Assembly: GCA_964391595.1 (NCBI GenBank) | Contig: CAYMMM010000003.1 | Location: 1 to 56,796 of the forward strand | DNA: 56,796 nucleotides | Direction of reading: 5' to 3' | Source of the DNA: an uncultured Candidatus Saccharibacteria bacterium | GTDB lineage: Bacteria > Patescibacteriota > Saccharimonadia > CAILAD01 > GCA-016700035 | Part shown: in pieces, positions 1-56,796 of the stretch | How the letters are laid out: every line of letters begins with the position of its first letter | Position numbering within the stretch: position 1 is the stretch's first letter | The notes under the pieces: generated by a model | What the model saw: only the letters and a program-made list of their open reading frames with translations | What the model was told of the DNA's origin: nothing | The model's database searches: none | Position numbers and translations under genes: made by a program

Positions 1-2
1 TG

Positions 3-1253
3 ATCCATGTGCCAGGTTCGCCGATCTTTCATCTTGAAGTGCATGTGAATAGTGGCTATCGGTACGCTAAGAAATCACACTATGAGCTACCGCATCTGCT
101 TGAGCACTTGGCCTTTGAAGGATCGAAGCGTTTTCCAGACCCTCGTGCATTGCGCTACGAGCTGGAGAAGTATGGCATTTATCAAAATGCATACACATCT
201 TTTAATAGAAACGGGTATGAGTTCTACAGCGCCAAAGAATACATTGATCACATCATCGACCTTGGGTATGAATGGCTTCTCGAGCCGACCTTTAGAGAAG
301 AGGCAATCGCTCAACAGAAGCAGGTTGTGGAAAATGAGCTCACGCAGCACATCGCCAATGCTGAAGGACAAATTGGGTACGCACTCCATCAGTCTCTCAA
401 AAATCAACAGGTGCTCAGCTGGAAGAAGCGTATTGCGACTATGCAATCTATAACTCGTCACGACATTGTGTCCTATCATCAAGGTCATTATTATCCAGCG
501 AATTTACTCCATATCATCACAGGGGATTTGCCGCGGACTCGTGTGAAGCACATTAAGCAAATGATCGAAGCGAAGCTACCAGCTGCAGTGCAGAAGCAAC
601 CCCTTGCTGCAGCGCCAGTATTACCGAAGCCGCCAAAGAGCCTGCGCATTTATACAAAATATCCGCATAAGGATGCGGTGCGTTTCACGATCGAGTTTAC
701 GAAGCCAGGATTCGACGAAACTTTTGATGCAAAACATTTTACCGCATTGCAGATTTACAAAACTATTCTCGGTGAGGGTATGTACTCTCGTCTTTTCATC
801 AAGACTCGTGAAACGGGTCTGACATATTCGATCGGAACGTATTTGGGGGCAAGTCGTGAATACAGTTATTTTGAAATAGCCGATAAAGTGCCACCGAAGA
901 ATGTCTTGCCGCTCGTACAGCTTGTATTTGAGCAAATGCGTGCTGTCGCAGATGGTGGATTTAGCGATGAAGAGCTCGATAGAGCGGTCGGATACCAGAT
1001 AGGACGCCACGCGACACGGTTTCAGACGGCGATGAATTATCTTTCATGGTATGAGGACGTCTATACGCAGGGTATGCCGCTGCTGACGCCCGATGATGTG
1101 TTGGCTGAGCTCAAGCAAGTCACTCGTGATTCGGTCATCGAGGCAGCTGTCGCATTTTTTGGTAACCCTTCCTTGCAGCGACGACTTGGTGTGGCAAGCT
1201 ATGACAAAGTAGATCCGGCTCTCGAGCAGCTTGTCGCTGACTTTGCGATCTAA
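3..1253 (+). CDS. M16 (pitrilysin/insulinase) family zinc peptidase, 5' end cut by window edge
   Basis: The reading frame is open to the window start. It has the HxxEH zinc motif (HLLEH) followed by EGS. Length and two-lobe layout are typical of M16. Confidence 0.8.
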   Translation: MHVPGSPIFHLEVHVNSGYRYAKKSHYELPHLLEHLAFEGSKRFPDPRALRYELEKYGIYQNAYTSFNRNGYEFYSAKEYIDHIIDLGYEWLLEPTFREEAIAQQKQVVENELTQHIANAEGQIGYALHQSLKNQQVLSWKKRIATMQSITRHDIVSYHQGHYYPANLLHIITGDLPRTRVKHIKQMIEAKLPAAVQKQPLAAAPVLPKPPKSLRIYTKYPHKDAVRFTIEFTKPGFDETFDAKHFTALQIYKTILGEGMYSRLFIKTRETGLTYSIGTYLGASREYSYFEIADKVPPKNVLPLVQLVFEQMRAVADGGFSDEELDRAVGYQIGRHATRFQTAMNYLSWYEDVYTQGMPLLTPDDVLAELKQVTRDSVIEAAVAFFGNPSLQRRLGVASYDKVDPALEQLVADFAI

Positions 1254-1261
1254 TTCAATGG

Positions 1262-1565
1262 CGACGGGCCCAGCTCCGAAGAGCTGGGCCCGGGTCTACG
1301 CAACGAGGCGCAGAAGGGTGGTGGGGTATGAAATAGGCGCCCAGCAATGCAGCCGGTTCCTAGAGTCTTACCAGGTTTCCATCAACCCGTCATCGCAGAA
1401 GTTACCTTCTTTTGATGTCTTTTCCTACAGCGGCGCCAGTTACTGGCACCTCGAGCCCCCGGGGTCGGGCAGCGCTCGTGTAGTGGTGTGTGAAGTTTTC
1501 AAGGCGGTGTCTCGTCTTGGACCCTTTTTTGACCGCCCCACCGCAGTCAGAAGTTATCCAGATGT
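1262..1565 (-). ncRNA. Candidate structured non-coding RNA of about 300 nt, class unresolved (some RNase P-like local motifs)
   Basis: It lies in a GC-rich 404-bp gap with no minus-strand ORF of 60 aa or more. A consensus promoter sits upstream on the minus strand. The region ends in a perfect 11-bp stem with a UUCG loop (1266..1291). Internal hairpins include GCCAG-UAA-CUGGC and GAAG-GUAA-CUUC. Confidence 0.4.
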
Positions 1566-1569
1566 GAGT

Positions 1570-1598
1570 ATATTATACTAAATTAATATATCTGTCAA
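1570..1598 (-). promoter_or_regulatory. Sigma70-like promoter facing the non-coding gap
   Basis: Minus strand: TTGACA (1598..1593), then TATAAT after a 15-nt spacer or TAATAT after a 17-nt spacer. Confidence 0.45.
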
Positions 1599-1657
1599 GT
1601 ATTTTCCTTACTCTTACTTCTACCAGATATGCGCCAGATATAGTACAATAGAAGACC

Positions 1658-3355
1658 ATGATTAAGCTGCAAAATCTACATTTTGAATACGGCCACACGC
1701 CGATTCTCGACGCGATCACCTTTACGATTGGGCCAGGCGACCGCATTGGCTTAATTGGGCCGAATGGGGCTGGGAAGTCGACACTTCTGAAGCTGGTCGC
1801 CGGGGAGCTGCAGCCGAGCGATGGAGAGATTGATCGTACGAGTGACATCGTCGGGTTTATGCCTCAGGAGCTTATTCAGTGGCGCGACCTTACTGTGCAG
1901 CAGTGTGTCGAGGAGCTGACGGGTGTCGCTGGCGCGTATCGTACGCTTGACGAGGCGAGCCAGAATCTCGCAGAAGATGATACTACATATAATCAGGCAC
2001 TCGAGCGGCTCGAAGGTCTTGGTGCATATTCGCTTGATGAGCGTCTGCCACGCGCACTTCGTGAAGTAGGACTGCCGGAAAACATTAATGATCGTACGGT
2101 CGGTGATCTCTCTGGCGGTCAGCAAACGAAGCTTGCACTCGCGAGTATTCTCGTGGCGCAGTACGATGTATTTTTACTCGATGAGCCAACCAATAATCTC
2201 GATATCGCTGGCATCGAAGCGCTGCAGAAATTTATTAAGGAATCCAAGGCGGGCTTCCTGATTATCTCTCACGATCGTAGTTTCTTGCGTCAAGTAATGA
2301 ATAAGATTGTGGTACTTAAGGACGCAGCCGGAGGTATGGAATATTTTGGTGGTGGCTTTGCAGCCTGGCGCGAACAGACGGCTCGAGAGCGTGATGCTCA
2401 AGCGCGGGCGCATCGTGTGGCTGAACTTGAGCGCGAGAAGCTCGAATCAGCCCTCGAACGCCGCGCCGCCGCCAGTGTGACCAGTGACCGTAATGATGCC
2501 GGTAAACGTGACAATGACAAGATGGCGACTGACCGCAAGAGTCAGAATGCCGGTAAGACTTTGGCGCGGGCTGCTAAGGCACTCGAGACGCGCCTCGAAC
2601 GGCTCGATGAGGTTGAGCGACCAGATGAAGAAGTTGATCTGACGGTGCTCTTCCCGACGACACAGAATCGTCCGGGTGGCGACATGGCTTCACTCAGTGG
2701 CGCGGTGGTTGAATATAACTCGGGTGATTCTCAGAATCAAAAGCAACTAGGACCTTACGATCTTGTGGTGCGCGGCGATGATCGGATTGCGATCGTAGGT
2801 CCAAACGGCGAAGGGAAGTCGACACTCGTAAAGCTCTTGGCGGGATTGATTGATCCTGTCAAAGGTGAGCGCACAGTAGCTGAAGCTACCAAGATTGGCT
2901 ACATTGCGCAGCAGCCTGAGTTTGAGAAGCCAGAAGACTCGCTAGTAAATAATGTCGCACGCATGGCGGGCGTTGATCAGACGAAGGCTGCCACCGAGCT
3001 AGCTCGCTTCGGCATAGCGCGCGAAGGCCAGCTTGTGCCTGCAAACTCAGTGAGCCCTGGTCAGCGAGGGAAGGCATTTCTCGCGGTGCATGCGCTGCGA
3101 GCGACGAACCTACTCATTCTCGACGAGCCGACAAATCATCTCGATGTGCACGCCAGTGAAGCGCTCGGTAAAGCGCTGGCGACCTACCCTGGTACGTTGA
3201 TTGTGGTCAGTCATGATCGTGATTTTCTCAATGAAGTCCAGATCAAGCGCTACGTTGTGGTGCAAGAAGGCAAGGTGCTCGGTGAAAAAGAATCGCTAGC
3301 TTACGCGCGTGCACATGGACTTATGAAAGATACCAACGAGGATAACGCCACGTAG
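1658..3355 (+). CDS. ABC-F family ATPase (two ATP-binding cassettes, no membrane domain)
   Basis: Two Walker A motifs (GPNGAGKST, GPNGEGKST), an LSGGQ signature, two Walker B motifs (LLDEPTN, ILDEPTN) and a charged R/E/A-rich inter-domain linker. Confidence 0.9.
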   Translation: MIKLQNLHFEYGHTPILDAITFTIGPGDRIGLIGPNGAGKSTLLKLVAGELQPSDGEIDRTSDIVGFMPQELIQWRDLTVQQCVEELTGVAGAYRTLDEASQNLAEDDTTYNQALERLEGLGAYSLDERLPRALREVGLPENINDRTVGDLSGGQQTKLALASILVAQYDVFLLDEPTNNLDIAGIEALQKFIKESKAGFLIISHDRSFLRQVMNKIVVLKDAAGGMEYFGGGFAAWREQTARERDAQARAHRVAELEREKLESALERRAAASVTSDRNDAGKRDNDKMATDRKSQNAGKTLARAAKALETRLERLDEVERPDEEVDLTVLFPTTQNRPGGDMASLSGAVVEYNSGDSQNQKQLGPYDLVVRGDDRIAIVGPNGEGKSTLVKLLAGLIDPVKGERTVAEATKIGYIAQQPEFEKPEDSLVNNVARMAGVDQTKAATELARFGIAREGQLVPANSVSPGQRGKAFLAVHALRATNLLILDEPTNHLDVHASEALGKALATYPGTLIVVSHDRDFLNEVQIKRYVVVQEGKVLGEKESLAYARAHGLMKDTNEDNAT

Positions 3356-3399
3356 GCTCGCTGGCTACAGGTCACTACTCCTGGTAAGATAAGGTAAAT

Positions 3400-4776
3400 A
3401 TGAAAACGCAACTCATTACACTCAAAGAATCTATCGAAGAAACCGTTACCGTCGAAGGCTGGGTCTATCGTATGCGTGTGCATCCAAACGTCGCATTTTT
3501 GGACGTGCGCGATGCCACAGGCATCTTGCAGGTTGCCGGTAACCCGGAGCTCTTGCCCGACGGATTGGGCATAGAAGACTTAGTGCGCGTGTCGGGCAAA
3601 GTTGTGAAGCGGGGTGAGCGGTATATAAATGCCGACCAGCCACTCGGTGAGATCGAGCTACAGATGACGAGCGCGAAGGTGATCAGTGCAAGCGCCCAGA
3701 CACCATTTGTGCTCAATCAGTCGACTGCTGAAATCGACGAGTCGGTGCGGCTCAAGTATCGCTATCTCGATCTTCGTACTGAGCGCATGCAGGCAAATCT
3801 TCGCTTGCGACACGAGCTTGCGCAGGGATTTCGTCAGCATCTCAATGAGCAGGGCTTTCTCGAGATCGAGACCCCGATGCTTACGAAGGGTACACCAGAG
3901 GGCGCTCGTGAGTTTCTCGTCCCATCGCGCCTCTATCCGGGCGAAGGCTATGTTTTGCCCCAGTCACCGCAGCAGTTCAAGCAGTTACTCATGATTTCGG
4001 GTGTGGAGAAATACTATCAGTTTGCGCGCTGCTTCCGTGACGAGGACGGGCGTAAGGACCGACAGCCAGAGTTTACGCAGATTGATATCGAGATGTCGTT
4101 TGTGGATCGCGATGACGTGATGAACTTGCTCGAGACGGCCATGCGCGAAGTTATCTCGAAGGTTGCGCCAGGCAAGAAGTTGCCAGAAGGTGACTTCCCG
4201 ATCATGACCTACGATGAAGTAATGGAAAAATACCAGTCCGATAAGCCGGACATTCGTAAGGATAAAGATGACCCTGACGAGTTCGCATTCTTGTGGGTTG
4301 TGGACTTCCCGATGTTTGAGCGCGATGAAGAAACTGGCAAGCTCAACGCCATGCACCATCCGTTTACGGCGCCAGACATCGAGGATATCAAAGAGCTTGA
4401 TGCTTCAGACGAAGAGTTGCTCAAGATGAAGACGCGTGCCTATGACCTGGTTTTGAATGGCTATGAAGTGGGTGGGGGGAGCATTCGTATTTCTAGTGCC
4501 GAGTTGCAAAAGCGAGTATTACAGGCGCTTGGTGTAGATGATCAGGATATTCAGGATCGCTTTGGGCACCTGCTCGAAGCATTGACCTTTTCGCCACCGC
4601 CACATGGCGGAGTTGCAGTGGGTTACGACCGCCTTGTAGCGATTCTGGCTGGGGAGCCAAACATTCGTGAGGTTATGGCATTCCCGAAGACTGGAGAGAG
4701 CAAAGACCTCCTCATGGGCTCACCTTCCGATCTGACGGACGATCAGCTAAAGGAAGTCGGTCTCAAAAAGCGCTAA
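3400..4776 (+). CDS. aspS: Aspartyl-tRNA synthetase, bacterial type but lacking the GAD insertion domain
   Basis: N-terminal OB fold. Class II motifs include FYQFARCFRDEDGRKDRQPEFTQIDIEMSF, MHHPFTAP and GGGSIRI. It is 458 aa against about 590 aa for typical bacterial AspRS. Confidence 0.93.
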   Translation: MKTQLITLKESIEETVTVEGWVYRMRVHPNVAFLDVRDATGILQVAGNPELLPDGLGIEDLVRVSGKVVKRGERYINADQPLGEIELQMTSAKVISASAQTPFVLNQSTAEIDESVRLKYRYLDLRTERMQANLRLRHELAQGFRQHLNEQGFLEIETPMLTKGTPEGAREFLVPSRLYPGEGYVLPQSPQQFKQLLMISGVEKYYQFARCFRDEDGRKDRQPEFTQIDIEMSFVDRDDVMNLLETAMREVISKVAPGKKLPEGDFPIMTYDEVMEKYQSDKPDIRKDKDDPDEFAFLWVVDFPMFERDEETGKLNAMHHPFTAPDIEDIKELDASDEELLKMKTRAYDLVLNGYEVGGGSIRISSAELQKRVLQALGVDDQDIQDRFGHLLEALTFSPPPHGGVAVGYDRLVAILAGEPNIREVMAFPKTGESKDLLMGSPSDLTDDQLKEVGLKKR

Positions 4777-6248
4777 TTTCTTCGCGCCTTGAATCGTAAC
4801 CCTAGCAAAGTAATTGTTACGAAAGTGCACAGTAGTGCAAGCCAATCGCCGAAGCGAGTATAGATGGTAGTTGTATTATTCGTTTGCACCGATGCGAGCA
4901 TGGCTTTGGTTGAGAAAGAAGTATCTTTTACGATGAGCGTACCGTTAATATCATATGCATAGCTATAGCTTCCTCTGGCCGATTGTACGAATGGTCGTGC
5001 ATTTGCGACAGCGTGAAGTATGCCGAGCGTTTCGGTCTGAGAGTGGTACAGGGGAGATAAGCCAACCGTGTCGAGCGAGCCAGAATTCGTAAGCAGGGTA
5101 GCTCCATTGCTCGCCATACCGCGGTATACTTCTGGGCTGACGACACCCGAGCAGGCGAGTGCACCAATTTTGACTACGCCCGTGTCATAGGCTAGTTCTC
5201 GAGAGGGGGCAGAACTCACGCCTCTCTCCTGGACGTAGGTGTCTATGACTTTCTGGTTGCCTGACGCCTTGAGTAGTCCTGTGATGAAATATGGTAGGTA
5301 CTCGCCGCCAGGGGCCAAGAACCATTTATGTTGACGAAACACGAGTGAGCTATTTGGGTGTCGGTAGGCTACAAAATTTATATACGGTCGCTGTGATTGA
5401 TCCTGGTAGCTATCGACGAGGATGCTAGACGAAGTCCTAGCGAGTTTGCTGGCTGTGTCGATATCTTCTTGTGGTGTAAAAGCAAAATAATGCGAGTACT
5501 CGGGAAGCAATATGATATCTGCTGAATGTTGCGGTAAGGAGGCTATTTGCTCATTAATAGCCCTATCATGCTCCTTAAGGTTTTTGTTGGTGCCTATTTG
5601 TACGATTGCAATATCTTGAGAAGCTCCGTTTGGTTGTCGCCAGAGCAGGTAGGTCGCCTGGGTCACTATGAGGAGTATACCGCAGGCCAATAGAATGTTT
5701 ATCCGCTGCTTTGGTGCGTAGATTACCTGAAGAATTGCCACGCAAAGAAACACAAAGACGCCGCTTAGTATCCATATGCCACCGATTCGGGATAGGAAAA
5801 CCAGCGGGGTGCGGACGAGATTGTAGCCCAGAGCACCTATGATGATATGACTACCGATACGCCCGAAGTGCCCGGCAATGATGAGCGAGAAAAAGATACT
5901 CTGTAGATATTCGGCTGCAACCCAGAGTGTAGGTATCAGCCAGAGAGCCTGATTGTGTTTCCAGTCTACGCGTAGCTTTCGGTATGCCCAAACAGCGACT
6001 GGGGGTGCGATCGAAAACGCGAAAGAGAAAAGCACATAGACAAGCGTGAAGGAGATTTTTACAACTGGTACATCGGGTGCGATGTCGGTAAGACGCGTCC
6101 CTCTAAGCCATGACATTTGGTATGCAGCGTAACAGAATGAGACTATCCAGCATGCAAAGATCGGATGGGCCTTAAGCCACAGGCGGATTCGCTCTATGGC
6201 TTGCATGGCTACTTGCATAGTTTGTGGCGCCCGCCCCTTGTGTACCAC
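4773..6248 (-). CDS. lnt: Apolipoprotein N-acyltransferase-like protein (polytopic N-domain plus CN-hydrolase domain)
   Basis: About 7 hydrophobic helices, then a nitrilase-like domain with candidate Glu (ILLPEYS), Lys (HKWFLAPGGEYLP) and Cys (GALACSG). The ORF starts at GTG 6248; alternative ATGs are at 6218 and 6206. Confidence 0.7.
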   Translation of the reverse strand: MVHKGRAPQTMQVAMQAIERIRLWLKAHPIFACWIVSFCYAAYQMSWLRGTRLTDIAPDVPVVKISFTLVYVLFSFAFSIAPPVAVWAYRKLRVDWKHNQALWLIPTLWVAAEYLQSIFFSLIIAGHFGRIGSHIIIGALGYNLVRTPLVFLSRIGGIWILSGVFVFLCVAILQVIYAPKQRINILLACGILLIVTQATYLLWRQPNGASQDIAIVQIGTNKNLKEHDRAINEQIASLPQHSADIILLPEYSHYFAFTPQEDIDTASKLARTSSSILVDSYQDQSQRPYINFVAYRHPNSSLVFRQHKWFLAPGGEYLPYFITGLLKASGNQKVIDTYVQERGVSSAPSRELAYDTGVVKIGALACSGVVSPEVYRGMASNGATLLTNSGSLDTVGLSPLYHSQTETLGILHAVANARPFVQSARGSYSYAYDINGTLIVKDTSFSTKAMLASVQTNNTTTIYTRFGDWLALLCTFVTITLLGLRFKARRN

Positions 6249-6262
6249 TTATTAACTACGAA

Positions 6263-7786
6263 TTAATTGGTTGTATTACCGCCACCGGTAGACGGTGTGG
6301 GTGTAGCTGTTAATGTTGGGGTAGTGCTTGGACTAATGCTGCCCGTAGTCGTTGTAGGTGAAGGTGAACTTGTAGTAGTAGGGGTTGGGCTAGCATTCTG
6401 GATGGCAGCTCCGTATCCCACCATACTGCTATTTCTCGAGATACCCATAATATTTAAGATGTATTCACTGTAAGTAGATGTAGACGTATCGAACATCTTA
6501 CCATTCTTATAGATTTTCGTGCCATCATTACTTATGCTGCCATCTGTTTGAAATATACCCAAAGTGCCTCCAATATTTAGATACGCAGGTATCGTTTGTG
6601 TAGAGAGTGGGGTATACGTTTTGTCTGCGCTACTAAACTTCCAAAGCCTTGAAGAATTCGAGTCCAGCCCAGATGCAAGAATATAGTACGAGTCCTTTGT
6701 GTCACTTGTGAGTATTTCGAACCATCCGTTACCACCTGCGAATGTAGAAACTTTGAATGGTCGTGAGATAGGCGACTGATCAGCTTGCGCTGTTAGTCTA
6801 AAGCTAACCGGCACTATCCCTGATGCTGTGACTTTTCCTGCGCCATCCTTCTCGCACACACGGGCACGAAGTAAGACTTCGTATCCGGCTTTCATCGTGT
6901 AATTTTGTGTTGCACTTACCCAGCCCGGAGCATTGCATCCATTACTGTAGTCAACGTTCATACGCTTCATAATAATCGATGAGTCCAGCTTGATACGTAT
7001 TGTATTTGTATATTTTGGATCGAGTATGTTGAGATTTGGATTGTTGTATTCAAAATCATCAATTAGTACATAGATATAATGATTAAGCGGATCTGCGAAC
7101 ATCGGTGCCTCAGCAATGTCGTGGTAACCGTTATTCCATTGGAACGGGATCGGAGTGCTGCTTTTCAATGAGCCAGTCTTGAGATCGAATATATTAAAGC
7201 TGACTACATTATTTGTTGTGACCTGCAAGTATACTTCGCTACGCTCAGTATCGACTAGCGGCTTTCCGTATGTTTGAGCGTTAAAGTTGAGTGTACTGAG
7301 AAGCTTGTGATTTTGTGTGTCTATAATCGGTATCTTATACCCATATGAAGGTGCTGTTTTTGATGTTGATTGGTCTGTGGGGATGCATACACCCGTTAAG
7401 ACAAAGAGTGGGCTTGACGAGCTGGGCTGCACCAAACCACCATATGAAAGACCATTGCCGGTCGCTTGCTTGCAGCCGGTTTGTGCGTCAAAGGCCGGTA
7501 GTGAGATATTGATACTAGGATCTGACTTATTTGTCGTCGCGTCATACCCGAAGAGACTATATTGCGAGTTATTGTTTGTATCATAGCCATTGAACTTCAG
7601 GGCGTAGACCAATCGAACGTTTGTACTTGCCTTTGAGAAGAAGATATATATGAAACCTAACGTAGCCACAAGTAGTATCGAGAGTGCAAGGACTAGCTTG
7701 GGGTTAAACTTTACTTTTTGTTGTAGTTTAGATGCTGTCGACACGTTACTTCTTGGTTTTTTTGAGGTTGATGGCTTAGTGGGCAT
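6263..7786 (-). CDS. Surface protein paralogue 1 (N-terminal anchor, beta-rich core, Thr/Pro/Ser stalk ending PSTGGGNTTN)
   Basis: The basic N-tail and TM segment (KLVLALSILLVATLGFIYIFF) are almost identical to the neighbouring gene. The C-terminus is low-complexity T/P/S. Confidence 0.75.
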   Translation of the reverse strand: MPTKPSTSKKPRSNVSTASKLQQKVKFNPKLVLALSILLVATLGFIYIFFSKASTNVRLVYALKFNGYDTNNNSQYSLFGYDATTNKSDPSINISLPAFDAQTGCKQATGNGLSYGGLVQPSSSSPLFVLTGVCIPTDQSTSKTAPSYGYKIPIIDTQNHKLLSTLNFNAQTYGKPLVDTERSEVYLQVTTNNVVSFNIFDLKTGSLKSSTPIPFQWNNGYHDIAEAPMFADPLNHYIYVLIDDFEYNNPNLNILDPKYTNTIRIKLDSSIIMKRMNVDYSNGCNAPGWVSATQNYTMKAGYEVLLRARVCEKDGAGKVTASGIVPVSFRLTAQADQSPISRPFKVSTFAGGNGWFEILTSDTKDSYYILASGLDSNSSRLWKFSSADKTYTPLSTQTIPAYLNIGGTLGIFQTDGSISNDGTKIYKNGKMFDTSTSTYSEYILNIMGISRNSSMVGYGAAIQNASPTPTTTSSPSPTTTTGSISPSTTPTLTATPTPSTGGGNTTN

Positions 7787-7818
7787 TGAGCATTCCTGGT
7801 GATTTTATACTTACATTG

Positions 7819-7847
7819 AGCTTATGTTGGGTGTTTTGAGCTGTCAA
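7819..7847 (-). promoter_or_regulatory. Promoter of paralogue 1 (TTGACA-N17-TAAGCT)
   Basis: Minus strand: TTGACA at 7847..7842, 17-nt spacer, TAAGCT at 7824..7819. The same architecture precedes paralogue 2. Confidence 0.5.
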
Positions 7848-7860
7848 GTCGAGAGGTGAC

Positions 7861-9252
7861 TTAGTTCGTGGTGTTACCGCCACCAGTAGATGGCACAGGA
7901 GCTGTGGTGCTAGTCGAAGCTGTGGGTGTTGTACTTGTAGACGGCGAACTCGATACGGTTGCTGTTGCTGTTGGACTAGGTGTAGTCGGAATAACACTTC
8001 CCAAGACAGGCGTTCCTTGTCTTGGTATATACGAGTTTACTGCGCCTGTACTGAAATTATAGGTACTGAGAGTGTTGTAAGTGGTAATGATGGCTACGGA
8101 TGGGTCTTGTGATGCGAACATCTCGCCACTTTGTATTGTATCGATATTTGCGCCTGGCGCAGTCTCAAATTGCTTGGTAGAGACATTGTATTTGAGTAGT
8201 AGTGGATAAGCCTTGTTGACGTTGGGGTCATAGCCTTTCATGCTCATGATATGAATGTAACCTGGCTGGATACTCGCTACGTCGTCGAATTGCAGGTTGG
8301 TCGTTGGCAGGTCCTGCCCAACCGCGGCAAAAATACTTGTGGGCTGAATAGTGATTTTGATGAGTTGTAGCTTGGTTACATTTCCGTTAGTGTCATCGAC
8401 TCGTCCGACTGCATAAATGTCTTGTGAGCCAGCAACGGACACGGCGTTGTGTGTGTGTGAGCGGTTTTTGAATGCAAATCCAGATGCGTTGGCTTTGAGA
8501 CTGCGCTTATTTGTATAAGTTGCAGTGTCATAGATCACTACATTTTTGTAGGCAGTTGGATCAGCTCCTGAACCGCGTTCGTCATTGCCATATAGAATTA
8601 CCAACCATTGACCATCGCCACTTACGACGATTCCCTCAGCAAATACGCCCGCCACGTCGTTTACATTGAGCGTTTTGACAACTGCATTTGTCAGCCCATC
8701 AACTACGGTAACTGTACCCCCATTATAGTCATGTACATAGTATTGCTTCTTGATTTCATTTGATACAACGTCGAGCATCCCGCTTTTTGTGGTTAGCGCG
8801 AGCGACTTGCCGGTATATGTATGGGTAGTAGTATCAATACTTGGCACAAGTAAGCTTTCAGACTGCAAGCCACCACACCCTGACGGTATTACAAATGCCC
8901 TGTTGGCGCTCCTAAGTTCAAGTACGTGATCATACCAGTAAGGTCGATTTGTCGTGCACCCATTTTGGGATGGGTAAGCGGGTAGGTCGATGCTTTTGAC
9001 CATCGACTTTGTCGTCGGATCCCATACCTCCACGCTGTTTTTGTTATTAGCCGTAGTGTAGCCGGCATAATAAACATATTCCTTAAGCGCACTCGCCTTC
9101 GAGAAGAAAATATAAATGAAGCCTAGTGTGGCAATGAGTAGTATTGAGAGTGCAAGGACTAGCTTGGGATTAAACTTTACTTTTTGTTGAAGCCTGGAAG
9201 CTGAAGATACGTTTGTTTTTGGTGTTTTGAGTGTCGATGTCTTTGCAGGCAT
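7861..9252 (-). CDS. Surface protein paralogue 2 (same leader and same PSTGGGNTTN tail, diverged beta-rich core)
   Basis: The first ~55 aa and last ~10 aa nearly match 6263..7786. Weak core similarity also exists (DPTTKS..IDLPAY..Q.GC). Confidence 0.75.
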   Translation of the reverse strand: MPAKTSTLKTPKTNVSSASRLQQKVKFNPKLVLALSILLIATLGFIYIFFSKASALKEYVYYAGYTTANNKNSVEVWDPTTKSMVKSIDLPAYPSQNGCTTNRPYWYDHVLELRSANRAFVIPSGCGGLQSESLLVPSIDTTTHTYTGKSLALTTKSGMLDVVSNEIKKQYYVHDYNGGTVTVVDGLTNAVVKTLNVNDVAGVFAEGIVVSGDGQWLVILYGNDERGSGADPTAYKNVVIYDTATYTNKRSLKANASGFAFKNRSHTHNAVSVAGSQDIYAVGRVDDTNGNVTKLQLIKITIQPTSIFAAVGQDLPTTNLQFDDVASIQPGYIHIMSMKGYDPNVNKAYPLLLKYNVSTKQFETAPGANIDTIQSGEMFASQDPSVAIITTYNTLSTYNFSTGAVNSYIPRQGTPVLGSVIPTTPSPTATATVSSSPSTSTTPTASTSTTAPVPSTGGGNTTN

Positions 9253-9284
9253 AACTTTTTCCTAGTAAATGATATTCATTATTA

Positions 9285-9313
9285 AGCTTATGCTCAGGAG
9301 GAGCGTGTGTCAA
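9285..9313 (-). promoter_or_regulatory. Promoter of paralogue 2 (TTGACA-N17-TAAGCT)
   Basis: Minus strand: TTGACA at 9313..9308, 17-nt spacer, TAAGCT at 9290..9285. Confidence 0.5.
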
Positions 9314-9340
9314 ATTCGGACCTGAATTTGTCAGTATAAT

Positions 9341-9368
9341 TTGACAAATGTAAAAAATAGCGTATCAT
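9341..9368 (+). promoter_or_regulatory. Sigma70-like promoter of a short orphan transcription unit
   Basis: TTGACA (9341..9346), 16-nt spacer, TATCAT (9363..9368). Confidence 0.4.
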
Positions 9369-9377
9369 AACCTTATT

Positions 9378-9476
9378 ATGAATACATTGTCTTCACATTC
9401 GACACAGCAATATCTCGACGTTCCAGCCATGAACGCCGGCGACTTTGCCGTACACATACTGGAGGCAACTGCTTAA
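9378..9476 (+). CDS. Possible 32-aa small protein or leader peptide (MNTLSSHSTQQYLDVPAMNAGDFAVHILEATA)
   Basis: An ATG lies about 10 nt after the -10 box, and an intrinsic terminator lies about 30 nt after the stop. There is no clear SD, so the unit could instead be an sRNA. Confidence 0.25.
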   Translation: MNTLSSHSTQQYLDVPAMNAGDFAVHILEATA

Positions 9477-9504
9477 TTCTCATCACATAGCTTGATTGTG
9501 AGCC

Positions 9505-9535
9505 AAGGGCCTCCGAGATGGAGGCCTTTTGTTTC
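9505..9535 (+). terminator. Intrinsic terminator
   Basis: GGCCTCC-GAGAT-GGAGGCC stem-loop followed by TTTTGTTT. Confidence 0.7.
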
Positions 9536-9623
9536 AGATAAAAACGCTTAAACATATCTCGGAGTTCATTGGCTCCAGATCAATCCCGGTCTGGAGAGCA
9601 ACTACGTACCAGGAGAAGAGAAT

Positions 9624-10277
9624 ATGTTTGGATTGCCGATGCGCGTACCAACACGAAGTGGTATTGAGGTAACGATGAAGCCGGTTTCGATCGAAGAAGC
9701 GGCGATTTTTGCCGAAGGCTTCTCGCGCTGGCCGATCATGCGTACCCTTTCGATGCGCGCCGCGCTCAGCGTCGAGGCAGAGCAAGAGTGGATTCGCGAC
9801 AACAACAGTAATGCCGAGAAGTGTGGCTGGGGTATCTATGTCGATGGCATTTTGATCGGAAATACTGGTCTGGAGGGGATTCGGGATCGCCGTGCGTCCT
9901 CGGGCTGCTGCATCTTCCGAGAGGAAGTCTGGGGTAAGGGCATCATCACTGCGGTGCATCATGCGCGCATGTGGTATGCGACTCAGGTGCTCGGTCTGGA
10001 AGCTGTCGATTCGTTTGTTTTCTACAGCAACGAGGCCTCGATGAAAGCTCTTTTGCGCGTCGGCTACACGGCCTACGGCGTTGAGTTTGACAAGCTTATT
10101 GTCGACGGCAGGCGTACTCATGCGCACCGTCTACTGTGGGTGAATCCAAATGCCCGCCAGTGGAATGCGTTCTGGGATGGACCAATCCCGGAGCAGTATG
10201 CCAAGCGTTTCTCCGAGGGTCGTCAGCGCGCGCGGATCGCACAGCGTTGGGCGGCTAAGAACGTCACGTTCTTGTGA
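9624..10277 (+). CDS. GNAT family N-acetyltransferase (RimJ/RimL-like)
   Basis: GNAT core pattern (GIYVDGILIGNTGL, REEVWGKGIITAV, NEASMKALLRVGY). An AGGAG SD lies upstream. Confidence 0.8.
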   Translation: MFGLPMRVPTRSGIEVTMKPVSIEEAAIFAEGFSRWPIMRTLSMRAALSVEAEQEWIRDNNSNAEKCGWGIYVDGILIGNTGLEGIRDRRASSGCCIFREEVWGKGIITAVHHARMWYATQVLGLEAVDSFVFYSNEASMKALLRVGYTAYGVEFDKLIVDGRRTHAHRLLWVNPNARQWNAFWDGPIPEQYAKRFSEGRQRARIAQRWAAKNVTFL

Positions 10278-10284
10278 CGGTTAT

Positions 10285-10316
10285 CCCTTCCCTTGAGTTT
10301 CGACTTGAGGGAAGGG
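10285..10316. terminator. Bidirectional hairpin between convergent genes
   Basis: CCCTTCCC...GGGAAGGG stem with an extended inner stem, followed by TATTTTTG. Confidence 0.6.
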
Positions 10317-10341
10317 TATTTTTGTAGCTATTGTGACCAGG

Positions 10342-11001
10342 CTACTTGGCTACGATTGGGGCGATAATGGTCTTGTCTTGCCAGTATTCGCAGTCAGCTG
10401 GAGGATCAACCTCGACAGTTTCGTAGGTAATGTCGTGAAATCCTGCCGCCTTTAAACGCAAGAGATGTTTCTGGCTGAACCCGGTAGCCTCATCTGAGTA
10501 ATAGGTTAGTACTCCACCCTTTTTGAGTAGACGAAATGCTTCCTCGAAAAACCAAAAATGATTGCCGTGTATCTCTTCTTCACTTAGCGGGTACGTATCA
10601 AAGAGAATGCCATCAAAACTGCCATCTTTAAGTAGTGGGGTAATGTCCTCCCAGAAGCCGGAAAGTATGTGCATCTTTCTGTTTGCAATCTGCTCTCGAT
10701 ACATATCCATACCGTTCTTAATGACATCAGGGTGACACTCAATAATTATATGTTCTTTGAGGTTTTTTGCTTCCTGGATATAGCCTGCAGATATACCCAT
10801 GCCAAAGCCAAGTTCCAATACTCTGCCGCCACGCATCGTAGCGATGTGGGCCAGCTTACGCATATACCCGTCCTCCCAGTCTTCCATTACGGGATGTCCA
10901 GAAATCTTAAGGGTATGTTCATCAAAAACAGCTGGGGTCCTATTCCAGTCTGCACGGTCTTCAGGAAATCCTATGTCTTTTCGGCTCTCGATTGTATTCA
11001 T
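10342..11001 (-). CDS. Guanidinoacetate N-methyltransferase (GAMT/RMT2-family) homologue
   Basis: Long collinear matches to human GAMT as I remember it: G.PVME.WE..YM, GGRVLE.GFGM, IIEC, WED..P.L.DG.FDGIL.DTYPLSEE, FRLLK.GGVLTY, PPADC.Y. Confidence 0.85.
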   Translation of the reverse strand: MNTIESRKDIGFPEDRADWNRTPAVFDEHTLKISGHPVMEDWEDGYMRKLAHIATMRGGRVLELGFGMGISAGYIQEAKNLKEHIIIECHPDVIKNGMDMYREQIANRKMHILSGFWEDITPLLKDGSFDGILFDTYPLSEEEIHGNHFWFFEEAFRLLKKGGVLTYYSDEATGFSQKHLLRLKAAGFHDITYETVEVDPPADCEYWQDKTIIAPIVAK

Positions 11002-11108
11002 AGCTATATTATAACACTCAATCTATATTTAGTCAATCATATATTGTTGCTTTTCACACTATACTATATTTCTTCCTTTTATACCTATATCATGGTTGTG
11101 AGGATATT

Positions 11109-12188
11109 ATGAAAAAGACGCCGTTTTTCACATTTGAGTCAGATAAGATAGCACAAAACTTTCGAAATTTTACCTCTGCATTACCTGAAGTACAGATTCG
11201 ATATGCGCTGAAATCAAGCCCTCTGAGCGATATTGCAAGCACCTTAGATGATCTTGGATGTGGCTTTGAGGTAGCTTCTAAGTCTGAGCTCGCGCAACTT
11301 TTAAGTCTAGATGTTGATGTAGCAAAGATTATTTTTAGCAATCCAGTAAAGAAAATCGAAGATATAAAATATGCACACAAGAAGGGTATTAAAATATTCG
11401 CCTGCGACTCTTTCGAAGAAGTACATAAACTTGCAGACAACGCTCCAGGGTGCTCAGTTCTAATACGCATAAAGGTATACGAAAGAGGAAGTGTTTTTTC
11501 ACTTAAGGATAAATTTGGGGTGGAGGAGAGGTCGGTACCAGCATTAGTGAAGGCGATACTGGGTGCTGGGCTCGTCTTTGAAGGTATCAGCTTTCATGTC
11601 GGCTCCCAGTCTTTGAAGTTGAATACATGGAAATATGCTTTAGAGAAGGTGCTACGGATCCAAAGTACACTGGCATCGAAGTCCATATTTATACAAACCT
11701 TGAATATTGGAGGTGGCTTCCCTTGGTCTTATAGGGGGCAGAAAGCCCCAACTGTTGCGGATATAGCTGATGTAATCAACCCCTACCTACGTAAAATTAA
11801 GCCAAAAAATGTGTATGCCGAACCTGGTAGATACTTGGTAGCCAGTGCAGCTACGTTAACGGCATCAATAATTCATCGCACAGTCCGCGATGGGAAAACA
11901 TGGTTGTATTTGGATGCAGGCACTTATAATGCACTCTTTGAGGCTATGACCTTTCAAGGGGCTACCAGTTACCACGTTACAGCATTAGGTGTCCATGATA
12001 AGAGGACATCATTATATACTTTGGCGGGACCGACCTGTGACAGTATCGATACGATCACAGAGAATGCACGACTACCTCAGGATTTGCAGGTGGGGGATAG
12101 ATTGGTTTTTAGCGATGTAGGTGCTTATTCTTATGGGCTGTCGAGTGGCTTTAATGGCTTCGCTACACCGAAAATATACTTTGAGTAG
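11109..12188 (+). CDS. PLP-dependent ornithine/arginine decarboxylase-type enzyme (alanine-racemase fold, group IV)
   Basis: PLP-lysine motif YALKSSP, plus FHVGSQ, NIGGGFP, EPGRYLVA and the ODC-type GPTCDSID. A GAGGA SD lies 5 nt upstream. It is short, at 359 aa. Confidence 0.85.
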   Translation: MKKTPFFTFESDKIAQNFRNFTSALPEVQIRYALKSSPLSDIASTLDDLGCGFEVASKSELAQLLSLDVDVAKIIFSNPVKKIEDIKYAHKKGIKIFACDSFEEVHKLADNAPGCSVLIRIKVYERGSVFSLKDKFGVEERSVPALVKAILGAGLVFEGISFHVGSQSLKLNTWKYALEKVLRIQSTLASKSIFIQTLNIGGGFPWSYRGQKAPTVADIADVINPYLRKIKPKNVYAEPGRYLVASAATLTASIIHRTVRDGKTWLYLDAGTYNALFEAMTFQGATSYHVTALGVHDKRTSLYTLAGPTCDSIDTITENARLPQDLQVGDRLVFSDVGAYSYGLSSGFNGFATPKIYFE

Positions 12189-12262
12189 TAAATTAGTTGA
12201 AAAAAATATAATATTATGCTATAATATGTGCATCGTGATAGCACCTACTGTCAGGAGGCAAA

Positions 12263-12637
12263 ATGGTTCACGACATCTATAACGGCCTCCTTGAAAAGGC
12301 ACATCACTACTCCGTTAGTCCTTTCGTGTTCATTTTTCTCTATTTGCTGACTTGGCCCATGGTCTGGCACTCGTGGTTTATCTTGCTGAGTGCTCATAAG
12401 TCTGGCGATAAGAAGAAGTTCACGCTCGGCATTTGGTATAACAGGGTTGCTACCCTGACGCCATACCTCTATGTGTTGGCTTTTGGGCGAAATTTCCCGG
12501 TATGGTTTGTTACAAGTGGTTTCTTCTTGATGGTCGCACTAACGATCATCTTCAAGCTACGTCTAGGAAGCGGACTACTTGTCGCGATTGCCAAGAAGGC
12601 TCAGAAGTTACGGAAGAAACTCCCGATTAAAAACTAG
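12263..12637 (+). CDS. Small polytopic membrane protein, unknown function
   Basis: 3-4 hydrophobic helices and a basic C-tail. An AGGAGG SD lies upstream. Confidence 0.55.
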   Translation: MVHDIYNGLLEKAHHYSVSPFVFIFLYLLTWPMVWHSWFILLSAHKSGDKKKFTLGIWYNRVATLTPYLYVLAFGRNFPVWFVTSGFFLMVALTIIFKLRLGSGLLVAIAKKAQKLRKKLPIKN

Positions 12638-12680
12638 ATTGCGCCTCGGCGCACTGAACAAAACGAAACGGAAGGTTGCT

Positions 12681-13271
12681 ATGACCGAAGTCGTAATTCG
12701 ATTCGTCGAGGGTGCCGAAAGAGAGGTTGCCCTCAAGCTCGAAGAGAGGATTTTCCGCGAGGAAAACTACCCCTACGATTACCGGCGATTTGATGAGCAG
12801 AGCCGTGTGTTCGCGGCGTTCATCGATGGGGCGTGTGTCGGAGTGCTGCGAGTTATCGCTCAGTCGCCGCTGTTGCCGCCGGTTCTCGAGGACTGTGATG
12901 TCTGGGACATCGGAGAGTGGCAAGCGATGGGCGAGAAGTTCGCCGAGCTTGGCACACAAGCCGTGCTCGAGGAGTATCGACACTCGGGTGTCGGTCTCTC
13001 TTTGATCAGGGCTGCCTATGTCGACGCTCGCTTGCGTGGTCTTGTGGCGTTGGCAGTGATCACTGAGCCGGAAAATGTGGACTTCCTGAACAACACTGCA
13101 AACTTCGCCTGTCGGCAGATTGGTGGAGTCGGCTTCAAGGGTTGGGAGTGTGCTCCCTACATCCACGTCTTCAGTGAGGTGGAAGTCAAGCTCGCGGCGG
13201 CTGATCCAGGCAGCTATGCATGGTTCACCGAGGGGATTCCCGATGACCTGCTTGCGGTCCCGAGATCGTGA
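12681..13271 (+). CDS. GNAT-fold acyltransferase, unknown acceptor
   Basis: The ATG at 12681 follows GGAAGG. The pattern is acetyltransferase-like (AAFIDGACVGVLRV, EEYRHSGVGLSLIRAAY). The upstream ORF extension overlaps the previous gene and is rejected. Confidence 0.65.
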   Translation: MTEVVIRFVEGAEREVALKLEERIFREENYPYDYRRFDEQSRVFAAFIDGACVGVLRVIAQSPLLPPVLEDCDVWDIGEWQAMGEKFAELGTQAVLEEYRHSGVGLSLIRAAYVDARLRGLVALAVITEPENVDFLNNTANFACRQIGGVGFKGWECAPYIHVFSEVEVKLAAADPGSYAWFTEGIPDDLLAVPRS

Positions 13272-13294
13272 CCCTGTAGATGTGTCGCTTCATT

Positions 13295-13334
13295 TTGGGT
13301 GTGGGCAGAAATGCCCACACCCAATTTCATTTTG
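13295..13334 (+). terminator. Intrinsic terminator
   Basis: TTGGGTGTGGGCA-GAAA-TGCCCACACCCAA followed by TTTCATTTTG. Confidence 0.75.
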
Positions 13335-13360
13335 TGCAGGTGCATTGTGTATGATAGTTA

Positions 13361-15775
13361 TTGAGACTTATGCTTAGAATTCAGTTCTATTATTATCTGC
13401 CGACGATCATCCTTATCGTGCTGCTGGCACTGGTAGTGATTTTTAATAATCCAAGAAAATTAACCAATCGAGTGTATCTGTCTTTTTCATCTGGCGTCTT
13501 GGTTTGGCTCGTCTCACAGCTGATAGCTGACACTACACCCAGTGAGACCCTTGCGCTTTATTGTATTCGCCTTGCGATAGCGAGTTCTGTCTTTATAGGG
13601 CTAGCCTTCGTATTATTGATAGATGCCTTTGTGACAGGCGAGGAGCCATCTATACGTAGGTGGTGGATTTTGGCGATAGGTCTCGGTAGCCTGGCTCCAT
13701 TTGCCTTCTTGCCTTCAACTGTGACTGCTGTGAGGCGGTATCCTTGGGGGGTAGAGGCGGTTTATGGATCATTATACTTATTGTTCCTGGCCTTTTCGCT
13801 TGCGGTTTTTTTCTACACTTTATATTTGGCTTTTTGGAAAAAGGTCGAGAAGACAAGTAAAGCCAAGACTCAAATTCGATATGTCTACGTTGGTATAGCA
13901 GCGACACTGATTACGAATGTAATTGGAAATTTTGTACTTCCATTCTTCGGGTTCTCTCAAGAGATAGGGGTTGCAATTAGTGTACTGTCAGTACTTTTCA
14001 TAATTGGGTCAACATCATACGCTATTGTACGTCATAGGTTATTTAATATCAGGGCCCTCGTTGCTCGTTCTCTGGCATATGCATTTTCAGTCCTATCATT
14101 TGCCTTCGTGTATGGATTCCTTGCCTATGGTGTTGCTCAGAATCTCCTGCTCAAGACTATACTTACAACCGAACGTTCCCAGCAGATCTTCAATATTATT
14201 CTGGCGGTTATGCTGGCCTTCACCTTCCCGACCATCCGTCGCTTCTTTGAGAAGATCACCGACCGCATCTTCTACCGCGATCGCTACGATCCACAGCACC
14301 TGATGTCGAGTATCGGGCGCACTCTGGCGACTGAAATCGCACTTGAGCCACTAACCACTAAGGTGATTCGTGTGTTAGAGGACGAGATGCGTCTGGCTGA
14401 CGCGAATATCGTGGTACTCGGTAAGAAGGGTCAAGATGGCGAGAAGGACACGGAGACCGAGACGGATATTTACTATCAGACGCACGGCGCGAAGAAGCAT
14501 CAGGATTATCGGATTGAGGACCTACGCTCGATTCGCATCCCGGTCATTATTACTGACGAGCTGGCATCATCTGATGAGCGTCAGATACTCGAGCAGCATC
14601 ACATCCGTGCCGCCTTCGCACTCAAGACTCGGGAGTCGCAGGTCGGATATCTGCTCCTCGGGGATAAGCGAAGTGGCGATATCTATAGTGACCAAGATAT
14701 TCAGACGTTGCGCATTATTGCCGACGAGTTGGCGGTCGCGATTCAAAACGCTCGCGCCTATACTGAGATCCAGCGTTTCAACGTAACCTTGCGTGAGAAG
14801 ATTGACCAGGCAACCCATGATCTCAAACATGCGAATAGTGAGCTCAAGGCGCTCGACAAGGCAAAGGACGAGTTCATCTCGATGGCTTCACATCAGTTGC
14901 GCACGCCACTCACTGCAGTCCGTGGTTACACATCGATGGTTATGGATGGGGATTTTGGTGACGTCTCTGCTGAGCAAAAAGATACGCTCAAGCAAGCTTT
15001 TGATGCTGCGACTCGCATGACGCGCTTGGTAGATGACCTACTGAATGTCTCGCGCATTCAGTCTGGCAAATTCCGTATCGAGCGGGCACAGGTCGATCTC
15101 AATAAGGTTCTGCCCGAAGAAATCTCGCTGCTCGATACGACCGCTAAGACTAAAAAAGTATCGATTACCTTCAATCCTCCGAAGACACCAGTGCCTTCGA
15201 TCCTGATCGACGAAGGCAAGACGAGGCAGTGTCTAATGAACTTGATGGACAATGCTATTTACTATTCATCCACCGCTACTGGAGGTGGCAAGGTCCAAGT
15301 ATATCTTGAGAATGATGCAGAAAATGTGATCTTCCGTGTGGTTGACAATGGTATCGGGGTGCCGAAGGCGCAGCAAGCCAAGCTCTTCAATAAGTTTTAT
15401 CGGGCACCAAATGCCCAGAAGACACGCCCAGATGGTACTGGCCTCGGTCTCTTCTTGGTCGGCAAGGTGGTCAGTGGACAGGGTGGTCAGATAATTTTCG
15501 AGAGCGAGGAAGGCAAGGGGTCGACTTTCGGCTTCAAGCTGCCGATCAAGGCTGCTGGTGAGGGCGTCGATGCGAATGGAAAGGTGGTCACTGCTCCTGA
15601 TGAGACGACAGCCGCGCCTGTGTCTGCTCCCGCTACTTCAGATACCAAAGCAGCACCAGTCGTGAATAAGTCAGTAGTAAGTGCCCAGCCAGTACCAATA
15701 ACGCAAACGAAGCCTATCGCAAATACAAAAAGCACAGCCACATCGTCTCAAGAAGTTAAGAAGTCTGGCGCATAG
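13361..15775 (+). CDS. Membrane sensor histidine kinase (multi-TM N-domain, GAF-like, HisKA, HATPase_c, disordered tail)
   Basis: About 8 N-terminal helices. H-box SHQLRTPLT, N-box MDNAIYYS, G-boxes DNGIGV and GTGLGL. The C-terminal ~90 aa are rich in A/P/T/S/K. An alternative ATG is at 13370. Confidence 0.9.
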   Translation: MRLMLRIQFYYYLPTIILIVLLALVVIFNNPRKLTNRVYLSFSSGVLVWLVSQLIADTTPSETLALYCIRLAIASSVFIGLAFVLLIDAFVTGEEPSIRRWWILAIGLGSLAPFAFLPSTVTAVRRYPWGVEAVYGSLYLLFLAFSLAVFFYTLYLAFWKKVEKTSKAKTQIRYVYVGIAATLITNVIGNFVLPFFGFSQEIGVAISVLSVLFIIGSTSYAIVRHRLFNIRALVARSLAYAFSVLSFAFVYGFLAYGVAQNLLLKTILTTERSQQIFNIILAVMLAFTFPTIRRFFEKITDRIFYRDRYDPQHLMSSIGRTLATEIALEPLTTKVIRVLEDEMRLADANIVVLGKKGQDGEKDTETETDIYYQTHGAKKHQDYRIEDLRSIRIPVIITDELASSDERQILEQHHIRAAFALKTRESQVGYLLLGDKRSGDIYSDQDIQTLRIIADELAVAIQNARAYTEIQRFNVTLREKIDQATHDLKHANSELKALDKAKDEFISMASHQLRTPLTAVRGYTSMVMDGDFGDVSAEQKDTLKQAFDAATRMTRLVDDLLNVSRIQSGKFRIERAQVDLNKVLPEEISLLDTTAKTKKVSITFNPPKTPVPSILIDEGKTRQCLMNLMDNAIYYSSTATGGGKVQVYLENDAENVIFRVVDNGIGVPKAQQAKLFNKFYRAPNAQKTRPDGTGLGLFLVGKVVSGQGGQIIFESEEGKGSTFGFKLPIKAAGEGVDANGKVVTAPDETTAAPVSAPATSDTKAAPVVNKSVVSAQPVPITQTKPIANTKSTATSSQEVKKSGA

Positions 15776-15802
15776 GGTAACGATTGGGCGTATAATACGC
15801 TT

Positions 15803-16225
15803 ATGAATGATGCAGGTGCTCAAAATACGCCAGCCACACCGAGTGCTGATCCAGCACCGGAGGTGATTGTAGTCGAAGACGATCCGTTTATTTCTCGCAT
15901 GTACGAAGTGAAGCTGTCCAAGGCAGGCTACCACATCCAGATGGGTGCATCCGGTAAAGATGTGATTACATTGCTGAACACATATCACCCACGGCTGGCC
16001 CTCGTGGATATCAATATGCCCGAGATGACGGGTATCGAGGCTATCAAACAACTCAAAGATGCTGGATATGACTTCACTAAGACACAGGTAGTATTTCTCA
16101 CTAATTCAAACAACCCGAATGACATAGAGGCAGCGAAAGCGCTGGGTGGTGACTACCTCATCAAGGCGGACCAAACTCCTCGAGGTGTCCTCGAGCTCAT
16201 TAAGAAGAAGCTCGGACAAGCGTAA
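15803..16225 (+). CDS. Stand-alone response-regulator receiver domain (CheY-like)
   Basis: EDD acidic pocket, phospho-acceptor context LALVDINMP and conserved K (YLIKAD). There is no output domain. Confidence 0.85.
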   Translation: MNDAGAQNTPATPSADPAPEVIVVEDDPFISRMYEVKLSKAGYHIQMGASGKDVITLLNTYHPRLALVDINMPEMTGIEAIKQLKDAGYDFTKTQVVFLTNSNNPNDIEAAKALGGDYLIKADQTPRGVLELIKKKLGQA

Positions 16226-16273
16226 TCCACTCACTGCTTGCTCCTGGACTCACTTCTTCAGTACACTATAAGC

Positions 16274-16456
16274 ATGAGTATTATGGAGATCGAAATATTT
16301 TTGCTCGTGTTTTTTGTGACTTACCTGACGTCGGCGCTTGCAGTGTATGTAGTTCATCTCGTGAGTGGTAAGGAGCTCCAGAACGTGCGCATGCCGACGA
16401 TTATTTTTTCACTTCTCGTAGCTCTCGCAGTGACGTTGCTCAACGTCGGCAGATAA
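16274..16456 (+). CDS. Possible 60-aa two-helix membrane protein
   Basis: Two hydrophobic segments. The ATG is internal to track ORF 16238..16456. Confidence 0.35.
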   Translation: MSIMEIEIFLLVFFVTYLTSALAVYVVHLVSGKELQNVRMPTIIFSLLVALAVTLLNVGR

Positions 16457-16478
16457 TACAAACAATGGAGTTAGCTGT

Positions 16479-17654
16479 ATGAAAATGAAATCGCTCAAAT
16501 CACTAGATGTCCGTGGGAAGCGCGTCTTATGCCGTGCGGATTTTAACGTACCGCTACACAATGGCAAAGTCGGTGATCTCTTGCGTATCGAATCAGCGTT
16601 GCCGACTATACAATATCTTCTCAAAGAAGGTGCAACGGTTGTGCTTATGAGTCACCTCGGTCGTCTCGACGGAAAGCCGGACTCAAAATACTCGCTTGAG
16701 CCGGTGGCTATCGAGCTGTCGCGTCTCCTCGACCGCAGTGTGGTCTTCATACATGACTGTGTTGGTGTCGATGTGCAGGAGCGAGTCGCCAAGCTAGAGC
16801 CCGGCAGCGTTGCTTTGCTTGAAAACCTTCGCTATCACGCAGAAGAGGAAGCGAATGATCCTGAATTCGCCAAGCAGCTTGCGATCCTGGGTGATGTATA
16901 TGTCGATGACGCCTTTGCAGTCGCTCATCGCGCGCATGCATCTCTCGTGGGAGTTCCGCGGCTTCTTCCTTCTGCAGCTGGCTTCTTACTGGAGCGAGAG
17001 GTCTCAACGCTTGGTGATCTGCTCAAAAAGCCCGAGCATCCTTTTGTCGCTGTCATTGGTGGCGCAAAGATATCTGACAAGATTCCGTTTCTCAATAATC
17101 TCGTGAAGAAAGCAGATACCGTGGTCATCGGTGGAGCGATGGCGAATACCTTCCTGGCTGCGCTTGGCCATGATATGCGTAAGTCGGTGCAAGAAAAGTC
17201 TGCGTACAAGCAGGCGCTTAAGTTCTTGGCCGAGGCTCGTCATCTTGGTGTCGAAGTTATACTGCCAGTTGATGTAGTCGTAGCGGATAAGCCCGACGCG
17301 CACAAGTCACGCACAGTCACGGTCGGACAGCTCGAGGGGGGTGACATGGCGCTAGACCTTGGCCCCGCTACCTCGACACTCATCGCCGAAGTACTACATG
17401 GTGCGAAGACGATCTTCTGGAACGGCACCCTCGGATTTACCGAAGAGAAAGCGTTTTCGGCTGCCAGTCTAGATCTCGCAAATCGTATGGCGAAGTCGGA
17501 TGCACTGACAGTGATTGGCGGGGGAGACACTGCGGGGTATATTGATAGTATTGATATGCACGAGCAGTTTGGCTTTGTCTCTACTGGAGGCGGGGCAGCG
17601 CTCGAGCTCTTGGCTGGCAAGAAGCTTCCTGCAGTAGAAGCGCTCGAGATATAA
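16479..17654 (+). CDS. pgk: Phosphoglycerate kinase
   Basis: The RADFNVP motif, full PGK length and the C-terminal GGGA..E motif. Confidence 0.95.
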   Translation: MKMKSLKSLDVRGKRVLCRADFNVPLHNGKVGDLLRIESALPTIQYLLKEGATVVLMSHLGRLDGKPDSKYSLEPVAIELSRLLDRSVVFIHDCVGVDVQERVAKLEPGSVALLENLRYHAEEEANDPEFAKQLAILGDVYVDDAFAVAHRAHASLVGVPRLLPSAAGFLLEREVSTLGDLLKKPEHPFVAVIGGAKISDKIPFLNNLVKKADTVVIGGAMANTFLAALGHDMRKSVQEKSAYKQALKFLAEARHLGVEVILPVDVVVADKPDAHKSRTVTVGQLEGGDMALDLGPATSTLIAEVLHGAKTIFWNGTLGFTEEKAFSAASLDLANRMAKSDALTVIGGGDTAGYIDSIDMHEQFGFVSTGGGAALELLAGKKLPAVEALEI

Positions 17655-17669
17655 ATAAGGAATCATATT

Positions 17670-17987
17670 ATGGTGAAGAAAGTACAAAAGAATAAACCAT
17701 ATCTACCAAAGATCAATGCCATTCTTGTTGGCTTAATTGCATCGATCATACTGAACCTCTTGCTGATTGCACCGTATATGGCGCTCCTGACTACGAAAAT
17801 GTTTGACACAACTGGATTCTCACTCTTCCTTGAACGTACGTACAACCTCAATGACGAGGTCACTCTAGATGGCAAGAAGTGGACGTGTGTGCGCCCCGAG
17901 TTTCTCCCGCTTGATTGGAGACAAGAGGGCAAGAAGCTCTGCACGACAGATGTACTGCTCGACAAGAACAACCAAGAAATAAAATAA
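17670..17987 (+). CDS. Small membrane-anchored protein, unknown function
   Basis: Basic N-terminus and one or two TM helices. It lies 15 nt after pgk. Confidence 0.5.
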   Translation: MVKKVQKNKPYLPKINAILVGLIASIILNLLLIAPYMALLTTKMFDTTGFSLFLERTYNLNDEVTLDGKKWTCVRPEFLPLDWRQEGKKLCTTDVLLDKNNQEIK

Positions 17988-18036
17988 CACGCTCGACTTT
18001 ACTTTAAATCCCCACTGTGTAGCGGGGACTTTAAGA

Positions 18037-19644
18037 TCAGCGTCTGAATTGAGTAGCTTGCGGCGGTCCGCCAGGAATACTCGGTGGTGCAAAGGGTGTT
18101 TGTTGCTGCGACGAGCCTTGTGGACTGTAGGTTTGAGCGTGCGGAGTACTGACCCCTCGAGATACGACGTTGCTGTCAGGGATTTTATTTGCGAGCGAAT
18201 CCTTGGCATCATAGCGGTGGAGGATATGGGCGGCTTGCTCGGCCTCACTTTGACCGCGCACTGTTGGAGCAAATGAGGCTTGTTGCGTAGGCATAGGCTG
18301 TGCGGGTGTCGGAATGATGCCTGTCAGAGGCCCTGGTGCTGGCTGAGGGAGATTCTGATTTTGTGGCACGGCATTGATCCCAGTAGGGACAAATGGTTGA
18401 GCCTGTTGAGGAGCAGCCGTTAGCTGGTTATCTTTCTCGAGCTCGAAGAAACGATTGTACTTCGCGATACGTTCACCGCGCACTGGGGCACCAAGCTTGA
18501 TGCCAAATGCACCGACCGCAAAAGCAAGATCCGGCAAGAGCGTGTCATTTGATTCCCCAGATCGATGCGAGATGATGACTTTTACTCCTGAGCTAAGGGC
18601 AGCCGAGATAGCTGTCATAGTCTCAGAGAAAGTGCCTACTTGGTTTGGCTTGATAATCACGCCATCGATTAATTTTTGGGCAGCAAGCTCCTGTATGCGT
18701 TCGGCATTGGTTGCGGTGGTATCGTCTCCGATGATCATGGCTTTGCGTCCCGGCTGGCTACTCATGTAGTGGAGGCCATCCATGTCACTTTCCATAAATG
18801 GGTCCTCGATAGAGAGTAGAGGAAATTTCTTATCCCACTGCATATAGATATCTGTAAGCTGTTTGGTATCGAGAAGCTGGTTGGTCATGATATATTTGCC
18901 ATCTCGATAAAAGTGATTTGCTGCGCAGTCGAGCGCGATTTCATGCTCGGCACCCGGCCTCTTTGCTAGTTGCGTGAAGGCTTCCAGGATAACTTCTGGC
19001 GTAGCACCGAGTGCTGCCATCGCTCCTTCATCTGAGACGAGACGAACCGCTGGGCCATAGAGATTGGCGAGGATCGCGCGCATGGTCTTACGCACGATGT
19101 AGATGTTGTTGATCGCCTCGGTGACCGCATTTGACTGGGGGACGATCATGAATTCTTGCAGGTCGAGTCCCGGCGCATGTGAACCGCCAGCGACGAGATT
19201 TGCGTACAGCCGCGGCATTGCAGGAGTTGTGCCTAGCTGATCTGCGACCGCTTGCCATACTTCTTTGCCTTGATCATAGCAGGAGAGAAGGAAATAGGCG
19301 CCAGACAATGCGGTCAGAGTATTGGTCCCGAGATTTGAGCGGTCTTGAGTGCCATCTAGGGCGATGAGTAGTGCATCAAAATCAGCTTGATGTCCGAGTG
19401 GATAGCCGAGAAACTTTGGAGCAATGACTTTTTCTATAATGTCGATATTGCCCGTCACTCCACGCCCCATGAAGAATGCTTTGTCACCATCGCGTCGCTC
19501 TTTAGCTTCGCGTCCTGACACTGACTTTCCGCTTGGCGCATCAAAACGAGCATGGTTCCCAGTATCGGATTCCATGCGTACGCGGATGGTCGGCTCCCCC
19601 CTCGAGTCGAGCACCTGATATGCCTTGATCGAGGCTATATTCAT
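18037..19644 (-). CDS. eno: Enolase with a ~128-aa Pro/Gln-rich C-terminal extension
   Basis: Starts MNIASIKAYQVLDSRGEPT (ATG 19644). Carries SHRSGESNDT and KLGAPVRGERIAKYN motifs. The upstream 32 codons in the ORF track are rejected. Confidence 0.93.
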   Translation of the reverse strand: MNIASIKAYQVLDSRGEPTIRVRMESDTGNHARFDAPSGKSVSGREAKERRDGDKAFFMGRGVTGNIDIIEKVIAPKFLGYPLGHQADFDALLIALDGTQDRSNLGTNTLTALSGAYFLLSCYDQGKEVWQAVADQLGTTPAMPRLYANLVAGGSHAPGLDLQEFMIVPQSNAVTEAINNIYIVRKTMRAILANLYGPAVRLVSDEGAMAALGATPEVILEAFTQLAKRPGAEHEIALDCAANHFYRDGKYIMTNQLLDTKQLTDIYMQWDKKFPLLSIEDPFMESDMDGLHYMSSQPGRKAMIIGDDTTATNAERIQELAAQKLIDGVIIKPNQVGTFSETMTAISAALSSGVKVIISHRSGESNDTLLPDLAFAVGAFGIKLGAPVRGERIAKYNRFFELEKDNQLTAAPQQAQPFVPTGINAVPQNQNLPQPAPGPLTGIIPTPAQPMPTQQASFAPTVRGQSEAEQAAHILHRYDAKDSLANKIPDSNVVSRGVSTPHAQTYSPQGSSQQQTPFAPPSIPGGPPQATQFRR

Positions 19645-19748
19645 CCTATAAAAAGTATAGCATAAGGGGTATGGTGAGTCAGAGATATATATGTACGAAA
19701 ATGCCCGATAACGAATAGTTACGTTATCGGGCATACACATGCATTTCG

Positions 19749-20315
19749 TTAGGCGGCCAACTGTGCGCGCAAGAAATCGGCCAACTCTGCAGCAGCTTCT
19801 TGCAGTAGGCCATCGCCGTTGGTGATGATCAGGTCTGGCCGATGGCTCATGGCGAATTCGATCTCGTATTGCATTCGGTCTAAGCGCGTATGGAGCTGGG
19901 CGGGCGCGATATCTGGCTCACGTTCGAGAATGCGACGGCACAAGGTGGCGCGCTGCTCTTCGAGGCTACCGGGCACGGTGATGAGCACCTTCTTCGCCTC
20001 GGGGATCTTTGCTTTTACGGATTCGGCGCCGTCCACATCGAGCTCAAGGAGAGTTGGCCTTCCCGGTGTGGGGAGTAGTTTGCCATAGAGGTTACCGAAG
20101 TGGGGACTCCATTCGATAAGCTCACCGGCTTCAACTCGAGCGAAGAAAGCTTCTTCTGAATCTGCATATTCATACATCGTGTCTTCGTCGCGAGGTGGGC
20201 GCGTGGTCAGTGATTTACCAAAGTCGTACTCCGTGACCTCGTTGAGGGCCATCTTCACCAGCGTGCCCTTGCCAGCCCCCGAGGGACCAGAGACACAAAC
20301 AACGGTCATTCCCAT
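19749..20315 (-). CDS. gmk: Guanylate kinase
   Basis: P-loop GPSGAGKGT and TTRPPR motif. The start is the ATG at 20315; the long upstream ORF extension runs antisense into the GH1 gene. Confidence 0.9.
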   Translation of the reverse strand: MGMTVVCVSGPSGAGKGTLVKMALNEVTEYDFGKSLTTRPPRDEDTMYEYADSEEAFFARVEAGELIEWSPHFGNLYGKLLPTPGRPTLLELDVDGAESVKAKIPEAKKVLITVPGSLEEQRATLCRRILEREPDIAPAQLHTRLDRMQYEIEFAMSHRPDLIITNGDGLLQEAAAELADFLRAQLAA

Positions 20316-20422
20316 GGGTGCTCCTAGGGGTAAGGTACAAGAAAGTGTTATTCTGACATATATTGACGATATGAGCAATATATCAGCCGTGGAATCGCCA
20401 GGAGGAGAGCATAAACGGTATA

Positions 20423-21703
20423 ATGAGACAAATGAACGCTCGCTCGCCGAAGCCGAAGTATGCATTCCCCAATGATTTTTTGTGGGGGACTGCTTTGAGT
20501 GCACACCAGGTGGAGGGGGATCAGAATAACAACTGGACCGACTGGGAGAAGGAGCACGCCTCGGAGCTGGCACGCGGTGCCCGCAAAGCTTTTGATAACC
20601 CTTCCGTACATTGGTACAGGATAAAAGATGAAGCCATAGATCCGGCAAATTATATATCTGGCCGTGCAGCTGACCACTATCGACATTTTGAAGCAGATTT
20701 CGCCCTCGCAAAAAAACTTAATCATACTGCGCATCGATTCTCTATCGAGTGGAGTCGTGTTGAGCCGAGGCGAGGGGATTATAACGATGCTGCAATAGAA
20801 CATTATCGGAAGGTGCTGGTTGCGCTTCGTGCGAAAGGAATAGAACCCATTGTGACCTTGCACCATTTTACTTTGCCGCACTGGGTACAAGAGCAGGGGG
20901 GATTTTCGAGCGCTCGTACAATTGCCGACTTCGCGCGTTTTGCAGGCAAGATGGCGAGCGAATACAACGAGCATGTACGGTGGTGGTGTACGGTGAACGA
21001 GCCAGAGCTCTTCTCGAGCTTTTCATACTACTTTGGCCTGTGGCCGCCGCAAGACAAGAGTATCTTCAAAGCAAGCTACGCGTACTACAGTGTTTTTGTG
21101 CGCGCGCATAAGGCCGCATATCGCGCAATCAAGCATGTGAATCCGCGAGCGATGGTGGGTGCTGCTAAGAATAATAGCCACTACGTCGCAAAAGATAAGC
21201 TGATTGCACCGTTCGTAAAGCGCTTTGCAGATTGGTGGGGGAATCATGCATTTTATGATCGCGTCCGGCACGAATGTGATTTTCTGGGTATCAACTATTA
21301 TTTTCGTTTCAACTTCAAGGGCTTTAGAGCTGAGATGGATCAGCAGAACCCATCAGATCTCGGCTGGGGGCTCCATGCTGATGGCTTATATGCGACTTTG
21401 ATGGACCTGCACCATCGATATCGACTACCGATTATGGTTACCGAAGCCGGTGTCGCTGACAGTCAGGACGAGGTGAGGGCTTGGTATATCAAAGAGCTCT
21501 TACGCAATATCCATCGCGCTATGCAGGCGGGCGTCGATGTCCGTGGCTTCATGTATTGGGCGCTATTGGATAATTTCGAGTGGGATAAGGGTTTTTGGCC
21601 TAAGTTTGGGTTAATCGAAGTTGATCGCAAGACGATGAAGCGCACTATACGGCCAAGCGCACTCGAATACGCTAAGATTATCAAGGCTGGTGGGCTCGAC
21701 TAA
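20423..21703 (+). CDS. Glycoside hydrolase family 1 (beta-glucosidase-like)
   Basis: FLWGTALSAHQVEG, acid/base TVNEP and nucleophile region VTEAG. The true start may be the ATG at 20432, since a TATAAT overlaps 20423. Confidence 0.9.
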   Translation: MRQMNARSPKPKYAFPNDFLWGTALSAHQVEGDQNNNWTDWEKEHASELARGARKAFDNPSVHWYRIKDEAIDPANYISGRAADHYRHFEADFALAKKLNHTAHRFSIEWSRVEPRRGDYNDAAIEHYRKVLVALRAKGIEPIVTLHHFTLPHWVQEQGGFSSARTIADFARFAGKMASEYNEHVRWWCTVNEPELFSSFSYYFGLWPPQDKSIFKASYAYYSVFVRAHKAAYRAIKHVNPRAMVGAAKNNSHYVAKDKLIAPFVKRFADWWGNHAFYDRVRHECDFLGINYYFRFNFKGFRAEMDQQNPSDLGWGLHADGLYATLMDLHHRYRLPIMVTEAGVADSQDEVRAWYIKELLRNIHRAMQAGVDVRGFMYWALLDNFEWDKGFWPKFGLIEVDRKTMKRTIRPSALEYAKIIKAGGLD

Positions 21704-21726
21704 ATATCGTCTCTAGAGCAAAGAGC

Positions 21727-22977
21727 TTATTGCTTGCGTGCGGCGTTGTTGTCGAAGAGTCGCTGCCATACTACTGGCGTAACGATCCCGTCAACAGTCA
21801 TGCCGCTTTTGTTCTGGAATACTTTGACAGCTATCTCTGTATTCTCGCCGTACACTCCGTCCATTGGGTCAGGTTTGTAGCCGAGATTAGTGAGGCGTTG
21901 CTGAATGATGCTTACACAACCACTCTGAGATCCGCGCTGATAGGTTGCGCGTGAGCAATCTGGTGCTGGCACAGGAGTTGGATTGTTGACTGTTATTGGC
22001 TTCAGTGCACCTGTCGGAGCTACTGAGTGTGCGACCGCAGTATTACCTGCGCTTGGTCCGATTGCAGACGAAGCAAATCCAGGGTTGAGTATATTCTTCA
22101 CAAAAGCTGGACAGCGAAGTGATTGGTAATAGAAGTTAAATGTCGCTACATGCTGCTTTCCGGTAAGATCAGTGGCGACTGGAGGTGCGAATTCAACAGC
22201 AGATCTCGGGAGGTAGAAGCAATTGTCGGGGTTGGTGGTGAAGATTTCGTGGAAATATCCCTGGCCGCGATTGAGATCAATATTTGAATATGGTGCTTCG
22301 ATTCTACCGATGAGTGTTTGGGCACCAGTGGCGACATCACGGACCCAGCCGTTCCACCAGCATGAGTACAGGCTACTGCAGTCGCTGCGCTCGATGATGA
22401 TCTCATAGTCACGATTCGTCGACCAGTTGTAGTTGATGTGCGTGTGCCACCCCCAGCCCTCATTATCAAATTTGCTGGCAACACTATTGGGAACCTGATT
22501 TGACGCCTGCGCATTTGTCGCATTCCAGATGGAGAAAACCGCAATCTTGCCCTCAGGTCGCGACTGCAAGCCACCGTATGCATCATCGCCTTGCTTAGCC
22601 CCCGTTGCTGGGTCAATGTTGCTTGATTCTGGCCCGAGGTAGAAGTCGGTTGCGTAATACAGTCCGACATCCGGCGTATTATCGGTGATACGCATACGCG
22701 AAACCATACGTGATCCTTGCTGGCCGGCCAGGCTTTTCCCACCGGTATCCAAGTCGGTGAAATCGTTGTAAGTATCCATATAGTGTGAATCTGGCCCATG
22801 TCCAGCTGGCGCCAGAGTACTCGCTTTACTGAGTCTGAAGAAGAGGTAGCCGCCTAATATCACGGCTATTGCCACGATAATAAGGAGTGGGTTTCGATAC
22901 TTTTTAACAGCCGATAAGGGTGTCTTATTACTGACGCGACTTTTCTTTTTTTGCTGAACCTTTGAAGGGGTAGACAT
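21727..22977 (-). CDS. Secreted or anchored protein with a DUF3472-like beta-sandwich and a C-terminal peptidoglycan-binding domain
   Basis: N-terminal basic tail and TM. The C-terminal motif matches PG_binding_1 (LGY.PDPMDGVYGENT..AVK.FQ...G..VDG). Confidence 0.75.
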   Translation of the reverse strand: MSTPSKVQQKKKSRVSNKTPLSAVKKYRNPLLIIVAIAVILGGYLFFRLSKASTLAPAGHGPDSHYMDTYNDFTDLDTGGKSLAGQQGSRMVSRMRITDNTPDVGLYYATDFYLGPESSNIDPATGAKQGDDAYGGLQSRPEGKIAVFSIWNATNAQASNQVPNSVASKFDNEGWGWHTHINYNWSTNRDYEIIIERSDCSSLYSCWWNGWVRDVATGAQTLIGRIEAPYSNIDLNRGQGYFHEIFTTNPDNCFYLPRSAVEFAPPVATDLTGKQHVATFNFYYQSLRCPAFVKNILNPGFASSAIGPSAGNTAVAHSVAPTGALKPITVNNPTPVPAPDCSRATYQRGSQSGCVSIIQQRLTNLGYKPDPMDGVYGENTEIAVKVFQNKSGMTVDGIVTPVVWQRLFDNNAARKQ

Positions 22978-23068
22978 GGTGAATATTCGTTAATTACTTC
23001 ACACTATAGCAGCTCATAAGCATAAGTGAAATATGTGATTCTTTTCCGACTGGGCTAGAAATGAAATG

Positions 23069-23094
23069 CCCCACTCCCTAGGAGGGGAGTGGGG
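23069..23094 (-). terminator. Hairpin downstream of the LAxTG gene
   Basis: CCCCACTCCC...GGGAGTGGGG stem, followed on the minus strand by CATTTCATTTC. Confidence 0.5.
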
Positions 23095-23112
23095 CGGGAG
23101 AGCTCAGCGTCG

Positions 23113-23817
23113 TCAGTTGATGAGACAGGCCTTGCGGTGCAGACGTTGCACCACGAAGATGAAGATGCCGCAGCACAACATCACCATGCCGAGGTTGAGC
23201 GCCCCGCTTGACGTGCCCCCGGTGTAGGCCAGGCGGGTCTGCGTGGTCTTCGGGGTATCGGGGCCGGGGCTCGACGGGGGAGCGGTACTTGCAGTCGGCA
23301 CCACCGTCGTGCTTGTCGTAGTGCTCGGAGCCGCAGCGGTCGTACTCGTCGTACTTGTTGTGGGCTTCGGAGCCGCGGTGGTCGTGCTCGTCGTGGTCGG
23401 AGCGACGGTCGTCGACGTCGTGGTACTGGTCGTCTTCGGAACCGTGGTGGTGGTCGAAGTGGTCGTCGAGGGCTTGGTGGGCGGCGGGTAGTGGCGGATG
23501 GTGGTGGTCGTCGTGTCCTCCGGACAGTCCACCTCGTCCTCATCCTCGGATTCGTCGTCGTTCCACTCCTCGTCGTCGTGGTGCCAGCTGTCCTCGCTGT
23601 CATCCCACTCTTCTTCCGAGTCGTCGGAGTTGTCGTGGTGCCAGCCGCTCTCGTCGCGAGGCTCGTGGCCGCCGTAACCACCGCGTGCGCTGGCGCCGGC
23701 TGCGGTGCCGGATGCCGACAAGGCGGCGAATCCGAGGAGGATCGTGGCGATCGCGAGGGTGATCAGGCTGATCGCGCGACGGAGCGTCTGCTTCGTCTTG
23801 GTAGGTGCGTGAGTCAT
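23113..23817 (-). CDS. Cell-wall-anchored protein with an LAxTG sorting signal (high-GC islet)
   Basis: Signal peptide, then an acidic W/H/D/E-rich block and a Thr/Pro stalk. The C-terminus is LAYTG, a hydrophobic segment and QRLHRK. Confidence 0.8.
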   Translation of the reverse strand: MTHAPTKTKQTLRRAISLITLAIATILLGFAALSASGTAAGASARGGYGGHEPRDESGWHHDNSDDSEEEWDDSEDSWHHDDEEWNDDESEDEDEVDCPEDTTTTTIRHYPPPTKPSTTTSTTTTVPKTTSTTTSTTVAPTTTSTTTAAPKPTTSTTSTTAAAPSTTTSTTVVPTASTAPPSSPGPDTPKTTQTRLAYTGGTSSGALNLGMVMLCCGIFIFVVQRLHRKACLIN

Positions 23818-23971
23818 GGTTGTCCTTTCAGGGGAAGAGACTCGTGGAGCTGCTCAGGTGAGCAAACCCAGACATACTAACATATTTTAGGCGCAAGATC
23901 AACTATTTTATACTGCTTATACTAAAAAACACGCGCATGTAAGTTCCGAGGTGATCATGTATTTGTATGAC

Positions 23972-25351
23972 TTAGAGTGGGCTTTTGACGAAAAATGGGC
24001 CCGGATAGTCTTCGAGGGTGGCGTTGTCTTTTGGTAGCCTCAGGAGGTGCAGGTTGTTCTGACCCATCTGACCCAATGAGCAGTTGCGGAAGGCTTGTAC
24101 GCAGTCTCGAATCCAGGTGTTCATAACTGTTTGATTCCAACCACCGAACCAGTCACCGTGTAGCGTAGAGCCATTTGGTTGCACGGGCTGTCCCGGCATA
24201 CGGTCAGACGATAAGTACCAATCCTTGTAGCTGCCCGTAGGGCTGACGGGGTAGTCGACTATGTATTGTACTTGTGGCATATGCTTCCAGCCAGCCGGAC
24301 AATTTCGCTTCTCATCCTGAAATGCGACATTCGTTGTCTCGAGTCCGACACCATCCCAGCATTGTGGGAATGAAATGGTCGCATGCAAGTAATGACCGGC
24401 AGGGCAGGTGGCAGGTATCGTAATGCCAGAAGCTTTTCCGGTGCCATCAGGTGGGTATGTCCAGCTTTGCGCGTTGTCATAACAGTTCCATTCGAGCTCT
24501 CGAAACCCTATCTGCGCGGTGTTGGTGTTGCCTTTTGAGTTCCCGCCAATCATCTTCAGCCCCTCTGGCATTGCGACCGTAGCAGCAGCTGCAGCAGCAG
24601 TGGGGTTTGATTTGTAATAGACTACGATGCTCTTCGGTAGTACTACATTGCCGGTGCCATCAAACATTGCAGGCATCCAATATGCTGTACGGTTTAGTTC
24701 GGCGCCCTGACAACTCCCACCACCGTATTTGGTGAGGCTATTCTGCGAAGTGTCATTTGGATCGAAGTGAGTGTATGAGGTCACACTTGTATTGCCCCAG
24801 AACATATGGAGATGGGATTTTCCTGGTTGACCAGGGTATACAATCGGATCGTCGGTGCCGAAGTGTGAGTACTGGCAGCCGACGCGGAATTGACCCTGTC
24901 CATTGGCGCTGACTGTCGCGCCATTGTCGCCTCGCTCTGTACACTCGAGGTTAGTACAGGCCTGCGGCGTGGTATTCGCTATAGTCTGGCGAGCATTCAT
25001 CCACGACTGTAAGTATGCATTCTTGAGGAGAAGGCTGCCGCTGCCTGATTGCGTAGTAGCTTTCGTAAAGCTGAGTGAACCGTCGTTTTGTTTGCTGACA
25101 GTCCCAGTGCCATTTGTCGTATTCGTGAATGACAGGCTCAGGCTTTTGCGAGTCCCAGCAGCTTGCACAAACACGACTACAAGTACGGCTAAGAGGGTCA
25201 GAAGTCCCATCATGATGATGGCTTGCCTTCGATCAAGGGTTACATTTTTGAGAAATGGGCTGCGCCCCAGACTATTCGTAAGGGGTGATGGAGACGTCGT
25301 GGATTGTGTTTTCTTGGTCTTAGCACTCGAAGTGTTCTTGCTAGCTGCCAT
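23972..25351 (-). CDS. Anchored or secreted DUF1996-family protein
   Basis: N-terminal TM, plus the DUF1996-like core FRVGCQYSHFGTDDPIVYPGQPGKSHLHMFWGN. Confidence 0.7.
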   Translation of the reverse strand: MAASKNTSSAKTKKTQSTTSPSPLTNSLGRSPFLKNVTLDRRQAIIMMGLLTLLAVLVVVFVQAAGTRKSLSLSFTNTTNGTGTVSKQNDGSLSFTKATTQSGSGSLLLKNAYLQSWMNARQTIANTTPQACTNLECTERGDNGATVSANGQGQFRVGCQYSHFGTDDPIVYPGQPGKSHLHMFWGNTSVTSYTHFDPNDTSQNSLTKYGGGSCQGAELNRTAYWMPAMFDGTGNVVLPKSIVVYYKSNPTAAAAAATVAMPEGLKMIGGNSKGNTNTAQIGFRELEWNCYDNAQSWTYPPDGTGKASGITIPATCPAGHYLHATISFPQCWDGVGLETTNVAFQDEKRNCPAGWKHMPQVQYIVDYPVSPTGSYKDWYLSSDRMPGQPVQPNGSTLHGDWFGGWNQTVMNTWIRDCVQAFRNCSLGQMGQNNLHLLRLPKDNATLEDYPGPFFVKSPL

Positions 25352-25447
25352 ATTTTCCCTCTGTGTATGCTCTCTGTATTGTAGGCTATATAAAGAAGAT
25401 AATGCTAGTGTTTTTACGGAGTATTACTAATGAACCGAACTAAGCTG

Positions 25448-25476
25448 TTGAAAAGGTCACTTTTATCTGGTACTAT
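25448..25476 (+). promoter_or_regulatory. Candidate promoter for tRNA-Glu
   Basis: TTGAAA, 17-nt spacer, TACTAT, about 30 nt upstream of the tRNA. Confidence 0.4.
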
Positions 25477-25506
25477 AAATCGGTCGCTCGATCAAATTAT
25501 CTCTAC

Positions 25507-25581
25507 GGTCCCGTCGTCTAACGGTTAGGACACCAGATTTTCAATCTGGTAACCAGGGTTCAACTCCCTGCGGGATCACCA
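25507..25581 (+). tRNA. tRNA-Glu (anticodon UUC), CCA encoded
   Basis: Hand-folded cloverleaf: acceptor GGUCCCG/CGGGAUC, anticodon arm CCAGA-UUUUCAA-UCUGG, T-arm CAGGG-UUCAACU-CCCUG, then discriminator A and CCA. Confidence 0.9.
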
Positions 25582-25585
25582 ATGA

Positions 25586-25620
25586 AAGCACCCAGTGTAA
25601 GCCGGGTGTTTTCATTTTTT
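25586..25620. terminator. Hairpin and T-tract between the tRNA and the convergent trhO
   Basis: AAGCACCC...GGGTGTTT stem followed by TCATTTTTT. Confidence 0.55.
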
Positions 25621-25621
25621 A

Positions 25622-26506
25622 TTATGAGGTGGCGAGCGCTTTTTGTGTACACCTTACACAGTGAGTTGTCTCGGCACAATCGCTGCAGACGAGTACGAGA
25701 TCATTGCATGAAAGATTGGCACAATTAATGTATCGACTGGTTTTTTTACCGCAATGCGTACAGGTCCCGATGTCTTTGGATGCGTCGCTAAATCGCTGCT
25801 CCATGCGACCATCGAATATATAGAGTGCCCCTTCCCAGAGCCCGTCATCACCATACTTTTCACCATATTTCACGATGCCGCCATCTATCTGATAGACATC
25901 TTTGAAGCCCCGATTTTTCATGAGAGCGCTCAGGATCTCGCAGCGTACGCCAGCAGTGCAATAGGTAACGACTGCCTTTTCTTTGAGAGCATCATACTTA
26001 TCAGATTCGATCTCGCGGATGAAGTCGTGCGTGGTCCGGGTTTCCGGGACAACAGCATCCTTGAATTTTCCGACCGCTGCCTCATACGCATTACGCCCAT
26101 CAAAGAATACGACGTCCTGACCGCGCTCCTCTATGAGTTTGTGGAGCGCTTCTGGTTTGAGATGTTTGCCACCACCGACTACGCCGGTATGATTGACCTG
26201 TACTTCGTCTGGCACGCCAAAGGCAACTAACTCGGGACGTACTTTGACGCTGAGGCGAGGGAATTCATCACCCGTGCCATCACTCCATTTGTATGTAATG
26301 TCGCGAAAGATTTCTGACCGGTTCATCTCACGTTTGTACTCGAGAACATCATCAATCTGTCCGCCAAGTGTGCCGTTGATACCGTGCGGACTGATGATGA
26401 TACGACCCTTGAGATTGAGGCGCCGACACAGCTCACGCTGCCAACGCATAGTCATGGTCGGATCTTGGACGGGAATAAACTTATAGTAGATGATTACTTT
26501 TTGCAT
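25622..26506 (-). CDS. trhO: Rhodanese-domain tRNA uridine(34) hydroxylase (UPF0176/YceA family)
   Basis: N-terminal UPF0176 pattern (YKF..V.DP), rhodanese active-site loop YCTAGVRCE and a Cys-rich C-terminus. Confidence 0.85.
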   Translation of the reverse strand: MQKVIIYYKFIPVQDPTMTMRWQRELCRRLNLKGRIIISPHGINGTLGGQIDDVLEYKREMNRSEIFRDITYKWSDGTGDEFPRLSVKVRPELVAFGVPDEVQVNHTGVVGGGKHLKPEALHKLIEERGQDVVFFDGRNAYEAAVGKFKDAVVPETRTTHDFIREIESDKYDALKEKAVVTYCTAGVRCEILSALMKNRGFKDVYQIDGGIVKYGEKYGDDGLWEGALYIFDGRMEQRFSDASKDIGTCTHCGKKTSRYINCANLSCNDLVLVCSDCAETTHCVRCTQKALATS

Positions 26507-26565
26507 CGGCGGCCATTATATATGAAAGCAAGCGTCACGAGAATAGTGTTATAGGAAGTCTGACA

Positions 26566-29500
26566 CTATTGTATGACGTGGTAGGTCCATTTGTATTGAG
26601 TTGAGCCAGTAAGCCCTGAGCTACCTGTCGAGAGCTTGAAGGTGCCGGTCGCAGGCGTCACATAGACTGCTGCATTACCTGAGAGGGTGGCGGCATTACC
26701 GTTAGCCGGCGAGAAGACTACTTGAGGTGCAGCGGAGAATGCGGCCGCAAATGTCACGGTAAGCACGTCCGCAGAAGTAGCCGGGCTTGATCCCGTAGTG
26801 AGTGTGATGGTGCCAGCAGTATCGGTGCCACTAATACTGATCGTCGGGCTCGTACCGGCACCCGTATTTGCGGCGATGGATGGTGCTGAGCCACCGGATA
26901 TGATATGCCCAGTAATAGCCAGGTCTTTGACGGTGATCTTCATATTAGTTGAGTCGGCCGTGAAGAAGGCCGTACCGCTGGCATTTTGGATGGTCATTTC
27001 AGTCGTGGAGTCGGAGGCATTCTTGACTATGAATTGTGATCCTGCGACGGTGGTGACATTTGTAGAGGTGTTAATCGAGAATTGGTTCGTACCGGCCGCG
27101 TTTTGAACTTGGAAGGCGGTCGTAGAATCGGACTGGTTCTTGAAAGTTGCGGCTGAGTTAATGACTCCGTTTAAGCTGACCGCTCCAAGGCTGTAGTTTG
27201 TAGAGGCGCTTGCAGCTTCGAGCTGTACAGCATCTATATAGAATGTGCGGGCGGTTGCATCGGTCTGACGGAAGTACACGAATCGAGTACCTGTTGGCGA
27301 AGCTGACACCGTAAAGGTACAGGTGTAACGAGTCCATGCGCCGGTGATAACTGTCTGCCCGGTCGCGCAGCTCGTCGAGGTGCTACCGTCGTTTGTATAG
27401 CCGATTTCAAACGTCGAGAAGCTGGAGCTCACAGCCTTAGCATACAGAGAGAAGCTATAGGTTGTATTGGCTGCGAGGGTATAGGTATAGCGCGCACCGG
27501 CATTTGATGTTGCAGTTGTGACCACTGAGAGCGCGCCTGCGCCTGAGAACTGATCGGACGTTGTACGCGTTAGTGTCGCTCCAGTTGTGGCAGTGTATCC
27601 AGTGGTTGCGGTATCAAACGAAGGATTAGTTATAAGGTTTGCGTTACCAGTTGTAGAGGAGTCGACATTCAAAATCACGTTACTACTTACGTTTTGAACC
27701 TGAAGAGCTGTGGCTGAATTAAAGTTTGTCTTTAGAAATACCGCACCATTTCCCAAAACCGTTAAGTCACCAAGGCCCGAGCCGGTAATTTCACCGTGGT
27801 AGGACCCCAAGCTGCCGTATACGATCGATCCGGTGTATGGCATCTTTAGAGTTCCTGCATTAGTGCTGGTTGAGGAAGTATCAAAAGTGAAGAAACTTTG
27901 TCCAGCTGAATTCTGTATATCAAAAACGTTCACCGAGTTTGCGGTATTCCTGATTGTCACGGGCGAGGAAACAACGCCGTTTAACGCAATAGTGCCTTGT
28001 TGGTAGGCCGAGCCAACACCACCCACTGTTAGTTCGAGTTGTGCGGCGTCGACAAAATATGTCTTTGTGCCCGCTGTGGTTGCTCTGACAAAGACAAAGG
28101 CGCTTCCGGTAGTCCCTGTAGGAGTGAAGTTACAAGTAATTCTTTGCCAAATGAGTGAGCTATAAGCACTATAGGTACTACAGTTTGTGATGGTCGTGCC
28201 ATCTACCGAATAGCCAATGTCCATCGCAGTTGAGGCGGTAGAGGACTTATAGTAAATCGAAAAGGTGTAGGCGGTTCCGGAGACGAGCGCATAAGGGAAC
28301 TTAGCGCCGTCGCCAATGCCGGTAGAGCTGATTTGTAAGCTTGCAGGCCCATACGCTTGCTGTGAAGTGACTCGCGAGATTACACCACTTCCGTACGCCG
28401 CCCAGCCGGTAGTGTTTGTGTCGAAGCTTGGGTTTGAGATGAGGTTTGGTGTTGAAGGGTTTGCTGAAAGGACAACTGATCCATTGCTGTCTTTCAGCTG
28501 TAGTATGTCGGCTGTTTGGCTTGTTGTCGCCGAAATCACTCCGGTGACATTGCTTGCGCTACCACTTTGGACATTAAAGTTCCCCGTCTGTGTACTGGTT
28601 CCGTTTTGAATAAACGCTGTCGAACCTGGAGCAACCGCACAACCCGTACTCGTACAAACGGTGTTGCCGCCTACTTTTAGCGTCGTGCTTGCATTGATGT
28701 CGCCACTCACATCAAGGGCGTAGTTTGCTGATGATTGTCCGATAGCGATACGAGTGTTCGTGGTATCTGCGACTAGGATTGGTGATGCAGCAGCGTTCTG
28801 AATCTGGAATGCAGTTGTAGAGTCAGTACTGTTCTTACTGAGTATTTGCCCCGTTGCACCGACCGCAAATACGGTGCTAGGGGTAGAGGTTTGAACTTCG
28901 AATATGTTTGCGGTCTGTGAGGCCGCACCACGCAGTATGCCAGCTACACTCCCAGAGGAGGTGGATTGTATGGCGAAGTTGGCGCTCGTTTGGACAGAGG
29001 TGGAGTTTTGTATATAGCTACTCGAGCCGGCGGATGGCGCACAGGTGCCGGCACCCCCGCAGATTGCGACCCCGTTGATACGGTAATTACTACCGCTACC
29101 GATATTGATATCACCATTCACGTCGAGCATGTAGCCAGGAGTATTCGTGCCGATCCCCAAGCGTGAGTTGCTCGTGTCGGCGACGAAGAGATTGCTTGTG
29201 CCAGCCGCGTTTTGGATGACAAAAGCACTTGAGGAGTCCACCGCGTTTTGGAATGTATTCACGCCGGTGAAGGCTTGGGTCGCACTGAGTTTCGCGAGGC
29301 TACTCACATCAGAAAGATTAGATGAACTGATCTGGCTGCCGCCAATTCGATATTGGCCAGCTATATCGAGGTTACCGCTTACGTCAATCTTAGCAATGAC
29401 AGTGCCTGCAGCGTTCTTGGCCTGCAGGATGTCTGCAGTCTGACCAGACTTGGCTTTGAGGATACCGGTGGGCGAGGAGGTAGATGAAGATTCGATATTG

Positions 29501-31590
29501 AAGTTGGCGGCAGTCTGTAAGGCGGTGCCGTTCTGGACATAGAATCCCGAGTTTGATCCGGCGGTACATCCGGTGGAGTCACAGACTAAGTTGCCGCCCA
29601 CTCGTAAGCCGGTTGTGGAATTGATATCACCAGCCACATCTAGGCTGTATGATGGTGTCGAGACACCCACGCCAACTCGCGTGTTGGTAGTATCAACGGT
29701 GAAGACATTTGAGCTACCTGCGGCATTTTGTACTTGGAAAGCAGTAGTCGAGTCTGCGCTAGCCTTGTAGAGTCCTTGGGCCACAACCGTCACGAGGCTG
29801 CCGTTGTCAGAAATCGAACTATCACCCACGGATTGCGAGCCGGTGAATTTAGTCAATTTATTCGTTGTGCCGCCAAGTGTTGTGACGCCACCACCAGATG
29901 ATGCGCAGTTACCAACTGTCGTACAAACGGTATAGGTGCCAGGAGTTGTAGCGGCATCAAAGTTGTACGTCAGATTTCCGGTTGGGGTACCTGTAAAGCC
30001 AATGGCGACCGTGTCGGACCCGTTTACAGCTCTGAATTGTGCAGTCATGTCTCCTTGAAGGATGAGGCTTTGGTTTGTGGCGCCGATCGTCATGGTTGCC
30101 GTTGGCTGGATGGTATTGACGGTTAAGGGAGAGGAGAAAGTATTATTTCCTGAGAAGGTCTGATTGCCATTCAGGAGTGCTACGTTTGCACTTAGTCTGC
30201 TGTCACTTAGGGTGCCCGCTGCAATATTCGACGCGTTGAGACTTGTGAGGTTGACACCAGATAGTGTGGGGAGTGCCCCTGAACCCGTCAGCTGGACGAG
30301 TTTATTGGCGACGTTGAAGGTATTGCCTTGAAGAGTAACGTTTGCGCTCAGTCGAGAGTCACCAAGTGTACCTGAGGTGATCTGTGACGCGTTGAGATTG
30401 GTGAGGTTCGATCCACTCACGACTGGCAGTGCACCTGTGCCGTCGAGCTGGACGAGTTTATTGGCGACGTTAAAGGTATTGCCCTGCAGGGTGACATCAC
30501 TACTGAGCCGAGTATTGTTGATGGTTCCTGTGCTGAGTGCGCTTGCGTTGAGGGCGGTGATATTGGATCCACTTATTGCAGGTAGTGCACCAGTGCCATC
30601 GAGCTGGACCAGCTGTCCAGCACCATTAAATGTATTTCCTTGAATGGTGACGGTGCTATCGAGGTTGATCGTGACATCGCCACTCGTACCACCACCAGTC
30701 AGGCCAGTTCCGGCTACGACGCTCGTTATGTCTCCACCGGAGTTGGTCGAAGTGATCGTGATCTCGCTGGTACCAGTATTTGGAGTTATCTGGATGCCAG
30801 TGCCCGCAACCAGGCTCACTGCACCCGTGCCCGTAGTGCTCGAAATACCATTGAGCGATCCAAGCACGCCTCCGCTCAGGGCAGAAAGTGGAATTACTTG
30901 TCCGAGCCGGGTGACTGTACTGTCGAGCCGGTCATTGGATAGGGTGCCGCTGGTGATAGCAGCAGCATTGATATTTGAGAGGTTAGCCCCATTGCCCTGG
31001 AAGGTGCTGGCGATAATCGTCCCGCCAATGTTGATGTTTCCAGCCTGCGCAACTTGAGGCACGTTTGTCGAGAGGTTGACTTTATTTGTCAGGCTGCGAG
31101 AAATCGCGTCGATGGCAGCTTCAGAGAGTTGTATGCCTCCACGAATCGCAAGCTCACCATTGATGCTGACCGTCTGATCGCCGATTGAGCTGGCTGCATT
31201 GGGGCTGGTTGTGTTGACGTTCTCGAGCTTCGTCTGCGAATAGTTCTTGAGGACATCTTGCTGAGAGGTTGAGCGGCTAATTGATGAGTAAAGTCGCCAC
31301 GCGAAGAGGCCGAGGATTCCAGTCAAGAAGAACAGAATAATAAATACCAGCGCATGGCGATTGCGCCAGATGCTCGGCTTGCGCAATGGCGTGCCGACCC
31401 CGCTTGACGACGTAGATGCAGGAGTCGCGGAAGGTCGATTTGCAGACGCTGTAGCTTGTGTTGTCCCTGGAGCACTTGCTGGCGCTGTAGGCTGAACAGC
31501 ATCGCGACGGAGACTCTCCATCTGATTTTCACCCGGGCTATTCGGCGTTTGTGCGTTGGTTTGTTTTGGCCCCATAAAGATAGCGTGCAA
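26566..31590 (-). CDS. Giant fibre-like surface protein (N-terminal anchor, tail-fibre-type repeats, two CBM4/9-like modules)
   Basis: TM at aa ~80-100. Three 52-aa repeats and three ~140-aa modules (DSTTAFQ.QNAAG...DT.N.R.G.G...P.Y.LDV.GDI). Two modules begin NLI.NPSFDT.TTG. More likely ATG starts are 31575 or 31521. Confidence 0.85.
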   Translation of the reverse strand: MHAIFMGPKQTNAQTPNSPGENQMESLRRDAVQPTAPASAPGTTQATASANRPSATPASTSSSGVGTPLRKPSIWRNRHALVFIILFFLTGILGLFAWRLYSSISRSTSQQDVLKNYSQTKLENVNTTSPNAASSIGDQTVSINGELAIRGGIQLSEAAIDAISRSLTNKVNLSTNVPQVAQAGNINIGGTIIASTFQGNGANLSNINAAAITSGTLSNDRLDSTVTRLGQVIPLSALSGGVLGSLNGISSTTGTGAVSLVAGTGIQITPNTGTSEITITSTNSGGDITSVVAGTGLTGGGTSGDVTINLDSTVTIQGNTFNGAGQLVQLDGTGALPAISGSNITALNASALSTGTINNTRLSSDVTLQGNTFNVANKLVQLDGTGALPVVSGSNLTNLNASQITSGTLGDSRLSANVTLQGNTFNVANKLVQLTGSGALPTLSGVNLTSLNASNIAAGTLSDSRLSANVALLNGNQTFSGNNTFSSPLTVNTIQPTATMTIGATNQSLILQGDMTAQFRAVNGSDTVAIGFTGTPTGNLTYNFDAATTPGTYTVCTTVGNCASSGGGVTTLGGTTNKLTKFTGSQSVGDSSISDNGSLVTVVAQGLYKASADSTTAFQVQNAAGSSNVFTVDTTNTRVGVGVSTPSYSLDVAGDINSTTGLRVGGNLVCDSTGCTAGSNSGFYVQNGTALQTAANFNIESSSTSSPTGILKAKSGQTADILQAKNAAGTVIAKIDVSGNLDIAGQYRIGGSQISSSNLSDVSSLAKLSATQAFTGVNTFQNAVDSSSAFVIQNAAGTSNLFVADTSNSRLGIGTNTPGYMLDVNGDINIGSGSNYRINGVAICGGAGTCAPSAGSSSYIQNSTSVQTSANFAIQSTSSGSVAGILRGAASQTANIFEVQTSTPSTVFAVGATGQILSKNSTDSTTAFQIQNAAASPILVADTTNTRIAIGQSSANYALDVSGDINASTTLKVGGNTVCTSTGCAVAPGSTAFIQNGTSTQTGNFNVQSGSASNVTGVISATTSQTADILQLKDSNGSVVLSANPSTPNLISNPSFDTNTTGWAAYGSGVISRVTSQQAYGPASLQISSTGIGDGAKFPYALVSGTAYTFSIYYKSSTASTAMDIGYSVDGTTITNCSTYSAYSSLIWQRITCNFTPTGTTGSAFVFVRATTAGTKTYFVDAAQLELTVGGVGSAYQQGTIALNGVVSSPVTIRNTANSVNVFDIQNSAGQSFFTFDTSSTSTNAGTLKMPYTGSIVYGSLGSYHGEITGSGLGDLTVLGNGAVFLKTNFNSATALQVQNVSSNVILNVDSSTTGNANLITNPSFDTATTGYTATTGATLTRTTSDQFSGAGALSVVTTATSNAGARYTYTLAANTTYSFSLYAKAVSSSFSTFEIGYTNDGSTSTSCATGQTVITGAWTRYTCTFTVSASPTGTRFVYFRQTDATARTFYIDAVQLEAASASTNYSLGAVSLNGVINSAATFKNQSDSTTAFQVQNAAGTNQFSINTSTNVTTVAGSQFIVKNASDSTTEMTIQNASGTAFFTADSTNMKITVKDLAITGHIISGGSAPSIAANTGAGTSPTISISGTDTAGTITLTTGSSPATSADVLTVTFAAAFSAAPQVVFSPANGNAATLSGNAAVYVTPATGTFKLSTGSSGLTGSTQYKWTYHVIQ
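30181..30648 (-). repeat. Three tandem 156-bp in-frame repeats inside the giant gene
   Basis: The peptide unit T.QGNTFN.A..LVQL.G.GALP..SG.N.T.LNAS.I..GT...SRLS..V occurs three times in a row (aa 315-470). Confidence 0.8.
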
Positions 31591-31675
31591 ATCTAGTTAT
31601 GCTTACCAGTAATTGTACCGGTAAATAAGATAGGGGGCAAGCGTAATTTCAGATAAAACAGCGTCTTCTTTGTTG

Positions 31676-33258
<1,583 letters not shown>

Positions 33259-34107
33259 CTAGAGCATCCCCGCTGCAGTTACAATCTGGCGCGTAGATTC
33301 GTCGCGCTCGCGTCGTCGGAGCGAAAAGAGCCGCTGGTTCGTTTTTTGGGTGAGTTTCTCGGCTCGACTGTGGGCGAGCGACATGTTGGTGAAGCGGCCA
33401 GCTTGTTGGGCGAGTTGCGACTCAAGCACAAGCTGCGTAATCGAAGTATTAAGCATAATTTGACTCAAATAATCAATAACGTGCTGGGCATTTGGCTCCA
33501 GGATGTAGTTGTCGGCAGTTATGATTTCGGTGGCTCCTTGCTCGACTTGGAGTCGCTCTTCTTCGGTGAGTTGTTGCGCCTCGAGCAGCAGAGTGAGTTT
33601 CGCGGGGCGCTGCAGAGTGAGTGATTGGTATGAGTTGTAATATGCCGTGGTGGTTTCATACTGACGCACGATCTCGAGAATTGGTTCTACCATGAAGTCT
33701 TCGCCAATGTCGGGCATCTCGAAGGCTCGCAGGGGTGCGAGATCGTAGTTTTTGAGCAAGTAATTTCCATGCGATCCAAGCACAATGATATCACTTGCTC
33801 CTGGACTATGTTCGGATTGGAGGATGCGTAGGATCTGCTCATCACTCGGTCCGGCCAGACCTGCAGGGGAGGAAATATAGAGGTGCAGATGTCGATTGAT
33901 CTTACCAAGCTCATTGTTTGAGTGATGTCGTACACGCAGGTCTTGGTAGATACCCCAAAGCTCATTGAAGAATAGTTTTGATGCGAGCACCTCGGCACGG
34001 ACTGCACGAATCTTGATGCTCGCTGTGTTTTGAAATACATCCGTCAGCTCTCGAATCGCCGAAACAGCCTGAAGTTCACGCTGGAGTTTTTTGGTCAGTA
34101 CACTCAT
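33259..34107 (-). CDS. atpG: F1 ATPase gamma subunit
   Basis: Position between alpha and beta, N- and C-terminal helices with a gamma-like C-terminus (RQIVTAAG), 282 aa. Confidence 0.8.
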   Translation of the reverse strand: MSVLTKKLQRELQAVSAIRELTDVFQNTASIKIRAVRAEVLASKLFFNELWGIYQDLRVRHHSNNELGKINRHLHLYISSPAGLAGPSDEQILRILQSEHSPGASDIIVLGSHGNYLLKNYDLAPLRAFEMPDIGEDFMVEPILEIVRQYETTTAYYNSYQSLTLQRPAKLTLLLEAQQLTEEERLQVEQGATEIITADNYILEPNAQHVIDYLSQIMLNTSITQLVLESQLAQQAGRFTNMSLAHSRAEKLTQKTNQRLFSLRRRERDESTRQIVTAAGML

Positions 34108-35522
34108 GATACTGGTACCTTTCCGGCCAATTGCTTGAGAATAGTGCCGGCGACTGTCTGAAATGACATCTCTGGCTTGAAGCGAGGTGCTGCGGCGCGT
34201 ACTGCATCTTTTACGCGAGACATATCGATAGCTTGGTCTTCTGCCATAAAGACAATAGTGAGGAGTATTTGCTGCTCGATCAGACTATATGATTCATCGG
34301 GTCCTTGATTGAATGCAAGCTTAAGACGCTGACCTAGTCGCAGCGCATCACGATATTGATCGGGGAGATCCTGGCCGAAGCTCGCAAACTGGCTGCTTTG
34401 CCGATACGCCGCCAAAGCCCGAAATGTATTTTGCGCAAGATTCTTGTGGCTTACTGACTGAGCTCGCCCACCAATACGAGACACAGAAAGCCCAGTGTTA
34501 ATCGGTGGAATGGTGCCGCGCTGTAACTCCTCGGTGTCAAATACGAGCTGCCCGTCCGTTATTGAGATAATATTCGTCGAGAGGTAACCAGTGATGTCAT
34601 TGTTGACCGTAGTCATGAGCGGTAAGGCAGTCAGTGTCGCGAGGTTATGGCTCAGTCTTCCCGCTCTCTCGAGTAGGGAAGAGTGCGCAAAGAACATGTC
34701 CCCTGGATAGGATTCTCGCCCTGGGGGTGTATTGGCAAGTAAGGCGATCTCGCGGTGCACCTTGGCGTGACTGAGCAAATCGTCATAAATAATGATGGTA
34801 TCCTTGCCATTCTGCCAGAAGAACTCGGCGATAGCGCAGCCAGAATATGGCGCGAGGTCTGTGAGTGGGAGCGAGGCGAAACTATCGGCAACGACCAACA
34901 CCATATGCTTGAGGGTGTCTGATTGTTTGAGTCTATGGATGATTGTGGCGATTTCTGTTTTTCGCTTTGCGATGAGTACCATGACAATTATCTTCTGTTT
35001 CTTTGCTTGATGCATTGCGGCTTGCAAAGCAAAGCTTGTCTTGCCTGACTTCGTGTCACCCATGATTGCGATGCGCTGTCCATTGACGATCGGGAAGAGG
35101 GTGTCGACTACTGCAACACCGGTCTCACACTGTTCATCGAGCTGATAGCGCTGGGCAAATCCTGGGGCTGGTGCGAAGACAGGCTGCTGTATCCGGGACA
35201 GAATCGCAGGGCCATCATCAAGTGGTCGAAGGAGGGGATCGACTACTCTTCCGAGTAGTGCCTCACTCGGATGGATGGCAAATGATTGCTTAGCGATAAC
35301 TGCAGCGGTACCAAGAGGCACTGCCTCGCTGGTCAGCACATTGACGCGGACGATATCGTCTTCAATCCGAGTTATGAGGCCGAGGGCACCGTTGGCGAAA
35401 ACGACTTCACTCCCCAGGGCTGCTCCAAACAGGCCAAGTACTTCTACGAGGAAGCGGTTACTTTGCACGACTTCACCATTCGGATTGCCTGCTTTGATGA
35501 GGCGTTGATAGACCTGGCTCAT
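34104..35522 (-). CDS. atpA: F1 ATPase alpha subunit
   Basis: Walker A GDTKSGKTS, PGRESYPGDMFFAHSSLLERA and ITDGQLVF. Confidence 0.92.
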   Translation of the reverse strand: MSQVYQRLIKAGNPNGEVVQSNRFLVEVLGLFGAALGSEVVFANGALGLITRIEDDIVRVNVLTSEAVPLGTAAVIAKQSFAIHPSEALLGRVVDPLLRPLDDGPAILSRIQQPVFAPAPGFAQRYQLDEQCETGVAVVDTLFPIVNGQRIAIMGDTKSGKTSFALQAAMHQAKKQKIIVMVLIAKRKTEIATIIHRLKQSDTLKHMVLVVADSFASLPLTDLAPYSGCAIAEFFWQNGKDTIIIYDDLLSHAKVHREIALLANTPPGRESYPGDMFFAHSSLLERAGRLSHNLATLTALPLMTTVNNDITGYLSTNIISITDGQLVFDTEELQRGTIPPINTGLSVSRIGGRAQSVSHKNLAQNTFRALAAYRQSSQFASFGQDLPDQYRDALRLGQRLKLAFNQGPDESYSLIEQQILLTIVFMAEDQAIDMSRVKDAVRAAAPRFKPEMSFQTVAGTILKQLAGKVPVS

Positions 35523-35971
35523 ACAGCGTGTACCATTTCTCGTAAATAAGCGCGACCTTGTTCTTGTGTGCCTAAGACCGACCAGTCATACACGGCATTA
35601 GGGGTTTGCACGACTACCCCAGCAATGAGGCTAGGGTCGGTGCGAAATGAGACCAGGACTGGCGCGGCGGTATTTTGTGCAAGTTGCATAAACCATGTCT
35701 GTATTGCATGTTTGTGATCACCGCCCAGTGCTACTGCACTGCGGATGAGGATTTGCTTGGCAGCAGCGATGTATTGGCCAAGCGCATGCGTAAGTTCCTG
35801 CGCAGTAGCCTTGGGGAGTTTGGTGAGTTCATTTGACTGCATCAGCGCCAGGAGCTCTGGAGAAGGACGTTTACGGGATTGCGTGAGGCGTGAATACGTT
35901 GAGACCTCGGCGATGACAGCGCGGAGCTGTTCCAGAGTCAGTGATGGATCGACGACGAGACGTTGCTTCAT
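35519..35971 (-). CDS. atpH: ATPase delta (OSCP) subunit
   Basis: C-terminal DPSLIAGVVVQ motif and operon position. Confidence 0.7.
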   Translation of the reverse strand: MKQRLVVDPSLTLEQLRAVIAEVSTYSRLTQSRKRPSPELLALMQSNELTKLPKATAQELTHALGQYIAAAKQILIRSAVALGGDHKHAIQTWFMQLAQNTAAPVLVSFRTDPSLIAGVVVQTPNAVYDWSVLGTQEQGRAYLREMVHAV

Positions 35972-36582
35972 GCGGCGAGGTCCTTTTTGATTGCGACCTT
36001 ATTTGCTTCGAGTCGTTCAAGGATAAATTCCTGTTGGTCACCAAATTCTACTCCCTGTACGCTGGCATTCAAGTAGTTCGCTAGCAAGCTTGCCGCATGT
36101 TCGTCGACAAGTTGTTGGACCCGCTGCATGACATTCTGCTGGTATGTTTGCATGTACTGGAGCTGTTGTTCAGATAGAGAATCGAGTGCTTGTTGTAATT
36201 TCTTAGAGTGGTCGAGGAGCAGTGCGGTTTGGTCTTTGCTGATAGTCTCGAGGGCAGTGACTTGTGCTGTGGTGGCTTGTTCAATCGCCGCGGAGCTCTT
36301 CTGAAGGGAGGCGCGTATGGTTTGATTGCTTTCTTTGTCAATCTCATCGACGAGCGAACGCATTTCCTTCGCAAACGGCGTCAGTGCATTGGCGACATGT
36401 TTGGCGACATCTTTCTCGAGGGTAGTGTGAAGTTTGGCCACATATTCCGGATTGAGGACAGCTTGCTTCAGCTCTTTTCGATAGCTCTTTTGAATCCAGA
36501 CGCGCTCACGATAGAGAATTACCAGCGCGATCAAAGAAACACTCATGCTGATAATAATGGCCACCCAGCGAAGCTCGATCAT
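35968..36582 (-). CDS. atpF: ATPase b subunit (peripheral stalk)
   Basis: One N-terminal TM helix, then a long coiled coil. Operon position supports the call. Confidence 0.65.
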   Translation of the reverse strand: MIELRWVAIIISMSVSLIALVILYRERVWIQKSYRKELKQAVLNPEYVAKLHTTLEKDVAKHVANALTPFAKEMRSLVDEIDKESNQTIRASLQKSSAAIEQATTAQVTALETISKDQTALLLDHSKKLQQALDSLSEQQLQYMQTYQQNVMQRVQQLVDEHAASLLANYLNASVQGVEFGDQQEFILERLEANKVAIKKDLAA

Positions 36583-36590
36583 ACTGTTAG

Positions 36591-37430
36591 CTACCCTCCA
36601 AGAATTAAGAATACTGCACTGCCGGCGCCAATGACGACTATTATGGCGAGACCAATCATGATGAACAGACTACGACGAATGATGCCTTTAGATAGTGGGT
36701 TGCGGCCGATGGAGTAGATACTCGATGAGATCGAGCTATACAATATAATACCCGATGCGAGCAGCGCCAAGACGACCACACCAATCGCCAGTAGTGCCTG
36801 GGTGTTGCTGACTGGCTTGCCGACGATATTCGCCAGAAAGCCACGCAGCCCATTCATAACCGGGCTGTTTTGCTCATTTGGTGGGTACCAATCTTGGACT
36901 TTTATGTCTGCATCAATCCGTCCGACTTGCACTGTCTGCTTGCCGCCTTTGCTATCAGAAATCTCCACTTTTTGCTTAGATGAATCATCCTGCGAAGTAA
37001 AATCTTGCTGTGCGATGCCAACCACCTTACCAGCAGTACTGGCGCGCATAGCTACACCACTGATAGGTGAAATCGTGAGGCTGTCGCCGGTGTGGATTTC
37101 TCCATTCGCAGTCGATACGAGAAGGCTGGCTGTACCTTCAGTAACTACTTGTACCTTGTTCTCATTATCGCCATATGCGATGAGTGATTTTGAGGGGCTT
37201 ATAGAAATACCAAGCAACGCATCGCGACGGTCGACTGAGGCCGTTGCGATAGTCGCAGCCTCGCCAGCAATGAGGCTGACGAGTGACCCGTCGGCGATCG
37301 TTTCTTTTGCGCTGTACCCTTGAGAGATAGGTGCAGCAGCAGCCTGCGCAGGAGCTATGCCTAGACAGCAAAACAAACTCATCGCAATGAGCGAAAGTAC
37401 TCGGATACCACCCTTTTGAGAAAGAATCAT
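36591..37430 (-). CDS. Secreted-domain protein ending in an ATPase c-subunit-like two-helix hairpin; first gene of the atp operon
   Basis: Signal peptide (..APAQAAAAP), a ~190-aa beta-rich domain, then helix, SIGRNP loop and helix. It occupies the slot where atpB/atpE are normally found. Confidence 0.7.
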   Translation of the reverse strand: MILSQKGGIRVLSLIAMSLFCCLGIAPAQAAAAPISQGYSAKETIADGSLVSLIAGEAATIATASVDRRDALLGISISPSKSLIAYGDNENKVQVVTEGTASLLVSTANGEIHTGDSLTISPISGVAMRASTAGKVVGIAQQDFTSQDDSSKQKVEISDSKGGKQTVQVGRIDADIKVQDWYPPNEQNSPVMNGLRGFLANIVGKPVSNTQALLAIGVVVLALLASGIILYSSISSSIYSIGRNPLSKGIIRRSLFIMIGLAIIVVIGAGSAVFLILGG

Positions 37431-37565
37431 TCTAATTTCTGATCACGCTTATGTATAAATAGTACCACAGGGCGACGCTCCCGCGACCAATGTCCACTGA
37501 TTATTGCGACATAGCATAGGATTCGTTACACTAGTGCTTAATGATTAAGCGAGGGTTGTAAGAAG

Positions 37566-38045
37566 ATGGATCACGTTGGGATGAATCGAGGCGGTGGCGG
37601 CATGCATCGCAGCACGAATGGTATGGCACGCACCTGGCTCATTATCGGGGGCATTGCGATAGTCCTGGTTATTCTCGCTGCAGTAGTGTTCAGATTTGGA
37701 TTTATGAAGGCTGGCCCGAGTGCTGACCGTTATAAAGATGTGAAGCAAAGCCAATACCAAGCAGTATTCCTTACAAATGGCCAAGTATACTTTGGGAAGA
37801 TCTCCGAGATGGATCGTGGCGATGTGAAGCTCACGGATATTTACTACCTACAGGTGCAGCAATCACTGCAGGCAGAGGCAAAACAGTCGACTGATCAACA
37901 GAATCTCTCTCTAGCAAAGCTCGGTGGTGAGCTCCATGGTCCTGAAGATGTGATGTATATCTCGGACAAGCAGGTTTTGTTCTGGGAAAATCTCAAGGAT
38001 GACTCAAAGGTCGTTCAAGCAATCAAGCAAAACAAGTCAAAATAG
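37566..38045 (+). CDS. Membrane-anchored hypothetical protein
   Basis: One TM (WLIIGGIAIVLVILAAVVF) and a soluble C-domain. No family recognised. Confidence 0.55.
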   Translation: MDHVGMNRGGGGMHRSTNGMARTWLIIGGIAIVLVILAAVVFRFGFMKAGPSADRYKDVKQSQYQAVFLTNGQVYFGKISEMDRGDVKLTDIYYLQVQQSLQAEAKQSTDQQNLSLAKLGGELHGPEDVMYISDKQVLFWENLKDDSKVVQAIKQNKSK

Positions 38046-38118
38046 TCTTCCGGCATGAATAAATAAGCGCTGACGTTTCGTGGGCGTTATTATCGAAGGC
38101 AAGTCTAACATAAGCGTA

Positions 38119-38147
38119 TTGCGTTGGGCTGAATAATACCTTAGAAT
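38119..38147 (+). promoter_or_regulatory. Candidate promoter of the GLUG/sortase operon
   Basis: TTGCGT, 17-nt spacer, TAGAAT. Confidence 0.3.
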
Positions 38148-38197
38148 GTAACCAATAGGATTTTGGAGGAAGGTGAGTCACTCTTGCGCCTTGAGGT

Positions 38198-41044
38198 ATG
38201 GTAAATAGAAAAAAAATACTTGCCGCAATCATCGGTGCATTTGCTGTAGCTATTATTCTTTTAGCCGTGGCGCGTCCCGCATCAGCAAATCCGGGGCGAA
38301 TCTCACTAAGTCCCGACCCGACCTCCGTAGTTGAGGGCCAAGATATGGTAGTTACCGTCCATCTTGACGAACCGATCATTACAGAAGAGGAAGAAGGATA
38401 TGTCACGATCAATCTGACCTCCAGTGATCCGGGCCTACTGAGCCTATCGGATTCTTCGATCACATTTCCGGCAAGTGAGTGGTCGGGGTCGAAGTCATTT
38501 ACAATATCAGCGCTTCCAGATAGTGTAATCACTGGTCACCAATCGCTTACGGTCTCATTTACGACTGATTCAAATTCGGAATATTACGATGGCTTCTCTG
38601 GAGATATAGATGTCACGTTTATCGATATCGAATTGAGTGGACAATTTGCTGGTGGCACGGGAACTGAAGCGGACCCATATTTGGTGGCGAATTGCGTGCA
38701 GCTCGCGTCAGTAGGAAGCGATCCTTTGCTCGCGGATTCATACTATAAGCTCGCAAACACAATCGATTGCTCAGATACGGTCAATTGGAATGGTGGTCAA
38801 GGCTGGGTGCCACTGGCTAGCTTCACGAATAGGTTTTCAGGCACGCTTGATGGCGATAATAATAGTATCACTGGGCTTTGGTCCTTGCGTGAGCCGGCAC
38901 CGGGTCTAGGCCTTTTCTCCTATACAGAAGATGCTACTTTTAAGAACCTCAATATAAGTGGAACAATCGCTAATTCAACAGAAGATTTAGGGACATGCTC
39001 GGGTGCAATCGCTGGAGCTGTATTTGGCTCAATCACAATCGAAAATGTCAGAAGTACTACCAATATTAGCGGTCTTCAAGACACGATCGGTGGGTTGGTT
39101 GGATGTATTCTAAACGGAGACGGAGCTAGCATTATTACAGGCAGTTCGGTCGATGCTACCTTAAGCTTGGGCGCTATCGGCGGACTCGTCGGGGATGCTG
39201 ATATATCCGGTACATCAAGTCTTACGATCGAGCATTCTACATCGACCGGCACTTTTTCTGGTGGAGATGTAGGTGGTTTGCTTCGCAGGTTTGTATATCG
39301 GGACTGGGATTCGGTTTCGAGCGGCCCCGCCTTGAATATCCTTGACTGTGGGTCAAGCGCCAATATTTCCGTCACAAATGTTGCAGGTGGGCTTGTGGAA
39401 AATATAGTCCTAGATCATCGGTGGGCAACGATACAGGATGCATATTTTACGGGGTCGATTGAGGCTAGTGCGGGGAGTGGTGTAGCGGGTCTTGTGAATA
39501 GAGTAAGTACATTTGACAGCAACCCAGCCGAAACGATTATCCAAAGAAGTTACGCTAGTACGTTAATCACAAGCGCGGCTGGAAATGTAGGTGGGCTTGT
39601 TGGAGTGGTGAGTTCCGACCATGCGGTCTCGGTTGAAGAAAGCTACTTTGGTGGGATTATAGATGCGACAGGTGATTTTGTAGGGGGTCTCATCGCGAGC
39701 TCGGATGGTAGTTCAATGATTGATAACTCGTATGCAGATGCTGAATTATCTGGTGATCAGTACGTTGGTGGCCTCTTAGGAGCCGGGGTTGCGGACATAA
39801 GTAATTCATTTGCTTTCGGGACAATCACAAGCTCTGGAACAGCACTCGGAGGTATAGCTGGATCAATTAGTGGGGGTACTATTGAGGATTCATTCGCTGC
39901 TGTTTCTGTCCCCGCAAATCAGCCTACCACGATAGGCGGGCTGGCAGGTGCAATTAGCGATATGACAATTGAGAATGCCTATGTTGATGCGGGGAGAACA
40001 GAGCAAGCTTGCTACTTTACAAGTGGGCCAGGCGACTCAAGCAGTGTCGATTGTAATACAGTAAACGATGATGGCTCAGATCCAAATTATTACTTTGATA
40101 CTGCTGTTAGCGCCCCCCTAGATCAGTGGGATTTTGACGCGGTGTGGAGTAGTAATGCATATTTCTATCCTTGCTTACAATGGCAAGATTTCTGCCAGAC
40201 TTTTGAGCCGCAAATGCTGTGCGAGATGGCGACCGCGACCGCGACGACAGCGCATGCTGCATGTGACATTCAAGTTCGATCTGGGTATGAGTATGGTGAA
40301 ACGACCTGGGAGGCGCGTTATAAGAAATCAGGTGATCTAGACTACAAGGTATATGCTCTCTCTGATAATACACTTGCCGAAATGAGCCTGACTGGCCTAG
40401 AGCCCGTATCAGATTATTATCTTGAATTCCGATTTACTAATAATTGGGGCGTAGGTGAGTGGGGGCGTGTCGAGGTGCGCACACTAGAGGGTCAAGCAGA
40501 AGGAAGCGCGGCAACTGGGTCTGCACGATCTGTTGTGTTTATTCAGCAATCTTCCGGGCCTTACTCCAATCGTCAGATTAATCTCGCTGACTTTTTAGAG
40601 TTCCTTTCTAATGGCAAGCAGGTTACTGGCTTACGAGAGGGTGACGTACTAACCTTCCAGGTAGATAATGAGTGGCATACCATAACGATTCAACAAATCC
40701 TGGACGATACCGTTATAGTGCTCATTCAGTCAGAGCCGCAGACGGCAAATCTGATGCCCGGCAGATCTACGACATTCGATGTAAACGGCGACAATACAAA
40801 TGATATCGAACTGACACTTGACGAGATAGCCGATAAAACGGCTTCTATAACCTTCAAGCAATTACGCAAGCCTCTCGCTACTACAGCATCATCAAGCTCG
40901 ATCACTGAAGAAGAAGTGCAGAGTCGCACGGAGCGCTATGGTTGGGTAGTGTGGCTGGTGGTTGGTGTAGCGGCTGCATTGCTAAGTACTATATATCTGA
41001 AGAATAGACATTTGGTGCATACGAAACAAGAATCGAAGGAGTAA
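38198..41044 (+). CDS. GLUG-repeat beta-helix surface protein 1 (C-terminal membrane anchor)
   Basis: Signal peptide, then a Calx-beta-like N-domain. Many GGL[VIL]G repeats spaced about 20-25 aa apart, an FN3-like domain, and a C-terminal TM with a basic tail. Confidence 0.85.
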   Translation: MVNRKKILAAIIGAFAVAIILLAVARPASANPGRISLSPDPTSVVEGQDMVVTVHLDEPIITEEEEGYVTINLTSSDPGLLSLSDSSITFPASEWSGSKSFTISALPDSVITGHQSLTVSFTTDSNSEYYDGFSGDIDVTFIDIELSGQFAGGTGTEADPYLVANCVQLASVGSDPLLADSYYKLANTIDCSDTVNWNGGQGWVPLASFTNRFSGTLDGDNNSITGLWSLREPAPGLGLFSYTEDATFKNLNISGTIANSTEDLGTCSGAIAGAVFGSITIENVRSTTNISGLQDTIGGLVGCILNGDGASIITGSSVDATLSLGAIGGLVGDADISGTSSLTIEHSTSTGTFSGGDVGGLLRRFVYRDWDSVSSGPALNILDCGSSANISVTNVAGGLVENIVLDHRWATIQDAYFTGSIEASAGSGVAGLVNRVSTFDSNPAETIIQRSYASTLITSAAGNVGGLVGVVSSDHAVSVEESYFGGIIDATGDFVGGLIASSDGSSMIDNSYADAELSGDQYVGGLLGAGVADISNSFAFGTITSSGTALGGIAGSISGGTIEDSFAAVSVPANQPTTIGGLAGAISDMTIENAYVDAGRTEQACYFTSGPGDSSSVDCNTVNDDGSDPNYYFDTAVSAPLDQWDFDAVWSSNAYFYPCLQWQDFCQTFEPQMLCEMATATATTAHAACDIQVRSGYEYGETTWEARYKKSGDLDYKVYALSDNTLAEMSLTGLEPVSDYYLEFRFTNNWGVGEWGRVEVRTLEGQAEGSAATGSARSVVFIQQSSGPYSNRQINLADFLEFLSNGKQVTGLREGDVLTFQVDNEWHTITIQQILDDTVIVLIQSEPQTANLMPGRSTTFDVNGDNTNDIELTLDEIADKTASITFKQLRKPLATTASSSSITEEEVQSRTERYGWVVWLVVGVAAALLSTIYLKNRHLVHTKQESKE

Positions 41045-41112
41045 TGCATTGCTGGTAAGTATAGGCAATACGGTTATGTTTGTGAGATACTGATAATAAG
41101 TATTTTCAAGTC

Positions 41113-44100
41113 ATGGAGGGCTGGGTGTCTGTAAGGATAGCCGGAACAACAAAAATGAAACGTATCGCAAAAAAAATCGAGAACTTGGGGCGCCTATCGC
41201 GGCTCTTAGTCGCAGTGCTAATATCATTGCCGTTATCGATATTCCCTTCTACTGCACAGCACACAAAGGCATTTAGTGGTACTGGTCTAGGTACAGCAGA
41301 GAGCCCATATCTTATTACTGATTGTGATGAGCTTCAGTCTATCGATATTGATGGCCAAAATTATGAAACAGAAGGCAAGACTTACAAGCTTGCTAGCGAC
41401 ATTGACTGTACAGCAACAAGTACGTGGAATAGCGGCCAAGGCTTTGACCCAATAAACGACTTTGGCGGCATCTTCGATGGTGATGGACACACAATTAATG
41501 GACTTACCATTAATCGACCATCGACTGATAATGTTGGTCTTTTTTCATACGCGGCCTACGAAGCACTTATTACAAGGGTGAGTTTGACGAACGTAAATAT
41601 AACTGGTGATAGCTATGTTGGCGGAATCGCCGGTGAAATAAATGGAACGCTTTTAGACGTTCATGTATCTGGCAGCGTAAGCGGTAGTAATGATGAATAT
41701 TATCAAGGAGTTGGCGGAATCGCCGGACGCAAAGGTAATACTGGATCTATTCTTGATCGAGTCAGCTTTGAAGGCACTGTCACTAATGCGGGTACTTCAA
41801 CCGGGGGTATCGTTGGGTATGCCGGCAATATTGGGGCACTTACAAATAGTTTTGTTAATGCATCAGTAAATGGTCAAACGCACACCGGAGGGCTCATTGG
41901 CTATATGGGATCGTGTTGTAATGTAGTGAGTAATACGTATGCTATTGGAGATGTGACCGGCACCACAAACGTCGGTGGATTAATTGGTCGCTATCAAGAA
42001 GTTTCCTCTGATGACAATAGGGTTGAAAACAGTTTTGCTGCAATTGCAGTGAGCGGTAGTTCGAACGTCGGTGCGGTTGTGGGTAGTATCAATAACATTG
42101 GCTCAACTCCGCTAACGAATCTGGCGTTTGATCAGGACATTGCGGGAGTGAGTGATTGTATTGGAGCCTCGGACTCGGGGGTCGTAAGCTGTACTGCTCG
42201 TAATACAGATGGGTTGAGCCCTGAATACCTACAAGACAGTGCAAACGAACCGCTTGCGAGCTGGGATTTTACCGACGTCTGGAATGAGGAGGTAGGAGAT
42301 TACCCAAGTTTAAGCCCTGTCACCGATCTGAGCGTTCCGGGTGCAGTTACTGGCATATCGGTTGACTACCCCAACTTGCCAAATGAAGCGGAGTTTAGTT
42401 TTACTGGGCCAGTAGATAGTGGATCATTCCCTGTGAGTTACTACGAAACAGAGGTTCGTTTAGCAGATTCGGACTGGAACAGTGTGGATGGGGGCAGTAC
42501 AAGCGACGCTTCTCCAATGAGTGTTAATAATTTATCACTTGGGACAGATTACGTTGTTCGCATCCGAGCAGTCAGCATATACGGGGCAGGAGACTGGACG
42601 GAGTATAACTTTAGTACTAGTCCTGCGGTTAATAGAGATATCAGCACATGTGAGCAGCTGCATGATATCGATGAGGATGCTTCGTTCTTAGATAACATAA
42701 CACTTACAGATGATATTGATTGCTCTGATATTGATAATTTCTCACCACTCAGTTTTGAAGACAGTTCGTATGCAGGTATTTTTGATGGCCAAGGTCACAC
42801 TATTTCGAACATAACAATGGAAGGCGATGACACCGGAGACTGGGGCCTGTTCAGCCATTTGGGTACTGGGGTTGTACGTGATCTTACAATTGAAGATGGT
42901 TCTATAGATGTTACTAATGATGCCTATGACTGTGGTGCTCTGGCTGGTGAGGCATATGGTACGACAATTACTGATGTCCATGTTCGTAATTATGATATAT
43001 CTTGCCGGTCTGTTGTCGGGGGGATAGTCGGTAATTACGACTCAGAGGACGGCGTAAATATTGAATTGACTAATCTCAGTGTTACTGGTGGATCAATGAC
43101 AGTAAGTGACAATAGAGCAGGTGGTCTATTTGGTGATGTGGATGTTAATGATGCATCAACCCTACTAGTTGAAAAAATATATTCTGATACAGCAGTAAAT
43201 TCTGAAGGGTCGGCAGGTGGTCTATTTGGTGAAGTTGACGTCGAAAATGACGAAGACGATGGCGATCCAGACGCTGTTATTACACTGAGAGATGCCTATT
43301 CTAAATCTATAGTAACGTCAACTGGCGATGATGTCGGTGGCTTGATTGGATACGCTGAAGTATATAACGATGGCTATGAGACTGTTTCCAAGATCGTCAT
43401 AGAAAACACCTATAGTTCGGGGTCAATCAGCGGATATTCAAATGTTGGTGGTTTAATTGGGGAATTGTATGATCTGGAATACGAGGGCGAAGAAGTCGAG
43501 ATCACTCATTCTTTTGTAACGAGCAGTATTAGTGACGAGGATTCCTCAAATGCTCATGCGGTGATCGGTTCTGAAATTGATATTGACGAGGGCCAATTGA
43601 CACTAGATGGTGTGTACTTTGATCAAACTGCCACCGGTAAAGACCAGGCACTCTTTGAAGATGATTACGCTGGATCATCTGCCATTAATACCGATGGCTC
43701 TGAGGGTGATTACTTCAAGAATAATGTCGAGAACCCTCCGCTAGACACATGGGATTTTGACGATATATGGCTAGTAAATGTAGATGACTATCCGACATTC
43801 ATTGGGCAACCATCTGAAGATATCAATATAGACATGAGTTCGGCAGAAGACGGATCACTGATCAATTTTACTGCGCAAGGATGTGATTCTCTTGGAGAAT
43901 GGCAGACTAGTAAAGAGTCCCAACTGGCCAAGCAAGATATCGGCTTTGATTACCCTGAGGGGCTGGTGAAGTTCGAATTGCTTAGCTGTGAAAGTGGCGG
44001 AGATGCTACTATTCAATTTACTGTTGTAACTAATCTAAAAGCAGGCGAAATTAGCGTTCGTAAATACAGCGAAACTCTTACTACCTTTACGACACTGACT

Positions 44101-44286
44101 GATGAGAATAGCAATGTGTCAATTGAAGAAGTGACAATTGATGATCAAGCTGCACTGCGTGTGACATATGTACTTACCGATGGCGGCTTACTCGATCAAG
44201 ACGGCTTAGTGAACGGCGAGATCGTTGACCCAGTAGGTGTGGCACAAGTAGCCCTGACTGCTCCAAATACAGGATCTGGCCATTAA
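41113..44286 (+). CDS. GLUG-repeat beta-helix surface protein 2 (two beta-helix modules, FN3-like domain, LTAPNTGSGH C-terminus)
   Basis: Signal peptide (an alternative ATG at 41155 gives MKRIAKK). Two FDG.GHTI..L entry motifs are each followed by VGG[LI][IVF]G repeats. Confidence 0.85.
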   Translation: MEGWVSVRIAGTTKMKRIAKKIENLGRLSRLLVAVLISLPLSIFPSTAQHTKAFSGTGLGTAESPYLITDCDELQSIDIDGQNYETEGKTYKLASDIDCTATSTWNSGQGFDPINDFGGIFDGDGHTINGLTINRPSTDNVGLFSYAAYEALITRVSLTNVNITGDSYVGGIAGEINGTLLDVHVSGSVSGSNDEYYQGVGGIAGRKGNTGSILDRVSFEGTVTNAGTSTGGIVGYAGNIGALTNSFVNASVNGQTHTGGLIGYMGSCCNVVSNTYAIGDVTGTTNVGGLIGRYQEVSSDDNRVENSFAAIAVSGSSNVGAVVGSINNIGSTPLTNLAFDQDIAGVSDCIGASDSGVVSCTARNTDGLSPEYLQDSANEPLASWDFTDVWNEEVGDYPSLSPVTDLSVPGAVTGISVDYPNLPNEAEFSFTGPVDSGSFPVSYYETEVRLADSDWNSVDGGSTSDASPMSVNNLSLGTDYVVRIRAVSIYGAGDWTEYNFSTSPAVNRDISTCEQLHDIDEDASFLDNITLTDDIDCSDIDNFSPLSFEDSSYAGIFDGQGHTISNITMEGDDTGDWGLFSHLGTGVVRDLTIEDGSIDVTNDAYDCGALAGEAYGTTITDVHVRNYDISCRSVVGGIVGNYDSEDGVNIELTNLSVTGGSMTVSDNRAGGLFGDVDVNDASTLLVEKIYSDTAVNSEGSAGGLFGEVDVENDEDDGDPDAVITLRDAYSKSIVTSTGDDVGGLIGYAEVYNDGYETVSKIVIENTYSSGSISGYSNVGGLIGELYDLEYEGEEVEITHSFVTSSISDEDSSNAHAVIGSEIDIDEGQLTLDGVYFDQTATGKDQALFEDDYAGSSAINTDGSEGDYFKNNVENPPLDTWDFDDIWLVNVDDYPTFIGQPSEDINIDMSSAEDGSLINFTAQGCDSLGEWQTSKESQLAKQDIGFDYPEGLVKFELLSCESGGDATIQFTVVTNLKAGEISVRKYSETLTTFTTLTDENSNVSIEEVTIDDQAALRVTYVLTDGGLLDQDGLVNGEIVDPVGVAQVALTAPNTGSGH

Positions 44287-46575
44287 ATGAGATTAGTCCG
44301 TAGGATTTTGAGCTTAACCCTAGTAGGCCTGTTGGCTACTAATTTAACGTATACCCCTATAGCGTTTGCTGTTGAGCCAGATACTACGATCGCTAGCTCA
44401 CCGGGATTAAAAACTACCGATACGACAGCGACCTTTGAATTCAGCGCCGACCAAGAGGAACCAATTACTTTTCAATGTAGAATTGATGGGGGTTCGTTAA
44501 GTTCATGTAGTAGCCCTTTTCAGACACCGACTTTAGATATCGGTGCACATGTTTTTGAAGTTCAGGCTACTAACGGTGACACTGAGACCGATGCCTCACC
44601 GGCGACATATGCTTGGGAAATTGTATCTCCAGAAATTACATCATGTGAAGAGCTGATCAATATCGATGATGTGCTTGATGGTGACTTTGAGCTCATGTCA
44701 GACCTTAACTGTGTTCCAGAAGGCAATGATGCGATGATTGGCGATAATCAAAATCCTTTCACGGGGAGCTTCGACGGTAATGATCATACAGTTACCATTG
44801 ACCTTGATCTTTCGGACAATGGTATCGGCTTGTTTTCTCAGGTCACCGATGGTGGAACAGTCAATAATCTGACGGTTGCTGGCTCAATTGGTGGCACCAA
44901 TGAAGTTGGTGGCATTGCCGGGGGAGCTACTGATGCGAGTTTTGATGATATCCATAACGAAGCCACAATAACTGGCGAAAATTCTGTCGGTGGACTCATA
45001 GGGTACATTCATGACGGTACGTCGATAATGAATTCCTCATCAAGCGGGAGCGTGACTGGCGTCAACTATGTTGGAGGCCTCGTCGGTAGATTGCATACAT
45101 CTTCGATAGCATCATCAAGTTCCACTGGTGAAGTGAACGGAGTTGATAATGTCGGCGGCGCCGTAGGGTTAATGACCGAAACTTCCGAAGTCGTCAACTC
45201 ATCAGCATCTGGTTTGGTGCAAGGAGCTAGTGCCGTCGGAGGGTTCGTTGGTGGATCGTACTGTTCAAGTTCGCACTATAGAAGCTCTGCAACGGGCAAT
45301 GTGATTGCGTCGGGCTCCGCGGTGGGTGGCTACGTCGGTGACGACGGCTGTGAGGGCCCGGGCAGTACCTATCAGGAATCCTTTGCAACTGGCAATGTAA
45401 CTGGTGGATCGCTTGTGGGTGGCTTTATTGGACAAGCTTTTGTCTCGACGCTTGATAAAACATATGCCCTTGGTGACGTAACCTCGACTGGGGGTGGCTA
45501 TGTTGGGGGACTCATCGGTTATTCAAACGGATTTGATGGGGCAGAAACTCAAGTAAATGAGTCATTTGCGCGTGGAGATGTTGTTGCAAATGGTACGAGC
45601 GTCGGTGGTTTGGTGGGCGGCACAAGTGGAGACGGTAATGTCTTTACAGACGTATTTGCTCGCGGGTCAGTAACAGGCAGTGGAATCGTAGGCGGGTTAT
45701 TGGGATATTCCACGGCTGGAACGACTACCACGAATGCGTATGCAACGGGGCTAATTACAAGTGGTGACGGAAATGTCGGTGGGCTGCTTGGAGCTGGAGA
45801 AGGTGGCACAGTTTTTAACTCGTCATTTTGGGACGAAGATGCAACGCAGATGTCACTTGGTGGGAATGGTACGCCGAAGACGACCGATGAAATGACTAAT
45901 GTCGATACTTATACACTCGAAACTACAGTCGGCCTTGCACAAGCATGGGATTTCGTCGATGACCCAAATGACGATGAAGGTACAGATGATATTTGGTTTA
46001 TTGACCAAGGCAATAACGATGGATATCCGTGCCTCACTTGGCTCAACAACAGCTGCGACTTTGCATCAGAACAAGACCCAGACGTATACGAAGATCTCAA
46101 TGGCGACTCAATCCCAGACAGTGAGCAGCCGAATGTCGGGGGTTATTACAAGGGTAGTACGGGTAAGTTTGTTGCCATGGACATGGGCGCTAATTGCGAA
46201 CTCACCGGCGATGACATGACTGAAGAATCTAATTTCCCTGTTGCTGACCCAGCATATGAATACGATAATGGCCTCTTTGAGTTCACTGCAGACTGCACAG
46301 TAGAGACCACAACTATTAAGCTGTACTACTACGATGTTGACATCACCGACTTAGTGGCTCGCAAATACAGTACAAAGACTAATGCTTACTTCACCTTAGA
46401 TGATGCTATCATCACCCAGCAGACCATTAACGGGCATAGTGTTGCCGTAGTGACTTATCAGCTCACCGATAACTCCGAACGAGATATGGATGAAGAGCCA
46501 GGCTCCATTGAGGACCCTGCTGGACTGGCGAGGTCGATCTTGAATGCTCCGAATGCCGGTATCGGTGGCATATAG
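44287..46575 (+). CDS. GLUG-repeat beta-helix surface protein 3 (LNAPNAGIGGI C-terminus)
   Basis: Signal peptide ending AFA, FDGNDHTV entry motif and more than 12 VGG[LF][IV]G repeats. The C-terminal domain is homologous to that of protein 2. Confidence 0.85.
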   Translation: MRLVRRILSLTLVGLLATNLTYTPIAFAVEPDTTIASSPGLKTTDTTATFEFSADQEEPITFQCRIDGGSLSSCSSPFQTPTLDIGAHVFEVQATNGDTETDASPATYAWEIVSPEITSCEELINIDDVLDGDFELMSDLNCVPEGNDAMIGDNQNPFTGSFDGNDHTVTIDLDLSDNGIGLFSQVTDGGTVNNLTVAGSIGGTNEVGGIAGGATDASFDDIHNEATITGENSVGGLIGYIHDGTSIMNSSSSGSVTGVNYVGGLVGRLHTSSIASSSSTGEVNGVDNVGGAVGLMTETSEVVNSSASGLVQGASAVGGFVGGSYCSSSHYRSSATGNVIASGSAVGGYVGDDGCEGPGSTYQESFATGNVTGGSLVGGFIGQAFVSTLDKTYALGDVTSTGGGYVGGLIGYSNGFDGAETQVNESFARGDVVANGTSVGGLVGGTSGDGNVFTDVFARGSVTGSGIVGGLLGYSTAGTTTTNAYATGLITSGDGNVGGLLGAGEGGTVFNSSFWDEDATQMSLGGNGTPKTTDEMTNVDTYTLETTVGLAQAWDFVDDPNDDEGTDDIWFIDQGNNDGYPCLTWLNNSCDFASEQDPDVYEDLNGDSIPDSEQPNVGGYYKGSTGKFVAMDMGANCELTGDDMTEESNFPVADPAYEYDNGLFEFTADCTVETTTIKLYYYDVDITDLVARKYSTKTNAYFTLDDAIITQQTINGHSVAVVTYQLTDNSERDMDEEPGSIEDPAGLARSILNAPNAGIGGI

Positions 46576-46608
46576 CCAAGCTCGCAAGACTATAATAAAG
46601 TTAAGACT

Positions 46609-47238
46609 ATGAAGAGTCGTACGCTTCGCTTCGTTGCCATTGCACTAGGCATAGCCATACTAGTGGGTGGGCTGACGTGGCTCTTGAAGCGTCAGGTAGA
46701 AAAGCCCCAGGTTAATACTCAAATTGTCGTGTCCGATGATGACCCGAGTAGTAATAAACCCGAAGATGAAGGGTATGTGTGGAGGGGTGCTCCAGATGAG
46801 CCTAAACAAATAGAGATAAGCTCTATCGGAGTTAAAGCTTATATCCAGAAAGTTGACGTTACGAGCAAGCAACAGGTCGCAGCGCCAAACAATATATATT
46901 TAGCCGGATGGTTTGTACGTTACCCAAAGCCAGGCGAACAGGGACTGAGTATCATCGATGGACATATAGTCGATAAGTCTGATCAAGGGGTATTTACACG
47001 GCTGGGCGAAATGCAGCCTGCTGATGAATTCTCGGTTGTATTCGGCGATAATTCCAGAAAGACCTTTTCGGTTATTGAGACACGAGTGGTGGATACAGAT
47101 AAGGCGGAGTCAGTATTATTCTCTCAAAATCCATTGGTGCGCAATCAGCTTAACCTCATTACTTGCGGAGGTACTTATGACGAGTCTTCAAGGGTTTTTA
47201 ACAAGCGCGTCATTGTGATCTCGGAGCTTATCCAGTAG
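46609..47238 (+). CDS. Sortase-family transpeptidase (class E/F-like)
   Basis: N-terminal TM anchor, His in IIDGHI, catalytic Cys in LNLITCGG and Arg in KRVIVIS. Confidence 0.8.
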   Translation: MKSRTLRFVAIALGIAILVGGLTWLLKRQVEKPQVNTQIVVSDDDPSSNKPEDEGYVWRGAPDEPKQIEISSIGVKAYIQKVDVTSKQQVAAPNNIYLAGWFVRYPKPGEQGLSIIDGHIVDKSDQGVFTRLGEMQPADEFSVVFGDNSRKTFSVIETRVVDTDKAESVLFSQNPLVRNQLNLITCGGTYDESSRVFNKRVIVISELIQ

Positions 47239-47327
47239 GAGGCGTTATTGAGGGGGATTGTGTAAAGCGCTTGAGATAAGGCAGTCTTTACGGTACGCTA
47301 GATCAAGAAATGAGGAGTGAGTGAAGT

Positions 47328-47867
47328 ATGGATGGTCTAGAAAAGCGTTCTTCTGGCGGCTACGATCGAGCCCACAATAGCCAGGCAAAAAAATCTTCAG
47401 CTGTTCGTAAGCTAGTAAGCAAGATCGGCTCAGGCGCTGGTAGTTTGATTCGTTGGATTGCCGGCTCTAGGCTAGCACAGGTTATGCTTATAGTTCTTTT
47501 GCTTATTGGCGGTGGCTTTGGACTTTATAAGATTGGGTATTCACGCGGTGAGCAAGCACAGAAAGCACTGGATGAAAAGAGCCGCCCAAAGATCCCTAGC
47601 CGTCAGTCAAATAGTAGCAGCTCGCCCCGGCCAAGTAGCGCTATTACATCTTATGTTGGTGAGATCACAGAAATTTCAGCAGCTGGCTTGACTGTAAAAA
47701 CTACCGATAACGCGACACACAAAGTTAGCTTCGGGCAAAGCTTAGTTGTAACTGATGTAAAAGGCGCAAAGTCTGACGCGAAAAACCTGAAGAAGGGTCA
47801 GAAGATTGCTGTTTCAGGCACTGACAAGGATGGCGAACTCTCTGCTACACGCATTCGAATACGTTAG
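47328..47867 (+). CDS. Membrane-anchored hypothetical protein with a small C-terminal beta domain
   Basis: One TM (VMLIVLLLIGGGFGLY), a Ser-rich linker and a C-terminal ~70-aa domain. Confidence 0.55.
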   Translation: MDGLEKRSSGGYDRAHNSQAKKSSAVRKLVSKIGSGAGSLIRWIAGSRLAQVMLIVLLLIGGGFGLYKIGYSRGEQAQKALDEKSRPKIPSRQSNSSSSPRPSSAITSYVGEITEISAAGLTVKTTDNATHKVSFGQSLVVTDVKGAKSDAKNLKKGQKIAVSGTDKDGELSATRIRIR

Positions 47868-47945
47868 GGATGATAGATTCGGTTGAGCGGCACAAAATCC
47901 AGAACGGGTGTATATTCGTACTCTGTTCGTATATAATGTATTGAT

Positions 47946-48539
47946 ATGCAGGGTGAGCTATTTTCGCGTCCTTTGGTGTTCGTAGATATCGAGACTACTG
48001 GTGGTAGCCCTCAGGCATGTCGTGTGCTTGAGCTAGCAGCGCTTCGAGTTGAGGCTGGCAGGGTAGTGGATTATCTTGATGTACTCTTAGATCCAGGAGC
48101 TGATGTGCCATGGTTTATCACCAATCTTACGGGGATTAAGACTGAGGACACTTGGGGCGCGCCCAGCTTTAGCCAGGTCGCGAAGAGATTCTTGAGTTTA
48201 TTCTCTGAAGGCGCCGTCTTCATCGCGCATAATGTCTCATTTGACTATGGGTTTTTGCAGGCTGAATACAACTTGCTGGGTGAGCGGCTCCACGTTCCCA
48301 AGGCGTGCACCGTACAACTGTCCCGGACTTTTTATCCTGAGCAGCGCCATCATCGTCTCGACGCAGTTATTGAACGTCATGGCATAGTGGTCGAGGATCG
48401 CCATCGTGCGCTCGGGGATGCTCAGGCTCTGGTGGATTTTTATGGAATACTATGCTGCGAGTTTGGTGAGAACGCGGTGGCTACGGCAATCATGCAACAA
48501 GCCTTAAGAAGGCCGACTTCCAAGCGATCTCTCAGATGA
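47946..48539 (+). CDS. DEDDh 3'-5' exonuclease (DNA polymerase III epsilon-like)
   Basis: Exo I FVDIETTG, Exo II AHNVSFDYGFL and Exo III HRALGDAQA. Confidence 0.85.
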   Translation: MQGELFSRPLVFVDIETTGGSPQACRVLELAALRVEAGRVVDYLDVLLDPGADVPWFITNLTGIKTEDTWGAPSFSQVAKRFLSLFSEGAVFIAHNVSFDYGFLQAEYNLLGERLHVPKACTVQLSRTFYPEQRHHRLDAVIERHGIVVEDRHRALGDAQALVDFYGILCCEFGENAVATAIMQQALRRPTSKRSLR

Positions 48540-48578
48540 TAGCGAGTATGATGCACTCATGAAAGGAGAAATAATCAT

Positions 48579-49118
48579 TTGAATAAGAAGAAAGTGCTGG
48601 CCGTTGGGTTAGCTTCACTCGGCATAGCAGGTGTACTCGGGAGTGGTGCTGCTCTTGCAGAAACTGGTTCGGGGAGCACGCTTGCAGAAAAAATAGCTAC
48701 TCATTTTAACCTCAACAAAGATGAGGTGCAGAAGGTTCTCGACCAGGATCGCGCTGATCACCAAGCTGATCGTGAGAAGCAGTACGAAGAGCGCTTGCAG
48801 AAAGCCGTTGATGATAAGAAAATTACTTCCGAGCAGCGAGACAAAATTCTCGCGAAGCACAAAGAGCTCGAGTCGTACTTCGAGTCACAACGCGATGCTA
48901 TGAAAGACAAGACACCACAAGAGCGTCGGGATGCTATGAAGACCAAGATGGATGAGATCACGCAATGGGAAAAAGACAATAATATCCCCGCTGGATATCT
49001 GCATCCTGGTGGTCCAGGTATGGGTCATGGGTCTGGGCGTGGTAAGGGCATGATGCATGGTGGCTCGGACAGCAATGATCCGGCGCCGGATGTAAGCCCT
49101 AGCTCGCAAGTACAGTAG
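48579..49118 (+). CDS. Secreted helical protein with LTxxQ-like repeats and a Gly/His/Met-rich tail (Spy/CpxP-like)
   Basis: TTG start 7 nt after AAAGGAG. Signal peptide, ITSEQRDKI and TPQERRDAM motifs, and the tail GPGMGHGSGRGKGMMHGG. Confidence 0.6.
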   Translation: MNKKKVLAVGLASLGIAGVLGSGAALAETGSGSTLAEKIATHFNLNKDEVQKVLDQDRADHQADREKQYEERLQKAVDDKKITSEQRDKILAKHKELESYFESQRDAMKDKTPQERRDAMKTKMDEITQWEKDNNIPAGYLHPGGPGMGHGSGRGKGMMHGGSDSNDPAPDVSPSSQVQ

Positions 49119-49148
49119 TTTGTATCACATCAAGGATAGTCTTACCGT

Positions 49149-49176
49149 AATAGTGCCAGCAGCAGCTGGTACTATT
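49149..49176 (+). terminator. Intrinsic terminator
   Basis: AATAGTGCCAGC-AGCA-GCTGGTACTATT followed by TATTATTT. Confidence 0.65.
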
Positions 49177-49220
49177 TATTATTTCAGTTTATTCTCAGCT
49201 AGGAGTATAATACTCTGATT

Positions 49221-49892
49221 ATGAAGATTCTCATCATTGAAGATGAATATAAGATTGCGAACGCGTTGAAGCGAGGGCTCGAGCAAGAGCGTTATTCTGC
49301 CGAAGCCGTCTACGATGGTGAGTCGGGCTTATCTGCTGCTGAAGCCGAAGACTATGATCTGATAGTACTCGATCGTATGCTTCCTGGGGTCGATGGTCTA
49401 GAGGTTTGTCGGCGCTTGCGTGACGCTGATAATAAGACGCCCATCCTCATGTTGACAGCAAAAGACCAGGTGCGTGATCGAGTGGCTGGTCTCGATGCCG
49501 GGGCGGATGATTATCTCGTCAAGCCATTTGCCTTCGAGGAGCTTTTGGCTCGCATTCGCGCGCTCTTGCGTCGCCCGAACCAAGCCCAGGACACGGTACT
49601 TAGGGTGGGCGATCTCACGCTCGATCCTGCTACCTTTTCTGTAGCGCGATCAGAGAAGCCTATCGAGCTGTCGGCAAAGGAGTTTGCACTGCTTGAGTAC
49701 CTCATGCGCAATGAGGGTCGTGTGGTCAACAAGGATACCATCATCTCGCATGTGTGGGAGTACGATGCTGACATCTTGCCAAATACTGTGGAGGTATACG
49801 TCGGGTATTTACGCAATAAAATCGATCGACCGTTTAAGAACGACCTCATCAAGACGAAACGAGGCTTTGGGTATGTACTCTCAGCTTCATAA
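49221..49892 (+). CDS. OmpR/PhoB-family response regulator
   Basis: Receiver domain (LIVLDRMLPG) plus a winged-helix output (LSAKEFALLEYLM, RGFGY). Confidence 0.92.
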   Translation: MKILIIEDEYKIANALKRGLEQERYSAEAVYDGESGLSAAEAEDYDLIVLDRMLPGVDGLEVCRRLRDADNKTPILMLTAKDQVRDRVAGLDAGADDYLVKPFAFEELLARIRALLRRPNQAQDTVLRVGDLTLDPATFSVARSEKPIELSAKEFALLEYLMRNEGRVVNKDTIISHVWEYDADILPNTVEVYVGYLRNKIDRPFKNDLIKTKRGFGYVLSAS

Positions 49893-50907
49893 GAGACTGT
49901 TGCGTGTGCGAAAGCGCCTGATCGGCCTCCCGCCAGCTACAAAGCTGACAGCGGGCTATCTTGCGATTATCATGACATTGTCGATTGGCTTTAGTGTAGT
50001 GTTATTCCAAATATCTGCAAACCAACTGCATCGAGGTTTGCGGCGCCCAGCGATTGGTGTCGATGCTGAGCTGCCGCAGTTTTTTGACTTGTACGAACGT
50101 ACACGCTTGCAGCAGATTTTTTCGGCAGAGTCAGAACTCCGCTCTAATCTCGTATTGTTTAATATCTTCGTACTTTTGGCGGGTGGAGGGGCGAGTTACG
50201 TGCTGGCGAAACGAACGATTCGCCCGATCGAAGAAGCGCTTGAAGCCCAGAAGCGCTTCACTGCCGATGCTTCGCATGAATTGCGTACGCCTCTCACCGC
50301 TATGCAAACCGAGATCGAGGTGGCCTTGCGCGACCCCAAGCTGAAGCCTTCGGAAGCTCGAGCATTACTTCAAAGTAATCTTGATGAAGTTGTGCGTGTG
50401 CAGCTCCTTGTCGAGGGCCTACTGCGACTTGCCAGGAAAGGCGAACTCGATATTCGTAAGCGTGTGAAGATAGCCGACCCTATGATGGCTGCCATAAAAA
50501 GGGTGCGCCAAGCTGCGCAGCAAAATCATGTCAGTCTGAAGCTGGACGCTCCAGTTGCACGTGTGGCTATAGATCCTGGTGCTATTGAGGAAGTGCTTGT
50601 CATCTTGCTCGATAATGCCATCAAGTATGGTCCACAAAATTCCACCGTTTCTCTCAAGGCTCACCAGGAGCGAGATACGCTTGTCTTGGAAGTGCGTGAT
50701 CAGGGCGAAGGGATTGCTGATGAGGATATCCCGCATCTTTTCGAACGCTTTTATCGTGGTGATAAGAGCAGGACCAAGCAGTCGGTGGAAGGCTTTGGCT
50801 TAGGATTGTCGATCGCCAAGCAAATCATCGAAGCCCATAAAGGTTCAATTCGCGTCTCGTCTGGGCCTGATGGCTCAACTTTCTCAATAAACCTGCCCTT
50901 GGGCTAG
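49873..50907 (+). CDS. Sensor histidine kinase, partner of the OmpR-type regulator
   Basis: The ATG at 49873 overlaps the regulator's stop by 20 nt. Two TM helices, H-box SHELRTPLT, N-box LDNAIKYG and G-box GFGLGLSI. Confidence 0.88.
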   Translation: MYSQLHKRLLRVRKRLIGLPPATKLTAGYLAIIMTLSIGFSVVLFQISANQLHRGLRRPAIGVDAELPQFFDLYERTRLQQIFSAESELRSNLVLFNIFVLLAGGGASYVLAKRTIRPIEEALEAQKRFTADASHELRTPLTAMQTEIEVALRDPKLKPSEARALLQSNLDEVVRVQLLVEGLLRLARKGELDIRKRVKIADPMMAAIKRVRQAAQQNHVSLKLDAPVARVAIDPGAIEEVLVILLDNAIKYGPQNSTVSLKAHQERDTLVLEVRDQGEGIADEDIPHLFERFYRGDKSRTKQSVEGFGLGLSIAKQIIEAHKGSIRVSSGPDGSTFSINLPLG

Positions 50908-50925
50908 CTCAGATCATGGTGCTTA

Positions 50926-52011
50926 CTAGGGCAGCTTGTCGGCATCTCGTACCCTAGGCATCGAATAGAGCTGACTAACGGTCTGATTCACCCCGAAATG
51001 CGTCGAGACAGCTGAGCTATAACCAGCATTACGGACAGCATTTATCACACTTTGGTTGTAGCTACCGTACGGATACGCGAAGTGTCGTATTGGATGACCT
51101 AGTTGTGTCTCAATTTCCGTTTTATTCTGTGTGATCTCGAATTGTAGTAAACTACTTTGAACTGAGGGCAGCGAGAGATGATCGACTGTGTGACCACCAA
51201 TCTCTATGAGCCCACTTTGATCTAGCTGGCGTATTTGATCCCAGGTCAAATAATTGTCGCCGCAACTAGTGTTTGTTCGGTTTGCGCCAATGCAATAGTG
51301 GCTAGCGTCGCCTCCCGAAATGATATAAAAAACCGCTTTCATATTGTGTTTTTTGAGAGCAGCGAATGCTGCCAGCTGATCTGTAAAACCGTCATCAAAT
51401 GTAATGACCAGTGGCTTGCCCGCGATTGGTCTTCGGGATCGCAGCGCGGTCTCGACTTCATCCAGCGTCACAGTTGAGTAGCCCTTCTGCTGCAAGCGTG
51501 TGAGGATGTCATCAAAACGATCGGGTGTCTTATGATAGATAAGTATGGGAATTTGTAGATTAAACTCTAGCGGAGTAGGTCTCGGAGTTGAGCTGGATGC
51601 GAGATTTTGTTTTTTTTCGATCTGGTCTATGGTAATTGCCCAGCGTTGAAGGTTATCCGAAAGAGCTCGCATTTTTTCACGAGCCTCAGGGTAGTCGAGG
51701 GCATCCACCTCGGCGTGAACGATGACGAAGGCCTGCGCAACATCAGCTGAATCGAAAACTTTTGCATTGTCCTTTTGCTGCCGTAATTCGAGATCTTTTG
51801 CCCGCTGCTCGAGCTTCGCAAGGTCGTCGTGGATGTCTTGTGCAATGCGTACATCGATGCCTGTCGACTCGTGTCGGGGTGACGCAGAGATACGCCATAC
51901 ATCATAGCCAGTAACGAGTAGGAGTAGTATAAGCACAACACTGTATGCTAGACGAGCGAGAAATAGCGACTGGCTGGCAGTTATGGCACTTTTTTTGCTA
52001 TTGTGCGGCAT
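50926..52011 (-). CDS. Membrane-anchored polysaccharide deacetylase (NodB/CE4 domain)
   Basis: N-terminal TM and coiled coil, then TFDDGFTDQ and GGHTVDH motifs. Confidence 0.85.
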   Translation of the reverse strand: MPHNSKKSAITASQSLFLARLAYSVVLILLLLVTGYDVWRISASPRHESTGIDVRIAQDIHDDLAKLEQRAKDLELRQQKDNAKVFDSADVAQAFVIVHAEVDALDYPEAREKMRALSDNLQRWAITIDQIEKKQNLASSSTPRPTPLEFNLQIPILIYHKTPDRFDDILTRLQQKGYSTVTLDEVETALRSRRPIAGKPLVITFDDGFTDQLAAFAALKKHNMKAVFYIISGGDASHYCIGANRTNTSCGDNYLTWDQIRQLDQSGLIEIGGHTVDHLSLPSVQSSLLQFEITQNKTEIETQLGHPIRHFAYPYGSYNQSVINAVRNAGYSSAVSTHFGVNQTVSQLYSMPRVRDADKLP

Positions 52012-52054
52012 GTATCGAAACGCTATTTTACTATAATGCCATACAGTATGGTGA

Positions 52055-52696
52055 TCATTTCATACCCCTATGTTTTGGAAGTACCGCACTCATTGGCTTG
52101 GCCATAGTATGTGATCGTTTGAGCTTCAAGAAGAATCCGACTGCAAGCGTGACCAGGCTAACTATGACGATTCCTGCACCGCTCGCTAGGAGTATGCCAG
52201 CCTCGTCCCATGCCCAGCGTGGCGAAACGAAGCTATAGGTATAGTTTGCTTTGTCTATCGCTCGTGGTTTTGCAGGATTCTGCCCGGTCGTTACATGTGT
52301 ATCCACGTAGTCGCGGATACATTTTGCAGCACTGACTGAGTTGAGCTTCACGGGACAGGCTTGGACAGCATCCTTATATACGTCGATATTAAATCGAGAC
52401 CCCGCTTCGGCATCAGTCTTGGCTTGAGCGACATCGCGTTCGTATTTACTCTCGAGGGTCACATGTGCACTGGCGTTCATGTGTGTGGTGCTGTATTTCT
52501 TCAAGTCATCAAGAAGCTTTGAGACGTCTTCTTTGCGCTGGTCGGCTGCGGTAATCGCCTCAACTTTGCTGTATGCATTCATGCGATTATTCCTCAGTGC
52601 GAAAACTCCACCGGCTAGCAACAAGCAGCCGATAAGTATACTGATTCCGAGGAGTGCTTTTTTCATCTCTAGAATTATAGCGGTATTTGCGATCAT
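52055..52696 (-). CDS. Hypothetical protein with N- and C-terminal TM helices
   Basis: No family recognised. A more likely start is the ATG at 52666 (MKKALLG), 7 nt after a TATAAT. Confidence 0.55.
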   Translation of the reverse strand: MIANTAIILEMKKALLGISILIGCLLLAGGVFALRNNRMNAYSKVEAITAADQRKEDVSKLLDDLKKYSTTHMNASAHVTLESKYERDVAQAKTDAEAGSRFNIDVYKDAVQACPVKLNSVSAAKCIRDYVDTHVTTGQNPAKPRAIDKANYTYSFVSPRWAWDEAGILLASGAGIVIVSLVTLAVGFFLKLKRSHTMAKPMSAVLPKHRGMK

Positions 52697-52794
52697 TTGT
52701 TAGCGATATGCATGGCAACTCACTCTCAGTAAAAAGATGAACCCACCTCGACGCCGAAGCGAAGGGTGGGTTGTTTGTGGTGCCGACCCGGAGG

Positions 52795-52920
52795 TCAGTG
52801 GCGGAAGTGAGATTTCAGCATGATGCCGATGATCACCGCCAGGCAGACCGACTCTATCCAGCCGTGCCAGCGAATGCCCTCGAGAAGCTCGATGATGCGC
52901 TGTGCCTGTTCGTGTGTCAT
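52795..52920 (-). CDS. Unannotated 41-aa membrane peptide (MTHEQAQRIIELLEGIRWHGWIESVCLAVIIGIMLKSHFRH) in high-GC islet 2
   Basis: An AAGGAG SD lies 6 nt upstream of the ATG. It starts 23 nt after the stop of the preceding gene, and a hairpin plus T-tract follows. It falls below the ORF-track length cut-off. Confidence 0.45.
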   Translation of the reverse strand: MTHEQAQRIIELLEGIRWHGWIESVCLAVIIGIMLKSHFRH

Positions 52921-52943
52921 GGTGACTCCTTGTCTCGCGCGGA

Positions 52944-53324
52944 CTAGCCGCAGCGGTTGGGGACGGTGAGCAGGGCACCGATCTGCAGTCTGCCATCGGC
53001 CTTGGGGTCGATGCCGGCGATGCCAGCATTCTCGGGCATGTAGCCGAGGCTGACCAGGACTTCACCCTTGTTGGCGGTCACGCCGCCTTTGATCTCACGG
53101 GCGATGATGCCGTTGATCGTGTCGTCCGGCATGACGACCACCGGGTGGGTCTTGCCGGATCCGATCGTGCAGTCGGCTGGGTTCGTGTCGACCTTTAAGA
53201 TCCAGACGAACATCCAAATGACGATGAGCGCCAGGAAGGGGATGGCGAGCAGGTAGTACCCACTCGAGTGATCGGGGTTCTGGGTTCGCGTGGCGGGGTT
53301 CTGGGGGTACGTCGTCTGGGTCAT
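52944..53324 (-). CDS. Membrane-anchored protein with a LysM-like C-terminal domain (high-GC islet 2)
   Basis: The ATG at 53324 follows GAAGGAGGG. One TM, then a VVVMPDDTINGIIA...LQIGALLTVP pattern. The ORF-track TTG start at 53396 is in fact the -35 box. Confidence 0.6.
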   Translation of the reverse strand: MTQTTYPQNPATRTQNPDHSSGYYLLAIPFLALIVIWMFVWILKVDTNPADCTIGSGKTHPVVVMPDDTINGIIAREIKGGVTANKGEVLVSLGYMPENAGIAGIDPKADGRLQIGALLTVPNRCG

Positions 53325-53367
53325 GGACCCTCCTTCTCTTGATGTCGGGGAATTGACGAACTGCACC

Positions 53368-53396
53368 ATATTATCACAAAAACGTCTATATGTCAA
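53368..53396 (-). promoter_or_regulatory. Consensus promoter driving high-GC islet 2
   Basis: Minus strand: TTGACA (53396..53391), 17-nt spacer, TAATAT (53373..53368), located in the AT-rich flank. Confidence 0.5.
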
Positions 53397-53454
53397 GTAT
53401 TAATCACGGATTGCAGAGGTGCAGCATAAGCATTTTTCAGATATACTATGAAAT

Positions 53455-54879
53455 ATGACGCATATACACGCTGACAGATACAAGAAGACCAAAATCATTG
53501 CTACTATCGGCCCCGCCACAGAGGATAAAATACCCGAGTTGCTGGCTTCTGGGGTGAATGGTGTGCGACTCAATCTGTCACACAATACGCATGCTTGGCA
53601 CGCCAAGATTATCGACAAAGTGAGGACAGCTGCGAAGAAGCTCGATCGTTCAGTGGCTATTATGTGGGATTTGCAGGGGCCAAAAATCCGTGTCGGTGAG
53701 GTCGAAGGCTTGATCGAAGTGAAGGCTGGTGATGAGATCAAATTTGCCGAAGTGAGTAACGGTATGTCGCCCGAAGGCGTGCTTCCTATCCAATACAACA
53801 TCGCACCGCATGTGAAGGTTGGTGATCGGATTATGATCCGTGATGGTGTCATTACGACTGAGGTTACGAAAGTCCAAAACGGCGTTGTCACGGTCAAGGC
53901 AAAAAATGCTGGTAAATTCGGTAGTAACCATGGGGTGAATCTTCCGGACACGATCTTTCACGGCTCAAAGTTGACCGAGAAAGACATGGAAGATGTGCGC
54001 TTTGGTCTGGCGCGTGATATCGACTACATTGTGTTGTCGTTTGTGCATACAGCCGAAGACATCGATACCTTGAGGGCGATGATCAAGAAGCGCAAGAAGA
54101 AAGTTCGGATTATTACCAAGATCGAGACGAAGCCGGCGACTGAGAATCTGCATTCGATCATGATGGCCAGTGACGTGGTCATGATCGCACGCGGTGACTT
54201 GGCGCTCGAGACCAGTCCTGAGCAAGTCCCGATTATTGGGCGCAAGATCATCGAGATGGGGCGTGAGTACAAGACTCCGGTGATCATGGCGACGCAGATG
54301 CTTGAGAGTATGACGTCATCACCCAGCCCGACTCGTGCTGAAGCAAACGACGTCGCGACCGCCGTGTCTCTCGGTGTTGATGCGGTCATGCTGTCGGGCG
54401 AAACGGCGATCGGTGCCTTCGCGGTTGATGCGGTGGCGATGATGAAACGGATTATTCTTTCTACCGAACAGTATATGCGTGATAGCGGTGATCTCACTAT
54501 GCTGTCACGGGACTTAAATGCGACTGACAATGCGCAAAGTGCGGTGGCGATGGCGGCTTTGACGCTCGCAAATCACGTGGGCGCACAACTCATCCTCGCG
54601 GAGACAGTGAGTGGCGCGACAGCGCAGTCAATATCGTCGTTGCGTCCAGACGCTGCGATCATCATGGCTAGCCCGGATGTGCAGGTATGCAATCAGTTGG
54701 CAATCATCTGGGGATCGAAGCCCTACAAGGTGCCGCGCCGTCGTTATATCCAGGCTCGTCTCGTCAAGTCACTGGTGCATAAGGGCGCTTTGAAGAGCGG
54801 CGATTATGTCGTCTCAGCCTTTGGCACGCACGCCGGCAAGACGGGCGCAACTGACACCGTTCGACTTCTGGTGGCCTAG
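53455..54879 (+). CDS. pyk: Pyruvate kinase
   Basis: TKIIATIGPA, N-domain GVNGVRLNLSH, MIARGDLA and MLSGETA motifs. 474 aa. Confidence 0.95.
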   Translation: MTHIHADRYKKTKIIATIGPATEDKIPELLASGVNGVRLNLSHNTHAWHAKIIDKVRTAAKKLDRSVAIMWDLQGPKIRVGEVEGLIEVKAGDEIKFAEVSNGMSPEGVLPIQYNIAPHVKVGDRIMIRDGVITTEVTKVQNGVVTVKAKNAGKFGSNHGVNLPDTIFHGSKLTEKDMEDVRFGLARDIDYIVLSFVHTAEDIDTLRAMIKKRKKKVRIITKIETKPATENLHSIMMASDVVMIARGDLALETSPEQVPIIGRKIIEMGREYKTPVIMATQMLESMTSSPSPTRAEANDVATAVSLGVDAVMLSGETAIGAFAVDAVAMMKRIILSTEQYMRDSGDLTMLSRDLNATDNAQSAVAMAALTLANHVGAQLILAETVSGATAQSISSLRPDAAIIMASPDVQVCNQLAIIWGSKPYKVPRRRYIQARLVKSLVHKGALKSGDYVVSAFGTHAGKTGATDTVRLLVA

Positions 54880-54880
54880 T

Positions 54881-55234
54881 ATGAGCCGAGAGAAAATTGC
54901 TAAGGGGTTGTGGCTGTTGCAGCTCGCACTTGAGGCAGCCATGGGAATACATTTTTCCACTGCTATAACACGCGAATATATAGACAGTCTTCAGCCACAG
55001 GCAGTATGTGAGCTCTGTAATATTGCCCCACCACGGTCGCTGCTGGAGATTATTCTTAATAAGCATCAGTTTGTATTTCTGTGGCTGCCTATGCTGCTCG
55101 TTTCATTAGTGAGTGTTTACATGCTTTTTATTAAGAAGAAGCGAACACCAAAAATATCCGTAGCGCTCGTCTCAGTTGTCGCCAAAATCGGGTATATATA
55201 CATTTGTAGTTTGATTTACTCCGCACTGCCTTAG
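54881..55234 (+). CDS. Small membrane protein, unknown function
   Basis: The ATG lies 1 nt after the pyk stop. There are two C-terminal hydrophobic helices. Confidence 0.45.
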   Translation: MSREKIAKGLWLLQLALEAAMGIHFSTAITREYIDSLQPQAVCELCNIAPPRSLLEIILNKHQFVFLWLPMLLVSLVSVYMLFIKKKRTPKISVALVSVVAKIGYIYICSLIYSALP

Positions 55235-55290
55235 GCGCTAGGATCTTGCCTTTGATAGCATAAGCACTTTCGCGGTATACTAAGAGCACT

Positions 55291-56052
55291 ATGGCACGCA
55301 AAACGTACATTGTCGGCAATTGGAAAATGCACCTCAGTCCCAGTGAGTCGAGTTTATTTGTAGCCAGACTACTGAAAGAAGTTCCGAAAGTCCCTGCAGG
55401 TGTCGAGGCGGTCCTGTGTCCACCGGTGGTTGACCTTACAACAGTACGATCTGAGCTGCGCGGTCACGATCATTTCAAGGTGGGGGTGCAGAATATTTAT
55501 CCCGCCGATGAGGGTGCATATACGGGAGAGACGAGTGCAGCCATGGTTGAGGATCTCGCGCAGTACGCCATCGTAGGTCACTCTGAGCGGCGGCATGTCT
55601 TTGGCGAGCGCGATGGAATAATCGCACAGAAGCTCGCAGCCTGTCTGCGTCATGGAGTCACACCGATATTGTGTGTCGGCGAAACTGGGCACGACCGAAG
55701 TAATGGCCATGCTGCTCAAGTGGTCGCCGACCAGCTCGAGGCAGCACTTACTCTGCTCACCCCAGAGGAGCTACACGACATCGTTATTGCCTATGAGCCG
55801 GTCTGGGCGATCGGGACGGGTGAGAATGCCACTGCCCAGGATGCAGCTGAGATGTTTAGTGTCATTCGCGCATGGCTGCAAGTGCGACATACGCCTGCGA
55901 TTGCGAAGTCGGTACCACTCTTGTATGGCGGCTCAGTGAAGGCAGACAACGCGGGGCAATATCTTGCGCTCGATGATTGCGCTGGTTTACTCGTCGGTGG
56001 GGCTAGTGTGAACTACAAAGAGTTTGCCGGCATACTCAACGCCGCAAAATAG
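55291..56052 (+). CDS. tpiA: Triosephosphate isomerase
   Basis: GNWKMH, IVGHSERR, AYEPVWAIGTG and GGSV motifs. Confidence 0.95.
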   Translation: MARKTYIVGNWKMHLSPSESSLFVARLLKEVPKVPAGVEAVLCPPVVDLTTVRSELRGHDHFKVGVQNIYPADEGAYTGETSAAMVEDLAQYAIVGHSERRHVFGERDGIIAQKLAACLRHGVTPILCVGETGHDRSNGHAAQVVADQLEAALTLLTPEELHDIVIAYEPVWAIGTGENATAQDAAEMFSVIRAWLQVRHTPAIAKSVPLLYGGSVKADNAGQYLALDDCAGLLVGGASVNYKEFAGILNAAK

Positions 56053-56150
56053 TCATTCTTGCTGCCACGTGCTTGATAAAACACCCTGTAGTCTGTACAC
56101 TTATGCACGAAAATAAGCGCAAAATCTAAGCCCAGAAATAAGGAGTATTC

Positions 56151-56681
56151 ATGTCTCTCAAGAATGTTGGTATCGGCGACAAAGCCCCCGAAATCGTTAA
56201 CGTCATTATCGAAAATCCACGTGGTCAGTCACGAAATAAATATGAGGCTGACAAGGATACCGGGGTTATCTTTCTCGATCGCGTGAATGCTGTCACTTTG
56301 AGCTATGTTGCAGATTATGGTTATCTTCCAGAAACACTCGGAGATGACGGTGATCCGCTTGATGCGTATATTGTAATTGATGAGCCTCTCCATCCTGGTG
56401 TTGTTGTTCCCGCTCGCGTGATAGGTATGATGAAGATGACCGACGAGGGTGAGGGTGACGAGAAACTCATTTGCGTCGCTAGTAAGGACGTGAGCAAGGA
56501 TCATATCAAGCATGTCGATGACCTCGGACCGACTTTTAAGAAAATGATCGAGCACTTCCATGGTCACCTCAAGGATTGGAAGAACGATTGGACTGGTGTC
56601 GAGACCTCATTCGACGGTTGGTTTGGGCCAGATGAAGCGTACGCGGTTATCCAGCGTGCGCAAGACTCAGCCAAGAACTAG
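56151..56681 (+). CDS. ppa: Inorganic pyrophosphatase (family I)
   Basis: NKYE, DGDPLD and D..D..L motifs. AAGGAG SD upstream. 176 aa. Confidence 0.95.
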   Translation: MSLKNVGIGDKAPEIVNVIIENPRGQSRNKYEADKDTGVIFLDRVNAVTLSYVADYGYLPETLGDDGDPLDAYIVIDEPLHPGVVVPARVIGMMKMTDEGEGDEKLICVASKDVSKDHIKHVDDLGPTFKKMIEHFHGHLKDWKNDWTGVETSFDGWFGPDEAYAVIQRAQDSAKN

Positions 56682-56696
56682 GCATAAATATCTTTA

Positions 56697-56726
56697 ATAT
56701 AAGGCACTCTGTCGAGTGTCTTATAT
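56697..56726. terminator. Bidirectional hairpin after ppa
   Basis: ATATAAGGCACTC-TGTC-GAGTGTCTTATAT, a 13-bp stem with one G-T pair. Confidence 0.55.
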
Positions 56727-56796
56727 TATTGCCCTGGGGCGAGCGTGAGGCTTAAGCCTCGTAGAGCAATTGTGATCTCATCGACGACTTCCTTGG

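Follow-up and report, generated by a model that had tools for sequence, protein, structure and literature searches.

The ORF at 10342..11001 on the minus strand encodes a full-length protein of the guanidinoacetate N-methyltransferase (GAMT) family, and the pairing of such proteins with decarboxylases across genomes is not a matter of chance. In the stretch of DNA analyzed here (56,796 nt, referred to as the window), the methyltransferase is accompanied by a PLP-dependent decarboxylase, a small hydrophobic protein and a GNAT. The three enzymes are members of their families by sequence and fold, with their catalytic residues intact. Instead of a creatine gene, the module may represent a pathway in which arginine is converted to agmatine, methylated on the guanidino group, N-acylated and exported, a reading that stands at about an even chance. 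A pathway to a methylated and/or acylated guanidino-amine, for example from arginine through agmatine to N-methylagmatine and on to export, had been suggested in the original prediction; its GAMT grouping and synteny hold. We infer which substrate is used (arginine or agmatine), how the steps follow one another, which acyl group and product are involved, that the product is exported and what the kinase does.

The window originates from a wastewater Saccharibacterium. All four ORFs previously named (GAMT-like protein, decarboxylase, membrane protein and GNAT) were found at the positions claimed, and the GAMT-like gene and the decarboxylase are divergently transcribed as described (Table 1). In the AT-rich spacer between them, a promoter-like TTGACT-17-TATAAT (with TG) occurs on the minus strand at 11036..11008 and ends 7 nt short of the GAMT ATG. 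The GNAT gene is real as well, but its start is likely the ATG at 12681, as on other contigs, and not the TTG at 12579. The hairpin at 10285..10316 separates the convergent 3' ends of an upstream GNAT gene (9624..10277) and the GAMT-like gene. By its sequence it resembles a terminator and bounds the module on this side. The terminator-like hairpin after the GNAT gene suggests that the kinase further downstream is transcribed separately in the source genome. A sub-threshold Moco-riboswitch match (25 bits vs GA 36) overlaps this second hairpin and is probably simply the hairpin itself.

Table 1. Features of the methyltransferase module and its surroundings in the window.
Feature	Position	Strand	Basis or detail
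Hairpin, 14 bp stem (14 pairs, 7 GC), T-rich tail	10285..10316	.	Terminator scan
GAMT-family SAM-dependent methyltransferase, 219 aa, prokaryotic subfamily	10342..11001	-	phmmer, Pfam, AF2 model
Divergent intergenic region	11002..11108	.	107 bp, 26% GC
Short alanine-racemase-fold PLP basic amino-acid decarboxylase, 359 aa	11109..12188	+	Pfam, alignments
Promoter-like TTGAAA-17-TATAAT with TG, ahead of membrane-protein gene	12197..12225	+	Consensus match only
Small hydrophobic protein, 124 aa	12263..12637	+	Basic tail at the C-terminus; about 3 segments are hydrophobic
FeeM-like GNAT, 196 aa	12681..13271	+	Pfam, AF2 model, Foldseek
Terminator-like hairpin, 13 pairs, 8 GC, 3' of GNAT gene	13295..13324	+	Terminator scan
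Sensor histidine kinase: N-terminal 7TM, GAF-like segment, HisKA, HATPase_c	13361..15775	+	Domain search, homologue alignment
Single-domain response regulator, 140 aa	15803..16225	+	Response_reg on identical contig

The region from 10.3 to 12.2 kb had been described as markedly AT-richer than its surroundings. Its AT-richness is real but only modest: compared with the window mean of 50%, GC content is 45.5% in the GAMT gene (z -1.2) and 42.8% in the decarboxylase (z -1.9). Two other genes of the window fall below the GAMT gene (6263..7786 with 43.3% and 41113..44286 with 44.6%), and none undercuts the decarboxylase. GC-rich GNAT genes (56.6 and 57.7%) flank both sides and sharpen the contrast. 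The cluster also keeps the same chromosomal site beside the histidine kinase, the response regulator and PGK in relatives at 82-88% identity. With this stable position and a modest shift in composition, neither the GC profile of the window nor the synteny of relatives shows a sign of recent transfer, which speaks against the horizontally acquired islet once suspected.

Each sequence block listed earlier as shared with vertebrate GAMT is present in the GAMT-like protein: GGRVLELGFGM, IIEC, FDGILFDTYPLSEE, FRLLKKGGVLTY and PPADCEY. In a phmmer search against the PDB, human GAMT (3orh, E=6.6e-46) and rat GAMT (1xcj, E=4.7e-45) were matched over residues 18-219, and the first non-GAMT match reached only 2e-05. 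Against human GAMT, 99 of 199 columns in the alignment are identical (50%), equal to 45% of the full 219 residues, which makes the previous guess of 40-45% a fair one. Pfam PF27704 (GuanidinoAc_N-MeTrfase) is a precomputed annotation of the identical protein. The AF2 model (pLDDT 90.8) has the GAMT fold including the N-terminal lid, and Foldseek aligned it to 3orh and 1xcj with a TM of 0.86-0.89 and an rmsd of 1.9-2.2 A. Spermidine synthases are the next structural neighbours, after a clear gap (TM about 0.65), and a weak NCBIfam match to polyamine aminopropyltransferase was returned (E=0.007). Both phmmer and the structure search group the protein with GAMT and not with a generic class I methyltransferase clade. 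The family was said to be uncommon in bacteria, and this is roughly right: two narrow peptide patterns retrieved 160 relatives among 185,579 species genomes, and 109 clusters matched the GAMT-like query at E<=1e-30 among 1.84 billion cluster representatives. The current automatic annotation of the protein is K00542, and relatives are labelled "guanidinoacetate N-methyltransferase" in the sources.

The residues for SAM binding and catalysis are conserved. Motif I (GFGMG) and the ribose-binding Glu of IIEC are kept, and LELGFGMG and IIIEC, which pair with LEVGFGMA and WIIEC of human GAMT, are invariant across 83 homologues. Glu43 corresponds to rat E45, presumably the Glu pairing with the substrate guanidinium, and is kept in 99% of the 83 prokaryotic homologues, while Asp135 (rat D134) is kept in 100%. 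The catalytic Asp of GAMT (human D135, rat D134) is the base deprotonating GAA (PMC12842229). Glu171 is likewise invariant in the 83 homologues, with Ile185 as its counterpart in human GAMT, and belongs to the subfamily-specific invariant residues together with H148, H179 and W207. A conserved N-terminal motif of the prokaryotic subfamily does not align with mammalian GAMT. Neither the GAMT-like protein nor any of the 83 complete prokaryotic homologues in the alignment has the 13-residue mammalian loop CNLTSWGELMKSK, and an invariant TYYSDE stands in its place. In this loop, rat L170 and T171 are taken by us to bind the guanidinoacetate carboxylate through their backbone amides. As the loop-less subfamily is paired with an amidinotransferase in two lineages, its loss is compatible with carboxylate-bearing guanidino acids. 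The protein resembles vertebrate GAMT (EC 2.1.1.2; 3ORH, 1XCJ) in Pfam family, fold, SAM motif, guanidinium Glu and catalytic Asp, and differs from it by the lack of the loop and by having a decarboxylase and not AGAT as partner.

An ODC-type decarboxylase with the motif GPTCDSID had been noted next to the methyltransferase, and both Pfam domains (Orn_Arg_deC_N, 4.7e-52; Orn_DAP_Arg_deC, 2.4e-18) were indeed found. The PLP Lys in YALKS, FHVGSQ, IGGGFP, AEPGRY and GPTCDSID with the CD dyad could all be read off alignments, which places the 359-aa protein among group IV PLP decarboxylases and indicates, by motifs, a catalytically intact enzyme. D361 of the CD motif is retained. Domains and PLP/catalytic motifs are shared with the Selenomonas and Vibrio Lys/Orn decarboxylases (5GJM, 2PLJ), eukaryotic ODC and the PBCV-1 arginine decarboxylase (ADC, 2NVA), the last of which it also resembles in its shortness. 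The nearest solved relatives are the Lys/Orn decarboxylases 5gjm (1.5e-55) and 2plj, with the PBCV-1 enzyme (8e-39) ranking behind them. The specificity helix LDAGTYNALFE is atypical; ODC reads NDGVYGSF here, and the Vibrio enzyme has DDGIYGSF against DAGTYNALFE. In the alignment with DDGIYGS of the latter, Ala occupies the ODC D332 position, followed by a conserved Glu downstream. The Asp at the T. brucei D332 position, a hallmark of ODC sensu stricto, is absent from the window decarboxylase and its GAMT-linked homologues, every one of which has the same Ala. All linked decarboxylases share the helix DAGxYNxLxE, which is invariant only among GAMT-linked enzymes. Since it is unlike any characterised class, candidate substrates also include ornithine, lysine and other basic amino acids.

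Linkage was assessed in 80 species-representative genomes with the prokaryotic GAMT subfamily, picked by two peptide patterns. An alanine-racemase-fold decarboxylase adjoins the GAMT gene in 14 of the 80 loci, 13 of them within 127 bp, and the GAMTs linked to this fold form one clade in the homologue tree, which is neighbour-joining only. A non-homologous pyruvoyl decarboxylase of the AdoMet_dc family (SpeD-type) is adjacent or fused in 21 of 80 loci, and about half of all loci have no decarboxylase nearby. In two of the 80, a StrB1/AGAT-type amidinotransferase (E=5e-95) shares the operon of the GAMT gene. The decarboxylase domain of the ODC-fold::GAMT fusion P0124 is 36% identical to that of the window (E=2e-69) and shows the DAGxY..L.E helix as well, while P0123 is a GAMT::AdoMet_dc fusion. 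The methyltransferase/decarboxylase pair is syntenic in many other genomes and occurs also as one fused protein. Fusions of GAMT domains to SET and Leu/Phe-tRNA protein transferase occur as well. Acyltransferases, exporters (EamA, LysE-like) and kinases recur beside GAMT homologues.

The SpeD-type partners retain Ser/His/Cys, and 19 of 21 have no Pro at the position which we take to be that of the invariant Pro of AdoMetDC. SpeDC ornithine decarboxylases carry a Gln/Thr/Phe/Tyr signature that is missing too. In true AdoMetDC the Pro is invariant (PMC10407285), and by sequence the lack of both features would fit the SpeDA type, arginine decarboxylases with a pyruvoyl group that arose from AdoMetDC by neofunctionalisation (Li et al. 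2023, PMC10407285). This resemblance concerns GAMT-linked proteins of other lineages, whereas the window has no SpeD gene and carries a PLP enzyme in that slot; methyltransferase partners of SpeDA are not mentioned in PMC10407285. The amidinotransferase is also a maker of guanidino compounds, and the exchange of the partner for a SpeDA-like decarboxylase or an amidinotransferase elsewhere points to arginine/guanidino chemistry.

For the GNAT, Pfam assigned FeeM PF21926 (28.9 bits, a small margin over the cut-off of 27) and Acetyltransf_1. Its AF2 model (pLDDT 93.3) matched FeeM 2g0b best (TM 0.71/0.76), in line with FeeM and N-acyl amino acid synthases, while ordinary GNATs reached 0.5-0.6 and the AHL synthase BjaI, of the LuxI type, 0.63. 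Identity to FeeM is only about 17%, and the homologue family is tiny, with 9 members in a database of 5.8 billion proteins, all from Saccharibacteria or Patescibacteria. Between GNATs of differing architectures, hhalign gave a probability of 12.6%, at which orthology is not demonstrable. The likeness to FeeM suggests fatty acylation, and the enzyme probably transfers an acyl (fatty-acyl) chain to the nitrogen of an amine. The 124-aa hydrophobic protein had no family match and is conserved in 7 related loci, where it neighbours the decarboxylase and the GAMT gene; export or membrane anchoring is possible.

The 7TM kinase and response regulator directly downstream are a conserved link that had been overlooked. 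A histidine kinase lies within 6 kb of the GAMT gene in 38 of 80 species loci (36 within 2.5 kb) and is often co-operonic. Parcubacteria-type loci are ordered response regulator, GAMT, SpeD, GNAT and histidine kinase, all read from a single strand and spaced by 0-100 bp, and the window kinase is homologous end to end to the kinases of these operons, including the 7TM region. The same full-length architecture adjoins GAMT homologues in distant phyla. Autoinducer synthases and membrane sensor kinases are paired in CqsA/CqsS and AgrBD/AgrCA, where, as here, a polytopic histidine kinase and its response regulator neighbour the biosynthetic genes for a small molecule or share their operon. The window system has no homology to these and a terminator parts its enzymes from the kinase. 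Biosynthetic genes conserved beside a sensor kinase and response regulator, the arrangement of the quorum-sensing type, are present.

In the proposed pathway, the PLP decarboxylase would strip the alpha-carboxylate from a basic amino acid, most likely converting arginine to agmatine. With SAM, the GAMT-family enzyme would methylate a guanidino nitrogen of agmatine, or of arginine before decarboxylation, using the Glu/Asp dyad as in GAMT in a pocket without the presumed carboxylate loop and with an additional invariant acidic residue. In the Saccharibacteria lineage, the FeeM-like GNAT may then attach an acyl group, probably a fatty one, to the nitrogen of the free primary amine. The small membrane protein could aid release or insertion of the product; elsewhere its place is taken by EamA or LysE transporters. 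The adjacent kinase and response regulator may regulate the pathway or detect what it makes. In blasticidin S biosynthesis of Streptomyces, the GAMT-like BlsL acts on a substrate that derives from arginine, is acylated on an amine and is not guanidinoacetate. BlsL methylates the guanidine of this substrate, and its activity hinges on acylation of the nearby amine (PMC5572114). By this published description, it parallels the pairing of methyltransferase and acyltransferase in the window. BlsL has only about 33% identity with GAMT and belongs to an antibiotic gene cluster, where it modifies a peptidyl nucleoside at a late stage, whereas the window protein is about 50% identical and belongs to a 3-4 gene decarboxylase module.

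Among other readings, methylation of a polyamine is unlikely but the most probable. Here an Orn/Lys decarboxylase would yield putrescine or cadaverine, the GAMT-like protein would methylate the primary amine (N-methylputrescine-type) and the GNAT would acylate. The solved relatives of the decarboxylase, its retained D361 and the polyamine-binding spermidine synthases next to GAMT in structure agree with this, as do N-acyl amine synthase (NAS) enzymes from environmental DNA, which make long-chain N-acyl-putrescine (palmitoylputrescine). It is opposed by the invariant guanidinium-pairing Glu and Asp, the SpeDA-like partners without SpeDC signature, the amidinotransferase partners indicating guanidino substrates, and Ala at the ODC D332 position. 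An orthodox GAMT converting guanidinoacetate to creatine beside an unrelated decarboxylase, as the automatic annotation has it, is very unlikely. The 50% identity to human GAMT, the retained catalytic residues, the names given to relatives and the AGAT-like enzyme in two lineages all favour it. However, no AGAT-type amidinotransferase was found among the ORFs of the 57-kb window, the presumed carboxylate-binding loop is deleted in 83 of 83 homologues, and creatine synthesis leaves adjacency and fusion to two unrelated decarboxylase families unexplained. The creatine-type step offered as an alternative in the original prediction thus fares poorly; we know of no creatine role in Patescibacteria, and no publication on one was found in the literature searched.

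Less probable again is an RMT2-like protein arginine methyltransferase with, for example, a two-component or ribosomal protein as target, the decarboxylase and GNAT serving a separate polyamine process. The GAMT fold is common to fungal RMT2, which methylates the delta-N of protein arginine, and the frequent kinase/response regulator linkage and the fusions to the protein-modifying SET and Leu/Phe-tRNA protein transferase would suit such a role. Yet a metabolite is indicated by the fused small-molecule decarboxylases and by the operons that hold amidinotransferases and exporters, and the methyltransferase of the window stands nearer to GAMT (E-46, 50% identity) than to 400-430-aa proteins with a C-terminal GAMT-like domain (about 40% identity). 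Slimmest of all is the chance of aminopropyl or other alkyl transfer, in which the protein would use decarboxylated SAM, supplied elsewhere by the SpeD-type neighbour, in the manner of spermidine synthases. It draws on the second-best structural matches, the weak NCBIfam hit and the AdoMet_dc neighbour or fusion in 21 genomes, but the loss of the AdoMetDC Pro in 19 of these, the PLP amino-acid decarboxylase of the window and a motif I of GAMT type (GFGMG), not of the aminopropyltransferase type, argue against it.

No literature was found on a module of GAMT, decarboxylase, GNAT and kinase, which is a new arrangement of already known enzyme kinds. Its recurrence in many uncultured microbes, at times as a fused protein, points to an undescribed pathway to a methylated arginine-derived amine.

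The window methyltransferase matched human and rat GAMT (guanidinoacetate N-methyltransferase) with E-values of 6.6e-46 and 4.7e-45 over residues 18-219 in a phmmer search of all PDB sequences, with the next unrelated methyltransferase at 2e-05. It was identical to human GAMT at 99 of 199 aligned columns, and its precomputed Pfam family is PF27704 (GuanidinoAc_N-MeTrfase). The AlphaFold model (pLDDT 90.8) aligned to the human and rat structures 3ORH and 1XCJ with TM scores of 0.86-0.89, followed by spermidine synthases as the second-ranking fold class with about 0.65. The SAM motif as well as the Glu and Asp equivalent to rat E45 and D134 were kept in 99-100% of 83 prokaryotic homologues, D134 being the base that deprotonates guanidinoacetate in the rat enzyme (PMC12842229). 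Sequence, fold, and catalytic residues thus bear out the membership in the GAMT family that the original prediction had proposed.

The substrate pocket differs from that of the mammalian enzymes. Neither the window protein nor any of the complete prokaryotic homologues in the alignment has the mammalian segment CNLTSWGELMKSK; all carry an invariant TYYSDE instead. The mammalian segment presumably contains rat L170 and T171, whose backbone amides reportedly bind the substrate carboxylate according to the paper on the rat ternary complex. Directly C-terminal to the deletion, an invariant Glu of the prokaryotic subfamily takes the place of Ile in human GAMT, and two invariant His stand where the human enzyme has Gln. 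Judged from these residues, the pocket of the prokaryotic subfamily would still hold the guanidinium and no longer the carboxylate.

GAMT-like domains were also found fused to a polytopic N-terminal membrane domain (protein P0125), a SET domain (P0141), and a Leu/Phe-tRNA protein transferase (P0167), with P0165 listed among the proteins showing such varied fusions, and they occurred C-terminally in proteins of 1000-3500 aa. This suggests that the family is more functionally diverse than its name implies. Protein P0036, labelled as the fungus Cladobotryum mycophilum (7.6-Mb contig), was 64% identical to the window methyltransferase, compared to 50% for mammalian GAMT, and could represent a bacterium-to-fungus transfer or contamination. 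No viral carriage of the prokaryotic subfamily was detected in IMG/VR with the two peptide patterns that were also used for the genome scan.

The ORF listing confirmed the four genes of the predicted module at their positions.

Features of the methyltransferase-decarboxylase locus; promoters and terminators are consensus matches only
Feature	Coordinates	Strand	Position or basis
GAMT-like methyltransferase, 219 aa	10342..11001	-	ORF listing
Decarboxylase, 359 aa	11109..12188	+	ORF listing; transcribed divergently from the methyltransferase
Hydrophobic protein, 124 aa	12263..12637	+	ORF listing
GNAT, 196 aa	12681..13271	+	ATG start at 12681 according to gene calls on identical public contigs, not TTG at 12579
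Hairpin terminator	10285-10316		Between the 3' ends of the upstream Acetyltransf_3 GNAT gene and the methyltransferase gene; consensus match
Near-consensus promoter			Directly 5' of the methyltransferase ATG; consensus match
Second promoter-like site			5' of the membrane-protein gene; consensus match
Strong terminator	13295-13324		3' of the GNAT gene; consensus match
7TM-type histidine kinase	13361..15775	+
Single-domain response regulator	15803..16225	+	Followed by pgk

The remaining window is core chromosome, with genes for F-ATPase, enolase, pyruvate kinase, TIM, an aminoacyl-tRNA synthetase, and a sortase with giant surface proteins. Genes for an amidinotransferase, agmatinase, or spermidine synthase were not found within the 57 kb. 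Among genome records, MAGs of Candidatus Saccharibacteria come nearest, and the sequence runs holding the locus are DNA from activated sludge and wastewater metagenomes, with no RNA run among them. Riboswitch control by guanidine or SAM was rejected, as Rfam models at gathering score returned only a tRNA in the whole window. The sole match of a permissive scan of 9-14 kb was sub-threshold, to the Moco/tungsten riboswitch model at 13214..13358(+) (25 bits with the gathering score at 36, E=0.01). The matched stretch includes the terminator hairpin 3' of the GNAT gene, which the model probably hit by chance.

Upstream, a second GNAT gene (9624..10277(+); Acetyltransf_3, RimJ/RimL-like, 56.6% GC) converges with the methyltransferase gene. 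Only the closest relatives have it, and a remnant of 123 aa is left in the related locus L005; this GNAT therefore probably lies outside the module. Two tandem paralogues of 507 and 463 aa follow further upstream (6263..7786(-) and 7861..9252(-); GC 43-46%, no Pfam family), which share the N-terminus MP.K.ST.K.P..NVS.AS.LQQKVKFNPKLVLALSILL, a signal-anchor-like segment, and a Thr/Pro-rich C-terminal tail terminating in TGGGNTTN. Since both are missing from the matching flank of L005, the upstream flank is variable. The stretch at 38198..47238 encodes three surface-type proteins of great length (948, 1057, and 762 aa, with GLUG motifs, fn3, and an M26 N-terminal region) and next the sortase; it looks like a sortase-substrate surface-protein locus.

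An AT-rich islet had been predicted around the methyltransferase and decarboxylase genes. Their GC contents were 45.5 and 42.8% (z -1.2 and -1.9), respectively, compared to 49.6% for the window and 56.6 and 57.7% for the flanking GNATs. The AT shift is thus present, with the decarboxylase being the lowest in GC of all genes compared, but it is modest and local, and two other window genes (43.3 and 44.6%) fall below the methyltransferase gene. The cluster together with the kinase, regulator, and pgk occupies the same place in relatives with a methyltransferase 82-88% identical, while the opposite flank differs. Recent horizontal acquisition is unsupported, as gene-wise GC and GC3 z-scores range from -0.7 to -1.9, other genes are equally AT-rich, and the site is constant in these relatives; the GC values and the conserved position thus mark the islet as modest and local, with no evidence for recent transfer. 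The true compositional outlier of the window, far beyond the islet, is the ORF at 23113..23817(-) (234 aa, no Pfam match), with 65.5% GC and 83% GC3 (z of about 4 against the other genes).

The decarboxylase contains both domains of the alanine-racemase-fold PLP decarboxylases (Pfam 4.7e-52 and 2.4e-18) with all catalytic motifs. Its closest solved relatives were, in order, bacterial Lys/Orn decarboxylases (1.5e-55), eukaryotic ODC, and the chlorella-virus arginine decarboxylase (8e-39). By the D332/D361 rule of ODC, D361 is kept and D332 is replaced by Ala, since the specificity helix LDAGTYNALFE aligns to LDDGIYGSFSG of the Vibrio enzyme, with a Glu further along; the helix fits no characterised class. 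It resembles the DAG..R helix known from diaminopimelate decarboxylases, except that the Arg is replaced. The motif DAGxYNxLxE was kept in the GAMT-linked decarboxylase homologues with a readable helix and appears as DAGVYQGLME in a fused homologue. In Saccharimonadales-type loci (L019-L025, L009, and L011), the decarboxylase reads GPTGDSLD, with G in place of ODC C360.

The scan covered one genome for each of 185,579 species and, because two peptide patterns were used, samples this GAMT subfamily only. Run with an alignment of homologues, it found 160 relatives, of which 80 loci were retrieved; their ORFs were called mechanically and searched with the window proteins, neighbours were clustered, and the taxonomic labels of MAGs may be wrong. 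An alanine-racemase-fold decarboxylase gene adjoined the GAMT gene in 14 of the 80 loci, within 127 bp in 13 of them. This set comprises all genome homologues at least 57% identical to the window methyltransferase whose flank is uncut by a contig end, and no genome homologue below 57% had such a neighbour. The GAMTs linked to this decarboxylase formed one clade in a neighbour-joining tree.

At the same position, 21 other loci carried a pyruvoyl decarboxylase of about 130 aa from the AdoMet_dc family (Pfam 2.7e-23), joined with GAMT in a single ORF in at least three. Among 1.84 billion cluster representatives searched exhaustively, P0124 (600 aa) joins an alanine-racemase-fold decarboxylase (36% identical to that of the window, E=2e-69) to a GAMT domain (56% identical to that of the window) in one protein, and P0123 is a GAMT::AdoMet_dc fusion. 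The pairing predicted for the window therefore recurs in other genomes, adjacent in 14 of 80 loci and fused in P0124. Adjacency in many lineages, non-homologous replacement by an enzyme of the same reaction class, and fusion are classical signs of consecutive pathway steps. A full-text literature search turned up neither a GAMT-decarboxylase module nor a report of GAMT in Patescibacteria. StrB1/AGAT-type amidinotransferases (E=5e-95 and 1e-62) occurred in 2 of the 80 loci, together with SDR, LysE-like, and EamA genes.

The GAMT-linked AdoMet_dc proteins keep the pyruvoyl Ser, His, and Cys, while the Pro after HT(Y/W) is missing in 19 of 21. Genuine AdoMetDC is reported to have an invariant Pro that the derived arginine decarboxylases do not conserve, and derived ornithine decarboxylases have a distinct Gln/Thr/Phe/Tyr signature (Li et al., PMC10407285). 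In the supplementary alignment of that paper, AdoMetDC domains read WPE, with the Pro taken as the invariant residue, and ornithine-type sequences read Q..ETSL.SGHF; the paper makes no mention of methyltransferase partners of SpeD homologues. The GAMT-linked proteins read ESHISIHTY..K, nearest to the arginine-decarboxylase type. Conversion of arginine to agmatine is favoured because of this signature, the amidinotransferase partners, which make guanidino compounds, and the invariant guanidinium-binding dyad. By these sequence features, arginine would be the substrate of the partner enzyme, with ornithine or lysine possible for the PLP enzyme.

The window GNAT narrowly passed the Pfam FeeM threshold (28.9 bits against 27) and had only nine detectable homologues, all in Saccharibacteria or Patescibacteria. 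Its model (pLDDT 93.3) best matched FeeM, an N-acyl amino-acid synthase (TM 0.71/0.76), with an acyl-homoserine-lactone synthase also among the matches and ordinary acetyltransferases at about 0.5-0.6. The modelled fold points to an enzyme that attaches a long acyl chain to an amine. SpeD-type operons contain a different GNAT-like protein of 240 aa, and orthology of the two was not borne out (hhalign probability 12.6%, E=0.002), both being GNAT-like. Another architecture carries a GARS-like ATP-grasp ligase, so amide formation recurs with differing enzymes. The 124-aa membrane protein was conserved in seven related loci and had no Pfam or NCBIfam match; other GAMT-locus architectures carry EamA or LysE-type exporters.

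A histidine kinase gene lay within 6 kb of the GAMT gene in 38 of 80 loci and within 2.5 kb in 36. The window kinase aligned over its full length, including the 7TM region, to the kinases of SpeD-type operons (22-27% identity, E 1e-40 to 1e-60). These operons run response regulator, GAMT, SpeD, GNAT, and kinase, all in one direction and 0-100 bp apart; in the window, a predicted terminator separates the enzyme genes from the kinase. In the Saccharimonadales-type loci, conserved proteins of 92 and about 283 aa, the latter polytopic and both without a known family, precede a short kinase; domain fission, with the 283-aa protein as the split-off 7TM sensor, was rejected (hhalign probability 0.4%). 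Eight loci from Bdellovibrionales- and Paceibacteria-labelled MAGs (L075, L083, L084, L087-L089, L091, and L092) encode a Cys-rich secreted protein, an EamA transporter, the GARS-like ligase, GAMT, and, starting 0-20 bp later, a 560-aa 7TM kinase, with no decarboxylase nearby.

The analysis shows that the enzymes belong to their families, have intact active sites, and are linked as genes; from this we infer every chemical step of the proposed pathway. The decarboxylase would produce agmatine, the GAMT-like enzyme would use SAM to methylate a guanidino nitrogen, and the FeeM-like enzyme would acylate the primary amine. The product would then exit through, or enter, the membrane, and the kinase and regulator would control or sense the pathway or its product. 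The enzyme families are known; the pathway that they would form together is undescribed. BlsL, which is GAMT-like, provides the closest functional precedent: it methylates the guanidine of an arginine-derived, amine-acylated blasticidin S intermediate (PMC5572114). We consider the chances evenly balanced that the product is a decarboxylated, guanidino-N-methylated arginine derivative; its acylation is a tentative and more doubtful addition. It is unlikely, though conceivable from the gene linkage, that an N-methylated (here also N-acylated) agmatine-type compound serves as a secreted arginine-derived signal detected by the co-localised 7TM kinase and regulator.

A polyamine route, with putrescine or cadaverine being methylated, agrees with the Lys/Orn decarboxylases as closest solved relatives and is improbable next to a dyad that binds guanidinium. 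Orthodox creatine synthesis would fit the family assignment, but in contrast to the creatine enzyme proper, the window protein has neither the reported carboxylate loop nor an amidinotransferase partner in the window, which leaves this reading little probability. RMT2-like protein methylation is less probable again. Aminopropyl transfer, for which spermidine synthases are the second-ranking fold match behind GAMT itself, is the least probable of these readings.

Prokaryotic and viral GAMT homologues are taken for creatine-synthesis genes in current annotation and in at least one paper. Unlike this annotation, the prokaryotic subfamily partners amino-acid decarboxylases by adjacency, non-homologous replacement, and fusion, so its product would differ from creatine and most simply be an N-methylated agmatine derivative, which was not found as a bacterial metabolite in the literature searched. 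This would correct a systematic annotation error (K00542 as creatine) and give Patescibacteria and DPANN archaea a new branch of arginine and polyamine metabolism. As their metabolism is minimal, each pathway retained by these groups likely matters for their host-dependent lifestyle. To our knowledge, cell-cell and host communication in organisms of the Saccharibacteria and Patescibacteria type is essentially undescribed, and the repeated association in operons with a 7TM sensor kinase and exporters provides a concrete candidate for chemical signalling in uncultured groups. If the signal reading is true, it would be a new self-signalling system common to Saccharibacteria, Parcubacteria-type Patescibacteria, and scattered other prokaryotes.

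Follow-up and report, generated by a model that had tools for sequence, protein, structure and literature searches.

Class-F-like sortases of Saccharibacteria paired with CoA-U surface proteins that end in a putative tail-less sorting signal

Sortases of a class-F-like clade in Saccharibacteria form a conserved partnership with proteins that carry a choice-of-anchor U (CoA-U) domain followed by an [AV]PNTG pentapeptide, and it is this pairing, not a triad of GLUG-repeat proteins, that is conserved. In the locus described here, three large beta-helix proteins (P1, P2 and P3) are encoded directly ahead of such a sortase. With moderate confidence, P2 and P3 can be read as adhesins attached by the sortase through an undescribed, tail-less sorting signal, with P1 anchored instead by a membrane helix.

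Gene layout and beta-helix passengers

The window, a stretch of 56,796 nucleotides, belongs to a Saccharibacteria (Saccharimonadales) genome. Four co-oriented open reading frames, all on the + strand, encode P1 (948 aa; 38198..41044), P2 (1057 aa; 41113..44286), P3 (762 aa; 44287..46575) and the sortase (209 aa; 46609..47238), with intergenic gaps of 68, 0 and 33 nt. These lengths and spacings agree with a preliminary description of the locus, although its term "giant" overstates the size of proteins with 760-1060 aa. All stops are ordinary TAA/TAG codons, so nothing points to an alternative genetic code. The genes had also been called an operon; their close spacing fits this, but a promoter and terminator scan gave nothing beyond what shuffled sequence gave, so that spacing alone points to an operon. 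An ATP synthase operon is found near the locus.

P1, P2 and P3 are paralogous, Sec-exported beta-helix surface proteins that probably serve as adhesins for host or substrate glycans, a putative function suggested by the beta-helix and by the lectin domains of homologs. Each starts with the hydrophobic, signal-like segment expected of a signal peptide, as judged by eye and by hydropathy; the true start of P2 may be M15. The only Pfam domains in the three proteins are GLUG, fn3 and Peptidase_M26_N. GLUG (PF07581) exceeds its cut-off of 20.5 bits in P1, P2 and P3 (32.2, 24.7 and 51.4 bits), and GG[LIV]xG turns number 6, 8 and 10, respectively, in keeping with the long GLUG-turn arrays first noticed. 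The entry motif F/YxGx[FL]DGxx[HN]x[IV], also correctly described as common to all three, occurs once in P1 (residue 213), once in P3 (residue 158) and twice in P2 (residues 117 and 553), and P2 is therefore taken to contain two beta-helix modules. These flank an FN3 domain (residues 411-497) that scores 28.7 bits against a Pfam cut-off of 25. A similar insert had been claimed for P1, but there the FN3-like match stays below the threshold (14.2 bits, E 0.05). Otherwise, P1 has an Ig-like region at its N-terminus, then a GLUG beta-helix at residues ~160-640 and a C-terminal domain of ~120 aa that leads into a transmembrane (TM) helix. In P3, an Ig-like N-terminal domain precedes a GLUG beta-helix at residues ~120-520.

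Structure prediction, which had been proposed as a check, gave for P3 an AlphaFold (AF2) model (pLDDT 85.1) with the right-handed beta-helix known from IgA1 proteases. Residues 182-322 align with the GLUG beta-helix of streptococcal Zmp/IgA1 proteases (PDB 6XJA, 6XJB and 7UVK; phmmer E 2e-6), and Foldseek gives no other significant match to the whole P3 model. In contrast to the proteases, P3 has no M26 metalloprotease domain, and the beta-helix makes up the whole passenger. A search for GLUG beta-helix homologs gave more than 3400, some of them annotated as LPXTG-, T9SS-, SLH- or PGF-anchored. Because such surface proteins are common and carry many kinds of anchor, the building block itself is not new.

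Candidate sorting module, sortase and membrane anchor

The homologous C-terminal domain that had been noticed in P2 and P3 corresponds to CoA-U, a curated NCBIfam family (NF041766, cut-off 32 bits). In P2 it spans residues 944-1044 (43942..44244, + strand) and scores 59.6 bits, or 64 bits on the C-terminal fragment; in P3 it spans residues ~655-748 (46249..46530, + strand) and scores 35.1 bits when the C-terminus is scanned alone. The P3 domain is modelled as an Ig-like beta-sandwich (strands 617-750, pLDDT ~90). In both proteins CoA-U sits just ahead of an LPXTG-like pentapeptide, APNTG in P2 and a variant at position 4, APNAG, in P3. The proteins thus end in LTAPNTGSGH and LNAPNAGIGGI, as the LxAPN[TA]G pattern first recorded for them implies. 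The candidate signals are A-P-N-T-G-S-G-H followed by a stop in P2 (44260..44283, + strand), which fits the family profile, and A-P-N-A-G-I-G-G-I followed by a stop in P3 (46546..46572, + strand). In neither protein does a hydrophobic membrane-spanning segment follow the motif, since only 3-4 residues lie between the glycine and stop codons that were checked in the DNA. A positively charged tail is likewise absent from both, the last residues being SGH in P2 and IGGI in P3.

These ends resemble the canonical sorting signal (LPXTG, hydrophobic segment and basic tail) in their PxTG core, their extreme C-terminal position and their placement after a folded domain. They differ from it in that P2, P3 and ~72% of the closest 139 representatives of the CoA-U family stop 1-12 residues past the glycine, and in having A or V, not L, at position 1. 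The family comprises 1115 protein clusters at E <= 1e-30, and the tail-less xPNTG pattern recurs in well over 100 related protein clusters. Homologs of the C-terminal domain end in one of two ways, either with xPNTG and 1-12 residues or with the full canonical form, xPNTG followed by a hydrophobic helix and an R/K tail. Because relatives of the latter kind carry xPNTG in the classical arrangement, ahead of a membrane helix and a basic tail, xPNTG is regarded as a genuine sorting motif. CoA-U accompanies 43 of 46 tail-less ends and 10 of 34 TM-tailed ends (Fisher p = 1e-9, calculated over loci that are not independent). A protein with a canonical signal, LAYTG followed by a TM segment and RLHRK, is also encoded in the window.

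The profile of 180 non-redundant tail-less ends reads V-V-G-[AV]-P-N-T-G-[LFI]-G-G, with P and G conserved in 100%, T in 99% and N in 86% of them. Their tails have a median length of 5 residues, and 79% contain R or K. P3 has Ala at position 4, where Thr is found in 99% of the family, and it is therefore perhaps a poor substrate or none at all; an ortholog with 91% identity (P0080) ends in SPNTGLGGI. Residues 754-762 of P3 are disordered in the AF2 model, after the well-folded sandwich, and the sorting motif is thus predicted to be accessible.

The sortase is the only one in the window. An N-terminal TM anchor (residues 2-27) precedes its catalytic domain, which carries H119, C186 and R200. 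The protein matches Pfam Sortase (PF04203) at 59.4 bits against 26.6. Across 23 homologs, H119 (DGH), C186 (LITC) and R200 do not vary, and the AF2 model (pLDDT 90.2) adopts the eight-stranded sortase beta-barrel and matches 115 PDB sortase chains at E <= 1e-3. With an intact triad and a confidently predicted fold, the enzyme looks active. Its best NCBIfam class is class F (NF033748), at 101.9 bits and under the curated cut-off of 166; classes D and GN score 20-25 bits, and no class C model is among the matches. NCBI gives the name class F sortase to a homolog with 41% identity. By structure the classes are not separated: class C pilus sortases head the Foldseek list (E 1.5e-9), and classes A and E follow within ~20-fold. 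Neither a DP[WFY] lid motif nor a C-terminal TM helix was seen by eye in the sequence. Class F sortases of Actinomycetota (SrtF of Cutibacterium acnes and the SrtF paralogs of Streptomyces and Actinoplanes) share the N-terminal TM anchor and the His-Cys-Arg triad. However, the enzyme of the window belongs to Patescibacteria, its partner motif is [AV]PNTG and not LPXTG, and the substrates mostly lack a TM segment and charged tail. For class F sortases as a whole, physiological roles have yet to be assigned (PMC13251363).

The partnership was assessed in 74 related sortase genes from other genomes for which enough upstream sequence was available. An xPxTG substrate gene lies directly upstream in 47 of the 74 loci, often with a gap of 3-20 nt, and within 9 kb upstream in 55; the 10 kb downstream contain few such genes (~8 by eye). 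Most sortases with substrates (42 of 55) have a single one, and 19 of the 74 have no recognizable upstream substrate. The passenger domain is interchangeable, with lectin, PKD/cadherin and other domains among the substrates. GLUG proteins account for 21 of the 47 adjacent substrates and for 26 within 9 kb; the sortase therefore often pairs with GLUG proteins, but the triad is not a conserved unit. In a reverse search from P3 homologs, a sortase ends the array in four of six loci. Two loci (L085 and L089) contain tandem arrays of 3-4 GLUG/xPNTG genes followed by a sortase, and the lack of synteny that had been named as a ground for refutation is therefore not what is found. Two further loci (L087 and L088) contain arrays of tail-less proteins with no sortase within the fetched range. 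In a neighbour-joining tree of the sortases (~150 residues), TM-tailed substrates group with one subclade and tail-less substrates with the rest, including the sortase of the window.

P1 is the only one of the three proteins with a C-terminal TM anchor, as had been stated. The hydrophobic helix W916-L934 (40943..40999, + strand; hydropathy window >1.6 at residues 914-935) is followed by a basic, K/R/H-rich tail, KNRHLVHTKQESKE, and no LPXTG-like motif occurs upstream of it. The closest homolog of P1 (45% identity over 600 aa, residues 163-762; locus L032) is a CoA-U/VPNTG protein encoded directly upstream of a sortase. A C-terminal module of the P1 type, with its TM helix, recurs in locus L036. 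By sequence comparison, P1 is a paralog of P2 and P3 in which a membrane anchor replaces the sortase module, and the two modules appear to be interchangeable surface anchors.

Proposed anchoring mechanism and alternative explanations

In the reading favored here, the C-terminal module of P2 and P3 would act in two parts, the Ig-like CoA-U domain and then the flexible [AV]PN[TA]G with its 3-4 residues. C186 of the sortase would attack the bond that joins motif position 4 (T or A) to the glycine, releasing a short C-terminal peptide. The substrate would then be transferred to an amine of a putative acceptor, a wall precursor or peptidoglycan, and the beta-helix would thereby become fixed to the surface of the cell. 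P1 would reach the surface by its other anchor, the C-terminal membrane helix. Capture without a retention segment probably depends on a linked, co-expressed sortase, on a tail that is short and in most cases basic and perhaps on docking or retention through CoA-U. An experimental precedent exists in S. aureus, whose endogenous sortase A (SrtA) incorporates a peptide that lacks the hydrophobic segment and has only cationic residues in a cluster after LPETG, ~20-fold better than it does LPETG-amide (PMC4723074).

A broader proposal gives the putative role of CoA-U more weight and is put forward only tentatively. CoA-U, [AV]PNTG and a tail of 1-12 residues would together form a distinct signal that is widespread in Patescibacteria, with CoA-U docking on, or being retained near, the sortase in place of the hydrophobic and charged tail. 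The sortase subclade would in that case be dedicated, co-encoded and marked by an N-terminal YxWxG extension, and this would be the main route by which epibiotic Saccharibacteria fix variable adhesins to the wall. Tight linkage between a sortase and a substrate with a variant motif is familiar from dedicated cassettes, such as the class GN sortases of marine proteobacteria with their single target and SrtB with IsdC. These cassettes belong to another sortase clade, motif and phylum, and their substrates keep the TM tail; the class GN model matches the sortase of the window only weakly (24.5 bits).

The loss of retention elements could also mean release. S. aureus proteins that lose the hydrophobic and charged tail are secreted and not anchored. 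By this precedent, P2 and P3 could be secreted or loosely wall-associated, with the motif a relic and the sortase trimming the C-terminus or serving other substrates. The departure of P3 from the consensus at the scissile position and the two tail-less arrays with no nearby sortase are in line with this explanation. A relic would be expected to decay, however, and P, T and G are 99-100% conserved in the tail-less ends, tight adjacency to the sortase is maintained, and the tail-less state is lineage-wide and co-varies with the sortase subclade. Release is consequently considered unlikely. Distinctly unlikely is a different acceptor, in which case the xPNT carboxyl would be coupled by the sortase to part of a surface layer or to a small conserved neighbor that holds the adhesin at the membrane. 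Such a membrane-held partner would account for substrates that need no TM tail, and two small genes, both possible accessory components of uncertain membership, are candidates. One encodes a TM protein whose C-terminal domain is DUF5666-like (47328..47867, + strand; Pfam DUF5666 22.5 bits, below the cut-off); homologs of this protein lie on the same strand within 220 nt of the sortase in eight other loci and ~4.1 kb away in a ninth (L036). The other encodes a secreted helical protein with a W..DNNIP.GY end motif (48579..49118, + strand), with phmmer matches to the small genes that immediately precede the sortase in two loci (L001 and L004); in two more (L084 and L089), small genes between substrate and sortase have this C-terminal motif by eye only. 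Neighbors of these kinds occur in only ~10 of 80 loci and are therefore not a general requirement, and no acceptor motif was identified.

The preliminary description had likened the locus to sortase-assembled pili, with P1 as a membrane-anchored base. In that model the sortase would link P2 to P3 in a head-to-tail polymer or attach both to P1, giving a heteropolymeric beta-helix fiber. Like pili of the SpaA/RrgB type, which are built by class C sortases, the locus has several secreted paralogs beside a sortase, here three in a row with a TM helix in P1 only, and the arrays of L085 and L089 repeat the arrangement; class C enzymes also lead the structural matches, by the narrow margin given above. 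What holds of the comparison is the gene pair of sortase and xPNTG protein, which is real and conserved. Pilin features, in contrast, were not found: P1-P3 contain no [YF]PK anywhere in a motif scan for the WxxxVxVYPK lysine and no Cna (CnaA or CnaB isopeptide type), SpaA or FctA domain in Pfam. The NCBIfam assignment favors class F over class C, no lid motif or C-terminal TM helix was seen by eye, and a single substrate is usual elsewhere. The three paralogs of L085 all end in xPNTG, with no TM base. Because the P1 ortholog carries CoA-U and VPNTG, and is itself a sortase substrate, the TM helix of P1 is better explained as an anchor swap than as a pilus base. A pilus-like fiber is thus very improbable. 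The Pam pili of CPR bacteria are likewise a Saccharibacteria surface structure with genes near the ATP synthase operon; their Ig-fold pilins are joined through donor-strand exchange, with the help of chaperones and without a sortase (bioRxiv 10.64898/2026.03.03.709456), and no homology between the Pam system and the locus was seen.

Implications for Saccharibacteria

Textbooks describe sortase anchoring in terms of a tripartite signal, whose membrane-spanning tail is considered obligatory. A whole lineage nevertheless appears to have shed two of the three parts and to have strictly kept the pentapeptide and the linked sortase. Short tail-less motifs with a cognate enzyme may be of use in sortase-based protein ligation. 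If the sortase processes these ends, a substrate motif and a physiological role would be defined for the class-F-like clade, together with an alternative way of holding a substrate at the enzyme. Saccharibacteria live attached to host bacteria, and few of their attachment factors have been named so far. Processing of these ends would provide a sequence rule, CoA-U and xPNTG at the very end of a protein, by which Saccharibacteria surface adhesins could be listed.

Architecture of the GLUG proteins

Four co-oriented genes lie consecutively on the forward strand of the window: the ORFs for three large GLUG proteins, P1 (948 aa, 38198..41044), P2 (1057 aa, 41113..44286) and P3 (762 aa, 44287..46575), and one for a sortase (209 aa, 46609..47238), with gaps of 68, 0 and 33 nt, as first described. 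The labels "giant" and "operon" in that preliminary description are slightly stronger than the data for this cluster, since a scan for promoters and terminators returned the same counts as shuffled sequence and is uninformative on operon structure. The GLUG genes diverge from an F-type ATP synthase operon (31936..37430, reverse strand), on whose far side is the gene for a 1674-aa CBM_4_9 protein (26566..31590, reverse strand).

Pfam matches place GLUG repeats in each of the three large proteins and a Sortase domain in the fourth gene product. The entry motif of the preliminary description occurs once in P1, once in P3 and twice in P2, so that P2 comprises two beta-helix modules; signal peptides were assigned by eye. 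FN3-like inserts had been proposed for P1 and P2: that of P2 is matched by Pfam fn3, and that of P1 falls below threshold. The AlphaFold model of P3 (38 homologs, mean pLDDT 85) predicts an N-terminal Ig-like domain, a beta-helix at approximately residues 120-520 (pLDDT above 90), a linker, and an Ig-like beta-sandwich at residues 617-750. This last domain is the choice-of-anchor U domain (CoA-U; curated NCBIfam NF041766), which scores above its cut-off in both P2 and P3 and accounts for the C-terminal domain that they share. The two proteins end in LTAPNTGSGH and LNAPNAGIGGI, respectively, and the motif of P3 lies inside the disordered last nonapeptide of the model. The only significant PDB neighbors of the P3 model are beta-helix domains of streptococcal IgA1 proteases; a sequence search of P1 against the PDB gave no match. 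GLUG beta-helix proteins are very common, with more than 3400 homologs across bacteria and archaea that carry T9SS, SLH, PGF and LPXTG anchors, and as a building block this fold is therefore nothing unusual.

A C-terminal TM helix is found in P1 alone among the three proteins, and P1 had been proposed as the membrane-anchored base of a pilus-like assembly. Over its residues 163-762, P1 shares 45% identity with a protein of 883 aa that is encoded directly upstream of a sortase in another genome (locus L032). After the shared FN3-like domain, the L032 protein continues into CoA-U and VPNTGLERQ, whereas P1 continues into a different domain of ~120 aa and the TM helix, a module also present in locus L036. 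Because of this exchange, the TM helix of P1 is, judged by sequence comparison, an alternative way of anchoring an orthologous passenger and not a specialized pilus base.

A tail-less xPNTG signal

Homologs of the C-terminal domain end in two forms. In one, a hydrophobic helix and an R/K tail come after xPNTG, forming the classical tripartite sorting signal; in the other, here called tail-less, only 1-12 residues stand between the motif and the stop. The two forms indicate that xPNTG is a sorting motif, with the signal truncated in the second. When 1.84 billion cluster representatives were searched with a profile, 6057 clusters matched at E <= 1e-3, of which 1115 reached E <= 1e-30; the best 139 comprise 100 tail-less, 22 TM-tailed and 9 intermediate ends, and 8 with other LxxTG+TM signals. 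The profile of 180 non-redundant tail-less ends reads V-V-G-[AV]-P(100%)-N(86%)-T(99%)-G(100%)-[LFI]-G-G, with a median tail of 5 residues and R or K in 79% of tails (motif peptides VALTAPNTGSGH and SILNAPNAGIGGI; consensus VVGAPNTGLGGR). APNAG of P3 is a rare variant, and a 91%-identical ortholog ends in SPNTGLGGI. CoA-U is found in 43 of 46 tail-less ends and is absent from 24 of 34 TM-tailed ones (Fisher p = 1e-9, the loci not being independent). None of the curated NCBIfam models extends over the tail. In the literature searched, neither APNTG nor VPNTG is named as a motif for sortases, and this tail-less signal is not described.

P2/P3 and P3/sortase are in frame, with a hydrophobic segment after each stop. 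Stop-codon read-through and an alternative genetic code were nevertheless rejected: the stop codons are plain TAA/TAG, what follows them is N-terminal signal or anchor sequence in which the charge precedes the helix, and the same kind of end recurs in dozens of unrelated loci with different downstream genes.

Other sorting-like ends occur in the window, which encodes only one sortase. Adjacent paralogs of 507 aa (6263..7786) and 463 aa (7861..9252), both on the reverse strand, have an N-terminal TM anchor, a Thr/Ser/Pro-rich C-terminal stalk and an identical tail-less end, P(V/T)PSTGGGNTTN. They have no Pfam match and no homologs in the fetched loci, and may represent a second kind of tail-less end, xPSTG without CoA-U. 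In a 234-aa protein (23113..23817, reverse strand), the signal peptide is followed by an acidic region, a Thr/Ser/Pro stalk and a sorting signal canonical in every part, LAYTG with a TM helix and RLHRK; classical LAxTG substrates are therefore present in the same genome.

The sortase and its neighbors across genomes

Homologs of the sortase come almost entirely from metagenome-assembled genomes of Candidatus Saccharibacteria/Saccharimonadales, with a few labeled Dojkabacteria or Berkelbacteria. One typical Saccharibacteria-type sortase/CoA-U cassette (L006, DATHJH010000030.1) is labeled "Candidatus Limnocylindria" (Chloroflexota), probably a binning or labeling error. The enzyme carries an N-terminal TM helix; H119, C186 and R200 are invariant, and its fold is confidently predicted as that of a sortase (pLDDT 90.2). 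Among the class models, class F fits it best (101.9 bits, under the curated cut-off of 166), and a search with the predicted structure does not tell class C, A and E neighbors apart. Sequence search of the PDB gave no match, and profile search only distant sortases. No physiological role has been established for class F sortases (PMC13251363; PMC8225981); Méheust et al. report a sortase family as common in CPR and nothing further on it. In a simple neighbor-joining tree of catalytic domains, TM-tailed substrates are associated with a single sortase subclade and tail-less ones with the other sortases, among them that of the window. The N-terminal extension carries YxWxG (W58/G60) in 81-84% of sortases beside tail-less substrates and Y/V at positions 58/60 in 88-94% of those beside TM-tailed substrates, a difference that could be a specificity determinant or simply phylogenetic signal.

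Through the sortase alignment, 80 loci were collected from species-representative genomes, many of them metagenome-assembled; ORFs were called and searched with sortase and CoA-U HMMs. Counts refer to the 74 sortase genes that have 3 kb or more of sequence upstream and, because the loci were selected through the sortase, are conditional on it. An xPxTG substrate gene lies directly upstream in 47/74 cases; 38 of these substrates have CoA-U, 32 have a short or intermediate tail and 15 a TM tail. Within 9 kb upstream on the same strand, 55/74 sortases have a substrate (exactly one in 42, two in 11, three in 2), and few xPxTG genes, about eight by eye, occur in the 10 kb downstream. The proposed GLUG-sortase synteny thus holds as adjacency, with 21 directly upstream GLUG beta-helix substrates among the 74, but not as a triad, single substrates being the rule; other passengers are C-type lectin, PKD/cadherin-like and unannotated domains. 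In the reverse test, starting from P3 homologs, a sortase closes the array in 4/6 loci: it is present in L084 and L086, follows three GLUG/xPNTG genes in L085, and follows four xPNTG genes and a 150-aa gene in L089. L087 and L088 hold four tandem tail-less genes, with no sortase within the fetched range. Each of these two arrays ends with a small protein (184-198 aa; L087 13646..14242, L088 15765..16319) bearing LADTG, a TM helix and R. From the substrate counts, the reverse test and the varied passengers, the conserved unit is a sortase plus proteins ending in (CoA-U and) xPNTG, with GLUG the commonest of several passengers.

Two small genes on the forward strand accompany the sortase. Directly downstream, 47328..47867 encodes a TM protein with a DUF5666-like domain, a possible accessory factor. 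In 8 other loci a homolog is encoded on the strand of the sortase and no more than 220 nt from it, upstream or downstream; that of L036 is a ninth case, at a distance of ~4.1 kb. At 1.3 kb downstream, adjoining a two-component system (49221..50907), 48579..49118 encodes a secreted helical protein ending in W..(D/N)NI(P/S)..Y. By phmmer, homologs lie directly upstream of the sortase in L001 (9509..9997) and L004 (9440..9979), and a similar end was seen by eye in small genes between substrate and sortase in L084 (5116..5553) and L089 (14443..14895).

Anchoring model and alternatives

In the reading judged fairly probable, P2 and P3 would be exported via Sec, and the co-encoded sortase would recognize the exposed xPN(T/A)G, form a thioester after position 4 and transfer the proteins to a wall amine, covalently fixing the beta-helix adhesins; P1 would be displayed through its own TM helix. 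All steps past sortase recognition are inferred. Tight co-expression (gaps of a few nt) and the short basic tail may make up for the missing retention segment, as perhaps may CoA-U. Incorporation without a hydrophobic segment has a precedent in Staphylococcus aureus, where endogenous SrtA incorporates an LPETG peptide with a cationic cluster ~20-fold better than LPETG-amide (PMC4723074).

Release of the proteins, with the motif vestigial or merely trimmed, is unlikely because the motif is strictly conserved. Slightly less likely is ligation to another acceptor, for which the small conserved neighbors would be candidates. Pilus-like polymerization, as originally proposed, is quite improbable, given that pilin features are absent and a single substrate is the norm. 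The Pam pili of CPR bacteria are unrelated, being assembled by donor-strand exchange without a sortase (bioRxiv 10.64898/2026.03.03.709456).

The individual parts, namely GLUG beta-helices, the CoA-U domain and surface proteins anchored by sortases, are already known. What appears to be undescribed is a lineage-wide, tail-less xPNTG signal tied to both CoA-U and a dedicated class-F-like sortase of Saccharibacteria.

Follow-up and report, generated by a model that had tools for sequence, protein, structure and literature searches.

The locus described here raises the question of whether a protein can be addressed to a sortase by a C-terminal pentapeptide alone. Within the window, by which we mean the whole stretch of 56,796 nucleotides from an uncultured Candidatus Saccharibacteria bacterium, two consecutive genes encode proteins (P2 and P3) that stop shortly after an LPXTG-like motif. 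An initial annotation had interpreted these ends as a new minimal sortase signal or, alternatively, as one addressed to another processing enzyme.

C-termini and domains of P2 and P3

41113..44286, forward strand: P2, 1057 aa (open reading frame and translation)
43942..44244, forward strand: choice-of-anchor U domain of P2 (residues 944-1044)
44260..44274, forward strand: A-P-N-T-G motif of P2, followed by SGH (44275-44283) and TAA
44287..46575, forward strand: P3, 762 aa (open reading frame, translation, Pfam and NF041766)
46249..46530, forward strand: choice-of-anchor U domain of P3 (NF041766, C-terminal 150 aa)
46546..46560, forward strand: A-P-N-A-G motif of P3, followed by IGGI and the stop codon TAG

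The C-termini quoted in the initial annotation (...LTAPNTGSGH for P2, with the stop TAA at 44284-44286, and ...LNAPNAGIGGI for P3, with the stop TAG at 46573-46575) matched the translations exactly. Its statement that neither a hydrophobic helix nor a basic tail follows was borne out as well, as the residues behind the motif (SGH and IGGI) are too few for a transmembrane helix and include no Lys or Arg in either protein. The 'choice-of-anchor'-like domain that had been suspected ahead of these ends proved to be real. The NF041766 model (choice_anch_U) matched P2 with E=4e-16 and 59.6 bits at a cut-off of 32, covering profile positions 4-91 of 92, and the cut-off was also passed by P3 (E=1.6e-8, 35.3 bits) when its C-terminal 150 aa were scanned alone. 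Both domains are 34% identical to each other, and in both proteins the profile stops short of the PN[TA]G motif. A structural model of the domain, calculated from a two-sequence alignment, only reached a pLDDT of 47 and was unusable, and no structural claim on the exposure of the motif is made.

With regards to the remaining architecture, Pfam assigned Glug, fn3 and Peptidase_M26_N domains to P2, and P3 was found to consist of a signal peptide (...PIAFA/VEP), GLUG repeats and the C-terminal choice-of-anchor U domain. The P3 signal peptide comprises a basic n-region, a hydrophobic core and an AxA-type site as judged by eye, and the N-termini of P2 and most relatives resemble cleavable Sec signals, again by eye and without a predictor. 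P2 and P3 are read as Sec-exported surface proteins, probably adhesin-like, of this Saccharibacteria (TM7) bacterium. The ATG of P3 directly abuts the stop codon of P2 in the same frame.

Conservation of the tail-less end

The initial annotation had proposed examining the C-termini of homologues for conservation, and the end turned out to be kept invariant in over 100 divergent clusters. The choice-of-anchor U domains of P2 and P3, used as queries in an exhaustive HMM search, returned 1625 representative homologues with E<=1e-3, of which 1084 reached E<=1e-10, while a word-indexed homologue search with the C-terminal 150 aa of P2 gave no matches. The types of C-terminal ends were counted in the 149 best representatives with a parsable end, clustered at 50% identity, and 114 of these were tail-less. 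The P, T and G of the motif were invariant in all 114 tail-less representatives, N occupied the x position in 107, and the Gly was followed by L, I or F in 105, whereas the positions flanking the motif varied. Between 1 and 14 residues (median 5) remained after the Gly, and Lys or Arg occurred in 85/114 of these short tails. Such a pattern lies far beyond chance. The proteins of the family carry GLUG, lectin, beta-propeller and fn3 passengers.

The motif APN[TA]G of the initial annotation is present in P2 and P3, but its form does not hold for the family, for which the sequence logo gave the consensus [AVS]-P-N-T-G-[LIF]. The alternative [TA] was over-general, since no sequence examined other than P3 has Ala (codon GCC) in place of the Thr; the P3 orthologue in another genome (L004) reads SPNTG-LGGILLCV. 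P3 with its PNAG may hence be a poorer substrate or a non-substrate. P2 has a Ser after the Gly and not the Leu, Ile or Phe typical of the family.

The position of the motif was further compared with relatives that retain a membrane anchor. In the tail-less members, PNTG begins 6-8 residues past a conserved DPxG (7 in nearly all). Helix-bearing relatives carry PNTG, a hydrophobic helix and a basic tail at 7-29 residues from DPxG, and further relatives carry LAxTG with helix and basic tail at the equivalent place. Because relatives hold a PNTG or LAxTG with helix and tail there, PNTG in the tail-less proteins occupies a genuine sorting-motif position. It is not part of the domain fold, which does not need a motif whose distance floats over 7-29 residues in the helix-bearing relatives. 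Tail-less members moreover form a stable lineage; for a tail-less domain core, the closest neighbor from a different locus was likewise tail-less in 46/55 cases.

A sortase gene downstream of P3

46609..47238, forward strand: class-F-like sortase, 209 aa (Pfam Sortase, NF033748 and AF2 model)

The initial annotation, which covered 44251-46575, did not mention the sortase gene that lies just past this range and starts 33 nt downstream of P3. The encoded protein has an N-terminal membrane helix at approximately residues 2-27 and matched the Pfam family Sortase (PF04203) with E=4e-16 and 59.4 bits (cut-off 26.6). The class_F_sortase model NF033748 was the best-scoring family for this protein and for 18/18 homologues tested; however, its score of 101.9 bits remained under the curated cut-off of 166, and the enzyme is therefore named class-F-like. 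One homologue is named 'class F sortase' by NCBI. The catalytic residues were assigned to His119, Cys186 in a TLxTC-type motif (LITCGG) and Arg200, and H, C and R were invariant in 38 homologues.

The AF2 model (pLDDT 90.9) adopted the beta-barrel fold of sortases, and a Foldseek search matched sortase structures at E about 1e-9 to 2e-9. Many class C enzymes were among the top matches, but the scores do not separate the classes C, A, E and D. A single-sequence search against PDB sequences gave no match, while a profile of the sortase produced weak matches to SrtA and to class C and D sortases. Judged by its triad, modeled fold and membrane helix, the enzyme looks functional, although activity is only inferred.

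Linkage between putative substrate and sortase genes

For the linkage analysis, 77 genome loci, mostly from Saccharibacteria, were inspected for downstream genes of the same orientation that encode a homologue of the window sortase. An 8-sequence subset served as query for the locus search, as the 37-sequence alignment proved too diverse. Such a sortase gene was located at most 3.5 kb downstream of 37/54 tail-less genes and at most 200 nt downstream of 21/54. Within the same 3.5 kb, it was found for only 5/22 genes with PNTG and transmembrane helix (p=4e-4 against the tail-less genes) and for 1/27 genes with LAxTG and helix (Fisher p=9e-9). Sortase linkage is thus statistically specific to genes with PNTG, most of all to those lacking a tail. 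Approximately 30% of the tail-less genes had no sortase inside 3.5 kb, and some of these stand in tandem arrays or close to contig ends.

Reverse sampling from 8 sortase homologues on long contigs led to a PNTG gene upstream in 6/8 cases, five of them tail-less and one with a helix, and in the three directly adjacent cases the gap between substrate and sortase was 1-14 nt. Tandem cassettes of substrate and sortase were present in two loci (L091 and L098), and several substrates preceded a single sortase in the P2-P3 pair of the window and in three further loci (L028, L029 and L070).

Neighboring genes and further C-termini

38198..41044, forward strand: P1, 948 aa (translation, Pfam Glug, phmmer to P2 E=1e-43)
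48579..49118, forward strand: small secreted helical protein, 179 aa (phmmer to 10322-10765 of locus L067, E=5e-8)

P1, a GLUG paralogue of P2, opens the row of genes. It ends in a plain membrane helix and basic tail without the pentapeptide motif or a choice-of-anchor U domain, and anchored partners of the P1 type are not constant across loci. Its membership in the sortase system was not shown, and it is considered as context only. Relatives of the small helical protein sit between substrate and sortase in other loci, and similar small genes were found at 5548-5997 of L102 and 5695-5973 of L107; it is a possible accessory protein with no assigned role. A DUF5666-like gene (47328-47867) recurs in only 5 loci. 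Beyond the sortase, no conserved accessory gene was established in the fetched loci.

Outside the family, 3/494 long open reading frames in the fetched loci had tail-less PxTG ends, compared with approximately 1.9 expected. One of them (L028, 10508-11920) clearly adds a further case with its end ...IVPNTGFARK. The remaining two, paralogues within the window, end in PSTGGGNTTN, and these were rejected as instances of the same signal, as the end is kept in an 87%-identical orthologue only and is absent in 57-60% homologues. An unrelated window protein (23113-23817, minus strand) carries LAYTG with a subsequent helix and basic tail. HMMs for sorting signals gave no match to the tail-less ends; however, this is a weak control, since even this canonical LAYTG protein only scored 16.9 bits against a cut-off of 27.

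Proposed mechanism and alternative explanations

With a conserved end, a location that corresponds to a sorting motif and a linked sortase, we consider it probable that P2 and its relatives carry a minimal sortase signal specific to Saccharibacteria, with a sortase dedicated to it, although cleavage, acceptor and retention are inferred and biochemical data are lacking. The C-terminal module would consist of the choice-of-anchor U domain, a short fixed linker, [AVS]-P-N-T-G-[LIF] and 1-14 residues. The sortase encoded at 46609-47238 would recognize the pentapeptide of P2 and P3 and, by analogy with all characterized sortases, cleave between Thr and Gly via a thioacyl intermediate on Cys186. The substrate would then be transferred to an amine, most likely of a cell-wall precursor or peptidoglycan and possibly of another protein.

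In vitro, sortases need only the pentapeptide and a residue or two, as exploited in sortase-mediated ligation, so the tail is not required for catalysis. However, staphylococcal protein A without its hydrophobic domain or charged tail is secreted and not anchored, and a tail-less substrate is therefore expected to escape unless otherwise retained. We infer that retention through helix and tail is replaced by a tight linkage of the substrate and sortase genes within one operon, by the folded domain docking on the enzyme, or by a combination of these; the spacing of 6-8 residues between DPxG and PNTG in tail-less members suggests docking. A broader pathway that acts on free, non-membrane-retained substrates through domain docking and ligation in trans, with another protein or the host-bacterium envelope as conceivable acceptor, is put forward as a doubtful extension only.

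Several alternatives were weighed against a minimal sortase signal. The sortase might join the tail-less proteins to another protein via a Lys or N-terminal amine, either pilus-like or onto a membrane base such as P1, and the lack of membrane retention would then be the point of the design. This is unlikely, but deserves to be kept in mind: the sortase is dedicated and operon-linked like the pilus (class C) sortases and not one housekeeping enzyme, tandem cassettes and multi-substrate arrays exist, class C enzymes are frequent among the top Foldseek matches, and P1 with its plain membrane anchor heads the row. However, known pilins carry the full helix and tail, so that polymerization alone leaves the tail-less state unexplained; neither a pilin motif nor a conserved Lys was identified, Foldseek does not discriminate the classes, and the anchored partners are inconstant. 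We deem it distinctly improbable that the tail-less proteins are just secreted and remain unprocessed, with PNTG as a structural cap or binding epitope and the sortase serving the helix-bearing relatives only. The nearly constant spacing in tail-less members would be in line with a structural role, Ala is tolerated in P3 where the family has Thr, and the classical removal of tails predicts secretion. Nevertheless, the motif floats relative to the domain in helix-bearing relatives, the NF041766 profile ends ahead of it, P, T, G and the following residue are conserved while the flanks vary, and linkage is stronger for precisely those genes that the sortase would not serve.

Recognition of the PNTG end by a non-sortase enzyme, the second option of the initial annotation, found little support and is very unlikely. 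It cannot be excluded without biochemistry, and the small helical and DUF5666-like proteins recur in some loci, but no other protease or transpeptidase is consistently linked; the sortase is the only consistently linked gene, and the motif shares its P-x-T-G core with known sortase signals. The annotation's first option is accordingly the favored one, with cleavage undemonstrated. We see next to no room for an artefact in the form of truncated gene models, misassembly, stop-codon reassignment or recently decayed sorting signals, even though all data are metagenomic and P2 and P3 adjoin in frame. An identical P3 protein with the same neighbors occurs in three independent metagenome assemblies, and a related species-level MAG (L025) keeps the stop/ATG arrangement, its P2 orthologue ending in ...TAPNTGYGH, TAA and the next ATG; truncation and assembly errors are thereby not supported. 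The next gene starts 0-33 nt downstream, which leaves no space for a lost tail, and P3 is equipped with a signal peptide of its own. Recoding does not explain the ends, as all three stop codons are used among the 54 tail-less relatives (TAA 24, TAG 22, TGA 8), and invariance of the motif across clusters at 50% identity or less is not expected under decay.

Implications

The tripartite signal is regarded as the defining mark of sortase substrates and underlies their genome-wide prediction, yet a large natural family keeps the pentapeptide alone, paired with its own sortase. The surface proteomes of Saccharibacteria, and perhaps of other Patescibacteria, would thus be under-called, and sorting in vivo may be able to do without membrane retention or to substitute for it. 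The cargo proteins are plausible adhesins of epibiotic bacteria, about whose attachment little is known, and the sortase and its xPNTG-L end are a candidate orthogonal enzyme/tag pair for protein ligation. No description of a tail-less PNTG signal was found in the literature searched, although its coverage was incomplete and a prior description cannot be excluded.

Comparison with known systems

The canonical cell-wall sorting signal of Gram-positive bacteria comprises LPXTG, a hydrophobic domain and a positively charged tail (PMC3297441). As in P2 and P3, it lies at the far C-terminal end of a protein exported via Sec, with a sortase gene alongside; it shares the P-x-T-G core with P2 (PNAG in P3), and close relatives of P2 and P3 carry the full tripartite signal. 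In contrast, P2 and P3 have no hydrophobic domain or charged tail and only 3-4 residues after the Gly (1-14 in the family), and the family signal has A, V or S in place of L at the first position, a nearly fixed N at x and a hydrophobic residue after the Gly.

The class F sortase SrtF of Propionibacterium acnes has been reported to use LPXTG (PMC8225981). Class F sortases share the N-terminal membrane anchor and the His-Cys-Arg triad with the window sortase, but the upstream gene in actinobacterial class F loci ends in ...GGVETGG..., a helix and an Arg-rich tail, unlike the situation in the window. The class E sortase of Actinobacteria acts on LAxTG substrates (PMC8225981), and ends of LAxTG, helix and basic tail are found on many choice-of-anchor U members as well as on the window protein at 23113-23817. 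However, the LAxTG genes are not linked to a sortase of the window type (1/27), and P2 and P3 have PNTG or PNAG without a tail. The anchors that follow the choice-of-anchor U domain (NF041766) differ between proteins, and the model of this domain omits the PNTG end.

Engineered sortase tags, e.g., LPETG with few further residues, are competent substrates with a very short leaving group and resemble the natural ends of the P2/P3 type. The field of in-vitro sortase ligation has been reviewed (PMC9126251). While those tags are artificial and combined with a soluble enzyme, the short tag would occur naturally in this family.

Gene row and sortase

The large proteins P1, P2 and P3 are encoded in a tightly packed gene row on the plus strand, which continues with a 209-aa gene and then smaller genes.

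38198-41044, plus strand, P1, 948 aa
41113-44286, plus strand, P2, 1057 aa
44287-46575, plus strand, P3, 762 aa
46609-47238, plus strand, sortase gene, 209 aa

P2 terminates in ...DPVGVAQVALTAPNTGSGH with the stop codon TAA, which is directly abutted by the ATG of P3 with zero gap and in the identical frame. P3 terminates in ...DPAGLARSILNAPNAGIGGI with the stop codon TAG, and the next ATG is 33 nt away. Since both tails lack basic residues and any hydrophobic segment, the ends quoted in the initial annotation, without helix or basic tail, match the window sequence exactly. The 'choice-of-anchor'-like domain suggested there was likewise recovered, as the choice-of-anchor U model NF041766 (NCBIfam) matched P2 (E=4e-16) and, when its C-terminal 150 aa were scanned alone, P3 (35.3 bits, cut-off 32). 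In both proteins, the profile match ends upstream of PN[TA]G. The predicted structure of this domain was too poor for use. Pfam identified GLUG motifs in P1, P2 and P3, and additionally an fn3 domain and an IgA-protease-N-like stretch in P2; signal peptides were called by visual judgement. Promoter and terminator scans of the window gave no excess over shuffled expectation, and the strongest plus-strand terminator-like hairpin (49149-49176) lies 3' of the gene row.

The adjoining 209-aa gene, overlooked in the initial annotation, encodes a sortase (PF04203, E=4e-16). Its best NCBIfam family was class F sortase, at 101.9 bits versus a cut-off of 166; the same family ranked best for all 18 homologues tested, and one homologue is named class F sortase by NCBI. 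His119, Cys186 (in L-N-L-I-T-C-x-G) and Arg200 were invariant across 38 homologues. While phmmer with the window sortase matched none of the solved sortases, a profile search against them gave weak similarity (E ~1e-6). The AlphaFold2 model (pLDDT 90.9) consists of an N-terminal helix (residues 2-27) and a beta-barrel, which Foldseek aligned with sortase structures of classes C, A, E and D (E ~2e-9) without singling out any of them.

Near sortases in the window (48579-49118) and in relatives' loci (L067 10322-10765, L102 5548-5997, L107 5695-5973), a small helical, secreted protein recurs that is rich in Lys and Glu and carries the C-terminal motif W..(K/R)(D/S)NN(I/V)P..Y; in three loci, its gene separates those of substrate and sortase.

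Conservation of the C-terminal end

A word-indexed search with the P2 C-terminus failed to yield homologues. An exhaustive HMM search, built on an alignment of the P2 and P3 C-termini, gave 1625 hits at E<=1e-3 (1084 at E<=1e-10), each hit standing for one 50%-identity cluster. For the 150 best of the 1625, the C-terminal ends were inspected; one was unparsable, and 114 of the remaining 149 were tail-less. Here, P-x-T-G starts 6-8 residues past the conserved DPxG (7 in nearly all), is preceded by A, V, S or T, and has invariant P, T and G, with x being N in 107 of 114. L, I or F follows the G in 105. Between 1 and 14 residues remain after the G (median 5), and 13 proteins terminate at ...PNTG plus one residue. 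Of the 114 short tails, 85 include Lys or Arg, frequently in the form ...GLGG[RK]. The comparison of homologue C-termini proposed in the initial annotation thus upheld a kept P-x-T-G end. Its APN[TA]G motif holds with regard to the conserved end, but not the alternative residue: Ala in place of Thr was found in P3 alone among the sequences inspected, and Ser following the motif Gly in P2 alone.

Three independent metagenome assemblies contain the identical P3 protein, flanked by the same genes. In a related MAG, the P3 orthologue ends in ...LLSPNTGLGGILLCV with a sortase directly after, and the P2 orthologue ends in ...TAPNTGYGH-TAA-ATG. The short ends of P2 and P3 are therefore real and conserved across species. 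This MAG, from an uncultured Candidatus Saccharibacteria bacterium, was the closest genome match of the sortase (71% identity). The Ala codon of P3 (GCC, 46555-46557) is one base from ACC and was seen in the three independent assemblies; Thr occupies this position in each of the 114 tail-less representatives and in 54 locus genes. With Ala, P3 could be a variant that is not cleavable or only slowly processed, and it may be a poor substrate.

Genetic linkage to the sortase

The data support a Saccharibacteria-specific sortase clade that is genetically paired with proteins showing [AVS]PNTG[LIF] at the extreme C-terminus, past a choice-of-anchor U domain. Searching contigs of one genome per species gave 77 loci, 64 of which were labelled Saccharibacteria, Saccharimonadia or Saccharimonadales and 13 carried generic or different labels (MAG taxonomy as given by submitters). 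ORFs were called, family members were identified by an HMM from a second alignment and sortases by phmmer with the window protein. The resulting 110 family genes were sorted by anchor class; seven, including P3 (PNAG), were classed as 'other'.

Table. Sortase genes near family genes, by anchor class
Anchor class; genes; downstream, same strand, <=3.5 kb; downstream, same strand, <=200 nt; any orientation, <=3.5 kb
Tail-less PxTG; 54; 37; 21; 39
PxTG + helix; 22; 5; 5; 9
LAxTG-type + helix; 27; 1; 1; 3

Linkage of the tail-less class was stronger than that of the LAxTG class (p=9e-9) and the helix-bearing PxTG class (p=4e-4, both Fisher's exact test). Reverse sampling started from eight sortase homologues on long contigs, and a PNTG gene was located upstream of six (five tail-less, one with helix), with called gaps of 1, 3 and 14 nt in directly adjacent cases; one sortase is solitary. 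The most divergent homologue (31% identity to the window's; L104 4563-6651) directly follows the translocon gene secY in a ribosomal-protein operon on a 304-kb contig and is probably a different enzyme, a candidate housekeeping sortase.

Sortases beside helix-bearing PNTG genes interleave with those beside tail-less genes (up to 61% identity), so one clade serves both kinds of protein. The domain cores group by anchor type: for 46 of 55 tail-less domains, the nearest neighbour in another locus is tail-less as well. By this clustering, tail-lessness is a stable lineage trait and not scattered truncation.

Two loci (L091 1490-7126, L098 1447-10556) contain two tandem substrate-sortase cassettes, each with its own sortase copy, which suggests that enzymes and substrates are paired one-to-one. 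Another locus (L070 2356-12436) holds four or more arrayed tail-less paralogues with the variant motif APRTG[TAG]GGT.., also present in the homologous proteins P0119 and P0127, and no sortase was found within its 20 kb. This MAG is labelled Burkholderiales, which probably reflects an error in binning or labelling.

PNTG as sorting signal or domain element

In a minority class, roughly 10 polar residues come after PNTG, then a hydrophobic helix of 15-20 residues and a basic tail (P0135, for example, ends in ...APNTGLVREGISYYAAMVVGLILGITGMLLVVRQKIQKR); PNTG here lies at a distance of 7 to 29 residues from DPxG. A second minority class has LAxTG, helix and basic tail in the same place after the domain; this signal type is used by class E sortases (PMC8225981). 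Judging by these two classes, the post-domain site is a sorting-signal position with PNTG as one alternative motif, and the domain fold does not need PNTG. Sorting-signal HMMs did not match the PNTG ends, a weak negative since the canonical LAYTG tail in the window also scored below the cut-off (16.9 versus 27 bits). That tail belongs to an unrelated protein.

23113-23817, minus strand, 234 aa, textbook LAYTG, hydrophobic helix and RLHRK end

Hence, the source organism also uses ordinary class E type sorting signals. The LAYTG protein further comprises a signal peptide, an acidic His-/Trp-rich stretch and a long Thr/Pro/Ser linker.

A subset of the LAxTG-type proteins carries a conserved cytoplasmic extension of 40-50 residues past the helix (…DYRKHKxPL…DPTVRY…HH.KVVT.PL..YR…), an uncommon feature in sorting signals that matched no NCBIfam model (L031 4639-6057, L044 3-1679, L050 7055-9982, L052, L058, L060, L062, L075, L090 2054-3409). 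Two minus-strand window paralogues (6263-7786, 7861-9252), which have a membrane helix at the N-terminus and a C-terminal linker rich in Pro and Thr, end in ...PSTGGGNTTN. This end was considered as a further tail-less PxTG signal and is probably unrelated; an orthologue of 87% identity retains it, but homologues of 57-60% identity finish in ...PAPAGTTG or otherwise. A 1674-aa minus-strand product (26566-31590) combines an N-terminal membrane helix, many repeats of the type ...GNTFN.ANKLVQLDG(T/S)GALP..SG.NLT.LNAS... and a non-repetitive C-terminal part.

Putative mechanism and comparison with known systems

In the textbook role, helix and tail keep the substrate precursor at the membrane for the sortase. 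Among the options for replacing this hold, two appear most likely. With operon coupling, the enzyme would be inserted beside the translocon exporting its substrate, in line with the tighter linkage of tail-less genes to the sortase. The folded domain could also dock onto the sortase, in line with the near-fixed spacing of 6-8 residues (7 in nearly all), confined to tail-less members. If it works like characterised sortases (PMC3297441, PMC8225981), the enzyme would cleave between Thr and Gly and pass the protein to an amine of an acceptor that may be the wall or a protein.

At actinobacterial class F loci, the product of the upstream gene finishes with ...GGVETGG..., a helix and an Arg tail, unlike the tail-less PNTG proteins, so tail-lessness is not general among class F partners. 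The pattern ...(M)P.GGVETGG... recurs just upstream of class F sortases in Streptomyces, Janibacter, Klenkia, Georgenia and others (L005-L024); together with the helix and Arg-rich tail, it may be an unrecognised cognate signal of these enzymes.

Full-text literature searches on class F signals, on PNTG together with sortase, on sortases of Saccharibacteria or Patescibacteria and on choice-of-anchor domains yielded no description of the arrangement. A 2019 survey merely remarks that sortases are common in CPR bacteria (PMC6744442), and a 2026 preprint about a CPR pilus deals with a chaperone-usher-like system rather than a sortase. The enzyme family and the motif logic are known, but the signal architecture is without two of its three defining parts, and it is widespread in one phylum.
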